Assembly: GCA_964640155.1 (NCBI GenBank)
Contig: CAZXEQ010000003.1
Span: forward strand, 74,189 to 106,188
Source: an uncultured bacterium
GTDB lineage: Bacteria; Auribacterota; JACPWU01
Direction of reading: 5' to 3'
Length of the DNA: 32,000 nt
Shown: positions 1 to 32,000 of the stretch, one piece after another
Numbering within the stretch: position 1 is the first letter of the stretch
How the letters are laid out: each line of letters opens with the position of its first letter
Translations under genes and position numbers: made by a program
The notes under the pieces: generated by a model
The model's database searches: none
Seen by the model: only the letters and a program-made list of their open reading frames with translations
Told to the model about the DNA's origin: nothing

Positions 1-2004
1 GTTCAGAGGGGGAAGGGCTAAAGCATGGTCTTTAAATATTTCAACAAGTTGTCCTCCTGCTCCAAAAAGAATGACGGGTCCTAATTGAGGATCAGGGCTG
101 CTACCTAGAATGATTTCTAGACCTTCTCTCTTAATCATGGGTTGAACTGTGACGCCTTGAAAATGTTTGGCTCCTTGTTTTTGTGTGATAGAAGTTTGAA
201 TTTCCTGATAAGCCTTCTTTACTTCCAACGCATTTCCAAGATTAAGTTTAACTCCACCAACATCTGTTTTGTGAGTGATGGTGTGAGAGTAAAGTTTAAG
301 TACGACGGGATAACCTAGTTTTTTGGATGTTTCTAAGGCTTCCTCTTCTGTTTTTGCGACTACTGTTTTGACTGTTGGGATACCATAGGCAGAAAGAATT
401 TCTTTTGATTCTGTTTCAGTTAGAAGGGTTCGATTCTCCTGTTGGGCTGAACAAATAATTTTTTGACAAATAATGTGATTTGTTTTTTCTTCATCACTCA
501 GAGGAAGGGAAGGGGTTTCGTATAAACTGTTAAGATTTTTTTCATATTTCCACATATAGTTAAATATTCGTACAGCTGTGTCTGGGTAAGGAAAGGTTGG
601 AATATGAGAGCGGTTTAATAGGGCTTGTCCGGCTGCAACATCCATACCTCCCATCCAGCTTGTTAAAATAGGTTTATTCAAGTGATGTGCTTGCAATGCG
701 AGCTGTTCTGCTGTTTGGGTTGGAAGGGTCATGGCTTGAGGGGTCAAAATCACTAAAAATCCATCGCAAGAGGACTCTTGCGCTACAATTTCTAAAGCTT
801 GTGTGAATCGCTGGGGACTTGCATCCCCTAAAATATCTATTGGGTTGTTATGACTCCACTCCAAAGGTAGAACTTTATTTAAAGCTTCTATGGTTTTTGG
901 AGCTAAAGGGGCAAGTTCCCCTCCACCTGCAATCAGTGCATCTGTAGCAAGTACTCCTGCGCCCCCTGCATTTGTGACAATAGCAAGTTTAGGTCCCTTA
1001 GGACGAGGTTGTTTTGCTAGAACTTCTGACATATAAAAAAGATCAGAAATGGTGTTAACTCTCAAAACACCACTTCGCTTGAATGCTGCTTCAAGGGCTT
1101 CGTCACTCCCTGTCATGGCTCCTGTATGCGAAGCCGCTGCTTTTGCAGCCGCTTCTGTATGGCCTGCTTTAAGGATGATAATGGGCTTGTTAAGAGCAAC
1201 TTCTCTGGCTGCAGATAAAAATGAACGTGCGTCACCGATCGATTCCATATAGATGATGATGCTTCTAGTATGAGGATCATTTCCTAGATAATCAATCATG
1301 TCACCCCACCCGACGTTTAGCATAGATCCCAGTGAGATAAAGGCACTAAATCCAAAATTTTCTTTAATGCTCCAATCTAGAATAGAAGTGCAAAGAGCTC
1401 CGCTTTGACTCACAAATGCAATGCTTCCTGGATTTGCAGAGGCTCGCGCAAAGGTGGCATTGAGTCCCTTTATAGGATTCATAATGCCAAGACAGTTGGG
1501 CCCAATAAGTGGCATTTTCCCTCGCTTTAAATGCTGAAGGATTTTTCCTTCTAGCTGAATACCCTGCGGACCACATTCCTTAAACCCTGCGGATATAACA
1601 ATGGCACTCTTAACTTTTGAATCAATACACTCGCCAATAATGTCAGGAACGGTAGGGGCAGGTGTAACAACAATGGCTAAATCAATAGGATCAGGGATGG
1701 ATGAAATATTTGTATAGCTTTTAATCCCCATCACACTTTTTCGATTTGGATTGACAGGGAAAACAGTGCCTCCAAAAGGAGTGCTGATTAAATTCCAAAG
1801 AATGGTTCTTCCAACGCTCCCAATTCTTTCTGTTGCTCCAATGACAGCAACATTTTTTGGAGAAAAAACAGCATCTAGGGGATGAGGTTGATAGCGCAAA
1901 ATATCATGTGCTGGATCTTGTTTTGATGCAGATTCTAGAGGAGAGGAAATAGGTTTTTTTTGTTCGGAGTTTAATGAGGTTTTGTTTTCTTGTTTTGATT
2001 TCAT
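1..2004 (-). CDS. ADP-forming acetate--CoA ligase / acyl-CoA synthetase family protein (CoA-binding, CoA-ligase and ATP-grasp parts); C-terminus lies beyond the window edge
   Basis: Absent from the ORF track because it runs off the left edge. I checked every minus-strand codon in the frame of ATG 2004..2002 and found no stop down to nt 1. An in-frame stop lies just upstream at 2010..2008. Translation MKSKQENK...[21 protein letters not shown]...[12 protein letters not shown]...FVSQSGAL...[23 protein letters not shown]...[13 protein letters not shown]...DVGGVKLNL carries the family hallmarks. Confidence 0.85.
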
Positions 2005-2042
2005 ATCTTACGTTTTCATTATAATGGATGTCATTCAAAACA

Positions 2043-2060
2043 TTATGATCTAAATCATAA
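2043..2060. promoter_or_regulatory. Palindromic box A, TTATGAT-CTAA-ATCATAA (CRP/FNR-type operator candidate), upstream of the acetyl-CoA synthetase gene
   Basis: Perfect 7+7 inverted repeat with a 4-nt spacer, 39-56 nt upstream of ATG 2004. Same motif as the boxes at 2977, 7745, 10858, 12395 and 12456. Confidence 0.55.
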
Positions 2061-2717
2061 TCAAGAACTAAAAAATGAAAGCAGCTCCTGAGGTACGTTA
2101 ATAAGAGCTTTTGCTCCACTTGTAATGAGTTCTTCAGCAGATCGAAAACCCCATGCGGCACCCACGGGATGCATTCCTGCAGCACAAGCTGTTTGCATGT
2201 CTATTTTGGTGTCTCCAAGAAAAATGAATTGATGGGGAGCTAGTTCACATTTTTGAGCAATTTTAAGGGCTGCTTGAGGATCAGGTTTTTTGGGACTGGT
2301 TTTTAATGCTCCTTGAACGATTTCAAAATTCCATTCAGAAAGGAATTTTTTAACAATCACTTTTGTAAAGTCGTCTGGTTTGTTTGAAAGAATAGATATT
2401 TTAATTTTTTGATGTGCGAGTTCTTTTAATAGCTCTGGAATGCCTTTATAGATTTTAGTTTTACTGGCCCATCGTTTTGCGTATTCTAGGCGCATTAACT
2501 CAACACATTTTTGAATGTTTGAAGGTTGACGGTTGTTTTTGGGTAAGGCTTGCTCAGCTAAATATTCGACTCCTTCGCCTACGAATAACTTATAAGCCGA
2601 AGGCGCATGGGTGGGAAAACCCAGTTGGATGAGAACCTGATTCATAGAATCAGCAAGATCATCAAGTGTATCGAGCAAGGTCCCATCTAAATCAAAGATA
2701 ATGGCTTTATAAGTCAT
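2061..2717 (-). CDS. HAD-superfamily hydrolase, phosphoglycolate-phosphatase-like
   Basis: ORF track, 218 aa. HAD motif I is IIFDLDGTLLDT. ILSNKPD and LGDTKIDMQ resemble the later HAD motifs. An AAGGAAAG Shine-Dalgarno-like sequence precedes the ATG. Confidence 0.85.
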   Translation of the reverse strand: MTYKAIIFDLDGTLLDTLDDLADSMNQVLIQLGFPTHAPSAYKLFVGEGVEYLAEQALPKNNRQPSNIQKCVELMRLEYAKRWASKTKIYKGIPELLKELAHQKIKISILSNKPDDFTKVIVKKFLSEWNFEIVQGALKTSPKKPDPQAALKIAQKCELAPHQFIFLGDTKIDMQTACAAGMHPVGAAWGFRSAEELITSGAKALINVPQELLSFFSS

Positions 2718-2751
2718 TTTTCTTTCCTTCTTAAAGTTAAAATAAAAATAG

Positions 2752-2915
2752 CATGAATCCCGCTAAGAGGCAATCCACGGAGTTACCTCCGTGGATTGCC
2801 TCTTCGCACTCCTTCGAGTGCAGTCCCGATTCATATAAAAAATATCAGGAGGGACGGGGACAGGCGCTCCAGCGCTTGCGTTTACAAGATCCCACGGACG
2901 TAAGTCCATGGAGCT
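2752..2915. repeat. Cluster of GC-rich hairpin/palindromic mini-repeats in a divergent intergenic region
   Basis: Perfect 16-bp stem GAGGCAATCCACGGAG-ttac-CTCCGTGGATTGCCTC (2767..2802). GCACTC-cttc-GAGTGC (2806..2821). GCGCT-cc-AGCGC (2864..2875). CCACGGAC-gtaa-GTCCATGG (2892..2911), related in sequence to the first stem. Markedly more GC-rich than the flanks. Confidence 0.7.
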
Positions 2916-2976
2916 TCAGCTTTATAAAATAAAAAGATATCCCTTTGTAGGGTAGCCCTGGAGTTATTGTGTAGAT

Positions 2977-2992
2977 TATGATCTATGTCATA
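2977..2992. promoter_or_regulatory. Palindromic box B, TATGAT-CTAT-GTCATA, upstream of the hemerythrin/nnrS unit
   Basis: One mismatch from the perfect palindrome. Lies 53-68 nt upstream of ATG 3045. Confidence 0.5.
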
Positions 2993-3044
2993 TTAAGATC
3001 TCTGAACTTTTGTTAGTCTCGGTGAAAAAGGAGGCGAATTTGCT

Positions 3045-3539
3045 ATGTCTACCACTTTAAATGTTGAAGCAAGTGTTGAGGATTTTTTTAAGACAGATCA
3101 TGATCGCTTAGATGATTTATTTTTCCTTTTCCGAAAGTTTAAGAAATCTAATTTTTTAAAATCCATAGAATTTTTAAAAAGATTTGAACACGGACTTTTA
3201 CAGCATATTGCTTTGGAGGAGAAGATCCTTTTTCCTTTATTCGAAAAAAGATCTGGAATGATGGGTGTAGGACCGACCATTGTGCTTAGAAAGGAACATG
3301 AAGTTATTAAGGAAATGGTGAAGACGCTTTGTGATAAGTTTCAAAAAAGAATTTTTCAAGATAATAAAAGTGAAGAACAATTTATTTCTTTTCACTCTCA
3401 ACATCATAAAAAGGAAGAAGGGATTATGTATCCTGCCATTGATGGGATGTTGGAAAAATGGGAAATAGTAGATATTATAAATAAAATTGAAAAAACAAAA
3501 AATATGCTTCATAAGACATGTTCTGGAATGATACCTTGA
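3045..3539 (+). CDS. Hemerythrin-like (HHE cation-binding) domain protein
   Basis: ORF track, 164 aa. Spaced His/Glu motifs HDRLDDLF, HIALEEKILFP, EHEVI and HHKKEEGIMYP fit a hemerythrin four-helix metal site. GGAGG lies upstream of the ATG. Confidence 0.75.
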   Translation: MSTTLNVEASVEDFFKTDHDRLDDLFFLFRKFKKSNFLKSIEFLKRFEHGLLQHIALEEKILFPLFEKRSGMMGVGPTIVLRKEHEVIKEMVKTLCDKFQKRIFQDNKSEEQFISFHSQHHKKEEGIMYPAIDGMLEKWEIVDIINKIEKTKNMLHKTCSGMIP

Positions 3540-4783
3540 AACGTTTGAGAGAAATAATAATTTTGTTTTGTAAGGATCCTTTTCGGTTGTTTTTTCCTTT
3601 AGGTGTCTTGATAGGAATTCTAGGAGTTGGACATTGGGTTTTTTATACGATGGGATGGACGAAAAGCTATTCTGGTTTCTATCATTCAAGTATTCAGATG
3701 CAAGCATATATGGCTTCATTTGTGATAGGGTTTTTGTTAACCAGTCTTCCAAGATTTGCATCTGCTTCCTATGCGACCCTTTGGGAGTTGATGGTTTTTA
3801 TTTTGTGTATTTTGGGTGTTTGGATTGCTGCCTTCTATCAATATTGGATTTTGGCAGAGTTTTTATTTGTGGGATTACTTTTGGCATTAGCCTTTTTTGC
3901 TTTTAGGAGATTTAAAAAGAAGCAAAGTGTTTCAGTCCCTCCTATGGAGTTTATTTGGATTTTAGTAGCTATTTTACATGGTATTCTGGGGAGCCTCCTC
4001 CTCATTTGGGGGCAGAGTAGAGGAGGTGCTACGTTTCTTCTGGGTATAGGCAAGCCCATGGTGGATCAAGGTTTTCTTCTTTCAATTGTTATAGGCGTGG
4101 GTGGTTTTTTATCTCCTCGGCTTATGGGTCATTTTCAACCGAATAAAGATCTTACTCCAAATTTAATTGCTAAATTTCGTCGTTTACGTTTCAAACAATA
4201 TTTTTCATTTGCTACATTACTTTTCTTTAGTTTTATCTTTGAGGGGTTCGGATGGAAAATAAGCGCTTATGCGATTAGAGCTTTGGTTGTGACAAGTATG
4301 CTATTCCTAACTCGTTCTCTTCCGCGTCCTCCAAAAGCTCCAGATATGTACGTCTGGATGATATGGATTTCTATGTGGCTGGTACTTCTGGGAAGCTGGA
4401 GCGTTGTTATTTTCCCTCGTTATCGTATTGAGATGCTTCATATTATTTTTATTGGTGGATTTAGTTTGATGACTTTTGCGGTAGGCACGATGGTGGTCAT
4501 GAGTCATTCAGGTCAGGCTATGCGATTGCGTAAGAGAATGAAAATCCTTTGGGTTATTGCCTTGGGAGTTCTGGGGGCATTGGTTTTTAGAATCCTAGCT
4601 GTTTCTTATCCGAGAAGTTATTTCTTTTTTCTTGGGATAGGATCTTTATTTTGGTTGATGGCAGCTTTAAGCTGGTTTGCCTTTATGCTTCGATATATGT
4701 TAAAAATTCCTGATTTAGAAACCTTTGAAGAGTTTCACGAGGCATCCAAAAAACGTATCTCAGACATGCAACGATCATGTTAA
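3518..4783 (+). CDS. nnrS: NnrS-family integral membrane protein (NO-response associated)
   Basis: ORF track, 421 aa, about 12 hydrophobic segments. The N-terminal DPFRLFFPLGVLIGILGVGHW resembles the NnrS family start. It overlaps the hemerythrin gene by 22 nt, which suggests co-transcription. Confidence 0.6.
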   Translation: MFWNDTLKRLREIIILFCKDPFRLFFPLGVLIGILGVGHWVFYTMGWTKSYSGFYHSSIQMQAYMASFVIGFLLTSLPRFASASYATLWELMVFILCILGVWIAAFYQYWILAEFLFVGLLLALAFFAFRRFKKKQSVSVPPMEFIWILVAILHGILGSLLLIWGQSRGGATFLLGIGKPMVDQGFLLSIVIGVGGFLSPRLMGHFQPNKDLTPNLIAKFRRLRFKQYFSFATLLFFSFIFEGFGWKISAYAIRALVVTSMLFLTRSLPRPPKAPDMYVWMIWISMWLVLLGSWSVVIFPRYRIEMLHIIFIGGFSLMTFAVGTMVVMSHSGQAMRLRKRMKILWVIALGVLGALVFRILAVSYPRSYFFFLGIGSLFWLMAALSWFAFMLRYMLKIPDLETFEEFHEASKKRISDMQRSC

Positions 4784-4805
4784 CTTTTCAGTGAGGGTAA
4801 AATAG

Positions 4806-6128
4806 GTGAAAAAGAATTTTTTTATTCTAATCTTTCTCTTGAGTTTTCTTTGTGTCAATGCATTTGAGGCAAATGCCGAGCAGTGGCATGTACAGTCTTT
4901 GCTTCCAAAATCTGTCGATAAGAAAATAAGTATTTCAGGAGAGTTTCGATATCGTTTGGAATATCGAGATGATTTTGACTTTGACGATGTGAGAGATGAC
5001 AGAGATGTTTTTCATCTTTTTCGCACTCGCTTAAATTTTGAATACAAGCCGTTGCCTTTCCTGAAAGGTTTTATCCAGGGACAAGATGCAAGAATTATAA
5101 GTTCAGAATTTTTGAGTGATAAACCTTTTAGAGATTCTATGGATTTGCGTCAGGGATATGTCGAGATGTACGATGCGATTCACAAGGGTTTTGGATTAAA
5201 GGTTGGAAGGCAAGAATTGTCTTATGGCTCAGAACGACTGCTTGGGGCTTTTAACTGGTCTAATATTGCACAAAGTTTTGATGCTGCTAAAGTCTTTTAT
5301 CAATTCGAATTGGTTAAACTAGACATTTTTATGGCTCGCAAAGTGTTAGTGGAATCTTCCAGAGTCCTCAACGAATGGGATGATAAAGACAACCTTGTGG
5401 GCTTTTACGCTGCTGCCATACCCGTCATAAAAGATCATACCGTTGACGTTTATTATTTTTTTAGAGATAGCAATCGTTCGATTGTTTTTGGTCCTTCGGT
5501 TGGCTCAAGTGATATGAGTGAGTCTACAATGGGGGGGCGTTTCTTGGGGAAACAGCCTTGGGGACTGGATTATCAATTGGAGGGGGCTTATCAGTTTGGA
5601 GATTTTGGTGTTCAGGATATATCTGCCTGGATGTTCATAGGCCTTGTTGGTTATAATTTTCAACTTCCTTGGACGCCTCGTGTTACTTTTGAATTTGATC
5701 ATGCTTCTGGAGATAAACGCTCAGGGGATGGGAAACGAAATACTTTTGATAACCTTTTTCCAGCCAATCACTTGTTTTATGGCTTTATGGATTTGATCGG
5801 ACTTCAGAATATCAACGATTTAGTTTTTACAATGAGTGGCAAGCCTTTGCCCAAATTAATGTTGAAAATGGATACTCACTTCTTTTTTCTAGATGAAACA
5901 ACAGATTCACTTTATTCGGCAGCGCGTTTTCCAACAAGAACATCGAAAATATCTAACGCAAGTCACGAAGTGGGACAAGAAATAGATTTTACTTTGAATT
6001 ATCAATTGAGGCCAGAAATTGCAACCTTGCTGGGGTATTCTTATTTCTTTTCGGGAGATTTTCTCTCAGAGTCTGGGTCTGATGATAATGCTAGTTTTTT
6101 TTATGTTCAGTTAACAGTAGGATTTTAA
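4806..6128 (+). CDS. Outer-membrane beta-barrel protein, alginate-export/porin-like
   Basis: ORF track, 440 aa, GTG start preceded by GAGGG. Sec signal MKKNFFILIFLLSFLCVNAFEANA. Alternating amphipathic strands and a C-terminal ...YVQLTVGF with terminal Phe are typical of OM barrels. Confidence 0.5.
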   Translation: MKKNFFILIFLLSFLCVNAFEANAEQWHVQSLLPKSVDKKISISGEFRYRLEYRDDFDFDDVRDDRDVFHLFRTRLNFEYKPLPFLKGFIQGQDARIISSEFLSDKPFRDSMDLRQGYVEMYDAIHKGFGLKVGRQELSYGSERLLGAFNWSNIAQSFDAAKVFYQFELVKLDIFMARKVLVESSRVLNEWDDKDNLVGFYAAAIPVIKDHTVDVYYFFRDSNRSIVFGPSVGSSDMSESTMGGRFLGKQPWGLDYQLEGAYQFGDFGVQDISAWMFIGLVGYNFQLPWTPRVTFEFDHASGDKRSGDGKRNTFDNLFPANHLFYGFMDLIGLQNINDLVFTMSGKPLPKLMLKMDTHFFFLDETTDSLYSAARFPTRTSKISNASHEVGQEIDFTLNYQLRPEIATLLGYSYFFSGDFLSESGSDDNASFFYVQLTVGF

Positions 6129-6154
6129 ATGTTTGAATATTTCAGGTTTTAAAA

Positions 6155-7399
6155 TTATTCTTCTAATTTCTTTCCCTTGGTCTCGGGGAATGTCCAAATC
6201 CATAACCCTGTGAGTAGTGCGAACAGAGCCGCAATAGAAATGCCTCCACTTAATCCGAATTTTCTAGCGACGATAGCGATAATGACAGGTGTAAAAAATT
6301 GAATTCCCCTTGCCAGATTAAATGCTGAACCCATCGCTGTACTTCGAATAGAGGTTGGAAAAAGTTCTGTAAATAAAGGACCGTAACCTCCAAACATGCC
6401 GGTGCCAAAACCAACTAAAAACATAAAACTTAAAATGAGGGGAGGATAGACTGCAATGATATCCCAAAACAGTGTGATCATGATGAGTCCCATGCTCATG
6501 ATCAAGGAATAGACAGAATAGGTGGGTCTACGCCCCCATTTATCTGCAAAGAAACCAAAAGAAAAATATCCTAGAAAACCGCCAGTTTGAGTGACTAGAA
6601 GCCATAAGGCTGACTTAACCATTGAAAAATGGCGCTGTTCATGTAAATAACCAGGTAGCCATGAATAGGTGAACCAGTAGGCGGACATGTCAAAAACTGC
6701 AAGGATGAGTGAAAGAAAAAATAGTTTCCGATAAGGGGCTCTGAAAAGAATTTGATAGCTCTTTGCTTCTTCTTTCTCAGGATGTTGCTTTTTTCTTTCA
6801 ACCCATAGATCTGATTCAGGAAGTTTTTTTCGAATAAAAACAACAAGCAGGGCAGGGAGCACCGAAACAAAAAAACACATTCTCCAACCAAGATGAGGCG
6901 CAACAAAACCGCCTATTAAAGAAGCAAGGGCTACTCCCACAGGGGCTCCTGTTTGCATAAATGCACCGTAACGCCCTCTAACTTTTGCAGGAAATGTTTC
7001 TCCTATGTATGTTTGACCTGTAGCCCATTCTCCTCCGACTCCTAGTCCGGTGATAATTCTAAAAAACATAAGCCATGGAAGATTGAAGGCCAAGCCACTT
7101 AGGAATGTGCCTATGCTGTATGTCAAAATTGTCCATTGAAGAATTTTTTTTCGTCCAAAACGATCCGAAAGAATTCCAAAAATAACTCCTCCCAAGGCTG
7201 TAGCCGCCAGAGATGCCCCAAGAATATAGGAAAGCTCAATATGGTTCAGATGAAGTTCTTGGCCAATAGGAATCAGTAGGAACGTGTAGAGAATGAGATC
7301 ATAAAAGTCGAACACCCATCCTGCCCAGCTCATCAGCAGGATTTTGAAATGTATTTTTGTCGGCTTTTCATAATCTTTGAGCATGACTGAGTAAGTCAT
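6155..7399 (-). CDS. MFS transporter (sugar-porter / metabolite:H+ symporter-like)
   Basis: ORF track, 414 aa, 12 predicted TM segments. Loop motifs SDRFGRKK and ADKWGRRP sit in the two halves. Confidence 0.85.
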   Translation of the reverse strand: MTYSVMLKDYEKPTKIHFKILLMSWAGWVFDFYDLILYTFLLIPIGQELHLNHIELSYILGASLAATALGGVIFGILSDRFGRKKILQWTILTYSIGTFLSGLAFNLPWLMFFRIITGLGVGGEWATGQTYIGETFPAKVRGRYGAFMQTGAPVGVALASLIGGFVAPHLGWRMCFFVSVLPALLVVFIRKKLPESDLWVERKKQHPEKEEAKSYQILFRAPYRKLFFLSLILAVFDMSAYWFTYSWLPGYLHEQRHFSMVKSALWLLVTQTGGFLGYFSFGFFADKWGRRPTYSVYSLIMSMGLIMITLFWDIIAVYPPLILSFMFLVGFGTGMFGGYGPLFTELFPTSIRSTAMGSAFNLARGIQFFTPVIIAIVARKFGLSGGISIAALFALLTGLWIWTFPETKGKKLEE

Positions 7400-7436
7400 A
7401 ATCTTACCATCTCAATAGTGATACTTTAAAGGAATC

Positions 7437-7694
7437 TTATTGATCTGCTGCTTGATCAAAAGTAGGGGCTTTAAATTCAGCCACATTTTCTCTGCAGCAA
7501 ATGCTAAACCCACATAAATCTGATTGGACAATGTCTTGGGCCAGCACATCATGAATTGCTTTATGGATTCTCTGCTTGCAGGTATGACTTAAGTTTAATG
7601 CGTGCTCTTCTTCAATGACTGACTCTATTTTCTCTTCGATTTCTTGTATAAGGGTATTAAGGGTTAGATCAAGTTTGATGAAAAGCCGGGACAT
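7437..7694 (-). CDS. Small hypothetical protein (85 aa, Cys/His-containing)
   Basis: ORF track. A strong AAAGGAGG Shine-Dalgarno sequence lies 5 nt before the ATG, and palindromic box C lies 51-68 nt upstream. I recognised no family. Confidence 0.5.
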   Translation of the reverse strand: MSRLFIKLDLTLNTLIQEIEEKIESVIEEEHALNLSHTCKQRIHKAIHDVLAQDIVQSDLCGFSICCRENVAEFKAPTFDQAADQ

Positions 7695-7744
7695 ATTATC
7701 CTCCTTTCCTACGAGTTAATTATGAAGAGATCAGTATCTGAATC

Positions 7745-7762
7745 CTATGATATGGATCATAG
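7745..7762. promoter_or_regulatory. Palindromic box C, CTATGAT-ATGG-ATCATAG, upstream of the small ORF/MFS unit
   Basis: Perfect 7+7 inverted repeat with a 4-nt spacer. Confidence 0.55.
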
Positions 7763-7803
7763 AGATTTAATCGGGCAGATTTAGATGCTGAAACGAGAGT
7801 TGA

Positions 7804-8382
7804 TTAAATGATGTAAAGACTTATAAAAACTACAATCCAGACAATGTCTACAAAATGCCAATACATAGATCCAACATGAATGGCATTATGATGATGTTCT
7901 GTATTGATGCGACGCATGGTTTGAATGAGAAGAAAAACCAGAAGCAAGATTCCAATGAGTACATGTAGACCATGAAATCCTGTGATAGTGAAAAATACAG
8001 AGGCAAAGGCTCCGGTTTGGGGGACTAAGCCCTCATGAATGAGTCGAATCCATTCTAAAGCCTGAAGGCTTAGAAAACCAGAGCCTAAGACGAGGGTAAT
8101 GAGAAGATGAAAAATAAGTTTTTTCTGGTTTTTGGCAGAAATATTTTTCTGGGCTCGATGTATAAAAATGCTACTGGATAGAAGTATGACGGTATTGATG
8201 GATGTTAGTAAAAGGGGTAAATGGGGTAATTGTGGAGGAGGCCATGAAGAACTTGCAAATCGAAGGACAATGTATGCGGATAATAGTGTCGCAAACATCA
8301 TGACTTCTGTTCCTAAAAATAAAAGCATTCCAGTAGTCGAAATGACTTTTCTTTTTTGGGTAGAAACTTCTTCAAAGCTCAT
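7804..8382 (-). CDS. ctaE: Heme-copper (cytochrome c) oxidase subunit III
   Basis: ORF track, 192 aa. TGFHGLHVLIG and YWHFVDIVW motifs, 5 TM segments. Confidence 0.85.
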   Translation of the reverse strand: MSFEEVSTQKRKVISTTGMLLFLGTEVMMFATLLSAYIVLRFASSSWPPPQLPHLPLLLTSINTVILLSSSIFIHRAQKNISAKNQKKLIFHLLITLVLGSGFLSLQALEWIRLIHEGLVPQTGAFASVFFTITGFHGLHVLIGILLLVFLLIQTMRRINTEHHHNAIHVGSMYWHFVDIVWIVVFISLYII

Positions 8383-8394
8383 AACATCACCTTT

Positions 8395-10092
8395 TTACTT
8401 CACTTTCAGGATTTCGGATTGTGCAAGCCAGTCTTTACTTTCAAGTTCAGGTCGACTGTATTCGCTGGGTCCATGGTAGACAACGGGAATATTTTCAAAA
8501 TTGTGATGAGGAACAGGAGTGGAAACAGTCCATTCTAATGTGGTTGCATGCCAGGGATTGGCTTCAGCTTTTTTTCCAAAAAATAGACCCCAGAAAAAAT
8601 TAAAAATAAAAAGAAGTTGTGAACTGCCTAGAATAAAGGCTGCCCAGCTAATTTTGATGTTGAGGGGTTGAAAACGTTTTAAAAAATCATAAACCGTTGG
8701 ATCTGCAATTCTTCTCATCATTCCACCGATTCCTAAGAAAAACATTCCAAAGAAAACATAGCAGAGCGAAATAAATGTAATCCAGAAATGAATTTTAGCA
8801 ATTCCATCAGAGGTGTAACGGCCAAACATTTTTGGAAACCAATAATAAATGGCAGCAAAGCTTGCAAATAATACAGATGCTGCAAGTGTGAAATGAAAAT
8901 GGCCTACCACAAAGTAGGTATCATGAATGTAAACATCAATGGCTTGTGAAGCATTAAAAATTCCTGTTAATCCTCCGAGGGCGAATACTACAATCAAACC
9001 CAAGCAAAAGTGCATGGGAACGGTAAAACGCAAACTTCCTTTCCATAAAGTACCCAGCCAATTTAAAAAGAAGATAGAAGAAGGAATGCTTACCAGAAAA
9101 GTGGTATACATGAAAATCTTTCCTAAACTGCCACTCATGCCACTGGGGTACATGTGGTGAGCCCAAACAATGCCACTTAAAACTGAAATAATCCCCATAG
9201 AAATAACAGTGGCCTTATAGCCGAATATGGGTTTTCTTGAAAATACAGCTAGAAGATCCGAAACAATGCCCCAAGCAGGAAGAATCAAAATATAAACTTC
9301 AGGATGTCCAAAAGCCCAGAAAAGATGTTGGTAAAGGAGAACTTGCCCTCCGGTAGGTGACAGAGAGCCGACGCTAAAAAAAGTTGTTCCCGCAATTCTA
9401 TCTAAAAGAAGGAGGACAAGAGTAATAGCGACTACGGGAACAAAAACTGCATTCAAAATAGCTGTATAAAAAAGCCCCCAGATGGTTAATGGAAGTCTTG
9501 TAAAGTTCATACCTGGGGCGCGTAACATAATGATGGTCGTGATGTAATTAACAGAACCTGCAAGTGTCGATAGTCCGGCAATAGCAAGACTCAAAATCCA
9601 TAAAATTTGACCTCCATGAGGTGTAAAAAGACTCGCCAAGGGAGGATAAGAGGTCCATCCAGCTTGAGCTGCTCCTCCTTTGACAAAAAAAGAAAGAGTC
9701 ATCAACAAACTAGAAGGAATCATCAGCCAGAAAGAAAGCATGTTAAGTTTTGGAAAGGCCATATCCCGCGCACCAATTTGTAATGGAATTAAATAATTTC
9801 CAAGCGCTCCAATTAAAATGGGGGTTACAGCGAAAAATACCATGATCGTCCCATGCATGGTAACAAGCATATTGTAGCTTTCTGGAGCGAGTACCCCTTT
9901 GAGGGCTGGAAAAATTAATTTTCCAATGATAGGGATGGGTTTAAAAGGATAAGCCAATTGCCAGCGAATGACCATGGCCATGAAACCTCCAACCAATAGA
10001 AAGAAAAGGCCTGTAAATAGAAATTGCTTTCCAATCACTTTATGGTCTGTAGAGAAGATGTATTTTTTTAGAAAATTTTTCATGTTTACCAT
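8395..10092 (-). CDS. ctaD: Heme-copper oxidase subunit I (A-type)
   Basis: ORF track, 565 aa. WAFGHPEVYILILP (CuB His and cross-link Tyr), WAHHMY and VGHFHF motifs. Confidence 0.95.
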   Translation of the reverse strand: MVNMKNFLKKYIFSTDHKVIGKQFLFTGLFFLLVGGFMAMVIRWQLAYPFKPIPIIGKLIFPALKGVLAPESYNMLVTMHGTIMVFFAVTPILIGALGNYLIPLQIGARDMAFPKLNMLSFWLMIPSSLLMTLSFFVKGGAAQAGWTSYPPLASLFTPHGGQILWILSLAIAGLSTLAGSVNYITTIIMLRAPGMNFTRLPLTIWGLFYTAILNAVFVPVVAITLVLLLLDRIAGTTFFSVGSLSPTGGQVLLYQHLFWAFGHPEVYILILPAWGIVSDLLAVFSRKPIFGYKATVISMGIISVLSGIVWAHHMYPSGMSGSLGKIFMYTTFLVSIPSSIFFLNWLGTLWKGSLRFTVPMHFCLGLIVVFALGGLTGIFNASQAIDVYIHDTYFVVGHFHFTLAASVLFASFAAIYYWFPKMFGRYTSDGIAKIHFWITFISLCYVFFGMFFLGIGGMMRRIADPTVYDFLKRFQPLNIKISWAAFILGSSQLLFIFNFFWGLFFGKKAEANPWHATTLEWTVSTPVPHHNFENIPVVYHGPSEYSRPELESKDWLAQSEILKVK

Positions 10093-10799
10093 TCTTCTTC
10101 GGAAGAAGTTTTTTGATTCTCTTTTCTTTGTTCGTTAAACCACTTCTCAAGGTTTTCCTTGGTTTCAACGTTCAGATGACCTCTCATGCGATAATGTCCT
10201 AGTCCACATAACTCTGCGCAGGCAATTTCAAATTTCCCGAGCTCTGTAGCTTCAAACCAAACTTTCTGAGTCATGCCTGGGACAACATCTTGTTTGAATC
10301 GGAAATTAGGAAGCCAAAAAGAATGAATTACATCTTTGGACTCAAGCTCGACAACGACCGGTTGATGAATGGGAATATGAAGTTGATTAATGGTACGGAT
10401 GTCATCAGGGGTATTGTATAGACCATCCTTTCCTGGATATTGAATATTCCATACATACTGTTGTGCAAGGATGCGGACCGGGAATATATTTTCTGTTGGA
10501 ATTCTTTTATGAAAATCATCCCATACTCTCGCGCTTAAATTGGCAAGGCGCATATCGATAAAGAAGAAAACAGATAAAGCAAGTCCTCCCGTAAGAAGCA
10601 GATGAGGTAGACGATTCCCATGGGTATAAAAGGATTGATGACAAGAACGTTCTCGGTAGCGAATTATGAAATAAAGAAGGATAGAAACAACCAGGAGAAA
10701 GGCAATACCTGTTTCAATGACAGTTCCATAAAAAAGAGCATCGACTTTATGGCCGATGGTTGAAATATCTTTTGGAAACAAGTTTTCTTTTTCTAACAT
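10086..10799 (-). CDS. ctaC: Heme-copper oxidase subunit II (CuA domain, no fused cytochrome c)
   Basis: ORF track, 237 aa. Two N-terminal TM segments. CuA ligand pattern HSFWLP...CAELCGLGHYRM (C-x3-C-x3-H-x2-M). Overlaps subunit I by 7 nt. Confidence 0.9.
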   Translation of the reverse strand: MLEKENLFPKDISTIGHKVDALFYGTVIETGIAFLLVVSILLYFIIRYRERSCHQSFYTHGNRLPHLLLTGGLALSVFFFIDMRLANLSARVWDDFHKRIPTENIFPVRILAQQYVWNIQYPGKDGLYNTPDDIRTINQLHIPIHQPVVVELESKDVIHSFWLPNFRFKQDVVPGMTQKVWFEATELGKFEIACAELCGLGHYRMRGHLNVETKENLEKWFNEQRKENQKTSSEEEW

Positions 10800-10857
10800 A
10801 GCTTAAAATTTCCGAATAAATTTTTGAGTGATGATAAATGATTGAAATAAATTGAAG

Positions 10858-10873
10858 TATGATTTAGATCAGC
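10858..10873. promoter_or_regulatory. Palindromic box D, TATGAT-TTAG-ATCAGC, upstream of the oxidase operon
   Basis: The core TGAT-N4-ATCA is intact and the outer positions are degenerate. Lies 59-74 nt upstream of ATG 10799. Confidence 0.45.
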
Positions 10874-10883
10874 ATTCTTGTTT

Positions 10884-12344
10884 TTAGGGGATGAAGAGGC
10901 TTTGAGAGAAACTAACCTGGGTTAGGGCTTCAATCACATCTTTTGCCGAGTAAGATTTATTTCCATTTTTTATGAATCGGCTTATATTTTTTAAGTCCTC
11001 GCCAGCTGTAACGAGAGGTTTTTCAATGTCTGCGTTTGATAAGCTCTGAGGAAGTCCAATATTAGCTAGAAGTCCATTGCAAAGGCATTTTCTCCCCATA
11101 ACTTCTTCAGGATTTCCTCCTTTTTTAATGTAATATTCTATCGGTTCAGCAGGACAGCGATACCCAACAGAACCATCTTCTTTCTTATAAAGATGTCTTA
11201 AGTATCCGAGGTCACAAATTCTCTCTCGGTTTTCGTAGACCATTTTTTCAGAATTAGAATCTTCTAATGGAATTACTTTAAAAGGAAATTTTGTGGGGGA
11301 GGCAAGGGGGTCTGTAAAAATATCGACTTCTCCTTTGATGGATTTTTCAATCAGTTTTTCCTTAATAGAAGATTCCAGCCCGGACTCGTTACAAAATGCA
11401 AATGCAGTGCCTACTTGAATTCCTGTTGCACCTAAGTCAAGAGCTTCTTTGAGACGTTCTGGGGTGCTAAAGGAACCAGCCAACCAAAAAGGGAGATTTA
11501 AACTTTTGATTTTTTCAAGATCTACATCATCTTTAGATCCATAAATAGGTTCACCTCGCTCATTTAAAGAAAGCGATCCACGCGGCATAGCATTGTGTCC
11601 ACCTGCTTTGGGCCCTTCAATAACGAAGCCATCTACGCTAGGAGTGCACTTTTTAGCCAAGGTGAGACCTAAAATGGTTGAGGCAATGATAGCAATGAAC
11701 TTGGGACGCTTTAGAATAGGTAGAGGCTTTTCCATGAATGCTTGGGGACTAAAATGAATTTTAAAATTATCTTCCCCTTCAGCGCCTTCGACATTGATTG
11801 TGAGCGTTACGTCTTCATGTCGTGAAAGTTTGTCAAGAATAGCTGGAATCTCTCGAGGGATACCAGCTCCCATCAATACATAGTCGACATTTGCTAGCAT
11901 GGCGCCATAGATAGAAAAGAGATTAGGTAGTTGTATCTTCTCAAGAAAATTAATTCCAACAAGCCCGCAGTGTTCTTCTTTGGCAAGAAAGACCTCTACA
12001 AAATTTGCAACAATGGTTAATTCTTGAAGGTGAACGGGAGGATCGATGGAGAACATGGTATTGCCCTTGAAAGGTGTCTCTTTTGGTTTCCCTCCAGGGA
12101 TGAAATATTTTTCAATGATACGTTGGGCTATTTTAGGAAAAGGAAAGTGTTGTAAGGCACGACGAATATGTCCGCCGATGTCTCCCATCTGTAAGCGTCT
12201 GGAAATAATAACATCCAAGGCGGTTCCAGAAACAACTCCGAGGTGGCCCAACTTGGAGACTGTATTGGCTAGAAACCAACTGGAGACACCTGCCCCCATG
12301 CCTCCTTGAATAATTAAGGGATGACTCAAGATTTTTCCTTCCAA
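10884..12344 (-). CDS. Nitronate monooxygenase (NMO / 2-nitropropane dioxygenase) family FMN protein, long form with Cys-rich C-terminal extension
   Basis: ORF track, 486 aa. N-terminal IIQGGMGAGVSSW...GVVSG and GFVIEGPKAGGH motifs are typical of the family. Confidence 0.75.
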   Translation of the reverse strand: MEGKILSHPLIIQGGMGAGVSSWFLANTVSKLGHLGVVSGTALDVIISRRLQMGDIGGHIRRALQHFPFPKIAQRIIEKYFIPGGKPKETPFKGNTMFSIDPPVHLQELTIVANFVEVFLAKEEHCGLVGINFLEKIQLPNLFSIYGAMLANVDYVLMGAGIPREIPAILDKLSRHEDVTLTINVEGAEGEDNFKIHFSPQAFMEKPLPILKRPKFIAIIASTILGLTLAKKCTPSVDGFVIEGPKAGGHNAMPRGSLSLNERGEPIYGSKDDVDLEKIKSLNLPFWLAGSFSTPERLKEALDLGATGIQVGTAFAFCNESGLESSIKEKLIEKSIKGEVDIFTDPLASPTKFPFKVIPLEDSNSEKMVYENRERICDLGYLRHLYKKEDGSVGYRCPAEPIEYYIKKGGNPEEVMGRKCLCNGLLANIGLPQSLSNADIEKPLVTAGEDLKNISRFIKNGNKSYSAKDVIEALTQVSFSQSLFIP

Positions 12345-12387
12345 GCTTTAGATTGAAAATTTTTACAAGGCTACAGGAAAATGTGTA

Positions 12388-12417
12388 GAATAAATATGAT
12401 ATGGATCATATTTATTC
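12388..12417. promoter_or_regulatory. Palindromic box E, GAATAAATATGAT-ATGG-ATCATATTTATTC, upstream of the NMO gene
   Basis: Perfect 13+13 inverted repeat. The core 12395..12410 lies 51-66 nt upstream of ATG 12344. Confidence 0.6.
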
Positions 12418-12455
12418 TGGTCAATTTTTAGAGAAGTGAAAGAAAATCAATAAAA

Positions 12456-12471
12456 TATGATCTACATCATA
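12456..12471. promoter_or_regulatory. Palindromic box F, TATGAT-CTAC-ATCATA, upstream of nosZ
   Basis: Perfect 6+6 inverted repeat. A TATAAT hexamer lies at 12488..12493, and the nosZ ATG is at 12580. Confidence 0.55.
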
Positions 12472-12579
12472 AAGTGATTTTTGAAAATATAATAGATTAC
12501 ACGCAGTTGTTAAATAAAGGGTCTGTCGCGCCATGAATAGACCTACTCATGTAGAAAAATGTGAAACCAGGAGGTTTAT

Positions 12580-14571
12580 ATGAAATGTCTTTTGTTGAGA
12601 GTGTTTCTATTGATGGGGTTCATAACCATGTTATGTATTTCAGGTGAGGCAAGGGCAGGTGAAACCCAAGATATAAAACTGCCAGCTGATGTTGCAGCAG
12701 TGATTAAAGAGCGGGGACTAACCCCTGATGATATATTGGGGGCAGTGTCGACCTTTGTTTCTTCGGGAAAATATGATGACTATATGATGTTTGCTTCAGG
12801 CGGTCAAAGTGGGCAAATGTTTGTGATTGGACTTCCGTCGATGAGACTTTTGAGAGCTATTGCAGTTTTTACTCCTGAACCTTGGCAGGGCTATGGAGTA
12901 GGGGTTAAAGAATGTGCGCTTGAAAATATTGCTAAAACTCCTGATGGAGAAAAGATTCTAAGTGGGGATACACATCATCCTGCTCTGAGTGAAACGGGAG
13001 GAGAATACGATGGACAATATCTTTTTATTGGAGATAAGGCGCATGGACGTTTGGCGGTGATTGACTTAAAGGATTTTGAAACCAAGCAGATTATAGACAA
13101 TCCTTTAATGCACAATGATCATGGTGCCGCGTTTGTGACTCCCAATACAGAATACGTAGTTGAAGGGTCGCAATATTCTGAACCTTTGGGAAAAGTATAT
13201 GCGCCACTTTCAGATTATCAGGCCAAGTATCGAGGGGCAGCAACGTTCTGGAAATTTGATAGAACCAAAGGACGTATTGATAGGGAAAATTCTTTTGCGA
13301 TTGAACTTCCTCCTTACTGGCAAGATCTTGCAGATGCAGGAAAAGGGGCCAGTGAGGGTTGGGCATTCTGGAATTCTTTCAATACGGAAATGGCTACAGG
13401 AGGTATTGAATCAGGTAATCCTCCATTTGAAGCTGGAACGACGCAGCGGGATACGGACTATCTTCACGTTGTTAACTGGAAGAGAGCAGAAGAGGTTGTA
13501 AAAGAAGGAAAATTCAAAACGATTGAAGGCCTTAAAGTTATTTCTCTGGATGTGGCAGCGTCAGAAGGTGTTCTTTATTTCATTGCAGAACCGAAAAGTC
13601 CTCATGGTGTGGATGTAACTCCCAGTGGTAAATACATGGTGGTAGCTGGAAAATTGGATCCTCACGTGACGGTTTATGGAATTGAGAATATTAAAAAGGC
13701 GATTGCTGATAAAGATTTTGAAGGAAAGGATCCGTTCGGTGTTTCGATTATTCGATTTGACGCTGCTAAGGTAGCTCAAGTTGAATTAGGCTTAGGCCCT
13801 TTACATACTCAATTTGATGATAAAGGATATGCCTATACAAGTCTTTTTCTGGATAGCGCTATTGCCCGTTGGACTTTGGGTGATGATAAATACAAAGCAC
13901 CTGAGCAACCTTGGACCTTGGTTTCTAAAACACCGGTTCAATACAATGTAGGACATATTTCGGCTGCTGAAGGTGATACTGTGACCCCGGATGGGAAGTA
14001 TCTTGTTTCGCTTAATAAGTGGTCGGTGGATCGATTCTCCAATATTGGGCCGCTTCTTCCACAAAATCTACAGTTGATGGATATTTCAAAAACGGGAGAT
14101 AGCTTGAAGGTTTTATATGATATGCCGATTGGTGTAGGAGAGCCCCATTATGCTCAAATTATCAAGTCAGATAAAATTAAATCATGGGAGATTTATCCCG
14201 ATGTGGGTTGGGACCCTTTGACTCAAAGTAAGGGTGACAAGATGGTAACAAAAGGAAAAATTGTTCGAAATGGGGATCATGTCGAAGTTTATATTCCTGT
14301 GATACGAAGTCATTTTGATCCGGAACATATTGAGGTTAATGAAGGGGATAAAGTGACACTTTATCTTAGTAATTTGGAGAGGACTTTGGATGCCACACAT
14401 GGATTCACCATTTGCGGGTATAACATTTCCGCGAGCATTGAACCTGGGGAAACGGCAACGATTGAGTTTACAGCCGCAAAGCCAGGTGTTTTTCCATATT
14501 ATTGTTTGGAATTTTGTTCAGCGCTTCATCTTGAGATGACGGGATATTTAGTAGTTAAACCAAAAGAATAA
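12580..14571 (+). CDS. nosZ: Nitrous-oxide reductase NosZ, Sec-dependent (clade II / atypical) type
   Basis: ORF track, 663 aa. CuZ His motifs DTHHP, SPHGVDV, GPLHTQFD and EPHYAQI. C-terminal CuA motif CLEFCSALHLEM. The signal peptide lacks a twin-arginine. AGGAGG lies 7 nt before the ATG. Confidence 0.95.
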   Translation: MKCLLLRVFLLMGFITMLCISGEARAGETQDIKLPADVAAVIKERGLTPDDILGAVSTFVSSGKYDDYMMFASGGQSGQMFVIGLPSMRLLRAIAVFTPEPWQGYGVGVKECALENIAKTPDGEKILSGDTHHPALSETGGEYDGQYLFIGDKAHGRLAVIDLKDFETKQIIDNPLMHNDHGAAFVTPNTEYVVEGSQYSEPLGKVYAPLSDYQAKYRGAATFWKFDRTKGRIDRENSFAIELPPYWQDLADAGKGASEGWAFWNSFNTEMATGGIESGNPPFEAGTTQRDTDYLHVVNWKRAEEVVKEGKFKTIEGLKVISLDVAASEGVLYFIAEPKSPHGVDVTPSGKYMVVAGKLDPHVTVYGIENIKKAIADKDFEGKDPFGVSIIRFDAAKVAQVELGLGPLHTQFDDKGYAYTSLFLDSAIARWTLGDDKYKAPEQPWTLVSKTPVQYNVGHISAAEGDTVTPDGKYLVSLNKWSVDRFSNIGPLLPQNLQLMDISKTGDSLKVLYDMPIGVGEPHYAQIIKSDKIKSWEIYPDVGWDPLTQSKGDKMVTKGKIVRNGDHVEVYIPVIRSHFDPEHIEVNEGDKVTLYLSNLERTLDATHGFTICGYNISASIEPGETATIEFTAAKPGVFPYYCLEFCSALHLEMTGYLVVKPKE

Positions 14572-14582
14572 AATGAAGAAAG

Positions 14583-15704
14583 ATGGTTGATGGTATGCCT
14601 TTAAGGGAAAAGATTGTTAAAGCCTTATTATTCATTTCAATTGTGGCAATGGTTTTATCAATCTTTTTCCCTTACTGGCAACTGAAAGTGACAGCTCCTC
14701 AGTATCCTAAGGGGCTTAAAGTTACTGTTTTTTTAAATCATGTGGAGGGCGATGTTGGGGAAATAGATATTCTGAACCATTATATCGGGATGCGCTCTTT
14801 ATCTGAGGCTGCACAGATTGAAAGAAAACTGGCGATGGTTGGCATAGGGTTTATTCTGGTTTGTTTGGTCTTTGCCTTTTTCATATCCAGAAAAAAATTC
14901 TTCTTTTTTTTATTACCTGGTATTTTCTTTCCATTATTTTTTATGGGTGATCTTTATTATTGGTTGCGTGATTTTGGTTTGAATCTTAATCCCCATGCAC
15001 CTTTGAGTTCATCCGTGAAGCCTTTCATACCTCCCCTTTTTGGAATAGGCAAGATTGCTCAATTTCAAGCATTGGCGCAATTTGATACTGGATTCTTTTT
15101 AACAGTTGTTGCTTCAATTCTGATTTTGATTGCTCTTTTCTTAAGATTGGTCTCAAGAAGGAGTTGTTCTGTGGTAACAACAGGGATCATTTTTTTTGTT
15201 TTTATGTTTTCATTAGCACCGAATATTTTTGCCAAAACGATTGTTGTTAATTCCTCCTCTTCCCAAAATCTTCAAAAGGCTATCGATCAAGCAGAATCTG
15301 GGGATATCCTCGATGTTAAAGCAGGTGTTTATGATGGACCGATTCATATTAAAAAATCGATTCATTTAATAGGAGAGGCTTTCCCTATAATTGATGCACA
15401 GGGGAAGGGGAGTGGGGTTTATTTAGAAGCAGCAGATATATTGTTTAAAGGATTTGTAGTTCGAAATACAGGAAATGTCTTGTCCACAGAAGATTCAGGA
15501 CTATGGGCCACGGGAGAAAGGATTTGTATAGAAGACAATCGGTTTGAAAATGTACTTTTTGGAATCTATTTAAAGCAGGCCCCATTCGGTGTGGTCCGAA
15601 ATAATTCTTTAATCAGCAAGCCGCTGGATATTGCTCGTAGGGGAGATCTGATTCGTGTTTGGTGTAGCGATCATGTATTGATTGAAAAGAATTTTGCGAC
15701 GTAA
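14583..15704 (+). CDS. nosD: NosB-like polytopic membrane domain fused to the N-terminal part of NosD; ends at an in-frame TAA
   Basis: ORF track, 373 aa. Residues 1-215 have about 5 TM segments with APQYPKGL and NHYIGM motifs, in the position directly after clade II nosZ where nosB is expected. From KTIVVNSSSSQNLQKAIDQAESGDILDVKAGVYDGPIHI onward it reads as a NosD-type beta-helix start. Confidence 0.65.
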   Translation: MVDGMPLREKIVKALLFISIVAMVLSIFFPYWQLKVTAPQYPKGLKVTVFLNHVEGDVGEIDILNHYIGMRSLSEAAQIERKLAMVGIGFILVCLVFAFFISRKKFFFFLLPGIFFPLFFMGDLYYWLRDFGLNLNPHAPLSSSVKPFIPPLFGIGKIAQFQALAQFDTGFFLTVVASILILIALFLRLVSRRSCSVVTTGIIFFVFMFSLAPNIFAKTIVVNSSSSQNLQKAIDQAESGDILDVKAGVYDGPIHIKKSIHLIGEAFPIIDAQGKGSGVYLEAADILFKGFVVRNTGNVLSTEDSGLWATGERICIEDNRFENVLFGIYLKQAPFGVVRNNSLISKPLDIARRGDLIRVWCSDHVLIEKNFAT

Positions 15705-15713
15705 GGACGGGAT

Positions 15714-17435
15714 GTGGTGCTTTGGTTCTCGAAGAATATGCGAGTTTTGAATAACAAGTTTCAAGAGAGTCGTTATGGTTTGCATTTTATGTATTGTCAG
15801 CAGGCGGTCGTAGAACACAACAAACTTTCTCACAATTCAGTTGGTGCCTATTTGATGTACAGTGCCGGATTACAATTAAGAGAAAATATCATTTTAAACA
15901 ATCGTGGCCCTAGTGGATATGGAATAGGATTTAAAGACATGGATGAAGCGATGATTGAGAAGAATAATGTCATTGGTAATCGCGTTGGTTTTTTTCTGGA
16001 TTCTTGTATGAAGGGTTTATTTTATAACAATATGATTGCCTTGAATGATATTGGGATGCAGGTGATTCCAACTGCGAATAACAATCAATTTTCTAAAAAT
16101 AACTTTATTGAAAATGGAGAACAGATTCTTCTGGATGGTTCCAGTACGCGTACTGTCAATGCATGGAATCACAATCACTGGAGTGATTATCGCGGGTTTG
16201 ATGCAAATCAAGATGGGATTGGGGATGTTGCGTATCATCCTATGAAGCTATTCGAGAGAATTGCTGATCGATATCATACTTTAAAAGTATTTTATGGAAG
16301 TCCTTCTATAGCCGCGATTGATTTTGCTGCATCTACTTTCCCTGTTTTTCAACCAACGTCTAAATTTGTAGATGAGTTTCCAGTGATGCAACCCTTTAAA
16401 TTTTTGGGGATAGAAAAAACACCTTCTCATGTTCTACCTTGGATTCTTTTGTCTGCTGCTTTTTTTCTTCCAATGCTTGGCTTCTCTCAGTCGAGAATAA
16501 AAAGGGAAAACAGCATCGAGTCGACTGCAGAACCTCTTTTAAAAACGGGTACGCAAGTTGTGATACGTACTCAAGGGCTGACAAAACAATTTAAGAAATT
16601 GAAAGCAGTTTCAGATCTTGATTTGGAGATTCGTTTGGGTGAGGTTGTTGCGTTATGGGGCCCTAATGGGGCAGGCAAGACGACTTTGCTTCGCTGTTTG
16701 TTGGGAATCATTCCTTGTGACGGGGAAATGGAGGTTTTGGGAATGGAAGTTCGAAAAAATTCTAAGTTGGTCAGGCGGGCCATTGGATATGTTCCTCAGG
16801 AAATTCGCCTCCATTTAGATCACTCTGTTTTAGACACGGTTCGTTTTTATGCCCGGTTAAGGAGAGTTTCTGATACGCGTGTAGATCAGCTTATTCATGA
16901 GTGGGGATTGGAGGAATCAAAATACAAGCTTGTCCAAAATTTGTCTGGAGGAATGCGTCAGAAACTAGCGGTTGTCATTGCATTACTTTCTGATCCTCCC
17001 ATTCTTTTCTTGGATGAGCCAACCAGTCATTTGGATATAAAGACACGCAGAGAGTTCCTTCATTCTCTTCAGAAACTTAAAAGTCAGGGTAAGACACTGA
17101 TTTTTTGTTCACATCGATGGACTGAAGTTTGTCAAATGGCAGATCGAATTATTGTTTTAGAAGCGGGTGTCAAAAAGAGGGATGGAAAACCTGAAGAATT
17201 TAAGGATTTATTCGCAGAAGAAATTTTAATGAGATTGTCCGTGCAGAATCATTTTCTTAAAGAGGCACAAGAGATCTTAACAAAGCAGGGTTTTAAATTT
17301 TCACAAAGGGAAAATGACCTTTTGATTTTGGTGGGTCAAGCTTCAAAAATAGAACCTATTCGACTGTTGATTCAATCGGGGATTTCTATTCTCAATTTTG
17401 ATATGGATGGCGAGATCAATCATAACATGGGATGA
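15714..17435 (+). CDS. nosF: C-terminal part of NosD (beta-helix repeats), one TM segment, then the NosF ABC ATPase; same frame as 14583..15704
   Basis: ORF track, 573 aa (GTG start). RYGLHFMY, GAYLMYS and GYGIGFKD are NosD repeats. The hydrophobic segment is VLPWILLSAAFFLPMLGF. The ATPase has Walker A GPNGAGKTT, signature LSGGMRQK and Walker B ILFLDEPT. Confidence 0.75.
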   Translation: MVLWFSKNMRVLNNKFQESRYGLHFMYCQQAVVEHNKLSHNSVGAYLMYSAGLQLRENIILNNRGPSGYGIGFKDMDEAMIEKNNVIGNRVGFFLDSCMKGLFYNNMIALNDIGMQVIPTANNNQFSKNNFIENGEQILLDGSSTRTVNAWNHNHWSDYRGFDANQDGIGDVAYHPMKLFERIADRYHTLKVFYGSPSIAAIDFAASTFPVFQPTSKFVDEFPVMQPFKFLGIEKTPSHVLPWILLSAAFFLPMLGFSQSRIKRENSIESTAEPLLKTGTQVVIRTQGLTKQFKKLKAVSDLDLEIRLGEVVALWGPNGAGKTTLLRCLLGIIPCDGEMEVLGMEVRKNSKLVRRAIGYVPQEIRLHLDHSVLDTVRFYARLRRVSDTRVDQLIHEWGLEESKYKLVQNLSGGMRQKLAVVIALLSDPPILFLDEPTSHLDIKTRREFLHSLQKLKSQGKTLIFCSHRWTEVCQMADRIIVLEAGVKKRDGKPEEFKDLFAEEILMRLSVQNHFLKEAQEILTKQGFKFSQRENDLLILVGQASKIEPIRLLIQSGISILNFDMDGEINHNMG

Positions 17436-18274
17436 GATTTTTTATGGACATACGTAACACTTATATTTTGATGACTAAAGAGATGGCAGATGCGAGAAAG
17501 AACCGCTGGTTTGTTGTGATTGCGATTCTTTTTGCTCTCCTTTCACTTTCCTTAAGCCTTTTGGGTCTTTCGGGTTTGGGATCTGTAGGCGTTACAGGTT
17601 TTGGCAGAACAGCTGCGAGTCTTTTGAATCTGGTTCTTTTGATTGTTCCCTTGATGGGACTTTTACTCGGAGCTATGAGTATGGTGGGAGAAAAAGAACA
17701 AGGGACTTTATTGACTTTGCTAGCACAACCCGTGAGCGTATCAGAAATTTTGCTTGGAAAATTTTTAGGGTGTGCAATAGCCATTCTCGTAGCCCTTCTT
17801 TTAGGGTTTGGAGTCAGTGCTCTGGTGATGGGCCGTTATGCTGGAACAGAGCAAATAGGAGATTATCTTATTCTTGTGGGATTTACCCTTCTTTTGGGTT
17901 GGGCTTTTTTGAGCATAGGATTTTTTATCTCCATGTGGACGAAGCGTCATACCATGGCCTTAGGTCTAGCTCTGCTTTTCTGGTTTTTCTTTATTTTTTT
18001 GAGTGATTTGGGCCTTATCGGGACAGCCATTGTTTTGAAACTGACCCCGGGACAAATGCTAGGACTGGTACTGATAAACCCCATACAGTCATTCAAGCTT
18101 GCTGTGGCGGGTGCATTGCAGAAAAGCCTTGAGTCCTTTGGATCGATTGGAATGTATGCCATTCAAGTGTTTGGAGATGGATTGATTTTTATCTTAAGTT
18201 TTCTTTTGGTTTTGTGGCTGATTGTACCTCTTTTTTTGAGTTGGATTTTTTTTAAATCACGGTGTGTGGACTAA
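17432..18274 (+). CDS. nosY: NosY, ABC-2 type permease of the NosDFY complex
   Basis: ORF track, 280 aa, 6 TM segments. ATGA overlap with the preceding NosF frame. Confidence 0.85.
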   Translation: MRFFMDIRNTYILMTKEMADARKNRWFVVIAILFALLSLSLSLLGLSGLGSVGVTGFGRTAASLLNLVLLIVPLMGLLLGAMSMVGEKEQGTLLTLLAQPVSVSEILLGKFLGCAIAILVALLLGFGVSALVMGRYAGTEQIGDYLILVGFTLLLGWAFLSIGFFISMWTKRHTMALGLALLFWFFFIFLSDLGLIGTAIVLKLTPGQMLGLVLINPIQSFKLAVAGALQKSLESFGSIGMYAIQVFGDGLIFILSFLLVLWLIVPLFLSWIFFKSRCVD

Positions 18275-18729
18275 TGAAAAAATTTAAAATTATTTTTCTT
18301 TTATTCTTTTTGACAGGATGTAGCTCTTACCAGACCGGGAAGGTCCCTGAAATTCGGTATGGGCAGGATTTGTGTTCAGAATGCAGAATGACTTTGATGG
18401 ATGCTCCATTTGCCTGCGTTATTTTGACAGAGGATGAGGAAATTTTGAAATTTGATGATATTGCATGTATGGTTCGTTTTGAAAGAAACAATCAAACTAA
18501 AATTAAAGAGGCATGGGTTCACGATTGTGTGACACAAGCTTGGATTCAAAGATCAAAGGCTTATTTTGTTTTTGATCAAACATTAAACACTCCCATGGGT
18601 TCACATCTTATGGCGCTCGGCAGTGAAGAATCAGTACAAGAATGCTTAAAAAAGAATGGTGCAAAGCAGATAGGCTTTGATCAGATAAATGATCTTTTAA
18701 AGGAACAAATTCAAAAGGAGAGAAAATGA
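18274..18729 (+). CDS. nosL: NosL copper-chaperone lipoprotein
   Basis: I prefer ATG 18274 (MKKFKIIFLLFFLTGCSS, lipobox LTGC) to the track GTG at 18262. TAATG overlap with the nosY stop. NosL-type motif CSECRM...FDDIACM. Confidence 0.85.
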   Translation: MKKFKIIFLLFFLTGCSSYQTGKVPEIRYGQDLCSECRMTLMDAPFACVILTEDEEILKFDDIACMVRFERNNQTKIKEAWVHDCVTQAWIQRSKAYFVFDQTLNTPMGSHLMALGSEESVQECLKKNGAKQIGFDQINDLLKEQIQKERK

Positions 18730-19436
18730 AAAAAGTAAATCGTTATGCCTCGTTGTTTTTGATAAGTGTGGGAATGTTTGTTTCTTCAGTTCAGGCGGCG
18801 ACTGTTACAGGAAAAGTGGCTTATGAAGGCGATATTCCAAAACCTAAACCTGTTAGTTTTGGGGCTGAAAAACAATGTGCGGATATGCACAAGGACAAAC
18901 CTGTGATGGCGGAAGATATGGTTATTAATTCCAATCAAACTGTTAAATGGGCCTTAGTGTATGTGAAAGAGGGAGTGAAAGGAGAATTTAAGGCGCCTGA
19001 GCAGTCTGTTTTGATTGATCAGAATGGATGTATTTTTCTTCCTCATGCGGCAGCAGCAATGGTAGGGCAAAAGGTTGCTTTTCAAAATAGTGATGAAGTT
19101 CTTCATAATATTCGTGCTAACAGTAAAATCAATACACCTTTTAACATTGCTCAGCCTTTCAAAGGAATTGTGATGGAACAAGTATTTGAAAAACCTGAGG
19201 TGGGAATCGAACTGGTTTGCGATGTCCATTTCTGGATGAAGTCATATCTTCACGTATTTAATCATCCCTTCTACGCAGTGACGCAAGATGATGGAACTTT
19301 TGTCATTAAGGATTTGCCGGCAGGAAGCTACACCTTAGAAGTATGGCATGAAAAATTGGGCTCTCAAACTCAAGCAGTAACAGTGGCAGAGGGGGATTCC
19401 AAAGAAGTAGTTTTTACTTTGAAAAAATCTTCCTAA
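18726..19436 (+). CDS. Secreted cupredoxin-like (type-1 copper) protein with a C-terminal carboxypeptidase-regulatory-like beta-sandwich
   Basis: ORF track, 236 aa, signal peptide ...VSSVQA. Ligand-like pattern LHNI...CDVHFWM (H...C-x2-H-x2-M). C-terminal DGTFVIKDLPAGSYTLEVWHEKLG. ATGA overlap with nosL. Confidence 0.6.
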   Translation: MKKVNRYASLFLISVGMFVSSVQAATVTGKVAYEGDIPKPKPVSFGAEKQCADMHKDKPVMAEDMVINSNQTVKWALVYVKEGVKGEFKAPEQSVLIDQNGCIFLPHAAAAMVGQKVAFQNSDEVLHNIRANSKINTPFNIAQPFKGIVMEQVFEKPEVGIELVCDVHFWMKSYLHVFNHPFYAVTQDDGTFVIKDLPAGSYTLEVWHEKLGSQTQAVTVAEGDSKEVVFTLKKSS

Positions 19437-19477
19437 TATTTATTTGAGAGACAAATGAGGGCTAGGGGCGGAAAAAA

Positions 19478-20542
19478 TTGATTGCGACTTCGGATCTTCG
19501 TCTTGTTTTTTGGGAAACGACGGCTGGATGCAATCTAGCCTGCATCCATTGCCGTCGGCTAGAGGTATCGAAAGAGCTTTCAAAAAAAGATCTTTCTTTT
19601 TTCCAGTCTCTGGAAATGATCGACCAAATTGCAAAAACTGGAAAACCCATTCTCGTCTTGTCAGGAGGTGAGCCCCTTTTTCGAAAAGATATTTTTGATT
19701 TGGCAAGATTTGCAAGAGCTAAAGGGCTTGAAGTTGCTTTGGCTTCTAATGGAACGCTGATCGATGATTTGATGGCAAAGAAAATTAAAGATTCTGGAAT
19801 CCGAAGAGTTGCCATAAGTTTGGATGGCCCTAACAGTCAAATTCACGATACTTTTCGAGGAGAGTCCGGAGCTTTTGAAAGGGCTATTCGAGGCTGCCAG
19901 GCTATTCGAAAGGCCGGAATCAGTTTGCAAATTAACACTACATTAACTCAGCATAATCAAGATCATCGGGATGCCATTTATGATAGGGTGATGGATTTAG
20001 GTGCGGATGCTTTTCATCTTTTTATGCTGGTTCCTGTGGGATGCGGTCTTGAAATTGCAAAAAGTCATCAGGTCAATGCCCAAAAATATGAAGAAATTTT
20101 ACAATGGCTTTATGAAAAATCTTTGGAACAGAAAATCCATGTTCGAGCAACCTGTGCCCCGCACTATTTTCGTATTTTACGACATCACGCAATAAAAGAG
20201 AAGCGGCCCATGTCTTATTCAAAACGGGGAATGCAGGCGATGACTCGAGGTTGTTTGGCCGGAAGCTCCATTTGTTTTATTTCTCACGAGGGAAAAGTTT
20301 TCCCCTGTGGCTATTTACCCCTATCGTCTGGAACTGTACCCAAAACATCTTTTGAGCAGATATGGAACACATCTGATGTTTTTCAACTCTTAAGAAATAC
20401 ACAGAACTTAAAAGGCAAATGTGGAATGTGTGAATTTAAGAAAGTTTGTATGGGATGTCGCGCAAGGGCTTATTACCAGACAGGTGATTATTTAGAAGAG
20501 GAACCCTTTTGTGTGTATGAGCCTCAAGAAAGGAAATATTAA
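19478..20542 (+). CDS. Radical SAM/SPASM protein of the NirJ/AhbC/AhbD family (AhbD-like, tentative)
   Basis: ORF track, 354 aa, TTG start. CNLACIHC (CxxxCxxC) cluster motif and C-terminal CGMCEFKKVCMGCRARA. Confidence 0.8.
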   Translation: MIATSDLRLVFWETTAGCNLACIHCRRLEVSKELSKKDLSFFQSLEMIDQIAKTGKPILVLSGGEPLFRKDIFDLARFARAKGLEVALASNGTLIDDLMAKKIKDSGIRRVAISLDGPNSQIHDTFRGESGAFERAIRGCQAIRKAGISLQINTTLTQHNQDHRDAIYDRVMDLGADAFHLFMLVPVGCGLEIAKSHQVNAQKYEEILQWLYEKSLEQKIHVRATCAPHYFRILRHHAIKEKRPMSYSKRGMQAMTRGCLAGSSICFISHEGKVFPCGYLPLSSGTVPKTSFEQIWNTSDVFQLLRNTQNLKGKCGMCEFKKVCMGCRARAYYQTGDYLEEEPFCVYEPQERKY

Positions 20543-20544
20543 AA

Positions 20545-21756
20545 ATGATCGACCTTACACGTCTTTATTGTAATGAGAAAACAGCAGGTGAGAAAATTCG
20601 TTATGAATGGCGAGAAAAAGAAAAGGATGTACTTCAATCAGCCATGGACCGGCGTCCTGTGGTTGTTTGGAATATGACTAGGACCTGTAATCTGAAATGT
20701 ATGCATTGCTATTCAGATTCAGAAGGTAAGATCTATCCAGGTGAATTAACAACAGATGAGGCTTTGGCTGTTGTTCATGACTTGGCGCAATTTAAAGTTC
20801 CTGCTTTGCTCCTTTCCGGGGGAGAACCCCTTTTAAGAAAAGATCTTTTTTTGATTGCACAAGAAGCAAGACGATTGGGGCTTCGTGTCACTTTATCGAG
20901 TAATGGAACTTTGATCACACGAGAGATTGCCGAGAAAATCAAGGAAGCAGGTTTTATTTATGTGGGTTTGAGTTTGGATGGCATTGGAGAGGTTCATGAT
21001 CACTTTCGAGGTGTCAAAGGTGCTTTTAAAAAAACTCTTTCTGCTATTCGACATTGTAAAGAGGTAGGACAAAAGGTGGGTTTGAGGCTGACCATGACGC
21101 GTCATACCATTCAAAATCTTGATGAAATTTTTAATCTTATGATTACAGAAAAAATTGATAGAGCCTGCTTCTATCATTTGGTATTTACAGGTAGGGGAAG
21201 ATTTTTAAAAGAGGAGGCTTTATCTCGAGATGAATTGCGAGAAGCGATGGATCTCATTATAAAATGGACGAAAAATTTGCATCTTTTAGAAATAAAAAAA
21301 GAAATACTCACTGTTGGAAATCCTGCAGATGGTGTTTATCTTTATTTGAAACTTCTCAAAGAAGGTAGAAAAGACAAAGCACAAGAAGTTCTGGATCTTA
21401 TTACTTTGAATGGTGGAGGTCAGTTTGGTTCAGGTGTAGGGTTAGGATGCATCGACTTTTTTGGAAATGTTCATCCGGATCAATTTTGGATGACCCAGAC
21501 TTTGGGTAATGTGAAAGACAAACCCTTTAGTCAGATTTGGCAAGATGTTAGTCATCCCCTGATGAAGGGATTGAAAAATCGCTTACCTCTTCTAAAGGGA
21601 AGATGTGCTTCTTGCTTTTGGAAGGCTCAATGTGGGGGAGGTCTTCGCACCAGGGGCTATCTTGCGACACAAGATCCATGGGCTGAAGATCCAGGCTGTT
21701 ACTTGTCTGATGAGGAAGTTTTTAATAAATTTGCTACGCGTTCCACAGCATTCTGA
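20545..21756 (+). CDS. Radical SAM protein of the NirJ/AhbC/AhbD family (NirJ/AhbC-like, tentative)
   Basis: ORF track, 403 aa. LTRLYCNEKTAGEKIRY...RPVVVWNMTRTCNLKCMHCYS is a typical NirJ-like N-terminus. C-terminal CASCFWKAQCGGG. Confidence 0.8.
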   Translation: MIDLTRLYCNEKTAGEKIRYEWREKEKDVLQSAMDRRPVVVWNMTRTCNLKCMHCYSDSEGKIYPGELTTDEALAVVHDLAQFKVPALLLSGGEPLLRKDLFLIAQEARRLGLRVTLSSNGTLITREIAEKIKEAGFIYVGLSLDGIGEVHDHFRGVKGAFKKTLSAIRHCKEVGQKVGLRLTMTRHTIQNLDEIFNLMITEKIDRACFYHLVFTGRGRFLKEEALSRDELREAMDLIIKWTKNLHLLEIKKEILTVGNPADGVYLYLKLLKEGRKDKAQEVLDLITLNGGGQFGSGVGLGCIDFFGNVHPDQFWMTQTLGNVKDKPFSQIWQDVSHPLMKGLKNRLPLLKGRCASCFWKAQCGGGLRTRGYLATQDPWAEDPGCYLSDEEVFNKFATRSTAF

Positions 21757-22106
21757 ATTTCCGGAATATTATAAGGTTTATTAATAAATTCTGCAGCACC
21801 TTCCTTAATAGATTCCGCATACACCCCCCAATCACCGAAAGCAGTAATTAAAATAACATAAGTTTTAGGAGAATGCTTTTTTGTATATTTTAAAACTTCA
21901 AGACCATCGACTTTGGGCATACTGACATCTGTAAAAACAATATCAAAATTGTTTTGATGAATCAGTTTTAAAGCTTCTTCAGATTCGGTGGAGACTTTCA
22001 CATCTCGACCTTCCGCTTTTAAAATGGTATGTAAAATTTCAGCCTGCTCAGCATTATCGTCGATGACAAGAATTTTTAAAGGCTTCATATCTATCTCCCT
22101 TTCCAC
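21699..22106 (-). CDS. Stand-alone response-regulator receiver (CheY-like)
   Basis: ORF track, 135 aa. VIDDN acidic pocket, FTDVSMPKVDG phospho-acceptor Asp, ILITAFGD, KPY Lys. Confidence 0.85.
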   Translation of the reverse strand: MEREIDMKPLKILVIDDNAEQAEILHTILKAEGRDVKVSTESEEALKLIHQNNFDIVFTDVSMPKVDGLEVLKYTKKHSPKTYVILITAFGDWGVYAESIKEGAAEFINKPYNIPEIQNAVERVANLLKTSSSDK

Positions 22107-22330
22107 AGTTATTGTAACATAGCAAATTAAATTTGAATTAATGATATAGAAACTTAGTGCAAGGTAGAAGTTTTTATTTTTAAGTTTTTTAATTTATTCT
22201 ATAACTTATTTATTAAGAGGTAATTACAAATTATTTATTATATGGGCTATTTGTCTTTTGAGCTATTTTGTGCTATGTTAACTAAAGTGTGTAAGGGGAA
22301 ACTGAGGTGGGTAACTAGGGGAGTTTTTTA

Positions 22331-25300
22331 ATGAGAAGTGGTAGCTCTTTCTGGCATGTTTTTTTTAGAAAAATAAATTCTTGGATTATCATTTTTTCAT
22401 TTCTTTTAAGTTCTATTCCAGAACTTAATGAACCACTTTGGGCTCAAACAACTTTTTCCAAAAATGCCTTACCTGCTCAAATATTTTCTCCTGAAACTTT
22501 TTCTCATTCTTGGTCTAAAAAAATCAATTCTCTAGAAACTCCAGATTTAGATTTGGGTGAAATTTATCAGGGACAAACGAATGTGGGTATTTTTTTAATT
22601 CGTGACCTGCATTGTCAGCCACAAGCTCAACTTAAAGTTGCCAGAGGAATAGAAAAATTTTGTGAATTAGCAGGCGTTTCAAAAGTTTTTATAGAGGGAG
22701 CAAGTGATGAGATCAACATGGATCTTTATCAAGCATTTCCTGATGCAAAAATTAGGCATCTTGTGGCGCTTCATTTTTTAGAAAAAGGATATCTTACGGG
22801 ACCTGAATTTTTAAGCATGGAAATGGGAAATAAAAGTCAGTTTAAACTTTACGGGGTTGAAAACTCAAAGCTATATTTAGAAAATTTTGACGCTTTTCAA
22901 AAAATAAAATCTTTTTATAAGAAAAATAAAAAGATTATTGAACAAGTGAGTGAAAAGTTAAAAAGTTTAAAAAAAGAAAAAATTTCGAAAAATTTAAATA
23001 ATTTTATGGATCAATGGGAGGCTTGGCAGAATGGTGAGCTGAGTTTGCCTGATTTTCTTGCCAGAGTGGAGCCGTTAATTAAAGAGAAGGGTCAGAATAT
23101 TGAAGGAAGCCAGAAGATTTTAAAATGGTGTTCTTGGATAAAAGAAGCCAAGGGTTTAAATAGTCCAAAAATCCAACAAGAGCTTAATTCCTTCTTGCAT
23201 GAAATGGAGAAAAAACTGACTCAAGAATCTTTGAAAAATCTTGCCCCCTATCGGGGACTATCCTTACAGGACTATCTCTACGAGACTGCAAAAGCCCGTA
23301 AAAGATTGAAAAATCTTGTTGAGAAAACTTTGAAATATCGCTTGGGAAAAATCTCGCCAAAAAGTTATTTAGAGTATGTGAAGAGGCTTTATGAGAATCA
23401 TACCCAATCCTCTAAAAGTTTTGATCAAGCGTTTTCTGCCTTGGCTTTCTGGTATGTGTCTTTGGAGGAAGGGGAAGAGATGAAGCGTTCGAATATTTCA
23501 AAGATATTAAACCGTGTGATGGATGATTTAACGGATCAATGGGCAAAAGAAGAGGGATCTCAAGCCTTTATCGCTTTGTATAAGGATTGGGAATTATTAA
23601 AAAAAGGATTTCGATTGGAATTTGAGCGAAATGAAAGAAGGCAATTTTCTTTGTGGATAAAGAAAACAGGTTGGAAAAATTTTAGTAAAGATTCTCAAGA
23701 ATTAGGGATTGTTCTAGATGAAGAAAACTTTGAAAAAATCATTCAGAATATAGATCAATTTTATGATCTTGCCATCAAGCGTGATCATGTGATGGTGAAT
23801 AATCTTTTGAAAAAAGTGAAACAACCCACAATCCACCATCCTCAAATCACTGTTTTAATTGCTGGGGGTTTTCATACAGAAGGAATTCAAAGACTGCTTA
23901 AAAAGAAAGGGATTTCTTACGCTGTTTGGACACCCAAGATGACAGGCGAATTTGATAATCATCTTTATGAAGAAAGAATGATTGAACAGGCTCGTGCGGT
24001 GAGGTCCAGTTCTGCGAGTTTCTCATTTGATCGTAAACGAATAATAACCCCTCCACCTCCCCTTAAATTAAGGGGAGTGAAAATGAAAGAGGAAGACTCC
24101 CCTCTTAAATTAAGAGGGGTGGGGGGAGTTATATCAAAAAAAGTAGAAAAGCTTTCTGCTGCTTTGATTTTGGATAATATTTTGGAGATGTTAGGAAAAG
24201 AGGCCTTTGATCAAGCAACGTTTCGACATCGGGTTGAGATTTTAAGAAGATTAATGCAAGACTTGAGACGGGATGTCATTGCGAGGGAAGCTGATTTATC
24301 GGCTGACCGAAGCAATCTTGTTTTAGAAGACGAGATTGCTTCGCCTACGGCTCGCAATGACACGCGAGCTAGCCAGGGAAATTATTTTTCCGTGAATGAG
24401 GTTGTCGAAACATGGCTTGCTGAAATACGTGGGGAAGAAAAAAATATTTTAGGAAAAATGCAATGGGATGACATTCGTCTCCTTTTTGAGGCTTTGGATC
24501 CGGAAGGGGTTATGGCGGATGATCAATTTGATCCCAATAATGAAATTCAAAGAGGATTATATATAGAAGCTGTTGAACAGGCTTATGGAGAATTATTTCC
24601 CGCCCGCGTTGCGTTGACTAAGGCTTATTTTGATTTGCGATCTCAAAGGGAAGAGGCTGACGCTTCAGAAGTTTCTCCAGATGGAGTTCGTATTTATCGA
24701 GGGAAAGAGACTTTGGAGCTTCTAGGGATGGATTATCCAGAATTTCAAAGATTTATTAGGGCTCTTCTGGCCTTTGAAGAAGAGATCAAAAACGACTCTC
24801 TTTTTATCGCTGCTTCGAGTCGATTGATTTCTATGAGAACTGGGTGGCGTATGGCACAAGATGTTTTAGAAATGACTAAGAAATTTAAGGATATGGAAAT
24901 AAAGAATCCTTTGGGATATGCCTTAATATATGCTTTTGAAAATAATTATTCTGATTTGCTCGACTCTATGGCTGTTGGAGACCAGATGATTCGCGTTTTT
25001 ATAACGCACTGTGCTTTATGGTTGGGGGCTGACTTTTTTGATAGAACTCAGCATGCTGAAAGAAATATTTTGAGAATATGGTATAAAATTCAGAAAAATG
25101 GAACTTTAAGTTATGTTGAAGAAAAAGTCGCTCGTGCTCTCATGGGCAATAAACCTGTTCTTTTTGAAGAAGAGCCAGGATCAGATCCAGAACTTATGGA
25201 AGCCGTTCATTTTTTTGGAAAGGATGCACAGATCAGTGAGATTCACCTTCATCCTTTTACAGATGATGCGCATTTGATGGGACGGCGAATTCCAAGAGAG

Positions 25301-28096
25301 CAAGGTGAAGGACTTGAATATGGTTATGGAGAGATTTTAAGAGCTGTTGAAGCGGCTCGAAAGAATCCAGGCAAAAAACATATTCTTATTTTTAAAAATG
25401 TGGAAGCCATGGAACCCGGAATCAGAACCATGCTTCAAGAGATTTTGAGAATTCGTGAGATTCGAGATCCACATTTGGGAGGATCAGTAAGGTTGCCAGA
25501 CAATATTCAATTTCTTTTTACAATGGAAAAGGGAGTGAATTTGGAAGATGACTCCTTTCTGGATCGTGTGTTGATTAAAGTTATTCAGTCCAATAATCCT
25601 CAAAAAGAGGAAGAAATCCAAATTTCGTTAAATCCCCCTCTTGAATCAAGAGGGGATAGGGGAGTTAATGAAGATGTAACCCCTCTAACTTCTCTTGATC
25701 CAAGGGGAGAGATTGAAGTTAAAGAGGGAAAACTCATTCTGGCAGGAACTGAAATTCTCCTTGCTGAAAAATTTCACGATTTAACTTCAGAAAATTTACA
25801 TGACGAGCTTTACAAGCGTTTGGGTCTTATTCTAGATGAAGAGACCATTAAAATGTTGATCGCTATGCAAATGATGGTTAATCAACATAAGCCCATCTTA
25901 AGAATTGAAGGAGCTTCTGGAGTTGGAAAAACATTTACAGCTCGCGCATTTGCATCTTTGACCGGAAGAGACTTTTCTTCCAATCCTGTGAATCGAGCCA
26001 CAGATATTTCTGAATTTATTGGAGGATATGAAGCCAATGAAGAAGGAAATTTTAAATTTAATCCTCGTACTCTTTTTAGAGAAGTGCTTGAAAAGGGAGG
26101 TGTGATTGCTTTAAGCGAGCTCAATGCCTTAATTGATGAAAATGATAAAGTGAGTTTAGCTTGGTGGCTTCAGCAATTGGCAGAGTCTAAGCCAGACGCA
26201 GAGGGTTTTCGTACGATTTATTTAACGGAACTACCTACAGCAGCTGGAAAATTTAAGCGTTCTGAGCTTGATAAAATTCGAGTTTCTCCAAAAGCTTTAG
26301 TCATTATTGATACCAATCCTGAAACAAATTATGGGGCACGTGGAACTTTCCCCAAAAGATTTAAAGAAGCAACGCCGGTTTTGAAAATTGGGGAATTTAT
26401 TCAACAAGAAAAAGTTTCCCCTCCCTCAATTTCCACCCCCCTCACCCAACCTCTCCCACCAGGGGAGAGGGGACAGCCTGAAATTTCTGATGCTGCGCAG
26501 AAAAATCTAAAGAAAATCCAGCAACATTTAAATCTCTTTTTAAAATTCCCATGGGAAGTGGAAGGCAAAATCATTTCTGAGGGAATTACAGATGATCTAG
26601 AGCGCAACGAACTTTCTGAAAAGCTCGCAACTCTTTTTAATAAAATTGTTCAGGCCTATTTAAGTCAAGATCTGGGTAAAGACGAAGATATTATTTTTAC
26701 TAAGAGAGAATTGAAACGTTTGGCTGAAGATGTGATGTACGCTAAAAAAGTTTTAAAAAAATCTCATGACGAAGCTTTAATGTATGGAGCTAGGATTCAT
26801 TTGGTCTCTCGATGGAAGAAGCAAACAGATCGTGACAAGGCGTTAGAAATCATTGAAGCAGAATTCGCAAAGGGGAGAGCTCCTCCCAGTCTGGCTCCCA
26901 AAAATCTCCAAGAATTTATTCTGGATCAAAGTATTGATAAAAACAGAACGGTACATGTCTATGCAGAACCTCAAACAGATGTTGCAAAAGAATTAGAAAA
27001 ATTAAAAGCTGCGCGTCCCAATTTACGTGTAGTTGTAATTCCTGCCACAGATGAAACCGATCGTTTCATGTTGGAAGGAGGATTTATTCCAACTGAAGCA
27101 GGTGGGATGGCCTTAGCTCGTGGGGTATTGGGACGTTTAATTCATGCTGCCAACAATGCTCCTCCTGGAGAAGAAGTTCTTTATGTGCTCGATAACGCAC
27201 ATAATATCCCTCCTCAAGAAATTATAGCTCTCAATGAATTTTTGCAAGACCGCCTTTTAAAAATTAAAGGCAGAAATGAAGGGAAACTTCCTCTCAATGC
27301 ACATATTCTTTTCTTAAGCCGTCAGGATTCAGAAACAACCTGGTCTCAGGCTGAACAATCTCGAGCAGTTCCCTACGGTTATTCTCCTTCCTATGATTTT
27401 AGACAAGAATTTGTTGAACAAATTAAAACGAAAGCTCTTGATTGGAATCCTTACGCAGAGAAATTTTATAATGTTTTGTCTGAGTTTGAACGCAAATATC
27501 GAGAAGTATTAGAAGATAAAGGTGAAGCTTACCGAGGCAGAATTTCAGATGCCAGGTGGAAAGCGTTTCTAGAGCGTGTTGTGTTCTGTGCTGGGCATAC
27601 ACGCGTTGAAGATTATTCAAGCTTGATTCGAAGGATAGAAGAAGAGCTCGATCTTTTTTATCTGCGTGGACTAGACAATGCAAGTATTCAGTTACCCTTA
27701 GAACAATTGCGTACAGGTTTTCGATCGGTGCAGTATTTTGTGAATCAGGATGTGGAAAAAAGGAAAAGAGAAGAGAGAGTGATTCAGGGTCAAGGAAAAG
27801 GGGGCTCGGAACAAAAAGAAATTCAAGAAGAAAGTGTTTATGAGAGCGTGGTTCGTTTGCAAGCTGAAATTGCAACCAGTGAGCCAGAGGCAAGAGAAAG
27901 ATTTGCTCGAGAATTAGCGACATTTATGAATAAGAAAAGCAACGATGTGGAATGGGTAGAAATTTTTGGCATTCATAAGATTGATTTAAAACCTGGAGAT
28001 TTGTTCTATTCGAATCCTGAAGAACTTGAAGAAACACGTATGGGTATAGTCATAACTGAGTCAAGATGCCTTTCTACTGGAGACGGCAATGAGATA
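22331..28096 (+). CDS. ORF A, 1,921-aa protein: N-terminal signal-anchor, about 500-aa N-terminal domain, helical regions and three AAA_5 (MoxR/dynein/midasin-like) ATPase modules
   Basis: Not in the ORF track. I translated every codon from ATG 22331 (GGGGAG 7 nt upstream, in-frame TAG at 22316..22318) and found no stop until TAA 28094..28096. Key motifs are GASGVGKT (25910..25933) and LVIIDTNPETNYGARGTFPKRF (an AAA_5-like sensor region). Confidence 0.8.
24044..24132. repeat. Palindromic element E1, translated in frame in ORF A (ITPPPPLKLRGVKMKEEDSPLKLRGVGGVI)
   Basis: Inverted termini ATAACCCCTCC / GGGGGGAGTTAT. Two internal palindromes, CCCCTTAA-A-TTAAGGGG and CCCCTCTTAA-A-TTAAGAGGGG. GC-rich relative to the flanks. 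Confidence 0.7.
24275..24361. repeat. Palindromic element E2 (87 nt), translated in frame in ORF A (VIAREADLSADRSNLVLEDEIASPTARND)
   Basis: Nested inverted repeats. Outer pair GTCATTGCGAG (24275..24285) / CTCGCAATGAC (24351..24361). Inner pair CGAAGCAATCT (24308..24318) / AGATTGCTTCG (24333..24343). Confidence 0.75.
25631..25712. repeat. Palindromic element E3 (E1 family, rearranged halves), translated in frame in ORF A (LNPPLESRGDRGVNEDVTPLTSLDPRGE)
   Basis: CCCCTCTTGA-A-TCAAGAGGGG (25635..25655), followed by GGGGAGTTA, a short spacer, TAACCCCTC and a degenerate second palindrome. Confidence 0.6.
25910..25933 (+). other. The only canonical Walker A (GASGVGKT) in ORF A
   Basis: gga gct tct gga gtt gga aaa aca, read in the ORF A frame. 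Confidence 0.8.
26436..26474. repeat. GC-rich hairpin element E4, translated in frame in ORF A (PLTQPLPPGERGQ)
   Basis: CCTCTCCC-acca-GGGAGAGG (26450..26470), embedded in a C-rich then G-rich tract. Confidence 0.55.
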
Positions 28097-29616
28097 AGTT
28101 TCCACGAAATTTCTGAAATTGTAACATTAGTAGTCCCCATACCTAAAATCACTCGCGAAAATTTTTATGATGAAGTCAGGCGGCGTCAGGAAGAAATGAG
28201 GACGACCAATGATTTGGTATACAAAAAGAGATTGGTGGCAGAGCTGAAATGGATTTTAGATAAATATGGTGATAAAGGTGAATGGGTTGAAGCAAGGCAA
28301 GAACAAGAAGCTTTGAATAAAGGAGATATTTTTGATTCCACTGAGGTTGTGAGCAAGGCTTTGCCTTTTCATTTTCCTGAAGGGGGAATAGTGGCATGTG
28401 AGAGATATCAAGATAAATTTGTGGTAGCGGATACCAACGGAAATATTTTTATGCTCGACACTCAAGATCCACAAGGAAAGTTAGTGCCGCATGCTTACAA
28501 AGGAGAGGGAATTTTAAAGATGCGAGTCAACGGGGATAAGCTTTGGATCATTACAGATGAAGAAAAGCTTACAAGTATCGATTTATCCAATTCAAAAAAT
28601 CATTTAAAAAAAATAGAAAATCATTCGGGCGTACGCTCTCTTGCTACGTTTGATGGAAAAATGATTGTTGGAAAGAATAACGGAGAGGTTTGGATTGAAA
28701 GTGAAGTTTCTAAATTCTTTCCAAAGGGGTTTAGAGAGTGGTTTGAAAGATTTGATGCTGGGGCTACGCCTGTGCCTAAGTTTAGATTGAGATTATTTGA
28801 AATTCTGGCAGAAGGCACTTTGCGATTGTTTAAATTTTTCAAAAGGGTTCTAGGTCTTCCTCTTAAGAAAGTAGGCAAGTTTAAAGGAAATATCTCTGCA
28901 ATATATACGATAGAAAATCAGTTGTTGATTGTAGGAATGAATGGAGAATTAGAAATTTGGACGCCTCGAAAGAGTTGGCTAAGGTTTGTTAGCCCATTTG
29001 AGAAAAGGGTATTAAGAAAGGGCCAGAATAAAGATTTCTCAATCATTGCTTCTGAATTAATAGGGGATCGGCTATTTGTACGAAGTTCAGGGCATGAAAT
29101 TCTTTCATTTGATTTAAAAACTCCTCAAATAGGATTTACTCTTCTTGGAAAAGTAGAGCCTGGTCCCGCTGCTCTTTTTGCCTGGGGAAATAAGCTTGTC
29201 ATTCCAGAATACGATGGATCTTTAAAAGTATGGGATACTGAAAAACCTGAAATAGGATTGCAAAGAGTAGCTTCTTATGAAGCAGGTTTTGCTCTAACGG
29301 CAGTACCGCTAGGCGATAGACTGATGATAGGAGGCGGTCGTGAGTTACAAGTCTATGAAGCCAATCCACGAGGGGTGATGGTAGATGATCAAAATTTTGT
29401 TTCGATGGCGAGTGGAGAGATTTATTCCCGTAAAGATTTATCTACTGAAGTAACTTTGCGTTTGCCCATGCCTCAGGTTGATCCGGAAAATCTTCTTCAG
29501 AGAATTCAAGAACTACAAAAAGAAATCCATGCAAGTACTCCTACTCAAAAAGAAATAATAGCAGCAGAGTTAATTTATAGGATAAAACATTCGTTCTCGA
29601 CAGGCTCGAACAGTGA
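28066..29616 (+). CDS. ORF B, 516 aa: linker, small beta segment and a 7-bladed WD40-like beta-propeller; possibly a frameshifted continuation of ORF A
   Basis: Not in the ORF track. The frame is -1 relative to ORF A. ATG 28066 follows TGA 28057..28059. All codons were checked and the frame is open to TGA 29614..29616. Blades include ADTNGNIFMLD, GKNNGEVWIE, GMNGELEIWT, EYDGSLKVWD and GGGRELQVYE. Confidence 0.7.
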
Positions 29617-29639
29617 TAGCCTTCGGGCGGAGTCGAGAA
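29594..29639. repeat. Palindromic element E6 (46 nt) carrying the ORF B stop codons
   Basis: Inverted termini TTCTCGAC (29594..29601) / GTCGAGAA (29632..29639). Inner pair GCTCGAA / TTCGGGC. Contains TGA TAG at 29614..29619 in the ORF B frame. Confidence 0.75.
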
Positions 29640-29641
29640 GT

Positions 29642-32000
29642 TTGAAAGTTGATGTAGAAAGCGTAGAGTGGATGGAATTTGATGCAGAGAAAAAGGATTT
29701 AAAAGTAGGCGATGTGATCAAAGTAAAGAATGTGATGGGACAATTTTCTGATCATTCTGAGGGTAATACCATTTTATGTAGTGCCGTTCTTCCCGATGGA
29801 AGACTACTGACTGCGGGATGGGGTTCTGTAGAGATTTATGATTCTAAAAATCCCAACAAACCATCAGTCAAAATCGTTCATTCTTCTTCTCCTTTTCAGG
29901 CTTTGGGTCTTTTACCTAATAATCGATTTGTAACAGGAGAAGCGGATGGAACTATTACGATCTATGACTTTCAGGGAAATGTTATTTGGAGTAAGAAGTT
30001 TCTACATCCACTAAGAGCCTTAGGAGTGCTTTCAGATGGGCGTATTGTGGCGGGTGGAACATGGGGGAAAATGACAGTTTATAATCCTAGTGATCCTAAG
30101 GATGAAGGAGAAAGCTTAAGCGGTTATGATGGGACGATTCATGATATTCAAGTTCTTCCAGATGATTCCATTGTTGTCGTAGGCGCTGGAGGATATGTTA
30201 AAAAGTTTGAACTCAAAGCCGGGTCAACTCCGCAATCTTTGGGTCGATATTATCAGTATGATGGTAGACAAATTATTTATAAGACAAGGCGTTTATCCAA
30301 TGGCCATTATGTAGTTGTTGGAGAAGGTGGGGCTATTAAAATTTGTGATCCCAATTATCCAGACAGTGAACCTATTCTGGTCGGCCATTATGGAAAAGAT
30401 GTTCACGCTCTTGAAATTTTGCCGGACGATACCATTGTAGTGGGTGGAGATGGAGGAGAAATTTTAGCTTTTGAACCCAAAGAAAATGCAAAACCTCATA
30501 AATTTGGAAATTATGGGAATGATATTAACATGATTCGCTATTCACCTGCGGATGGAAAGATTTTGATAGGTGGAAGAAATGGAGTGTTAGCGTTTATTGA
30601 AAAAGAGATGGTAGGAGTGATGTGCAGTGAAAAAGATTTCGTAAGCCCTATGGGTAAAAAATATTCTTTAGATCAAGTTTCTACAGATCAAGCCAAAGTG
30701 TTCATTCCAATTCCTCATGTCACCGATGAAAATTTCTCAAGTGCAGTCACTCGCTTGCAAGCTGAGATTAAAACAGCAGAAGGGGCTGAAAAGAAGAGAT
30801 TAGCTGAGGTTCTCATGCATGTTTTGAGGAAAGGGAAACCTGCCCAAAGAAAAGATGGATCCCCGATAGATACACTCGGGGATGACAAACACTCTGTACC
30901 ACTGTCATTCCCGAAGGCTTTTATCGGGAATCCATTAGAAGATAAAAAATGGATTCAGTCCCAACAAAAGAAAGAAGAGCTAGGAGTGGGAGATGTTTTC
31001 AAGACTGAAGGGGTGTTTGTAGAAAGAGTTTCTATATCAGACCGATCACGCACAATAACAACTCAAGCTGTCTTACCCGATGGACGTATTGCTTATGGTT
31101 TTGCAGATGGGTGGGTTGAATTGTGGGATCCTAAGAAACCCCATTTGGGATTTAAAAGAATAGGACAATATGCTGTAGGAAGAGGCAATCAGGAAATCAC
31201 GGTTTTAAAAGTTGTGGCAGGAAAATTATTAATTGCTGGGAAGGCTGGATATCTTGAAGTGTGGGATCCGGAACAGCCTACTCAAAAACCTTGGTGTTTG
31301 GGAGATTACAAAGAAGAAATTTATGCGATTGAAGAATTAGATGGGGAAATTTTTGTCGGTGGGAAAGGAGCAGTTATTCGATATTGGACTTTGGAAGATT
31401 TAAAAAATAAAAAAGAGATTCAGGGAGAAGTTTTGGGACAGTATGGGCATGAATTTAGCAGTGTTTTTAGTTTTCTTGTTGTGGATGGAAAACTTGTAAT
31501 AGGGGGAGGTGTTCAACTAGAATTTTGGGATTCACAAGAGCCAGAGAAAAAAATTCAAAGTACAGCAATGCATGAAGGAGCCACACACGCTTTGCAATAT
31601 TTAGATGGGAAAATTGTTGCTCTTGATTCAAGTGGGCATATCCGTTATTGGGATAAATCTTCTTTGTATGCTCAAGAATCCCAAGTCCCTTATCCTATTG
31701 GAGAGTATGGTATGAAAGCTGAAGCAATGAAGGTTTTGGATGGGAAGTTGTATGTGGGAGGATATGGAGGAGAACTTAAAGTATGGGATCCAGAGAGCTC
31801 ACGAAAAGGTCTGCACAATATATTTCAGTATCAAAATGATGAAGGAGCAAAACCCGGAACAATGAATTATATTACAACTATTTCATATCTTGAAATAGTA
31901 AACGGTCGTTTGTCTATCATAGGCTCCTCTAACGGTGTTGGTGGGGTTACTCTCTTAGAATTTTCTCCAACCGGTGTGGTGAATAGCAAGAATACTTTTA
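29642..32000 (+). CDS. ORF C (partial, open at the window end): two further linker plus 7-bladed propeller modules; start uncertain (TTG 29642 or ATG 29672)
   Basis: Not in the ORF track. The frame opens after TAA 29570..29572. All codons to nt 31999 were checked with no stop. Blades include VLPDGRLLTAGWGSVEIYD, GEADGTITIYD, VLPDGRIAYGFADGWVELWD, GYLEVWD and GELKVWD. Confidence 0.7.
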   Translation, partial: MKVDVESVEWMEFDAEKKDLKVGDVIKVKNVMGQFSDHSEGNTILCSAVLPDGRLLTAGWGSVEIYDSKNPNKPSVKIVHSSSPFQALGLLPNNRFVTGEADGTITIYDFQGNVIWSKKFLHPLRALGVLSDGRIVAGGTWGKMTVYNPSDPKDEGESLSGYDGTIHDIQVLPDDSIVVVGAGGYVKKFELKAGSTPQSLGRYYQYDGRQIIYKTRRLSNGHYVVVGEGGAIKICDPNYPDSEPILVGHYGKDVHALEILPDDTIVVGGDGGEILAFEPKENAKPHKFGNYGNDINMIRYSPADGKILIGGRNGVLAFIEKEMVGVMCSEKDFVSPMGKKYSLDQVSTDQAKVFIPIPHVTDENFSSAVTRLQAEIKTAEGAEKKRLAEVLMHVLRKGKPAQRKDGSPIDTLGDDKHSVPLSFPKAFIGNPLEDKKWIQSQQKKEELGVGDVFKTEGVFVERVSISDRSRTITTQAVLPDGRIAYGFADGWVELWDPKKPHLGFKRIGQYAVGRGNQEITVLKVVAGKLLIAGKAGYLEVWDPEQPTQKPWCLGDYKEEIYAIEELDGEIFVGGKGAVIRYWTLEDLKNKKEIQGEVLGQYGHEFSSVFSFLVVDGKLVIGGGVQLEFWDSQEPEKKIQSTAMHEGATHALQYLDGKIVALDSSGHIRYWDKSSLYAQESQVPYPIGEYGMKAEAMKVLDGKLYVGGYGGELKVWDPESSRKGLHNIFQYQNDEGAKPGTMNYITTISYLEIVNGRLSIIGSSNGVGGVTLLEFSPTGVVNSKNTF
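30857..30933. repeat. Palindromic element E5, translated in frame in ORF C (DGSPIDTLGDDKHSVPLSFPKAFIGNP)
   Basis: Two inverted hairpin units: GGATCCCCGA...TCGGGGATGAC (30857..30886) and GTCATTCCCGA...TCGGGAATCC (30904..30933). Confidence 0.7.

Follow-up and report, generated by a model that had tools for sequence, protein, structure and literature searches.

An in-frame TAA codon within the NosD β-helix of a fused nosB–nosD–nosF gene in a clade II nitrous oxide reductase cluster

Introduction

Loss of nosD, nosF, or nosY in nos mutants of P. stutzeri leaves a CuZ-deficient, inactive NosZ. The complexes solved for the NosDFY(L) machinery of the same organism (e.g., PDB 7o0y, 7o14, 7osf) contain one NosD chain per entry (16 chains in 16 entries) and two NosF chains per entry (30 chains in 15 entries), and a preprint describes the route of copper as leading from NosL to NosD to NosZ (bioRxiv 10.64898/2025.12.16.694761). 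In the Gram-positive Bacillus azotoformans, NosD is membrane-anchored through a C-terminal transmembrane helix (PMC3475470). Clade II clusters additionally encode NosB, which Wolinella is described as requiring for clade II N2O respiration, whose role is debated (electron transfer versus copper handling), and which occurs fused to NosL in Dyadobacter and Flavobacterium (PMC9697520). The features used here to recognize NosB are a polytopic protein with 4 or 6 transmembrane (TM) helices, a gene directly downstream of clade II nosZ, and the motifs LNHYIGM and YGHN. NosB-NosD-NosF fusions are plainly visible in public annotation, although a literature search for NosB-NosD(-NosF) or NosD-NosF fusions found no paper describing them, only the NosB-NosL fusions and the C-terminal NosD TM anchors.

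Organization of the nos cluster

The window (the whole 32-kb stretch of DNA analyzed) carries a clade II nos cluster on the + strand in the order nosZ, nosBDF, nosY, nosL, and orf236. The cluster probably belongs to a Chlamydiota-like bacterium from the environment. The nosZ gene (12580..14571) encodes a clade II (Sec-type) nitrous-oxide reductase with nos_propeller and cupredoxin domains, which matches TIGR04246 over its full length with 829.2 bits (cut-off 625) and the clade I model with 422 bits (cut-off 625); a Shine-Dalgarno sequence, AGGAGG, is located at -11. With a dN/dS of 0.05 relative to the syntenic closest relative (L001; 86.7% nucleotide identity), the gene is as intact as it had appeared to be on first inspection. 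Downstream of nosBDF, nosY (17432..18274; ABC-2 permease, PF12679, 3.5e-31) starts within a 4-nt overlap with the nosBDF stop and has a dN/dS of 0.041 against the relative, and it is followed by nosL (18262..18729; copper chaperone lipoprotein, PF05573, 1.6e-12). The other nos genes are intact and under strong purifying selection, as expected if the cluster were still in use, which counts against a knockout. Neither NosR nor NosX was seen within the 32-kb window, and a promoter and terminator scan of positions 12300..19600 found nothing within the gene above shuffled expectation.

Between nosZ and nosY, two open reading frames (ORFs) share a single frame: 14583..15704 (373 aa, ATG start) and 15714..17435 (573 aa, GTG start). 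The initial annotation had described them as separated only by the TAA at 15702..15704, and translation of 14583..17435 agrees, giving 951 codons with this TAA as the single internal stop (preceded by LIEKNFAT and followed by GRDVVLWFSKN). Read through, the product would be a 950-aa NosB–NosD–TM–NosF protein. The DNA around the stop, acgTAAGGAcgggatGTGGTG, contains the TAAGGA and, 6 nt ahead of GTG 15714, the AGGA to which the same annotation had drawn attention. Because the two pieces match adjoining stretches of the NosD profile TIGR04247 (positions 1-143 at residues 230-370 of piece 1, and positions 153-377 at residues 2-226 of piece 2), the stop breaks one continuous homology and is not a chance juxtaposition. 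Its location inside the β-helix, as opposed to a domain boundary, had also been proposed, and is supported by alignment to P. stutzeri NosD (7o0y_A), where it falls mid β-helix, as well as by the AlphaFold model of a fused database homologue (P0001), where the site is Q370, in a mid-helix turn between β-strands 367-369 and 374-377. A frameshift or stop missed between NosD and the ABC ATPase would have undone the proposed fusion of the two; none was found, the intervening sequence being one uninterrupted ORF.

Domain architecture of the fused protein

The N-terminal NosB domain (residues 1-190; 14583..15152), identified by BLASTP, motifs, and hydropathy, comprises four TM helices and two periplasmic loops, with helices and strands that are also modeled in P0001 (AlphaFold). 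Its ORF begins 12 nt past the nosZ stop, and BLASTP aligns the domain with NosB from Sulfurovum (L024, 322..1119; E=3e-26, 29% identity over 198 residues), a reference that belongs to a canonical (Wolinella-type) nosB-D-G-C1-C2-H-F-L cluster. The domain resembles clade II NosB of the Wolinella succinogenes type in directly following nosZ, in its four TM helices, in its sequence identity to the Sulfurovum protein, and in the motif LNHYIGM (residue 64), but differs in being fused in frame to NosD where the Wolinella-type protein is free-standing, and in carrying FGLN (residue 131) at the position of the second motif, YGHN, for which most fused homologues have GLN or GLH.

Hydropathy places TM segments at residues 11-29, 83-101, 106-124, 172-190, 197-215, and 617-635. 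The fifth of these (residues 197-215; 15171..15227) is a hydropathy peak that precedes the N-terminal NosD half, resembles a signal peptide, and ends in PNIFA followed by KT. In a related locus where nosB is a separate gene (L084), the NosDF protein (P0005) starts at the equivalent hydrophobic stretch (MTRAVILLSAFFLLM...), and, judged from this correspondence, the fifth segment is the former NosD signal peptide, now a predicted internal signal-anchor that would place NosD in the periplasm.

The NosD β-helix follows in two parts, namely an N-terminal half (residues 216-373; 15228..15701), which matches TIGR04247 positions 1-143 with 125.9 bits and aligns to 7o0y_A, and a C-terminal half with a helical tail (residues 375-600; 15705..16382), which matches positions 153-377 with 235.1 bits and PF05048 with 1e-28. 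Each score lies below the curated TIGR04247 cut-off of 300 bits, which the rough sum of 361 for a read-through product would pass; homology to NosD is certain, and an intact NosD is not encoded. The sixth TM helix (residues 617-635; 16431..16487; VLPWILLSAAFFLPMLGFS), predicted by hydropathy and corresponding to helix 614-629 in the P0001 model, joins the periplasmic NosD to the cytoplasmic NosF and is followed by the positively charged SQSRIKRE. The remainder of the protein (residues ~655-950 plus the TGA stop; 16545..17435) is a NosF-type ABC ATPase (PF00005, 1.3e-29) with a C-terminal regulatory domain, recognizable by its Walker A (GPNGAGKT), signature (LSGGM), and Walker B (LFLDEP) motifs, by the adjoining NosY permease, and by a closest solved relative that is itself a NosF (phmmer of P0001 NosF against 7o0y_B, 6.4e-36; best Foldseek match of the P0001 model in the PDB, 7o14_B, the NosF of NosDFY, E=1.5e-18). 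The domain identities and topology are thereby established, and they agree with what had been proposed from the letters of the DNA: a NosB-like N-terminal domain (BLASTP and LNHYIGM), NosD and NosF (TIGR04247, PF05048, PF00005, and the 7o0y matches), and a coherent arrangement of five TM segments, a β-helix, one further TM segment, and an ATPase (hydropathy and the P0001 model).

Comparison with the P. stutzeri NosDFY(L) complexes demonstrates close likeness in the individual modules, with NosD matching 7o0y_A across residues 47-421 (phmmer E=3.8e-30), NosF matching with E=6.4e-36 and 7o14_B as top Foldseek match, and NosY and NosL encoded immediately downstream. In contrast to P. stutzeri, NosD is here joined covalently to NosF by way of a TM helix and to NosB through its own N-terminus, and a stop additionally interrupts the NosD module. 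Such a fusion would impose a NosD:NosF ratio of 1:1, where the solved complexes have 1:2. A TM helix at the equivalent end of NosD is shared with Bacillus azotoformans, except that the helix there ends the protein and here continues into NosF.

Distribution of nosB, nosD, and nosF fusions

Both fusions had been called unusual, a description that holds only against the characterized systems, since fused proteins are abundant across several phyla in the databases. Among the best 120 database matches listed, nearly all are 860–1300 aa in length and come from Chlamydiota, Planctomycetota, Poribacteria, and Omnitrophota, with genome loci among the matches listed adding Chloroflexota and Acidobacteriota. 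Related loci arrange the three genes as B, D, and F separately, B with DF, BD with F, or a single BDF, and NosY is part of the fusion as well in some database proteins (BDFY); in L084 and L085, for instance, the NosB homologue is a separate ORF of 192 aa. The NCBI name for the fused family is 'nitrous oxide reductase family maturation protein NosD'. The family member P0001 (938 aa, GCA_041906865.1; 86% identity over 99% of the length) has the same domain order, topology, and flanking genes as the gene in the window, but the genes of this family are uninterrupted, and P0001 has CAA where the window has TAA.

Origin of the in-frame stop

The orthologue alignment that had been suggested as a check on the stop (TAA 15702..15704) reveals a sense codon at the aligned site in every relative compared: CAA (Gln) in L001, CAG in L083, and CGG in L084/L085. 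The ancestral codon, CAA, is thus established, and the alignment points to a single lineage-specific C-to-T transition (CAA to TAA). No split NosD was found among the database matches listed or the aligned homologues, and searches of JGI metagenome contigs recovered no other copy or allele by an exact pattern with the codon left free (0 matches) and no relative by a protein-guided scan. A change in the genetic code, or a programmed recoding of TAA, has only the in-frame stop itself in its favor and is effectively refuted, since 13 of the 17 ORFs tabulated for the window have TAA as their terminator, placed as in their homologues, and the relatives carry CAA, CAG, or CGG. As the usual terminator in the window, TAA gives no sign of reassignment, and genetic-code reassignment was rejected as a candidate.

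Both pieces of the gene are recorded from NCBI (a 357-kb contig) and from Logan, where an independently built contig from run SRR8893623 (L002) repeats the TAA with 100.000% identity over 8731 bp. A literature search for this run accession found nothing; the Logan run may share its read set with the NCBI assembly, and the two would then not be independent samples. The initial annotation had tied a base-call error to the finding of a sense codon in close relatives together with supporting reads. Such codons are indeed present, but the repetition of the TAA in a second assembly favors a real nonsense codon. It would take only one changed base for the consensus to have departed from a true CAA gene encoding an intact 950-aa NosBDF (through a sequencing or assembly fault, or through a minority allele entering the consensus), and the sense codon in all relatives and the fully functional appearance of both gene and cluster apart from this base are what an artefact would predict, as is a source that is apparently a metagenome-derived assembly, with the population heterogeneity that this makes possible. 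This reading is nevertheless improbable, given the agreement of the NCBI and Logan contigs over 8.7 kb including the TAA, the absence of any other broken gene among the syntenic genes compared, and an ORF in the same window (22319..31999) that runs for more than 9.6 kb (>3227 codons) without a stop, arguing against random consensus errors. Substitution errors are rare in short-read consensus sequences.

Selection on the gene appears unchanged across the stop, with a dN/dS relative to L001 of 0.082 before it and 0.088-0.123 after it (0.088 for the C-terminal NosD half). No second lesion, whether frameshift or stop, occurs in the gene, and substitutions at conserved columns show no excess, with four specific to the window and four specific to P0001. 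Three of the four window-specific changes (T242I, D298N, and Y361C) fall within the N-terminal NosD half, and T242I and Y361C affect invariant or near-invariant columns, but these are too few to interpret. The gene is accordingly shown to be free of decay elsewhere, and the low dN/dS on both sides, together with the lack of a second lesion, indicates that the stop is young relative to dS≈0.59. The ORF is interrupted relative to intact orthologues, as in a pseudogene, and shows neither the relaxed selection nor the further lesions of one, a combination that fits only a very recent event.

The unrelaxed selection past the stop might equally be expected of a functional two-piece gene, in which translation stops at the TAA and restarts 10-13 nt further on at GTG 15714/15717, and the halves reassemble as a periplasmic β-helix. 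The initial annotation had regarded a translationally coupled NosD as conceivable, and at the level of the ribosome it is: AAGGA (15703-15707) is followed by GTG 15714 and GTG 15717, forming a possible accidental restart site (15703..15719) close to the upstream stop, with the -11 spacing of the nosZ and orf236 Shine-Dalgarno sites and a 9-nt stop-to-start distance that suits termination-reinitiation. As this spacing equals that of real Shine-Dalgarno sites, the second half is probably translated. The AAGGA, however, is encoded by the conserved residues G-R-D-V-V and occurs likewise in L001 (CAAGGACGGGATGTAGTG); it is thus a by-product of conserved codons that predates the stop and was not selected for restart. 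That nosB, nosD, and nosF are frequently fused or separated at their domain borders in this family, and that the positive charges of SQSRIKRE after TM6 fit an N-out orientation, would also suit a split protein, but the present split lies mid β-helix, is absent from all relatives compared, and leaves piece 2 (MVLWFSKNMRVLNN...) with no hydrophobic N-terminal signal by hydropathy and ~240 periplasmic residues ahead of its only TM segment. That downstream anchor would have to pull a long N-terminal tail across the membrane, and Sec/YidC insertion translocates so long an N-tail very inefficiently. Since the unchanged dN/dS is explained just as well by a young mutation, a functional two-piece gene appears unlikely, and the naturally split assembly factor that it would represent, with the C-terminal β-helix half docking as a ~240-residue N-tail on the NosB-anchored half, is a decidedly unlikely form of NosD.

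Leaky termination offers a further possibility, in which a near-cognate tRNA, most plausibly tRNA-Gln, decodes UAA and gives a small amount of full-length NosBDF, sufficient for a catalytic assembly factor, so that the allele would be a tolerated hypomorph and not a null. Insertion by tRNA-Gln would restore the ancestral residue, any inserted residue would do at a column that varies across the family (Q/R/G/N/E/D), and the remaining genes of the cluster are maintained. Among stop codons, UAA normally shows the least leakage. The region past the stop (15690..15810) contains no stimulatory RNA structure (MFE z=+1.12), the relatives do not share the stop, and the window contains no tRNA genes and hence no suppressor tRNA, making this an unlikely account of the allele; the first two of these observations also speak against programmed readthrough or recoding.

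Probable consequences for NosZ maturation

The TAA is most probably a genuine, very recent CAA-to-TAA nonsense mutation, by which the function of NosBDF has probably been lost or severely reduced. Before the mutation, NosB, NosD, and NosF would have been made as one polypeptide consisting of four NosB TM helices, the signal-anchor, the β-helix, a TM helix, and the ATPase. With the Gln codon turned into a stop halfway along the NosD β-helix, translation would halt after residue 373 and yield NosB with half a β-helix, and a product of restart at GTG 15714/15717, if made, would carry the other β-helix half without an export signal and would not readily reach the periplasm. Copper delivery of the NosDFY type would most likely be inactive, or limited to trace full-length protein arising from near-cognate readthrough, and NosZ would then lack its CuZ center. 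Because assembly factors may be needed in small amounts, low-level readthrough that restores Gln might suffice, and a further nosD copy may exist beyond the 32-kb window.

Conclusions

The stop itself matters little, since it looks like a fresh loss-of-function mutation or, less likely, a consensus error, and it serves at most as a warning that a 'nosZ-positive' metagenome-assembled genome may not reduce N2O. The fusion of NosB in frame to NosD and NosF, and sometimes NosY, occurs in this gene and in hundreds of database proteins across several phyla, and it supports a Rosetta-stone argument for physical cooperation between NosB and the NosDFY copper-insertion machine. The fusion also fixes the topology of NosB, with both its N- and C-termini inside. 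On this more modest reading, which is independent of the stop, the fusions suggest that NosB may belong to the copper-delivery machine as a stoichiometric membrane subunit, as opposed to being an electron-transfer component.

The interrupted reading frame and its domains

The ORFs at 14583..15704 (373 aa; piece 1) and 15714..17435 (573 aa, GTG start; piece 2) are in the same frame, and translation of 14583..17435 yields 951 codons with a sole internal stop, TAA 15702..15704, in the setting acg TAA GGA cgg gat GTG GTG. When the sequence was re-read and translated, the initial annotation proved right in its ORF coordinates, in the TAAGGA and in placing an AGGA 6 nt upstream of GTG 15714, as well as in putting NosD and NosF in one frame, piece 2 passing uninterrupted into the ABC ATPase.

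The proposed domains (NosB-like, NosD and NosF) were likewise borne out. The NCBIfam NosD model TIGR04247 matches residues 230-370 of piece 1 at positions 1-143 and residues 2-226 of piece 2 at positions 153-377; the stop therefore breaks one continuous NosD homology. P. stutzeri NosD (7o0y_A) aligns with the NosD part (E=3.8e-30), and both this alignment and the AlphaFold model of P0001, an intact fused NosB-NosD-NosF protein (938 aa, GCA_041906865.1), put the stop midway along the β-helix, inside the repeat region as annotated. The NosF ATPase lies in piece 2 (PF00005, 1.3e-29); the ATPase part of P0001 matches NosF 7o0y_B (6.4e-36), and the top Foldseek match of its model is NosF 7o14_B. 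The N-terminal 200 residues of the read-through product gave no match in Pfam or NCBIfam searches. They match (E=3e-26) an ORF that follows the end of nosZ and precedes nosD in the Sulfurovum locus L024, a canonical epsilonproteobacterial cluster with the order nosB-D-G-C1-C2-H-F-L, and contain LNHYIGM, a named NosB signature (PMC9697520); by this homology and motif, assignment of the region as NosB is supported. Neighbours with profile matches include a clade II Sec-type nosZ (TIGR04246, 829 bits), nosY and nosL.

The topology first proposed agrees with hydropathy, which orders four NosB TM helices, a fifth segment ending ...PNIFA/KT that looks like a former NosD signal peptide, a NosD part of ~400 residues, a TM helix at 617-635, and NosF. 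The model of P0001 (86% identical; mean pLDDT 84.9) has the same layout, with the β-helix at ~215-525, a sixth TM segment (helix 614-629) and NosF from 655. In this model Q370, the equivalent of the stop, occupies the turn that joins strand 367-369 to strand 374-377, about half-way along the β-helix.

Origin and age of the stop

In an alignment of 15 sequences, the stop column varies among Q, R, G, N, E and D and is flanked on one side by N370 and on the other by G375-R376-D377, all of them invariant. Gln occurs in the two closest relatives, encoded by CAA in L001 (the P0001 locus of GCA_041906865.1; 86.7% nucleotide identity over 6.7 kb, identical gene order) and by CAG in L083 (a 'Chlamydiae bacterium' MAG), while the related loci L084/L085 have CGG. 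The TAA of the window is a single C→T transition from CAA. Of the two features singled out for comparison with orthologues, the complete fusion is shared by L001, and the stop by none of these relatives, all of which carry sense codons. Since TAA closes 13 of the window's 17 tabulated ORFs, the standard code applies, and recoding of this codon is very improbable.

An artefact or a minority allele would also explain the stop; this is unlikely. An 8731-bp contig in the Logan assembly of SRR8893623 is 100.000% identical to window 10483..19213 and carries the same two ORFs; NCBI and Logan records each contain both pieces, although the two assemblies may share reads. An ORF of >3227 codons elsewhere in the window has no stop, and every gene in synteny with L001 is intact. 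These observations make a random consensus error unlikely.

Nei-Gojobori dN/dS between the window and L001 is 0.082 for NosD before the stop, 0.088 for NosD after it and 0.123 for NosF, alongside 0.05 for nosZ and 0.04 for nosY. At columns with agreement among >=70% of 13 outgroup sequences, four changes are private to the window and four to P0001. By neither measure, compared with L001 and P0001, was decay of the interrupted gene found, so the stop is very young compared with dS≈0.59, unless it is tolerated. Two window-specific changes upstream of the stop, T242I (15306..15308; GDT→GDI at an invariant NosD position) and Y361C (15663..15665; VWYSD→VWCSD at a 92%-conserved one), could reflect early relaxed constraint or plain lineage variation, the numbers being too small to interpret. 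Separately, nosL (18262..18729) has a dN/dS of 0.277, clearly above the other nos genes, with a dS of only 0.235.

Restart, readthrough or loss of function

A two-piece gene kept functional through restart is also unlikely. Reinitiation at GTG 15714 is plausible in that an AAGGA lies 11 nt before it, the spacing of the Shine-Dalgarno motifs of nosZ and of orf236 (a gene after nosL). However, the motif is a by-product of the conserved G-R-D-V-V codons, already present in L001, and by hydropathy the restarted product would place ~240 periplasmic residues, with no signal sequence, before its only TM helix. Translocation of so long an N-terminal tail is generally very inefficient, which makes export of the restarted product improbable. 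A leaky, tolerated stop is unlikely as well: near-cognate decoding of TAA would restore Gln, yet no stimulatory RNA structure was found downstream, the window holds no suppressor tRNA, and the stop is not conserved among relatives. The stop is probably a real, recent CAA→TAA nonsense mutation that leaves a null or strongly hypomorphic allele of the fused nosBDF.

Surroundings of the nos cluster

Directly after nosL, orf236 (18726..19436, +) encodes 236 aa with a CarboxypepD_reg-like β-sandwich domain (dN/dS 0.079 against L001). Counterparts hold the same position in L001 (4927..5637), L084 (11584..12294) and L085 (8292..9002); its product, not named in the nos literature searched, is a candidate for a conserved extra nos accessory protein. 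Two radical-SAM genes follow (19478..20542, also with a SPASM domain, and 20545..21756; both +) and are kept in relatives (L001 5658..6737 and 7609..8820; L083 4174..5217); in L001 they are separated by an inserted DUF2490 gene, which is absent from the window. The long stop-free ORF (22319..31999, +) runs past the window end; its residues 1196-1269 match AAA_5 (dynein-related ATPase), and several weak WD40/β-propeller matches fall at ~2470-3035. Upstream of the cluster, genes for an NnrS-family membrane protein (3518..4783, +) and an Alginate_exp-type outer-membrane porin (4806..6128, +) form a pair that lies just downstream of the nos cluster in L084 (12836..15479), a recurrence that suggests a conserved link to N-oxide metabolism. 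Adjoining the cluster are genes for cytochrome c oxidase subunits II, I and III (COX2-COX1-COX3, 7804..10799, -) and an NMO-family gene (10884..12344). Relatives bear the name 'Chlamydiae bacterium', so the lineage seems to have a respiratory repertoire of the free-living type.

Distribution and meaning of the fusion

The description of both fusions as unusual holds against characterised systems only. Among the candidates scored, 784 proteins matched the read-through product at E≤1e-10, and nearly all of the best 120 are 860-1300 aa long with >90% query coverage, from sources whose names include Chlamydiae, Planctomycetes/Isosphaeraceae, Poribacteria and Omnitrophica. Among GTDB representative genomes, with separate frames called from tblastn, nosB, nosD and nosF are all separate in L007, L008 and L010-L013; nosB is apart from fused nosDF in L003-L006, L027 and L084; nosBD is apart from nosF in L014 and L016-L018; and all three are fused in the window and L001. 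In L084/L085 (67% identical), nosB is its own 192-aa ORF with a 4-nt overlap (ATGA) with nosDF (L084 7426..8004 and 8001..10268). Fusion and fission at domain borders are thus evolutionarily easy, and the NosB-NosD fusion of the window's lineage could, judging from these overlapping frames, have arisen when a single stop was lost at a coupled junction. NosB-NosL fusions have been described (PMC9697520) and C-terminal TM anchors on NosD are also reported; no description of NosB-NosD or NosD-NosF fusions was found in the literature searched. The architecture is common, though apparently undescribed, and the interrupted gene is an ordinary lesion in one of its members.

The fusion implies a NosD:NosF ratio of 1:1, whereas solved NosDFY complexes have 1:2 (NosD, 16 entries/16 chains; NosF, 15 entries/30 chains). 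Several matches of 1270-1300 aa (P0089, P0106, P0107, P0111, P0112, P0118 and P0120) run on into NosY, bearing ABC-2 permease domains, and presumably include NosB, given ~97-98% query coverage. Such proteins would unite NosD, NosF, NosY and presumably NosB on a single chain, a whole half-transporter as one polypeptide. Many phyla thus have NosB joined covalently to the NosDFY machinery through the fusions, which bears on the role of NosB.

Follow-up and report, generated by a model that had tools for sequence, protein, structure and literature searches.

A giant open reading frame from an uncultured bacterium encodes a conserved N-terminal head domain followed by AAA_5-like modules and WD40-like propellers

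Results and Discussion

A single reading frame occupies the last 9.7 kb of the window

The DNA analysed here, referred to hereafter as the window, is a stretch of 32,000 nt. As shown in Table 1, its last 9.7 kb contain one giant open reading frame on the + strand. Translation of this region with the standard bacterial code yielded 3,223 codons and no stops. The last stop in frame 2 is the TAG at 22316 and none is present from 22319 to 32000; from 21500 onward, frames 1 and 3 contain 306 and 247 stops, respectively. With stops as frequent as in these two frames, so long an open stretch would arise by chance with a probability of 1e-103 to 1e-134. A Shine-Dalgarno-like GGGGAG lies upstream of the ATG at 22331. 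An independent assembly, Logan contig SRR8893623_49788 (12.8 kb), ends 62 nt past the window and carries the same gene, again called as a single one (3,244 aa, cut off by the contig end). Because frame 2 lacks stops, has so low a probability of being open by chance, is preceded by GGGGAG and was called as a gene on an independent contig, we regard it as one real ORF. It is continuous in frame 2 and extends past the window.

The initial annotation had pointed out that the + strand has no listed ORF after 21756, although 22331-32000 is open almost end to end. The strand is open from the ATG at 22331 to the window end, and the gene is missing from the ORF list because it runs off the end of the window and the listing omits such ORFs. 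Stop-codon reassignment was considered as a reason and rejected, since the standard bacterial code already leaves the frame free of stops. The annotation had also divided the region into a locus of three ORFs in frames 2, 1 and 2. The lengths given for these (1,921, 516 and 786 aa) sum exactly to the 3,223 aa of the one gene; the change of frame is absent, and re-translation found frame 2 open throughout and frame 1 shut by stops. Three separate genes in an operon-like arrangement, one for a 1,921-aa anchored triple-AAA protein and two for propeller proteins, would find a parallel in a related locus (L002, described below), where P0055 (1,697 aa) covers the head and the AAA modules and an overlapping ORF, called in another frame, covers the propellers, showing that a split layout exists, or arises through frameshift, elsewhere. 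For the window sequence this arrangement is already refuted by a frame 2 that is free of stops from 22316 to 32000, by a frame 1 that is closed about every 14 codons and by the single gene on the Logan contig, and we give it next to no credence.

The gene upstream, divergently transcribed, had been described as a divergent CheY-like receiver. Its Pfam match is that of an ordinary Response_reg domain, and nothing here supports a link between it and the giant gene.

Table 1. Features of the giant gene and its upstream neighbour (window coordinates)
Feature	Position	Strand	Evidence
Single-domain response regulator, 135 aa, divergently transcribed	21699..22106	-	Pfam Response_reg, E 4.4e-27
Ribosome-binding region (GGGGAG, 7-nt spacer, ATG at 22331; in-frame TAG 22316)	22313..22330	+	Sequence read directly
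Single giant ORF, at least 3,223 codons, running off the window end	22331..32000	+	Stop map, translation
Hydrophobic helix, signal-anchor or uncleaved signal peptide, aa 5-28	22343..22414	+	AF2 model
Conserved N-terminal family domain (head), aa ~60-560	22508..24010	+	Alignment A1, AF2 model, homologues
Two in-frame perfect small palindromes, CCCCTTAAATTAAGGGG and CCCCTCTTAAATTAAGAGGGG	24050..24130	+	Sequence read directly
Region between N-domain and AAA modules, aa ~600-930	24128..25120	+	No Pfam match
In-frame nested palindromic element, 89 nt	24274..24362	+	Outer arms TGTCATTGCGAG / CTCGCAATGACA
AAA_5-like module 1, aa ~935-1090	25133..25600	+	Pfam matches of homologues, hhalign, model
In-frame palindromic element, 71 nt	25637..25707	+	31-nt arms, 77% complementary
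AAA_5 module 2, aa ~1180-1350	25868..26380	+	Pfam AAA_5, alignment
AAA_5-like module 3, aa ~1535-1685	26933..27385	+	hhalign, P0056 match, model, Foldseek
First linker region, aa ~1830-2009	27818..28357	+	Internal BLAST
Propeller 1, aa ~2010-2346	28358..29368	+	Seven blades by manual parsing; blade HMM finds 5
Linker unit 2, aa 2347-2479	29369..29767	+	Internal BLAST, 2326-2399 ~ 2739-2813, E 7e-6
Propeller 2, aa 2480-2759	29768..30607	+	Seven blade-HMM matches
Linker unit 3, aa 2760-2907	30608..31051	+	Internal BLAST
Propeller 3, aa 2908-3202	31052..31936	+	Seven blade-HMM matches, Pfam beta-propeller matches
Start of fourth linker unit	31937..32000	+	GVVNSKNTF resembles starts of units 2 and 3

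The anchor and head define a large family of giant proteins

BLASTP with the giant protein matched 53 proteins over aa ~10-580 (E 2e-66 to 1e-17). At least 54 homologues were matched in the full-length search, of which 53 are 1.8-5.6 kaa long and match only aa ~6-699 of the query, mostly to ~540-580, with 20-33% identity; the match of the 54th, P0054, is confined to the AAA region. The rest of the 53 head relatives is made up of PGM, PGK, PFK, SecA, HEAT, HATPase and other domains. With the A1 profile, 10,241 cluster representatives were reached at E<=1e-3, 7,303 of them at E<=1e-30. All of the best 150 of the 10,241 representatives have the domain at or near the N-terminus, and in nearly all of these 150 the match begins within the first ~70 residues. 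Family members, which stem from MAGs of Omnitrophota, Elusimicrobiota and Auribacterota, are mostly 1-7 kaa and each carries different payload domains; in the query, AAA_5 modules and propellers make up a payload of at least 2,660 aa. The species representatives of GTDB contain at least 568 loci; a genome often has several, and most are in Omnitrophota, Elusimicrobia and Auribacterota. Ca. Theseobacter exili and Auribacterota supply the nearest relatives of the N-domain (27-29% identity), with Omnitrophota and Elusimicrobia next. The head has no Pfam model. Judged from these matches, the protein belongs to a very large, unnamed giant-protein family of uncultivated bacteria that is defined by an anchor and a head of ~500 aa.

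Giant multidomain proteins of these phyla are already known, so that the window gene varies a familiar theme. Giant genes of Omnitrophota were described by West-Roberts et al. (bioRxiv 10.1101/2023.11.21.568195), and giant multi-enzyme clusters and WD-repeat 'tandem-repeat scaffold' proteins of Omnitrophota have been described as well (bioRxiv 10.64898/2026.06.07.730766). Like the query, these proteins are very long single ORFs with an N-terminal signal or TM segment, a mosaic of domains and WD arrays; AAA_5 is listed among their domains, and their phyla are the same as, or neighbours of, those of the family described here. The preprint surveys, restricted to proteins of >=10 kaa or >=30 kaa, put no name to a conserved N-terminal domain, whereas the present family is mostly 1-7 kaa; West-Roberts et al. 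wrote that N-terminal regions 'generally lack identifiable domains' (10.1101/2023.11.21.568195). On profile evidence, the unifying feature here is the ~500-aa N-terminal domain common to more than 10,000 cluster representatives. The initial annotation was thus right to cite giant ORFs of uncultivated lineages as context, and the combination that it did not recognise as any characterised system falls into a very large anchor-plus-head family, similar giant proteins having already been described.

The head resembles the ChaN/TIKI superfamily below threshold

The AF2 model of the head (pLDDT 80, pTM 0.70) has a small alpha/beta core that is interrupted by an all-helical insertion of ~310 aa. A domain of about 500 aa had been proposed from bracketing motifs, which we located at aa 87 (IFLIRDLHC), aa 119 (VFIEGAS) and aa 506 (ITVLIAGGFHTEGI), and this domain is conserved in the homologues. 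Residues H94, Q100, E122-G123, E177, Y182, R484, G512-G513-H515, S529 and P535 are invariant in alignment A1 (17 sequences); H94, Q100, E122, R484 and G512-G513-x-H515 are invariant in both A1 and A3 (29 sequences). We take the layout of His, Glu, Arg and GGxH to resemble the catalytic or metal site of the TIKI/TraB/EreA/ChaN superfamily.

Sequence and fold comparisons with this superfamily stayed below significance. PF04187 (ChaN/Tiki), the only Pfam family matched by more than one member of the head core alignment, was matched by 2 of 17 full head domains (best E 0.013) and by 5 of 29 spliced head cores (best E 0.0017), all below the 27.7-bit cut-off. The spliced core of the query itself matched below the cut-off (E 0.15), with KRD...GGFH aligned to profile positions 160-204. 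In the fold search, the EreA-like structures 3b55 and 2rad occupied ranks 2, 8 and 16, 3b55 being second at E 0.21. A PDB profile search with the spliced core gave no matches; with the full N-domain it yielded only EF-hand matches (centrin/calmodulin, E ~0.01) that are marginal and fall in the helical insertion, whose likeness to EF-hands is unproven. Of the weak ChaN/TraB-like resemblance suggested at first, then, the recurrence of PF04187 and the second rank of 3b55 speak in its favor, but every match is sub-threshold. The resemblance is recurrent and weak. The head appears to have in common with the superfamily that comprises TIKI/TraB/PrgY/GumN, ChaN (PF04187) and the erythromycin esterases a small alpha/beta core in which an N-terminal His motif (IQDAHC), a conserved Glu (EGA) and an Arg (KRD) are joined by a GGxH motif at the C-terminal side. 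It differs in that no match to the superfamily is significant, in a ~310-aa helical insertion not known in the superfamily, and in that it is always found near the beginning of very long proteins, preceded by a membrane anchor.

If the head were a TIKI/TraB-like metalloprotease, the protein might be a polyprotein whose giant precursor is cut at low-complexity linkers, the AAA block and the propellers then working as separate proteins. The invariant His, Glu, Arg and GGxH, the Tiki superfamily family PF04187 as the sole recurrent Pfam signal and the disordered, insertion-tolerant linkers between domains would all fit such processing. ChaN, however, is a haem-binding protein and not a protease, the ChaN/Tiki matches and the fold search (E 0.21) fall short of significance, and a cleavage-site motif was not identified. 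We consider self-processing quite improbable, even with the precedent of West-Roberts et al., who proposed self-cleavage for other giant proteins with N-terminal C39 or S8 peptidases (10.1101/2023.11.21.568195).

The predicted topology conflicts with the payload

The AF2 model shows the hydrophobic helix that had been read as a signal-anchor at the start of the first ORF, followed by a low-confidence tether of ~30 aa. A hydrophobic N-terminal segment (KD >1.6; median start aa 15) is present in 87% of 186 family members, with a mean net charge of +3.4 before it and -0.6 after it. By the positive-inside rule, the N-terminus is predicted to be cytoplasmic and the bulk of the protein exported in 95% of the 186 members and in the query. 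ATP is not available to an ATPase outside the cell. The export-type topology and the ATPase content therefore imply that something is missing from the topology prediction or from the mechanistic reading.

Taken at face value, the N-in, C-out charge pattern suggests an exported surface or effector protein, whose anchor would be a genuine Sec signal or type II anchor and whose giant chain would lie outside the cytoplasmic membrane. Its propellers might bind or adhere to a host or prey cell, or the protein might be delivered into a cell that supplies ATP for the AAA block. An action on host or prey cells has been proposed for Omnitrophota giant proteins, for most of which a membrane-associated or extracellular location is predicted, and propeller arrays without close homologues are consistent with fast-evolving interaction surfaces. 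The payloads of the family, however, are typically cytoplasmic ATP-, SAM- or sugar-phosphate-dependent enzymes (PGM, PGK, PFK, SecA, HATPase and radical SAM; AAA_5 here), and Pfam and NCBIfam searches of the 3,223 aa found no secretion-system, adhesin, Ig-like or dockerin domains. An exported protein is, in our judgement, unlikely. The conflict between predicted export and cytoplasm-type ATP-dependent payloads is family-wide.

Three AAA_5 modules, one with a P-loop

The C-terminal part of the region between the head and the AAA modules (from ~aa 783) is conserved in the three AAA homologues by BLAST and by alignment with P0055-P0057. Three AAA modules follow at aa 935-1685, not the six in one chain of dynein and midasin; from there to the window end come linkers and propellers, and further modules could lie past it. 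Pfam AAA_5 matched the whole protein in two stretches with 46.3 bits, and the segment of module 2 alone with 30.4 bits (cut-off 22).

The modules differ in their motifs. Module 2 has an intact Walker A (GASGVGKT, aa 1194) and is the only module with a P-loop; its Walker B position reads VIALSELN (Ser-Glu) in all four sequences, and TNPE and ARG are conserved. Walker A is lost in module 1 (PVLFEEEPGSDPELM) and module 3 (RTVHVYAEPQTD), as it is in all homologues, and the Walker B positions read LIFKNVEAME and YVLDNAHN, respectively. The hhhhDE form of Walker B is thus found in none of the three (KNVEAME, VIALSELN, VLDNAHN). With Ser-Glu in place of Asp-Glu in the only P-loop module, ATP hydrolysis is not assured.

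Module 1 of the three homologues matched Pfam AAA_5 with E 3e-5 to 5e-4 (from profile positions 17-28 to 125-138), the model of module 1 shows a beta-alpha-beta pattern, and hhalign linked modules 1 and 3 (probability 96%, E 3e-9). Module 3 of P0056 matched AAA_5 with E 0.008. With shallow 4-sequence profiles, hhalign did not link module 2 to module 1 or 3; its kinship to them is taken from the Pfam AAA_5 matches and the fold search. In Foldseek, the three-module model matched dynein-1 (E 5.8e-17) and the Rea1 ring 6hyp (E 1.5e-16) with probability 1.00. The dynein/Rea1 matches as a group had E 6e-17 to 1e-15 over ~1,000 aligned columns (gaps included), with TM-scores of only 0.25-0.30, and the model has a pTM of 0.46 and low inter-domain confidence. 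Pfam, hhalign and Foldseek (E ~6e-17) thus bear out the three concatenated AAA_5 modules of dynein/midasin type that had been read from the sequence.

Dynein heavy chain and midasin/Rea1, of the Pfam AAA_5 clade, likewise consist of concatenated AAA_5 modules, some of them degenerate or non-hydrolysing. They have six modules whereas the query has three, and linker, stalk, MTBD and MIDAS elements were not detected in the query, which is also distinguished by a single P-loop with a Ser-Glu Walker B, by its bacterial origin and by being membrane-anchored and propeller-fused. MoxR/RavA-type AAA+ ATPases belong to the same Pfam family; MoxR is a single AAA module that forms a homohexamer and is encoded beside a VWA protein, in contrast to three fused modules here. 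A VWA domain or gene, whose absence had been remarked on, was not found in the ORF or the neighbouring genes within the window; this holds no further than the window, as the gene continues beyond it.

Three strong AAA-region homologues of the query were found beyond the full-length search above (P0055-P0057), and by this count the AAA-plus-propeller payload is rare. P0055 shares the head and all three AAA modules with the query (38% identity). An ORF of at least 6,218 aa comes directly after it, and multiple WD40 propellers are present in the 3,346 aa of this ORF that were available; locus L002 totals at least 7,900 aa. WD40 arrays follow the AAA modules in the one homologue with downstream DNA. 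By this comparison, the AAA and propeller arrangement recurs in a second, divergent locus.

Linker units and propellers alternate to the window end

Three complete seven-bladed WD40-like propellers had been proposed, and Pfam together with the blade HMM upheld them, the HMM finding seven blades each in propellers 2 and 3 and five in propeller 1 (seven by manual parsing). PF00400 (WD40) scored 32.7 and 42.2 bits (cut-off 27), the higher score belonging to propeller 2, which also matched Beta-prop_EML_2 (1.2e-11). The Pfam beta-propeller matches of propeller 1 were weak (E 8e-4), and its blade 3 carries a basic amphipathic insertion of ~50 aa (FREWFERF...KRVLGLPLKK, aa 2134-2180).

Each propeller is preceded by a repeated linker unit of ~130 aa that has no family match. 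The first linker region appears by eye to hold two copies of the unit; in internal BLAST, aa 1830-1920 matched 2382-2499 and 2797-2870, and aa 1899-1950 matched 2348-2393 and 2756-2806. A fourth unit starts at the window end, where GVVNSKNTF is similar to the sequences that open units 2 and 3, GVMVDDQNF and MVGVMCSEKDF. A homology search with the propeller half of the protein found one generic WD40 match and no close relative, the last 380 aa had no relative among GTDB representative genomes, and NCBIfam gave only sub-threshold repeat matches for the ORF. Eukaryote-like WD40 arrays (EML, WDR3 and TEP1 in Pfam) are also tandem seven-bladed WD40-like propellers. The query differs from these in that no domain-specific propeller model comes near its cut-off, which is passed by the generic WD40 repeat model alone, and in the repeated linker domain before each propeller.

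Many bacterial STAND/NLR-like and ternary conflict systems are laid out in general as an NTPase with WD40 arrays behind it, as is the query. Were the gene part of a conflict or defence system, of the MoxR-VWA or the NTPase-plus-WD40-sensor (NLR/STAND-like) kind, the propellers would sense an invader and the ATPase would trigger an effector. We consider this very unlikely: the ATPase is of the AAA_5 dynein/midasin type and not a STAND NACHT or NB-ARC, a VWA or effector domain is absent within the window, other members of the family carry metabolic enzymes, and the 5,027 defence models of PADLOC matched the ORF with 0 families at E<=0.01.

A possible mechanism

The last 9.7 kb of the window are the 5' part of one giant gene of the anchor-plus-head family with an AAA_5/propeller payload, a reading that as a whole we consider likely, and for its product we infer the following mechanism. 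The head would tether the protein to the cytoplasmic membrane and may serve as a ChaN/TIKI-like hydrolase or processing domain. Only the middle AAA module would bind nucleotide through its P-loop. The three-module block might work as a half-ring, probably pairing with a second copy to make a six-module ring like that of dynein or Rea1; formation of such a ring is pure inference, given the pTM of the model and the low TM-scores. ATP turnover at the single active site could then move or remodel partners bound to the propeller platforms. These form an array that continues past the window and comprises at least three units, each of a ~130-aa linker and a seven-bladed propeller.

It does not seem likely that two further things hold jointly, namely that the head is a universal biogenesis, processing or tethering module and that this member is a membrane-tethered dynein/midasin-type mechanoenzyme. 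We know of no such bacterial enzyme that has been described. If both were true, the head, perhaps a ChaN/TIKI-derived hydrolase with a 300-aa helical insertion, would let certain uncultivated bacteria build and deploy thousands of different giant fusion proteins, and here a dimerised half-ring would form a six-module ring driving a chain of propeller platforms.

Few features of uncultivated microbial genomes are as poorly understood as the giant genes of Omnitrophota-like bacteria. The head domain, with its boundaries, invariant residues and good model, offers a handle to find, classify and eventually test giant proteins. The fused three-module ATPase with propellers, rare as it is, would be a small, tractable system for the origin of concatenated AAA+ rings.

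In-frame palindromic elements

Palindromic elements lie in frame within the gene (Table 1). The two small perfect palindromes encode PPPLKLRGV...SPLKLRGVGG in the linker after the N-domain, and the nested element of 89 nt encodes ...READLSADRSNLVLEDEIASPTARNDT. The 71-nt element lies between AAA modules 1 and 2, where it specifies PLESRGDRGVNEDVTPLTSLDPRG of the linker, and in the alignment the query is longer than its homologues at this element.

One giant ORF runs to the end of the window

The initial annotation had divided 22331-32000 into three ORFs (frames 2, 1 and 2). These do not exist. The stop-codon map (+ strand, in the phase of 22319) puts the last frame 2 stop, a TAG, at 22316 and finds none from there to 32000, with 306 stops in frame 1 and 247 in frame 3 from 21500 onward; translation of 22319-32000 gave 3,227 codons and zero stops. 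The three ORF lengths (1,921, 516 and 786) sum exactly to one frame of 3,223 codons, and the stop map refutes a three-gene locus. An open run of that length has a chance of 1e-103 to 1e-134, computed from the stop frequencies in the other two frames (7-9%). The earliest Met codon in the frame lies at 22331 (protein start MRSGSSFWHVFF), with GGGGAG ahead of it at a spacing of 7 nt. The same gene appears as a single 3,244-aa call on SRR8893623_49788, a 12.8-kb contig from an independent Logan assembly, where the contig end likewise cuts it. This is one real gene, partly mis-described before, and it is missing from the ORF lists because it runs off the window.

Features of the giant gene and its surroundings (window positions in nt; aa, residues of the giant gene product)
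Feature	Position	Strand	Description
Respiratory and nitrogen-oxide genes	2061-12344		hemerythrin, NnrS, alginate-export-type outer-membrane porin, MFS transporter, haem-copper oxidase operon (COX1, COX2, COX3), NMO-like oxidoreductase
NosZ	within 12580-19436	+	663 aa
ORF after NosZ	14583-15704		373 aa, without Pfam match
ORF after the 373-aa ORF	nos cluster		573 aa; C-terminal part of NosD (profile positions 43-212) joined to an ABC ATPase (NosF-like)
NosY, NosL, CarboxypepD_reg-domain protein	nos cluster		in that order after the 573-aa ORF
Helical insertion in the head	22868-23815 (aa about 180-495)	+	all-helical
Small palindromes	24050-24130		two, perfect: CCCCTTAAATTAAGGGG, CCCCTCTTAAATTAAGAGGGG
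Nested palindrome	24274-24362		89 nt; 12/12 outer arms TGTCATTGCGAG/CTCGCAATGACA
Palindromic element	25637-25707		71 nt
AAA module 1	aa about 935-1090	+	P-loop absent from every aligned sequence
AAA module 2	aa about 1180-1350	+	GASGVGKT, TNPE, ARG
Insertion in the AAA block	aa 1359-1384	+	QEKVSPPSISTPLTQPLPPGERGQP
AAA module 3	aa about 1535-1685	+	P-loop absent from every aligned sequence
Propeller 1	aa 2010-2346	+	blade HMM matches 5 of 7 blades parsed by eye
Insertion in propeller 1, blade 3	28730-28870 (aa 2134-2180)	+	FREWFERF...FRLRLFEILAEGTLRLFKFFKRVLGLPLKK
Propeller 2	aa 2480-2759	+	7 blades by blade HMM
Propeller 3	aa 2908-3202	+	7 blades by blade HMM

A conserved N-terminal domain defines a large family

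A whole-protein search returned 54 proteins of 1.8-5.6 kaa. BLAST mapping showed that 53 of these matched the query over aa about 6-699 only (mostly to about 540-580), at 20-33% identity, and that the matched region was their own N-terminus; the 54th, P0054, matched the AAA region only. We refer to the conserved domain of about 500 residues (aa about 60-560) as the head and to everything C-terminal of it as the payload. The remainder of the head homologues included very different domains, namely phosphoglucomutase, PGK, PFK, SecA, PEP-utilising enzymes, HEAT repeats, HATPase and radical SAM, and their source names were Omnitrophota, Elusimicrobia, Endomicrobium and Ca. Theseobacter exili.

The head has no model in Pfam or NCBIfam. 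A profile of 17 aligned heads, run against 1.84 billion cluster representatives, retrieved 10,241 proteins at E<=1e-3, of which 7,303 also passed E<=1e-30; in nearly all of the best 150 of the 10,241 matches the domain was at the extreme N-terminus, in proteins of 537-6,910 aa. The head is encoded by at least 568 loci of GTDB species representatives, often several per genome and mainly in MAGs of Omnitrophota, Elusimicrobia and Auribacterota, and the nearest relative of the query head among them is that of Ca. Theseobacter exili (29% identity). By homology, the query belongs to a family defined by this head and a putative N-terminal anchor.

In their main text, West-Roberts et al. (10.1101/2023.11.21.568195) describe giant Omnitrophota genes whose domains include AAA_5, HEAT, HATPase and sugar-phosphate enzymes and whose N-terminal regions 'generally lack identifiable domains'. 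The main text of a 2026 preprint (10.64898/2026.06.07.730766) covers Omnitrophota proteins of at least 10 kaa, classed as multi-enzyme clusters, tandem-repeat scaffolds (including WD-repeat giants) and dockerin types, and also treats their membrane topology. A term search of these two main texts found no mention of the conserved head or of a triple-AAA_5-plus-propeller payload. The giant gene falls, as a variant, among the known but uncharacterised giant multidomain proteins of Omnitrophota-like bacteria.

Predicted topology of the family

In 186 head-family members starting with Met, the most hydrophobic 19-residue stretch began at a median of residue 15. Net charge was +3.4 before this stretch and -0.6 after it, and the more positive side was N-terminal in 95% of the members. 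Such a pattern typifies signal peptides and type II anchors and predicts that the bulk of the protein is exported. An exported adhesin or effector would fit this predicted topology but is disfavoured by the ATPase and by the payloads of the family. We prefer the reading in which the head would tether the protein to the membrane.

Throughout the family (22331-22460 in the window), predicted export stands against payload enzymes that depend on ATP, SAM or sugar phosphates. The payloads needing cytoplasmic cofactors are an AAA+ ATPase in the query and kinases, mutases, SecA and radical SAM in its relatives. For giant proteins of Omnitrophota, this conflict is also pointed out in 10.1101/2023.11.21.568195 and 10.64898/2026.06.07.730766.

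Structure of the head

The AlphaFold model of the head was good (pLDDT 80, pTM 0.70). In it, an N-terminal helix (aa 5-28) leads through a disordered tether (aa 29-58) to a small alpha/beta core, which has strands at 73-79, 85-92, 118-121, 172-175, 505-512 and 529-535 and is interrupted by the helical insertion. Residues H94, Q100, E122-G123, E177, Y182, R484, G512-G513-x-H515, S529, P535 and Y546 were invariant in the 17-sequence alignment, and the His...Glu...Arg...GxxH pattern presumably resembles the active or metal site of the ChaN/TIKI superfamily.

A ChaN/TraB-like fold, offered previously as a low-confidence guess, is plausible but not established, the matches being recurrent but weak. 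PF04187 (ChaN, 'Tiki superfamily') matched two of the 17 full domains (E 0.013) and, with the helical insertion spliced out, five of 29 cores (best E 0.0017), among which it was the sole family matching more than one member. The query core itself matched at E 0.15, with KRD...GGFH against profile positions 160-204. Foldseek of the head against the PDB placed 3b55 and 2rad, which we take to be EreA-like structures, at ranks 2, 8 and 16 (E 0.21-0.69), and profile searches of PDB sequences with the head gave nothing relevant. The head may be a hydrolase; in a rival reading, the product would be a polyprotein cleaved by a TIKI-like head. The helical insertion gave marginal profile matches to EF-hand pairs (centrin, calmodulin; E about 0.01) and one family member matched Pfam EF-hand_8 at E 0.002, neither of them significant.

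Three AAA modules with one P-loop

Pfam AAA_5 matched the query in two stretches (46.3 bits, cut-off 22). Searching with aa 881-1920 brought up just three homologues, P0055 (1,697 aa, JGI 3300033143), P0056 (partial, Elusimicrobiota) and P0057 (partial, Omnitrophota), which matched at 35-41% identity over about aa 783 to 1684 (BLAST). Alignment of these with the query delimited three modules. Only module 2 has a P-loop; its Walker B position reads ALSELN (Ser-Glu), conserved in the alignment. By hhalign, modules 1 and 3 are mutually homologous (E 3e-9, probability 96%). In the three homologues, AAA_5 matched module 1 with E-values from 3e-5 to 5e-4 and, in P0056, also module 3 at E 0.008; these matches begin at profile positions 17-28 and so cover the domain minus its P-loop.

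For aa 900-1700 the AlphaFold model was moderate (pLDDT 67, pTM 0.46), with three similar beta-alpha-beta domains. In Foldseek it matched motor domains of dynein and the ring of Rea1/midasin (E between 6e-17 and 1e-15, probability 1.0) over about 1,000 columns, gaps included, with TM-scores of 0.25-0.30 that are low because the inter-domain geometry of the model is uncertain. The Pfam, hhalign, homologue and Foldseek results therefore bear out the earlier assignment of three concatenated dynein/midasin-type AAA_5 modules, with the qualification that only one can be catalytic. A defence system was considered and is disfavoured by the absence, within the window, of a PADLOC match, a VWA domain and a STAND NTPase. 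The insertion following module 2 is missing from all AAA homologues.

Propellers and recurrence of the architecture

Internal BLAST showed a repeated unit beginning near aa 1830, 2330 and 2740, each consisting of a linker of about 130 aa without family match and then a propeller. Pfam gave WD40 at 42 bits (cut-off 27) and many sub-threshold propeller models in this half, which has no close relative in a 5.8-billion-protein collection. A blade HMM built from the query itself, together with parsing by eye, recognised at least three seven-bladed propellers. The window closes on GVVNSKNTF, which is similar to how the preceding linkers begin; the array therefore extends past the window. The insertion in propeller 1, some 50 aa long, strongly basic and amphipathic, might be a helix that binds membranes or nucleic acids.

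P0055 carries the head (aa 18-572) and three AAA modules as in the query, at 38% identity, and its ORF stops directly after module 3. At its JGI locus it overlaps the next ORF (at least 6,218 aa, in another frame) by 40 nt (6113-6152); the overlap reflects either a genuine split into two genes, a spurious frameshift or a programmed one. The 3,346 aa analysed of the downstream ORF contain multiple WD40 propellers (Beta-prop_THOC3 1.5e-62, Beta-prop_EML_2 7e-59, WD40 1e-28). Thus the head, three AAA_5 modules and WD40 arrays occur together again in a lineage sharing only 38% identity with the query, and this recurrence speaks for a functional unit. As the JGI locus comes to at least 7,900 aa in all, the giant gene is probably much longer than the portion within the window. 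The three-module block is proposed to form half a ring, two such halves pairing into one of six modules, and ATP turnover at module 2 might move or remodel partners held by the propellers.

Palindromic elements and gene neighbourhood

Short palindromic DNA elements able to form hairpins lie in frame within the giant ORF, all in inter-domain linkers. The encoded peptides include PLKLRGV and IASPTARNDT, and the N-domains of two homologues hold similar peptides (LRGAPTGRRSNL...EIATAPSGPRND and RSNLEIRQIASVSPRNDK).

Upstream on the + strand are a nosZ-nosD/F-nosY-nosL cluster (12580-19436), in which the gene layout is unusual, and two radical-SAM genes. The gene content of 2061-12344 indicates a diderm organism predicted to respire O2 and N2O. 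An AT-rich spacer of 224 nt separates the giant gene from a divergently transcribed, normal single-domain response regulator (E 4.4e-27), and nothing supports a functional tie between them. The response-regulator gene (-, ends 21699) and the second radical-SAM gene (+, ends 21756) have a convergent 3' overlap of 58 nt.

Follow-up and report, generated by a model that had tools for sequence, protein, structure and literature searches.

Why should one giant bacterial gene contain six short palindromes, and are they coding sequence like any other or segments that the gene has taken in? The window analysed here, a stretch of 32 kb of DNA from an Omnitrophota/Auribacterota-like bacterium of the PVC group, ends inside such a gene. 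A preliminary description of the window proposed that six palindromic mini-elements (E1–E6) were inserted there in frame, in the manner of Rickettsia palindromic elements (RPEs). Our analysis supports this reading, and for E2 and E6, which resemble CGTC/TGTC-tagged REPs, the likeness is literal. We conclude, with a probability of about 85%, that E1–E6 are small, non-autonomous, hairpin-forming repeats of the REP/RPE kind, that they belong to at least four families, and that all of them have landed in one giant gene.

Results

The host gene occupies positions 22331..31999 of the forward strand and its 3' end lies beyond the window. It encodes more than 3,220 residues in a single frame that is free of stop codons from 22319 to 31999, starts with an ATG at 22331 and remains open for 9.7 kb across E1–E6. 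The three separate ORFs (A, B and C) described previously do not exist; there is one frame, and it runs off the end of the window. Because this single frame spans the elements, all six of them, and not five as was stated, lie in the reading frame of the giant ORF and would be translated.

The protein begins with an N-terminal domain, continues with two midasin-like AAA_5 modules (matches at aa 932–1060 and aa 1170–1360) and then comprises modules of a helical linker plus a WD40/beta-propeller; AAA_5 and WD40/propeller are the Pfam matches in the ORF. The N-terminal domain is common to giant proteins of Omnitrophota, Auribacterota and Elusimicrobia, and the related giants have heterogeneous enzyme domains behind this one N-terminus. 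Homologues cover only about aa 10–570, and their alignments stop at aa 535–581 (with two outliers, at 659 and 699). A search with the full-length protein returned only midasin-like AAA matches and homologues of the N-terminal domain, the latter with no more than 33% identity, leaving E2–E6 uncovered. The protein collection contains no orthologue past about aa 570, and offers no empty-site comparison for the window's own E1–E4 sites. A putative seventh insertion (nt 23233–23320), which adds 25 residues relative to all homologues, was rejected: it has no palindrome (z −1.6), and the direct repeats that flank and fill it make it resemble an expansion by slippage or duplication.

Palindromic or hairpin sequence is present at all six start positions originally given for E1–E6, and the elements are 37–89 nt long. 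When the whole 32 kb was scanned for minimum free energy in sliding 90-nt segments, E2, E1, E6 and E3 took ranks 2–5. Compared with dinucleotide shuffles, their z-scores are −5.2 (E1), −8.7 (E2), −4.1 (E3) and −7.7 (E6), and none of 200 shuffles was equally stable. The fold of E5 is moderate (z −2.15, with 7 of 200 shuffles as stable) and that of E4 is a weak, short hairpin (z −0.6). Family membership, not its fold, is our sole reason for counting E4 as an element. The elements were also described as conspicuously GC-rich. They do exceed the window (0.47–0.73 versus 0.39), but E1, E2, E3 and E6 do so modestly (0.47–0.48). Only one forward frame is open in each of E1, E2, E3 and E6, and it is the frame in use; in E4 all three are open.

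Could these be chance palindromes in low-complexity linkers, or could the giant ORF be a chimera misjoined at repeats by the assembler? Repeats can produce misjoins in metagenome assemblies, and the folds of E4 and E5 are weak. Nevertheless, the stability of the other four elements is unmatched by shuffling, the family patterns described below occur far above chance with a control at 0, and the long frame is open through six elements. Moreover, both flanks of E5 and of E6 align to the same paralogous module, unlike a misjoin. We regard chance or artefact as exceedingly improbable.

Viewed instead as REP/RPE-kind repeats, the elements fall into families. E1 and E3 form one family, with the plan TAAC..CCCCTCTT-loop-AAGAGGGG..GGGGAGTTA. 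E1 (24047..24133, 87 nt, forward strand) has outer arms TAACCCCTCC/GGGGGGAGTTA around two hairpin copies CCCCT(C)TTAAATTAAG(A)GGGG, folds with a dG of −45.4 kcal/mol and translates as TPPPPLKLRGVKMKEEDSPLKLRGVGGVI (aa 572–602). E3 (25631..25712, forward strand) consists of two inverted E1-family units, CCCCCTCTTGAATCAAGAGGGG-ATA-GGGGAGTTA followed by TAACCCCTC-TAAC-TTCTCTTGATCCAAGGGGAGAG; its 31-nt arms are 77% complementary, its hairpin is identical to that of E1 at 19 of 21 positions, and its translation is NPPLESRGDRGVNEDVTPLTSLDPRGE (aa 1100–1128). The pattern of this family occurs in at least 120 viral stretches, compared with 0 for a non-palindromic control, and a copy inside an ORF at locus L162 encodes PQPPLKLRGG. 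Integron attC sites were considered for the TAAC...GTTA arms of E1 and E3 and dismissed on inspection, since AAC/GTT is expected at the inner end of an attC arm and here stands at the outer end.

E4 (26436..26472, forward strand) is a single unit in which a C-rich 5' box, CCCCTCACCC, is followed by AA and the hairpin CCTCTCCC-ACCA-GGGGAGAGG; it translates as PLTQPLPPGERG in the region of aa 1362–1384. A pattern of 26 specified bases derived from it is present in at least 120 viral stretches, among which the consensus is CCCCTCACCC-N2-4-CCCTCTCCC-loop-GGGGAGAGGG, and there is an E4-type copy within the giant gene P0051 (L123, position 11761). In the viral matches to both E1/E3 and E4, conservation reaches past the searched pattern. 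We rejected a role for the GGGGAGTTATG tail of the viral copies as a Shine-Dalgarno sequence plus start codon because the spacing is too short.

E2 (24274..24362, forward strand) reads TGTC-ATTGCGAG ... CGAAGCAATCT-loop-AGATTGCTTCG ... CTCGCAAT-GACA, with the tags TGTC at 24274 and GACA at 24359–24362. Its outer arms are paired at 12 of 12 positions, its dG is −50.5 kcal/mol and its translation is VIAREADLSADRSNLVLEDEIASPTARND (aa 648–678). The E2 pattern occurs at 120 or more loci in genome contigs from many phyla, with the same modular plan; hosts among the matches listed are Bradyrhizobium, sphingomonads, Chloroflexi, Bacteroidota, Cyanobacteria, CPR, Planctomycetes, Legionellales and Rickettsiales. 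The listed copies have in common the plan GTCATTGCGAG-..CGAAGCAATCY-loop-RGATTGCTTCG..-CTCGCAATGAC. Also among the matches listed, alphaproteobacterial relatives are mostly cGTC...GACg, and ...GCAAT-CCA-G is frequent in the wider family; the E2 of the window has CAATCTTG. An Omnitrophica MAG contains three tandem E2-type copies and one intragenic copy.

E6 (30855..30935, 81 nt, forward strand) comprises two inverted CGTC-type REP units whose tags face each other. The first unit is ATGG-ATCCCCGA-TAGATACAC-TCGGGGAT-GACA and the second, past a 15-nt spacer, is TGTC-ATTCCCGA-AGGCTTTTA-TCGGGAAT-CCAT, so that the tags lie at 30884–30887 (GACA, on the other strand) and 30904–30907 (TGTC). The 33-nt arms are 79% complementary (dG −42.3 kcal/mol) and the translation is GSPIDTLGDDKHSVPLSFPKAFIGNP (aa 2841–2869). 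The peptide SFPKAFIGNP, assigned to E5 in the preliminary description, belongs to E6, the two labels having been swapped; likewise, the 26-residue "E5 peptide" between VLRKGKPAQRK and DKKWIQ is the E6 peptide. The window contains one E2 and one E6. Units related to E6 are found at L003, L046, L049 (a Tisiphia locus), L085, L090, L097 and L117, that is, among the E2-pattern loci.

How closely do E2 and E6 match the known CGTC REPs? These have a CGTC/TGTC tag, a stem beginning AT, a CCA tail and loops of 4–5 nt, and RPE-6 and RPE-4 of R. conorii are equated with CGTC-1 and CGTC-4, respectively (Di Nocera, De Gregorio & Rocco 2013, BMC Genomics 14:522; PMC3733652). An unpaired tag at the unit end (CGTC, TGTC or CCTC) is present in the E6 units and in E2, and absent from E1, E3, E4 and E5. 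Published stems are 8–9 bp and start with A, T; those of E6 (ATTCCCGA/TCGGGAAT and ATCCCCGA/TCGGGGAT) and of E2 (ATTGCGAG/CTCGCAAT) do so and are 8 bp each. E6 also has the CCA tail, as ...TCGGGAAT-CCA-T and, on the other strand, ...TCGGGGAT-CCA-T. The loops differ: they are 9 nt in E6 (AGGCTTTTA and TAGATACAC), and the E2 stem encloses 65 nt. Because loop length also varies among the published repeats (some of those from Bradyrhizobium, K. olearia and M. prima; PMC3733652), E2 and E6 are best called variants rather than textbook members.

Further likenesses are the inverted pairing of units, the occurrence in many phyla and the in-frame intragenic copies that add 8–30 residues. Catalogued in-frame CGTC-REP copies encode SFPRKRES, VIPAKAGI and DSRFRGND (PMC3733652). 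The E6 peptides DGSPIDTLGDD and SFPKAFIGNP are read in the frames that also yield the published DSRFRGND, SFPRKRES and CHSRESGNP, VIPAKAGI is the translation of GTCATTCCCGCGAAAGCGGGAATC, which is present in L003, and E6 has GTCATTCCCG...CGGGAATC in common with CGTC-1 (RPE-6), as compared with its published description. In other respects the two depart from the published repeats. Their host belongs to a lineage outside the published survey; the tags of E6 point inwards, whereas those of the published R. conorii dimers and of L003, L090 and L117 point outwards; and the interior of E2 is long and composite, with an extra small stem and a conserved GCAATC core. E2 may be a variant that belongs to none of the four published CGTC families. 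Judged by these sequence features, E2 and E6 are CGTC/TGTC-tagged REPs, the superfamily that includes RPE-4 and RPE-6.

E5 (29594..29641, forward strand) is a two-stem hairpin, TTCTCGAC-AG-GCTCGAAC-loop-CTTCGGGC-GGA-GTCGAGAA, that translates as FSTGSNSDSLRAESRS (aa 2420–2439). The plan of its family is TTCTCGACAGGCTCGAAC..GTCGAGAA. In metagenomes the pattern was found in 35 stretches, where by our own estimate fewer than one is expected, and about 30 of the 35 have the consensus TTCTCGACAGGCTCGAAC-loop-YTTCGAGCGRAGTCGAGAA. The other five or so, from contigs of 61–68% GC, lack the conserved interior and were treated as chance matches. E5-type copies in other ORFs are read in the same FSTGSN frame.

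The most stable of all the 90-nt folds in the window (rank 1, at 2751; dG −46.6 kcal/mol, z −10.4) is a composite intergenic hairpin at 2755..2832, between divergent genes for a HAD hydrolase and a hemerythrin. Its inner stem is a perfect 21 bp (GAGGCAATCCACGGAG/CTCCGTGGATTGCCTC), and it has the E2-family core GCAATCC/GGATTGC without the GTCATTGCGAG termini.

The elements sit at particular places in the giant protein. As first described, E1 and E2 come after the N-terminal domain, at or beyond the point where the homologue alignments end, E3 lies between the two AAA matches and E4 follows the second. E5 and E6 do indeed occupy the same linker of two paralogous modules. In the paralogue alignment both appear as extra sequence, and two other paralogous linkers are short and have no insert, which points to insertion of E5 and E6 after duplication.

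The elements could be ordinary coding sequence if they were single-copy and conserved in orthologues. Instead, every type is multi-copy in public collections, and in homologous giant proteins elements of these types occur as insertions confined to particular lineages. In P0032 the conserved N-terminal domain is interrupted, in frame, by a canonical C-GTC-ATTGCGAG...CTCGCAAT-GAC-C element at a point where the alignment shows a gap for about 50 homologues, and P0042 has an E2-type element in frame at the identical site. In-frame E1/E3-type elements are present in P0051 and P0035/P0062 at another site that is empty elsewhere. On the contig of one homologue (L121), queA has 31 residues (aa 90–120) where T. 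maritima QueA has 9, and the extra residues coincide with a double hairpin. The window's own E1–E4 are probably insertions too. Like RPEs, the elements are in frame, elements of the same types are absent from homologues, and their linker positions suggest compatibility with the fold.

A different origin would be that intergenic REPs became coding when neighbouring genes fused, so that the elements mark former gene boundaries. Copies of each family are mostly intergenic, E1 starts where N-terminal-domain similarity ends, E3 and E4 stand on either side of an AAA module, three E2-type copies are clustered directly upstream of P0042, and the combination of a common N-terminus with varied enzyme domains in the family would fit such fusions. 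Against this, the linker that holds E5 and E6 is intact and short in two paralogues, and the P0032/P0042, P0051/P0035 and queA insertions are inside conserved domains, not at junctions. Moreover, of the 60 homologous giants scanned with a narrow regular expression, only a handful had peptides of the element type, so elements are not a general mark of junctions. We consider fusion scars very unlikely.

Might the hairpins have been kept for a role in the mRNA or DNA of a gene of 10 kb or more, such as ribosome pausing for co-translational folding, RNase protection or processing, supercoil relief, or recombination? At −42 to −50 kcal/mol the hairpins are highly stable, they lie at linkers or domain boundaries, unrelated families occur at homologous positions (the E5/E6 linkers, the P0032/P0042 site and the P0051/P0035 site), and REPs elsewhere have been proposed to work as RNA and DNA elements (PMC3733652). 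However, tolerance alone equally predicts recurrent positions, with only loop insertions surviving, and hairpins are missing from two of the four paralogous linkers. Such exaptation seems to us quite unlikely; it concerns maintenance only, and is compatible with an insertional origin.

The giant ORF contains all six elements and the roughly 19 kb of other coding sequence contains none, a distribution for which ORF lengths give (0.34)^6 = 0.0015. The family motifs have no further occurrence in the window even when mismatches are allowed, in line with the earlier claim for its other coding sequence. By hand tally, about 39 kb of giant genes contain 10 elements and a similar length (about 39 kb) of other coding sequence contains 2; this is only suggestive. 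On inspection, no target-site duplications, conserved target motifs or convincing direct repeats were evident beside E1–E6, and the Pfam matches of the window's ORFs include no transposase, Y1 or RAYT. Rfam has no family for any element (sub-threshold chance matches only), and a literature text search with the element termini retrieved only unrelated primers. The element peptides are presumably made, given the open frame; predicted junction-spanning tryptic peptides include ...GVGGVISK, ...SNLVLEDEIASPTAR and ...AFIGNPLEDK.

Discussion

E1–E6 add a dense case to a phenomenon already known, and reveal no new mechanism. RPEs (RPE-1 and others), reportedly described by Ogata et al. in 2000 and 2002, are the nearest precedent: they too are palindromic repeats in frame in protein-coding genes, tolerated as surface loops, with several families in one genome. 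RPE-1, however, is longer (about 100–150 bp) and Rickettsia-specific, whereas a single gene here combines six copies of at least four families.

GTAG REPs and REPINs, which are said to be mobilized by RAYT (Nunvar 2010; Bertels & Rainey 2011), likewise consist of short, GC-rich hairpins that end in an unpaired tag. They are chiefly intergenic with occasional intragenic copies, and they often form inverted doublets that fold into a longer hairpin, which is the architecture of E1, E3 and E6. They differ in that none of the six elements has a GTAG tag and the window has no RAYT gene; moreover, the outer arm of the E1/E3 units reads TAAC...GTTA, and the 5' box of E4 is C-rich.

MITEs and other small mobile sequences are also small, non-autonomous and able to sit inside ORFs. 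Yeast mitochondrial GC clusters are GC-rich palindromes that invade AT-rich genomes, a further likeness. MITEs are usually 100–400 bp with terminal inverted repeats and target-site duplications; E1–E6 are shorter, have terminal inverted repeats by construction, and show no convincing duplications on inspection; no parent IS came to light. Small non-autonomous repeats that add peptide segments inside ORFs have been described (Delihas 2007; PMC2229807), and Coxiella QMITE1/2 provide an intragenic MITE comparison (PMC5896051).

How would such elements arrive and persist? They may spread by single-stranded DNA hairpin transposition with an HUH/Y1-type transposase acting in trans. The RAYT model was proposed for GTAG REPs, and we know of no dedicated transposase for CGTC-type REPs. 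They probably persist because each insertion comprises a whole number of codons, keeps the frame free of stops and falls at a domain boundary or in a linker, positions that tolerate 12–30 extra residues. The elements would then be transcribed and translated as odd loops rich in Pro, Gly, Arg and Ser.

These findings have practical consequences. Peptides of the types VIAR..ARND, SFP..GNP, PPLxxRG, PLTxPLPxGERG and FSTGSN..SR in giant metagenomic proteins are element-encoded, and should be masked in homology and domain analyses. Since the families span many phyla and viral contigs, they may also serve as a cheap marker for the horizontal spread of mini-elements.

In-frame palindromic repeats are usually deemed a peculiarity of Rickettsia, and copies in a few other genera are already listed (PMC3733652); the present elements extend them to a PVC-group lineage known for giant genes. 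The literature that we found on Omnitrophota giant genes does not mention palindromic insertions. We raise one broader idea, which we think rather doubtful: the giant multi-domain genes of Omnitrophota-like bacteria may act as sinks in which palindromic mini-elements of several unrelated families preferentially collect, and these elements would supply linker sequence and perhaps recombination junctions, and so aid gene growth and module shuffling. If so, the elements would contribute to the evolution of giant-gene architecture, beyond being tolerated passengers.

Results

All six candidate palindromic elements lie in one giant gene. A single plus-strand frame without stops runs from 22319 to 31999, with an ATG at 22331, and continues past the end of the window; the encoded protein exceeds 3,223 residues. 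The separate ORFs A, B and C of the preliminary description do not exist, so that E1–E6 (starting at 24047, 24274, 25631, 26436, 29594 and 30855) share one reading frame. That description had five elements translated; the frame is in fact open through all six. The protein has an N-terminal domain of ~570 residues, two midasin-like AAA_5 modules, then helical-linker and WD40/beta-propeller modules in series. Relatives of the N-terminal domain are found only at the N-termini of proteins of 2,000–5,500 residues (identity at most 33%), from MAGs of Omnitrophota, Auribacterota ('Ca. Theseobacter exili') and Elusimicrobia.

Neighbouring genes in the window encode a HAD hydrolase, hemerythrin, a porin, an MFS transporter, two radical-SAM proteins and a response regulator; no transposase is among the neighbours of the giant ORF within the 32 kb. 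The nitrous-oxide reductase cluster (12580–19436) encodes a NosZ-like protein (nos_propeller and cupredoxin), a NosD beta-helix combined in one frame with a NosF-like ABC ATPase, a NosY-like ABC-2 permease and NosL, and includes one ORF without Pfam matches. Upstream of it lie cytochrome c oxidase subunits I–III (cox1–3) and NnrS. Should the organism be of the Omnitrophota/Auribacterota type, such respiratory equipment would be notable.

Four of the elements fold strongly, and element GC is 0.47–0.73 in a window of 39% GC. When sliding 90-nt windows were folded over all 32 kb, an intergenic hairpin at 2751 ranked first, followed by E2, E1, E6 and E3. Their z-scores against 200 dinucleotide shuffles are −8.7, −5.2, −7.7 and −4.1, respectively, with 0/200 shuffles equally stable; E5 folds moderately (z −2.15) and E4 not significantly (z −0.6). 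Even with mismatches permitted, no family motif recurs elsewhere in the window, in agreement with the earlier statement that its other coding sequence lacks them. Two peptide labels had been swapped: the element at 29594 encodes FSTGSNSDSLRAESRS, and it is E6 (30855–30935) that encodes both SFPKAFIGNP and the insert of 26 residues. Those hairpins that are very stable as mRNA (−42 to −50 kcal/mol) could have been exapted for pausing, stability or recombination; we consider this unlikely, and it would not conflict with an origin by insertion.

The top-ranked fold, a composite palindrome at 2755–2832 (dG −46.6 kcal/mol, z −10.4), is intergenic; the HAD-hydrolase and hemerythrin genes diverge on either side of it. 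The GCAATCC/GGATTGC core of the E2 family is present in its inner stem of 21 bp, but the GTCATTGCGAG termini are not. Related hairpins had been described in 2752–2915; the stretch 2840–2915 has no significant fold (z −1.4).

By sequence, E1–E6 represent at least four families, none of which has an Rfam entry. E2 has the form TGTC-ATTGCGAG...CGAAGCAATCT-loop-AGATTGCTTCG...CTCGCAAT-GACA. The pattern GTCATTGCGAG-N30-60-CTCGCAATGAC, scanned in one genome per bacterial species, gave at least 120 stretches. Hosts among the matches listed include Bradyrhizobium, sphingomonads, Chloroflexi, Bacteroidota, Cyanobacteria, Berkelbacteria, Saccharibacteria, Planctomycetes, Legionellales and Rickettsiales, and these copies all follow one modular plan, whose inner core reads GCAATC(C/T)...(A/G)GATTGC. 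E6 consists of two inverted units, TGTC-AT(T/C)CCCGA-9 nt-TCGGG(A/G)AT-CCA, and related units (GTCATTCCCG-loop-CGGGAATCC) are present at loci of that scan. At one public locus (L085, 6730–6805) a hybrid palindrome pairs an GTCATTCTGAGCGAAGCGAAGAATCC unit with an GGATTCCCGCCTTCGCGGGAATGAC unit, which points to the possibility of heterodimers between different (C/T)GTC-ATT... unit types; CGTC-2/CGTC-3 heterodimers are reported in the literature.

E1 and E3 share the hairpin CCCCTCTT-N5-AAGAGGGG (19/21 identical) within outer arms TAAC(N)CCCC and GGGG(N)GTTA. In viral contigs, CCCCTCTT-N5-AAGAGGGG-N3-GGGG matched at least 120 stretches, often several per contig, with conservation reaching past the searched pattern (...GGGGAGTTAT); a non-palindromic control of the same composition gave no matches. 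Hairpins of this type are abundant in IMG/VR contigs (L160–L279). One subfamily, on contigs of 0.36–0.48 GC, several with human-microbiome-style identifiers, has the loop TTTGT/TTCGT, the tail GGGGAGATTTAA, longer conserved flanks and several copies per contig, spaced roughly 1–2.5 kb; a second ends in GGGGAGTTATGA. These viral copies may be mobile elements, gene-junction signals or both.

E4 matches CCCCTCACCC-N0-6-CCTCTCCC-N3-6-GGGAGAGG (26 specified bases), found in at least 120 stretches of viral contigs; one family copy lies within the gene for P0051, a homologous giant protein. The E5 pattern, TTCTCGACAGGCTCG-N12-32-GTCGAGAA, matched 35 metagenome stretches; ~30 of them, on contigs of 35–53% GC, have a common consensus, TTCTCGACAGGCTCGAAC-loop-YTTCGAGCGRAGTCGAGAA, and clusters are seen among them. 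Close clusters occur on JGI contigs L134, L136, L137, L139, L145, L150 and L155, where the matched element has further copies no more than tens of bases away, resembling BIME-like arrays. Among the matches listed, each family is mostly intergenic, and 7%–23% of copies, by family, lie inside long open frames (an upper bound in GC-rich contigs). Among the in-frame copies from low-GC contigs are some encoding peptides near-identical to those of the window (PQPPLKLRGG, FSTGSN...SSEVEK, VIAR...APRND).

We found no orthologue covering the giant gene past residue ~570, and hence no direct empty sites for E1–E4. Indirect evidence from sequence comparison is nevertheless consistent with insertion. Four paralogous helical-linker-to-propeller junctions align well: two have ~5 residues at a position that is occupied by the E5 peptide in the third and by the E6 peptide in the fourth. 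This confirms the earlier statement that E5 and E6 share a linker position in paralogous modules. That the elements are chance sequence or an assembly chimera is very improbable, being contradicted by the shuffles, by the family and control scans, by the 9.7-kb open frame and by the fact that E5 and E6 each have paralogous sequence on either side.

Homologous proteins carry comparable inserts. In an N-terminal domain alignment of 53 proteins, P0032 has SLRGAPTGRRSNLQPEIATAPSGPRND where other sequences are gapped, encoded by a canonical C-GTC-ATTGCGAG...CTCGCAAT-GAC-C element (z −4.6); the same position in P0042, a protein encoded by an Omnitrophica MAG, reads TGTCATTGCGAG...CTCGCGATGACA. A second position, empty in all other aligned proteins, holds E1/E3-type hairpins encoding NPPLVPPLSKGGAGGF and TPLNRGE..VPLNKGG in P0051 and P0035/P0062. 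Former intergenic REPs left as fusion scars would fit E1, E3 and E4, which lie at boundaries, but not E5, E6 or these intradomain cases; we regard this origin as quite unlikely.

The P0042 contig (GCA_009691445.1, SICL01000013.1) has three tandem intergenic E2-type elements directly upstream of the giant gene (2521–2830) and a fourth in frame within it (3835–3900). In the window's own giant protein, ~25 extra residues (SLKNLAPYRGLSLQDYLYETAKARK, aa ~300–325, 23233–23320) are present in none of 52 aligned homologues. We rejected this stretch as an element: it is not palindromic (z −1.6), has the direct repeat GAAAAATCTTG on either side and a 14-nt tandem duplication (GGACTATCCTTACA/GGACTATCTCTACG) inside, and so resembles an expansion by slippage or duplication.

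An insert is also seen in queA (16151–17278) on the P0032 contig, L121. Residues 90–120 of its product number 31, versus 9 in the solved Thermotoga maritima QueA (1vky), and the extra residues coincide with an in-frame double C-rich hairpin, CCTCCCCC-TTTAT-GGGGGAGG ... CCTTCCCCCC-ACAA-GGGGGGAAGG (16421–16510, z −3.7). A CGTC-4 insertion is listed in the literature for the Rickettsia conorii queA homologue RC0283.

Frame usage is as expected if translated insertions pass a survival filter: E1, E2, E3 and E6 have stops in two of three plus-strand frames and the gene reads the sole open one, with two frames open in E5 and all three in E4.

Discussion

E1–E6 are most likely selfish or neutral hairpin repeats. 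Such repeats would occasionally insert into coding DNA, where survival would be limited to copies that keep the frame, contain no stop and lie in permissive loops; a gene of ~10 kb or more, built of modules and long linkers, would offer many permissive sites. The giant ORF contains all six window elements, and the ~19 kb of other coding sequence has none (P ~0.0015 if insertion is uniform, calculated from ORF lengths). A hand tally including related loci gives 10 in ~39 kb of giant genes versus 2 in ~39 kb of other coding sequence; the excess is suggestive only. By analogy with GTAG REPs and RAYTs, an HUH enzyme supplied in trans might transpose a single-stranded hairpin. CGTC-tagged REPs have no known dedicated transposase (PMC3733652), and the window elements display no target-site duplication or clear target motif.

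E2 and E6 share with CGTC-tagged REPs the CGTC/TGTC tag and a stem beginning AT, and E6 also the CCA tail and inverted pairing of units (PMC3733652). Their loops are longer than the published 4–5 nt, and we therefore class both as variants. Catalogued in-frame copies encode SFPRKRES, VIPAKAGI, DSRFRGND and CHSRESGNP, and the E6 peptides use the same frames; the Rickettsia palindromic elements RPE-6 and RPE-4 of R. conorii are CGTC-1 and CGTC-4, respectively (Di Nocera et al. 2013, PMC3733652).

In-frame REP/RPE insertions are established in Rickettsia, Sphingomonas, Rhodopseudomonas, Erythrobacter, Coxiella and others (PMC3733652), and small mobile sequences within genes are a reviewed theme (PMC2229807, PMC10969869). 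Two papers on giant genes of Omnitrophota make no mention of such elements. What is new is the host lineage and gene class carrying in-frame palindromic elements, their density (a single gene with six copies, from at least four families) and the fact that different elements repeatedly occupy homologous permissive sites.

Follow-up and report, generated by a model that had tools for sequence, protein, structure and literature searches.

The question raised by this locus is whether a small palindrome has broken a large gene in two, or whether the gene simply reads through it. The palindrome, E6, lies in a stretch of 32,000 nucleotides (hereafter the window), and a preliminary description held that it supplies the stop codons of one reading frame (ORF B), which it thereby separates from a second (ORF C). 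The two are in fact one continuous ORF. The frame is free of stops over 22319..31999 (3,227 codons), and from an ATG at 22331 it encodes, on the forward strand, the N-terminal 3,223 codons of a giant gene (22331..31999) that extends beyond the window end. The full product, a 6,910-residue protein, is already in public data (P0025; NCBI, 357-kb contig); it is identical to the window's share of the protein, and the public gene call passes through E6 as one product. A Logan assembly also carries a single gene call, of at least 3,244 residues, with 100% identity to the window over 12.5 kb. Both of these agreeing assemblies could go back to one set of reads.

The giant protein has Pfam matches to AAA_5 and to beta-propeller/WD40 families, and its N-terminal ∼550 residues are common to giant proteins labelled Candidatus Omnitrophota. 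Going by the labels of these protein relatives, the host probably belongs to the Omnitrophota. The gene resembles the giant genes reported from that group in its conserved N-terminal region, AAA_5 domain and beta-propeller modules (bioRxiv 10.1101/2023.11.21.568195). The terms 'palindrom', 'inverted repeat' and 'in-frame' are absent from the text of that paper, and in-frame repeat patches are the feature added here.

The preliminary description was right about the 46-nt nested palindrome at 29594..29639, whose arms can be read directly from the sequence: TTCTCGAC-AG-GCTCGAA-CAGTGATAGCC-TTCGGGC-GGA-GTCGAGAA. The outer arms, TTCTCGAC at 29594..29601 and GTCGAGAA at 29632..29639, pair perfectly over 8 bp. 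The inner arms are nested 2–3 nt inside them and form a 7-bp stem that includes one G.U pair. The left inner arm, GCTCGAA (29604..29610), agrees exactly with the consensus of the repeat family described below, while the right one, TTCGGGC (29622..29628), has one mismatch to the consensus TTCGAGC; this A-to-G change leaves a G.U pair in RNA from the sense strand, and the opposite strand is mismatched there. The RNA is predicted to fold with −23.4 kcal/mol (z = −2.3), and the corresponding DNA fold is better on the plus strand (z = −2.65) than on the minus strand (z = −1.55). The ORF contains four distinct hairpins with a 60-nt minimum free energy of −21 kcal/mol or lower (five scan windows), compared with 0–5 in codon shuffles, and the stability of the E6 hairpin taken alone is not significant against such shuffles. 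What places E6 above chance is its family membership and its status as a compositional outlier, not hairpin stability.

The surroundings of E6 carry few further signals. Its flanks (...CATTCG and GTTTGA...) have no common direct repeat, and hence there is no target-site duplication of the MITE type; E6 and its closest family copies have one G on each side in common and nothing more. Rfam covariance models run over 22000..32000 matched nothing at E6 at a cutoff of E≤1. A terminator scan of 29300..29900 found no terminator-like site, the hairpin being followed by GTTTGAAAGTTGATG inside the ORF, and a promoter scan found nothing above chance. A tRNA-like T-arm reading of GTTCGAGCC was dropped, as no stem supports it.

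Relative to the gene, the TGA TAG in the loop (29614..29619) is in frame +2, and it is not read in the gene's own frame. In that frame E6 is translated as FSTGSNSDSLRAESRS (TTC TCG ACA ...; residues 2422–2437), opening with F S T G S N S D and closing with S L R A E S R (S). The codon string on which the split was based, 'agg GAT AAA ACA TTC', has one extra base, the actual sequence being AGG ATA AAA CAT TCG TTC TCG ACA. Excision of the 46 nt, which was thought to fuse ORFs B and C, makes a stop instead of removing one: deletion of 29594..29639 shifts the frame and brings up a stop at once (...IKHSV*), whereas the frame is kept at E6 only by deletions of 45 or 48 nt. The GGAG at 29629..29632 is indeed present upstream of TTG 29642, but re-initiation there is moot, because the gene is not split and E6 has no in-frame stops. 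Thus, the model in which palindrome-borne stops split an ancestral gene, with its downstream part re-initiated from GGAG/TTG, can point to TGATAG and GGAG-N9-TTG being physically there and to a sigma-70-like match from 29642, though this occurs at chance rate; given the open frame and the single public product, it is already refuted by the sequence, and we give it practically no weight. Of the proposal that a mobile palindrome split the gene, the first half stands in that E6 belongs to a dispersed repeat family, while the gene itself is intact. Programmed frameshifting or recoding at E6 was dropped as superfluous with the frame open, and RNA-level excision was dropped since removal of 46 nt would break the frame.

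To explore the relationships of E6, a loose pattern derived from it was run on metagenome contigs, which gave at least 125 sites; among the matches listed, 83 of these at least 125 are canonical nested palindromes. They define the family consensus TTCTCGAC-nn(n)-GCTCGAA-loop-TTCGAGC-nn(n)-GTCGAGAA, with a length of ∼38–58 nt. Because the family was retrieved with an E6-derived pattern, the outer arms and the left inner arm are conserved by construction; the right inner arm and the complementary spacers were left free in the search. Only a handful of sites would be expected by chance, by our estimate assuming ∼1e12 bases searched. The spacers between outer and inner arms covary across the canonical copies, with a covariation score of 0.144, compared with 0.081±0.007 for shuffles (0/500 reach the observed score) and at most 0.065 for slid controls. 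Four contigs (L092, L121, L144 and L154) hold two to three copies each. The family is mostly intergenic: 74 of the 83 listed canonical copies (∼89%) are not deep inside an ORF, as against 40% of random positions, and ∼11% of canonical copies are deep in ORFs. Many copies are diverged, and the flanks around them are extended in a lineage-specific manner.

A scan of viral contigs with the pattern gave 10 matches, all of them apparently chance or coding coincidence, and a strict pattern that included the TTCGGGC arm of E6 and proved too strict had no match in 185,579 species genomes, a set that does not contain the source genome. A literature search with family sequence strings and peptide readings returned unrelated primers only. 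These small hairpin repeats constitute a widespread family, apparently undescribed so far.

E6 could in principle be a palindrome that arose by chance in a Ser-rich linker of low complexity, unrelated to repeats or mobile DNA. Equally stable hairpins do arise in shuffled ORFs, as noted above, and the element is single: the whole 6,910-residue protein and the 32-kb window contain one family copy, a search of the window for exact or near-exact E6 46-mers recovered E6 alone, and a sensitive blastn of E6 against the window gave no further copy. Against this, a covariance model (R1), built from 60 copies in other metagenomes with E6 excluded, matches E6 at 29590..29643 on the plus strand with 33.2 bits (E = 4.6e-7; 29.0 bits on the minus strand). 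It is the sole significant R1 match in the window with filters off, and 870 kb of control loci gave none. The nearest family copies, in other organisms, are 85–87% identical to E6. One feature deviates, in that the spacers of E6 (AG ... GGA) are not complementary, unlike those of the canonical family. The same asymmetric pair is present in one other copy (L141), and AG...GAA in two (L082 and L145), so that non-complementary spacers look like a subtype feature and no ground for excluding E6. On sequence evidence, E6 is a copy of this dispersed palindromic repeat family. Two other patches in the giant gene, at 24045–24135 and 25630–25712, are related to each other and not to E6.

The composition of E6 also sets it apart from its host ORF. 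Of ∼3,200 codon windows scored along the ORF, the one at E6 has the lowest synonymous-codon score (z = −4.5), and no other deviates as strongly in codon usage. The ORF has 16 TCG serine codons; four of them lie in or directly beside E6, three within the scored 16-codon stretch, and its GC content is 56%, compared with 38.5% for the ORF. E6 is compositionally foreign to the gene that contains it.

The position of E6 was examined in an AlphaFold2 model of the region around repeat module 3 (mean pLDDT 75, pTM 0.72). A helical hairpin that is conserved across the paralogous modules (29483..29596, plus strand; model helices 24–40 and 43–61) precedes E6. It is followed by a predicted coil linker (29597..29683, plus strand; model residues 62–90), which has the E6 peptide in its first half, and then by an EW[VM]E strand and a beta-propeller whose fold is predicted with confidence. 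The model has a single long stretch with pLDDT below 50, and the E6 residues fall within it. The comparison with a paralogous linker (FMNKKSNDVEWVEIF) made in the preliminary description is real, the linker with E6 being the longer: by paralogue alignment it exceeds those of modules 1 and 2 by ∼20 residues, with only 21–30% identity among the modules. The linker of module 4 is longer still and lacks a palindrome, which shows that other causes of variation in linker length exist as well, a point that would suit a chance origin. As modelled, E6 is located in a disordered, indel-prone linker. Set against the codon-usage outlier and the match to R1, we consider a chance palindrome quite improbable.

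An orthologue of the giant gene with an E6-free linker would provide an empty site, and none was found. Orthologues of the E6 flanks were found neither in JGI metagenomes nor in an index of 5.8 billion proteins. A whole-ORF search returned relatives of the N-terminal domain only (at most 32% identity), and an exhaustive HMMER search gave the gene's own full-length product and generic propellers, nothing more. When the upstream radical-SAM gene was used to look for synteny in GTDB genomes, the nearest relative was 60% identical and no locus encoded the giant protein. Insertion at exactly this site is therefore inferred, not seen. Nor is insertion of the core alone sufficient as a full account, because 46 is not a multiple of 3.

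Empty sites are available for another member of the family. In-frame copies occur in genes for PolX (L145), MetRS (L088 and L151), YidC (L115), ComEC (L096) and a SPOR-domain protein (L164), mostly in the same reading frame as E6 ('FST[GS]SN'). The PolX copy corresponds to a 13-residue insert relative to 3au2 (E = 1e-119), and PolX orthologues at 75–85% identity are without the element. As far as sequence comparison goes, then, other genes hold in-frame copies of the family of E6, and PolX provides the empty sites. A decayed copy (L192), with its pairing partly lost, is retained in PolX orthologues only 65% identical. The element is thus present in distant orthologues and absent from closer ones, and unrelated inserts occupy the same loop in others; this pattern hints at site-specific reinsertion or precise loss.

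Among known systems, the Rickettsia palindromic elements (RPEs) are dispersed palindromes found in frame in unrelated genes, including housekeeping genes, where they are translated as an additional peptide segment and tolerated at permissive sites (PMC10969869). The E6 family is likewise in frame and translated in the giant gene, PolX, MetRS, YidC and ComEC. RPEs are ∼100–150 bp long, occur only in Rickettsia and encode peptides that are conserved and specific to each family. The E6 family differs in its length of 38–58 nt (46 nt for E6, ∼54 nt by the model), in its occurrence in many environmental contigs and in genomes that are CPR-like (Sungbacteria/Parcubacteria) or probably from Omnitrophota, and in its preference for positions not deep inside ORFs (∼89% of canonical copies); its sequence is probably unrelated to theirs. 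It also has features of REP/REPIN elements, which are associated with RAYTs (IS200/IS605-like Y1 transposases). Both are short (20–60 nt), imperfect and mostly extragenic palindromes, with many diverged copies per lineage, lineage-specific extended flanks, covariation that preserves the hairpin and no evident target-site duplication. However, the flanks and arms of the E6 family have no GTAG/CTAC-type head, and E6 and ∼11% of the family copies lie within genes and are translated, an uncommon situation for REPs. Bacterial MITEs (Correia/NEMIS, ERIC, Nezha, QMITE) sometimes lie inside ORFs, which they extend or fuse in frame (PMC10969869). The two kinds of element are alike as non-autonomous inverted repeats that are sometimes found in ORFs. 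MITEs are usually 100–400 bp long and have target-site duplications, inverted repeats at their termini and a parent IS that can be recognised, whereas E6 is a full hairpin of 46 nt with no duplication at its ends.

We favor the view, with a probability of about 80%, that E6 is a family repeat inserted in the linker of module 3 and simply translated there, an RPE-like in-frame insertion that has left the gene intact. The repeat would have landed in a length-tolerant, disordered linker at the boundary between helical hairpin and beta-propeller. Open in the host frame by chance, it would have added ∼16 residues of Ser/Gly/Asn-rich coil. Its arrival by insertion, as opposed to origin in place, is what we infer from the evidence above; the original insert must have had a length divisible by 3, unless its size was adjusted at the junctions (45 or 48 nt, and with flanks perhaps up to ∼60 nt). 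Our best guess for its mobilisation is a REP/RAYT-like process that recognises the hairpin and acts on a single strand without target duplication.

Two further explanations concern what E6 is now and whether it is really there. The hairpin could have been domesticated and retained because it does something at this site, be it as an mRNA ribosome pause between domains or as a DNA/RNA binding site, which is compatible with an origin by insertion. The lone departure from consensus pairs only in sense-strand RNA, the plus strand is better than the minus strand both in R1 score and in DNA fold, the RNA is predicted to fold at −23.4 kcal/mol, E6 is exactly at a modelled domain boundary, and the PolX copy persists in distant orthologues. 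But one substitution is weak evidence, the retained PolX copy is decayed and partly unpaired, and the spacers of E6 are not complementary; we regard such a function as unlikely. An assembly artefact, with a repeat copy misplaced into the gene during short-read assembly, is conceivable as small dispersed repeats can cause mis-joins and both assemblies may stem from one sample. Yet the two agree base for base over 12.5 kb, the frame stays open for 6,910 codons where a random mis-join would manage this one time in three, module 3 homology runs on in the flanks on both sides of E6, and 46 nt, being shorter than a read, would be spanned. An artefact is accordingly extremely improbable.

More speculatively, and in our judgment somewhat doubtful, E6 may represent a class of tiny mobile hairpins that spans phyla of ultra-small or episymbiotic bacteria (CPR, Omnitrophota), hairpins which repeatedly enter genes, survive in stop-free frames and serve as a source of loop and linker peptides. 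Such a class could take in the TTCTCGAC...GTCGAGAA hairpins as well as the sister palindromes of the giant gene, and the genes entered could include essential ones such as those for PolX, MetRS, ArgRS and YidC. If true, this would resemble the RPE process but take place well beyond Rickettsia, and with elements a third of the size.

For annotation, a false 'split gene / pseudogene' call is removed, and the locus becomes one intact giant gene. The analysis also leaves a covariance model that can be reused and a consensus for the family, whose repeats gene callers may take for small ORFs. E6 itself is a concrete, testable case of selfish or repeat DNA absorbed into coding sequence beyond the classic case of Rickettsia. 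It belongs to a family of small hairpin repeats common in environmental genomes, of which about one copy in 10 is translated inside real proteins. This bears on how unusual low-complexity insertions in proteins of CPR and Omnitrophota are interpreted, and on ideas of how giant multi-module proteins tolerate and build up linker material.

The 46-nt nested palindrome at 29594..29639 (element E6) lies within a single giant gene and is translated in frame. A six-frame stop map reveals a stop-free frame between 22319 and 31999 (3,227 codons, with an ATG at 22331) that leaves the window at its end, and position 29594 is a first codon base of this frame. The preliminary description had taken a TGATAG in E6 as the end of one gene, ORF B, and a nearby GGAG as a possible means of re-initiation for a second, ORF C. 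Both motifs are present in the sequence (29614..29619 and 29629..29632, respectively). Since the frame is stop-free through E6, and the TGA-TAG falls in frame +2 and is never read, ORF B and ORF C are one ORF. The codons proposed for the junction, agg gat aaa aca ttc, carry one extra base, the true reading being AGG ATA AAA CAT TCG TTC TCG ACA GGC …. Excision of the 46 nt, which had been expected to fuse the two ORFs, does the opposite in the true frame: deletion of 29594..29639 gives …IKHSV*, and a clean linker is restored only by 45- or 48-nt deletions. A palindrome that supplies stop codons and splits the gene is a frame-reading error. The accompanying idea of a mobile palindrome in an ancestral linker is supported as regards the insertion, while the split falls away, as the element is read through.

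The same locus is found in the Logan assembly of run SRR8893623, identical at 12,502/12,502 compared positions including E6, where the gene caller predicts one protein of 3,244 residues or more. The full-length product of the giant gene came from an exhaustive HMMER search: it is P0025, an NCBI protein of 6,910 residues from a 357-kb contig, and contains …LIYRIKHSFSTGSNSDSLRAESRSLKVDVESVEWMEF…. Predicted tryptic peptides across the E6 junctions include HSFSTGSNSDSLR and SLKVDVESVEWMEFDAEK.

E6 reads TTCTCGAC-AG-GCTCGAA-CAGTGATAGCC-TTCGGGC-GGA-GTCGAGAA and is translated as FSTGSNSDSLRAESRS. The outer arms form 8 bp without mismatch, enclosing an inner stem of 7 bp that includes one G.U pair; the predicted RNA fold has an energy of -23.4 kcal/mol (z = -2.3 compared to shuffles). 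A strict pattern that includes the TTCGGGC arm had no match among 185,579 species genomes. A looser pattern, TTCTCGAC-N0-4-GCTCGAA-N8-32-GTCGAGAA, matched at least 120 metagenome contigs, from which at least 125 distinct sites were extracted; by a rough estimate that assumes ~1e12 bases, no more than a handful of matches would be expected by chance. Canonical nested palindromes, with the right inner arm TTCGAGC and complementary spacers (TCC/GGA, TAC/GTA, AA/TT …), account for 83 of the 125 sites listed, neither feature having been demanded by the pattern. Some contigs (loci L092, L121, L144 and L154) carry 2–3 copies each.

When 60 distinct canonical copies are aligned, covariation at free positions scores 0.144, compared with 0.081 +/- 0.007 in shuffled alignments (0/500 reach the observed value) and at most 0.065 for slid partners. 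A covariance model (R1) built from the same 60 copies, none of them from the window, and run with filters off, finds E6 (29590..29643) with 33.2 bits and E = 4.6e-7, the next match in the window having E = 0.16; unrelated bacterial loci totalling 870 kb give no match. The closest copies among the matches listed (L167, L082, L151, L088 and L145) are 85–87% identical to E6. E6 is a genuine member of this family. A longer palindrome, GCCATYRCACG-TTCTCGAC…GTCGAGAA-CGTGTGRAAGC, characterizes a soil and rhizosphere subfamily (L067, L093, L097, L104, L133, L162, L170 and L173); in some lineages, the core forms the middle of an element that extends to ~80 nt. The family appears to be undescribed in the searchable literature, because full-text searches for its sequence and peptide strings gave unrelated primers only and the strings 'palindrom', 'inverted repeat' and 'in-frame' do not occur in a paper on Omnitrophota giant genes (bioRxiv 10.1101/2023.11.21.568195).

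Could E6 be a chance hairpin of a coding sequence? Counting 60-nt segments with MFE <= -21 kcal/mol, the ORF contains 4 distinct hairpins (5 scan windows), compared with 0–5 in synonymous-codon or codon-order shuffles. Hairpin stability alone does not set E6 above chance; its composition and family membership do. The synonymous-codon score of the 16-codon E6 window is the worst in the ORF (z = -4.5; lowest 0.1%), its GC content reaches 56% where the ORF as a whole has 38.5%, and 4 of the 16 TCG serine codons of the ORF lie in or directly adjoining E6, three of them in the scored window.

Among the matches listed, only 9 of the 83 canonical copies lie within an open frame at a depth of 40 codons or more, compared with 60% of random positions on the same contigs, and the family is located mostly outside genes. 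Most of the intragenic copies tabulated use the frame of E6. They occur in a bacterial PolX (L145, E = 1e-119 to 3au2; FSTGSNNTLRAKSR), where comparison with the solved structure shows a clean insert of 13 residues; in MetRS (L088 and L151, E = 9e-111 to 2csx; FSTGSN…); in YidC (L115; FSTSSNNNTLRASEASRE); in a SPOR-domain protein (L164; FSTSSNNIIRAESR); and in ComEC (L096), through the second open frame (SRLRSK…). The closest PolX orthologues (75–85% identity), from CPR, Sungbacteria/Parcubacteria by their source names, lack the element and represent empty sites. In two orthologues at 65% identity, the insertion codon and the left junction are shared, and the copy is decayed.

Several inserts occur in the PolX surface loop after 'IDKLNK' (orthologues P0175–P0214): an E6-family element in P0175, P0208 and P0210, and unrelated sequences in P0197 (FSGHPQSAGSGRGKMQKSKF) and P0207 (FSARGGSAFGGKNKKF). 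Either insertions favour this loop as a hotspot, or the site is very permissive. A more divergent palindrome of the same general type (…TCCTTCGACAAGCTCAGGAAATATCTCC…CCCGAGCGAAGTCGAGGGA; 20.2 bits, E = 0.055) is in frame in ArgRS at 20472-20552 of locus L192 (CPR genome GCA_964501445.1), with the peptide VNPSTSSGNISGEKSTRGNISRAKSRDN; ArgRS joins PolX, whose copy is on the same contig, as a housekeeping gene of this genome that carries an insert. A bAvd-like gene beside a reverse transcriptase (RVT_1) at 17633-19014 of L192 is a diversity-generating retroelement signature, unrelated to the E6 finding.

The host gene encodes an AAA_5 ATPase domain and several beta-propeller/WD40-type regions, as identified by Pfam. 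Database relatives cover only the N-terminal ~550 residues (22331-23980), at no more than 32% identity; they are proteins of 2,000–5,500 residues, many labelled Candidatus Omnitrophota, a group for which giant genes have been published (bioRxiv 10.1101/2023.11.21.568195) and which the host gene fits. The shared N-terminus heads otherwise unrelated proteins with kinase, helicase, HEAT and other regions downstream, a distribution that points to a shared module for export or anchoring. The window holds no fewer than four repeats of a module in which a beta strand and a helical hairpin (…LQxEI…) are followed by a linker, the strand "EW[VM]E", "GD[VI]F" and a propeller. E6 occupies the linker of module 3. 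The preliminary comparison of this linker with a paralogous one (FMNKKSNDVEWVEIF) was qualitatively right, because the module 3 linker is ~20 residues longer than those of modules 1 and 2; it is shorter than that of module 4. In an AlphaFold2 model of module 3 (pLDDT 75, pTM 0.72), the E6 residues (positions 61–76) immediately follow a helix (43–61) and lie within the sole long low-confidence coil (62–90), before the well-folded propeller. The E6 site is predicted to be disordered and is variable in length.

We infer that E6 entered the linker by insertion, as a tract that would have been a multiple of three, originally or by trimming. Its length may have been 45 or 48 nt; with the flanks CATTCG/GTTTGAAAG, which pair weakly, it may have reached ~60 nt, a size that would agree with the ~20-residue excess of the linker. 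Since two frames are stop-free over the 46 nt of E6, and multiple open frames are typical of the family, there is a good chance that an insertion is tolerated where extra coil is harmless. The hairpin may in addition have been co-opted for a function, such as pausing translation at the domain boundary, which does not exclude an origin by insertion. The single departure of the E6 arms from the family, an A to G change, keeps pairing only in the sense-strand RNA, and this strand asymmetry is no more than a hint of co-option.

Other hairpins are found in the gene and its surroundings. Palindromic patches at 24045-24135 (a tandem pair) and 25630-25712 are in frame (…PPPLKLRGVKMKEEDSPLKLRGVGGV… and …PPLESRGDRGVNEDVTPLTSLDPRG…), 85% identical to each other over 33 nt with the core CCCCTCTTRAATYAAGAGGGG, unrelated to E6, and among the most stable hairpins of the ORF; Rfam returned only sub-threshold miRNA-like noise for them. 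A 17-bp hairpin at 24308-24372 (CGAAGCAATCTTGTTTT/AAGACGAGATTGCTTCG, followed by GGCTCGCAATGACACGCGAGCT; translated …DRSNLVLEDEIASPTARNDTRAS…) has related strings (GAGATTGCTTCG…CTCGCAATGAC) at unrelated metagenome loci (L054, L069, L074 and L105), and from these sequence matches appears to represent another widespread family of repeats translated in the gene frame. Among 16-codon windows of the ORF, GC content peaks at 26432-26480 (69%), which contains the palindrome CTCTCCCACCAGGGGAGAG, translated as STPLTQPLPPGERGQP; similar hairpins (CCCTCTCCC-N-GGGAGAGGG) occur in Phycisphaerae locus L024. Beyond the window, residues ~4945-5095 of P0025 include the palindromic-repeat-like peptides IASSADKSASLAMT, VIPAKAGIQTSLDPGSRSH and MDSRLKPSGMT. 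Several repeat families seem to have left in-frame copies in the giant gene, as judged for the C-terminal half of P0025 from peptide strings. The strongest hairpin in the window (2762-2807; 21-nt arms, 95% complementary, 4-nt loop, -41.8 kcal/mol) is intergenic, between ORFs 2061..2717 (-) and 3045..3539 (+).

The classic case of palindromic repeats in frame in unrelated genes is the Rickettsia palindromic element, RPE (PMC10969869). E6 matches this behaviour; however, it is one third the size, is unrelated in sequence and has different hosts, and is not an RPE. By its full-hairpin architecture and mainly extragenic location, the family would appear closer to REP/RAYT-type elements than to MITEs, and its lineage-specific extended flanks and lack of target duplication are likewise REP-like, but the GTAG head of REPs is absent. 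E6 is neither a canonical REP nor a MITE. The finding involves no new mechanism; it provides an RPE-like case in poorly known phyla, together with a usable covariance model.
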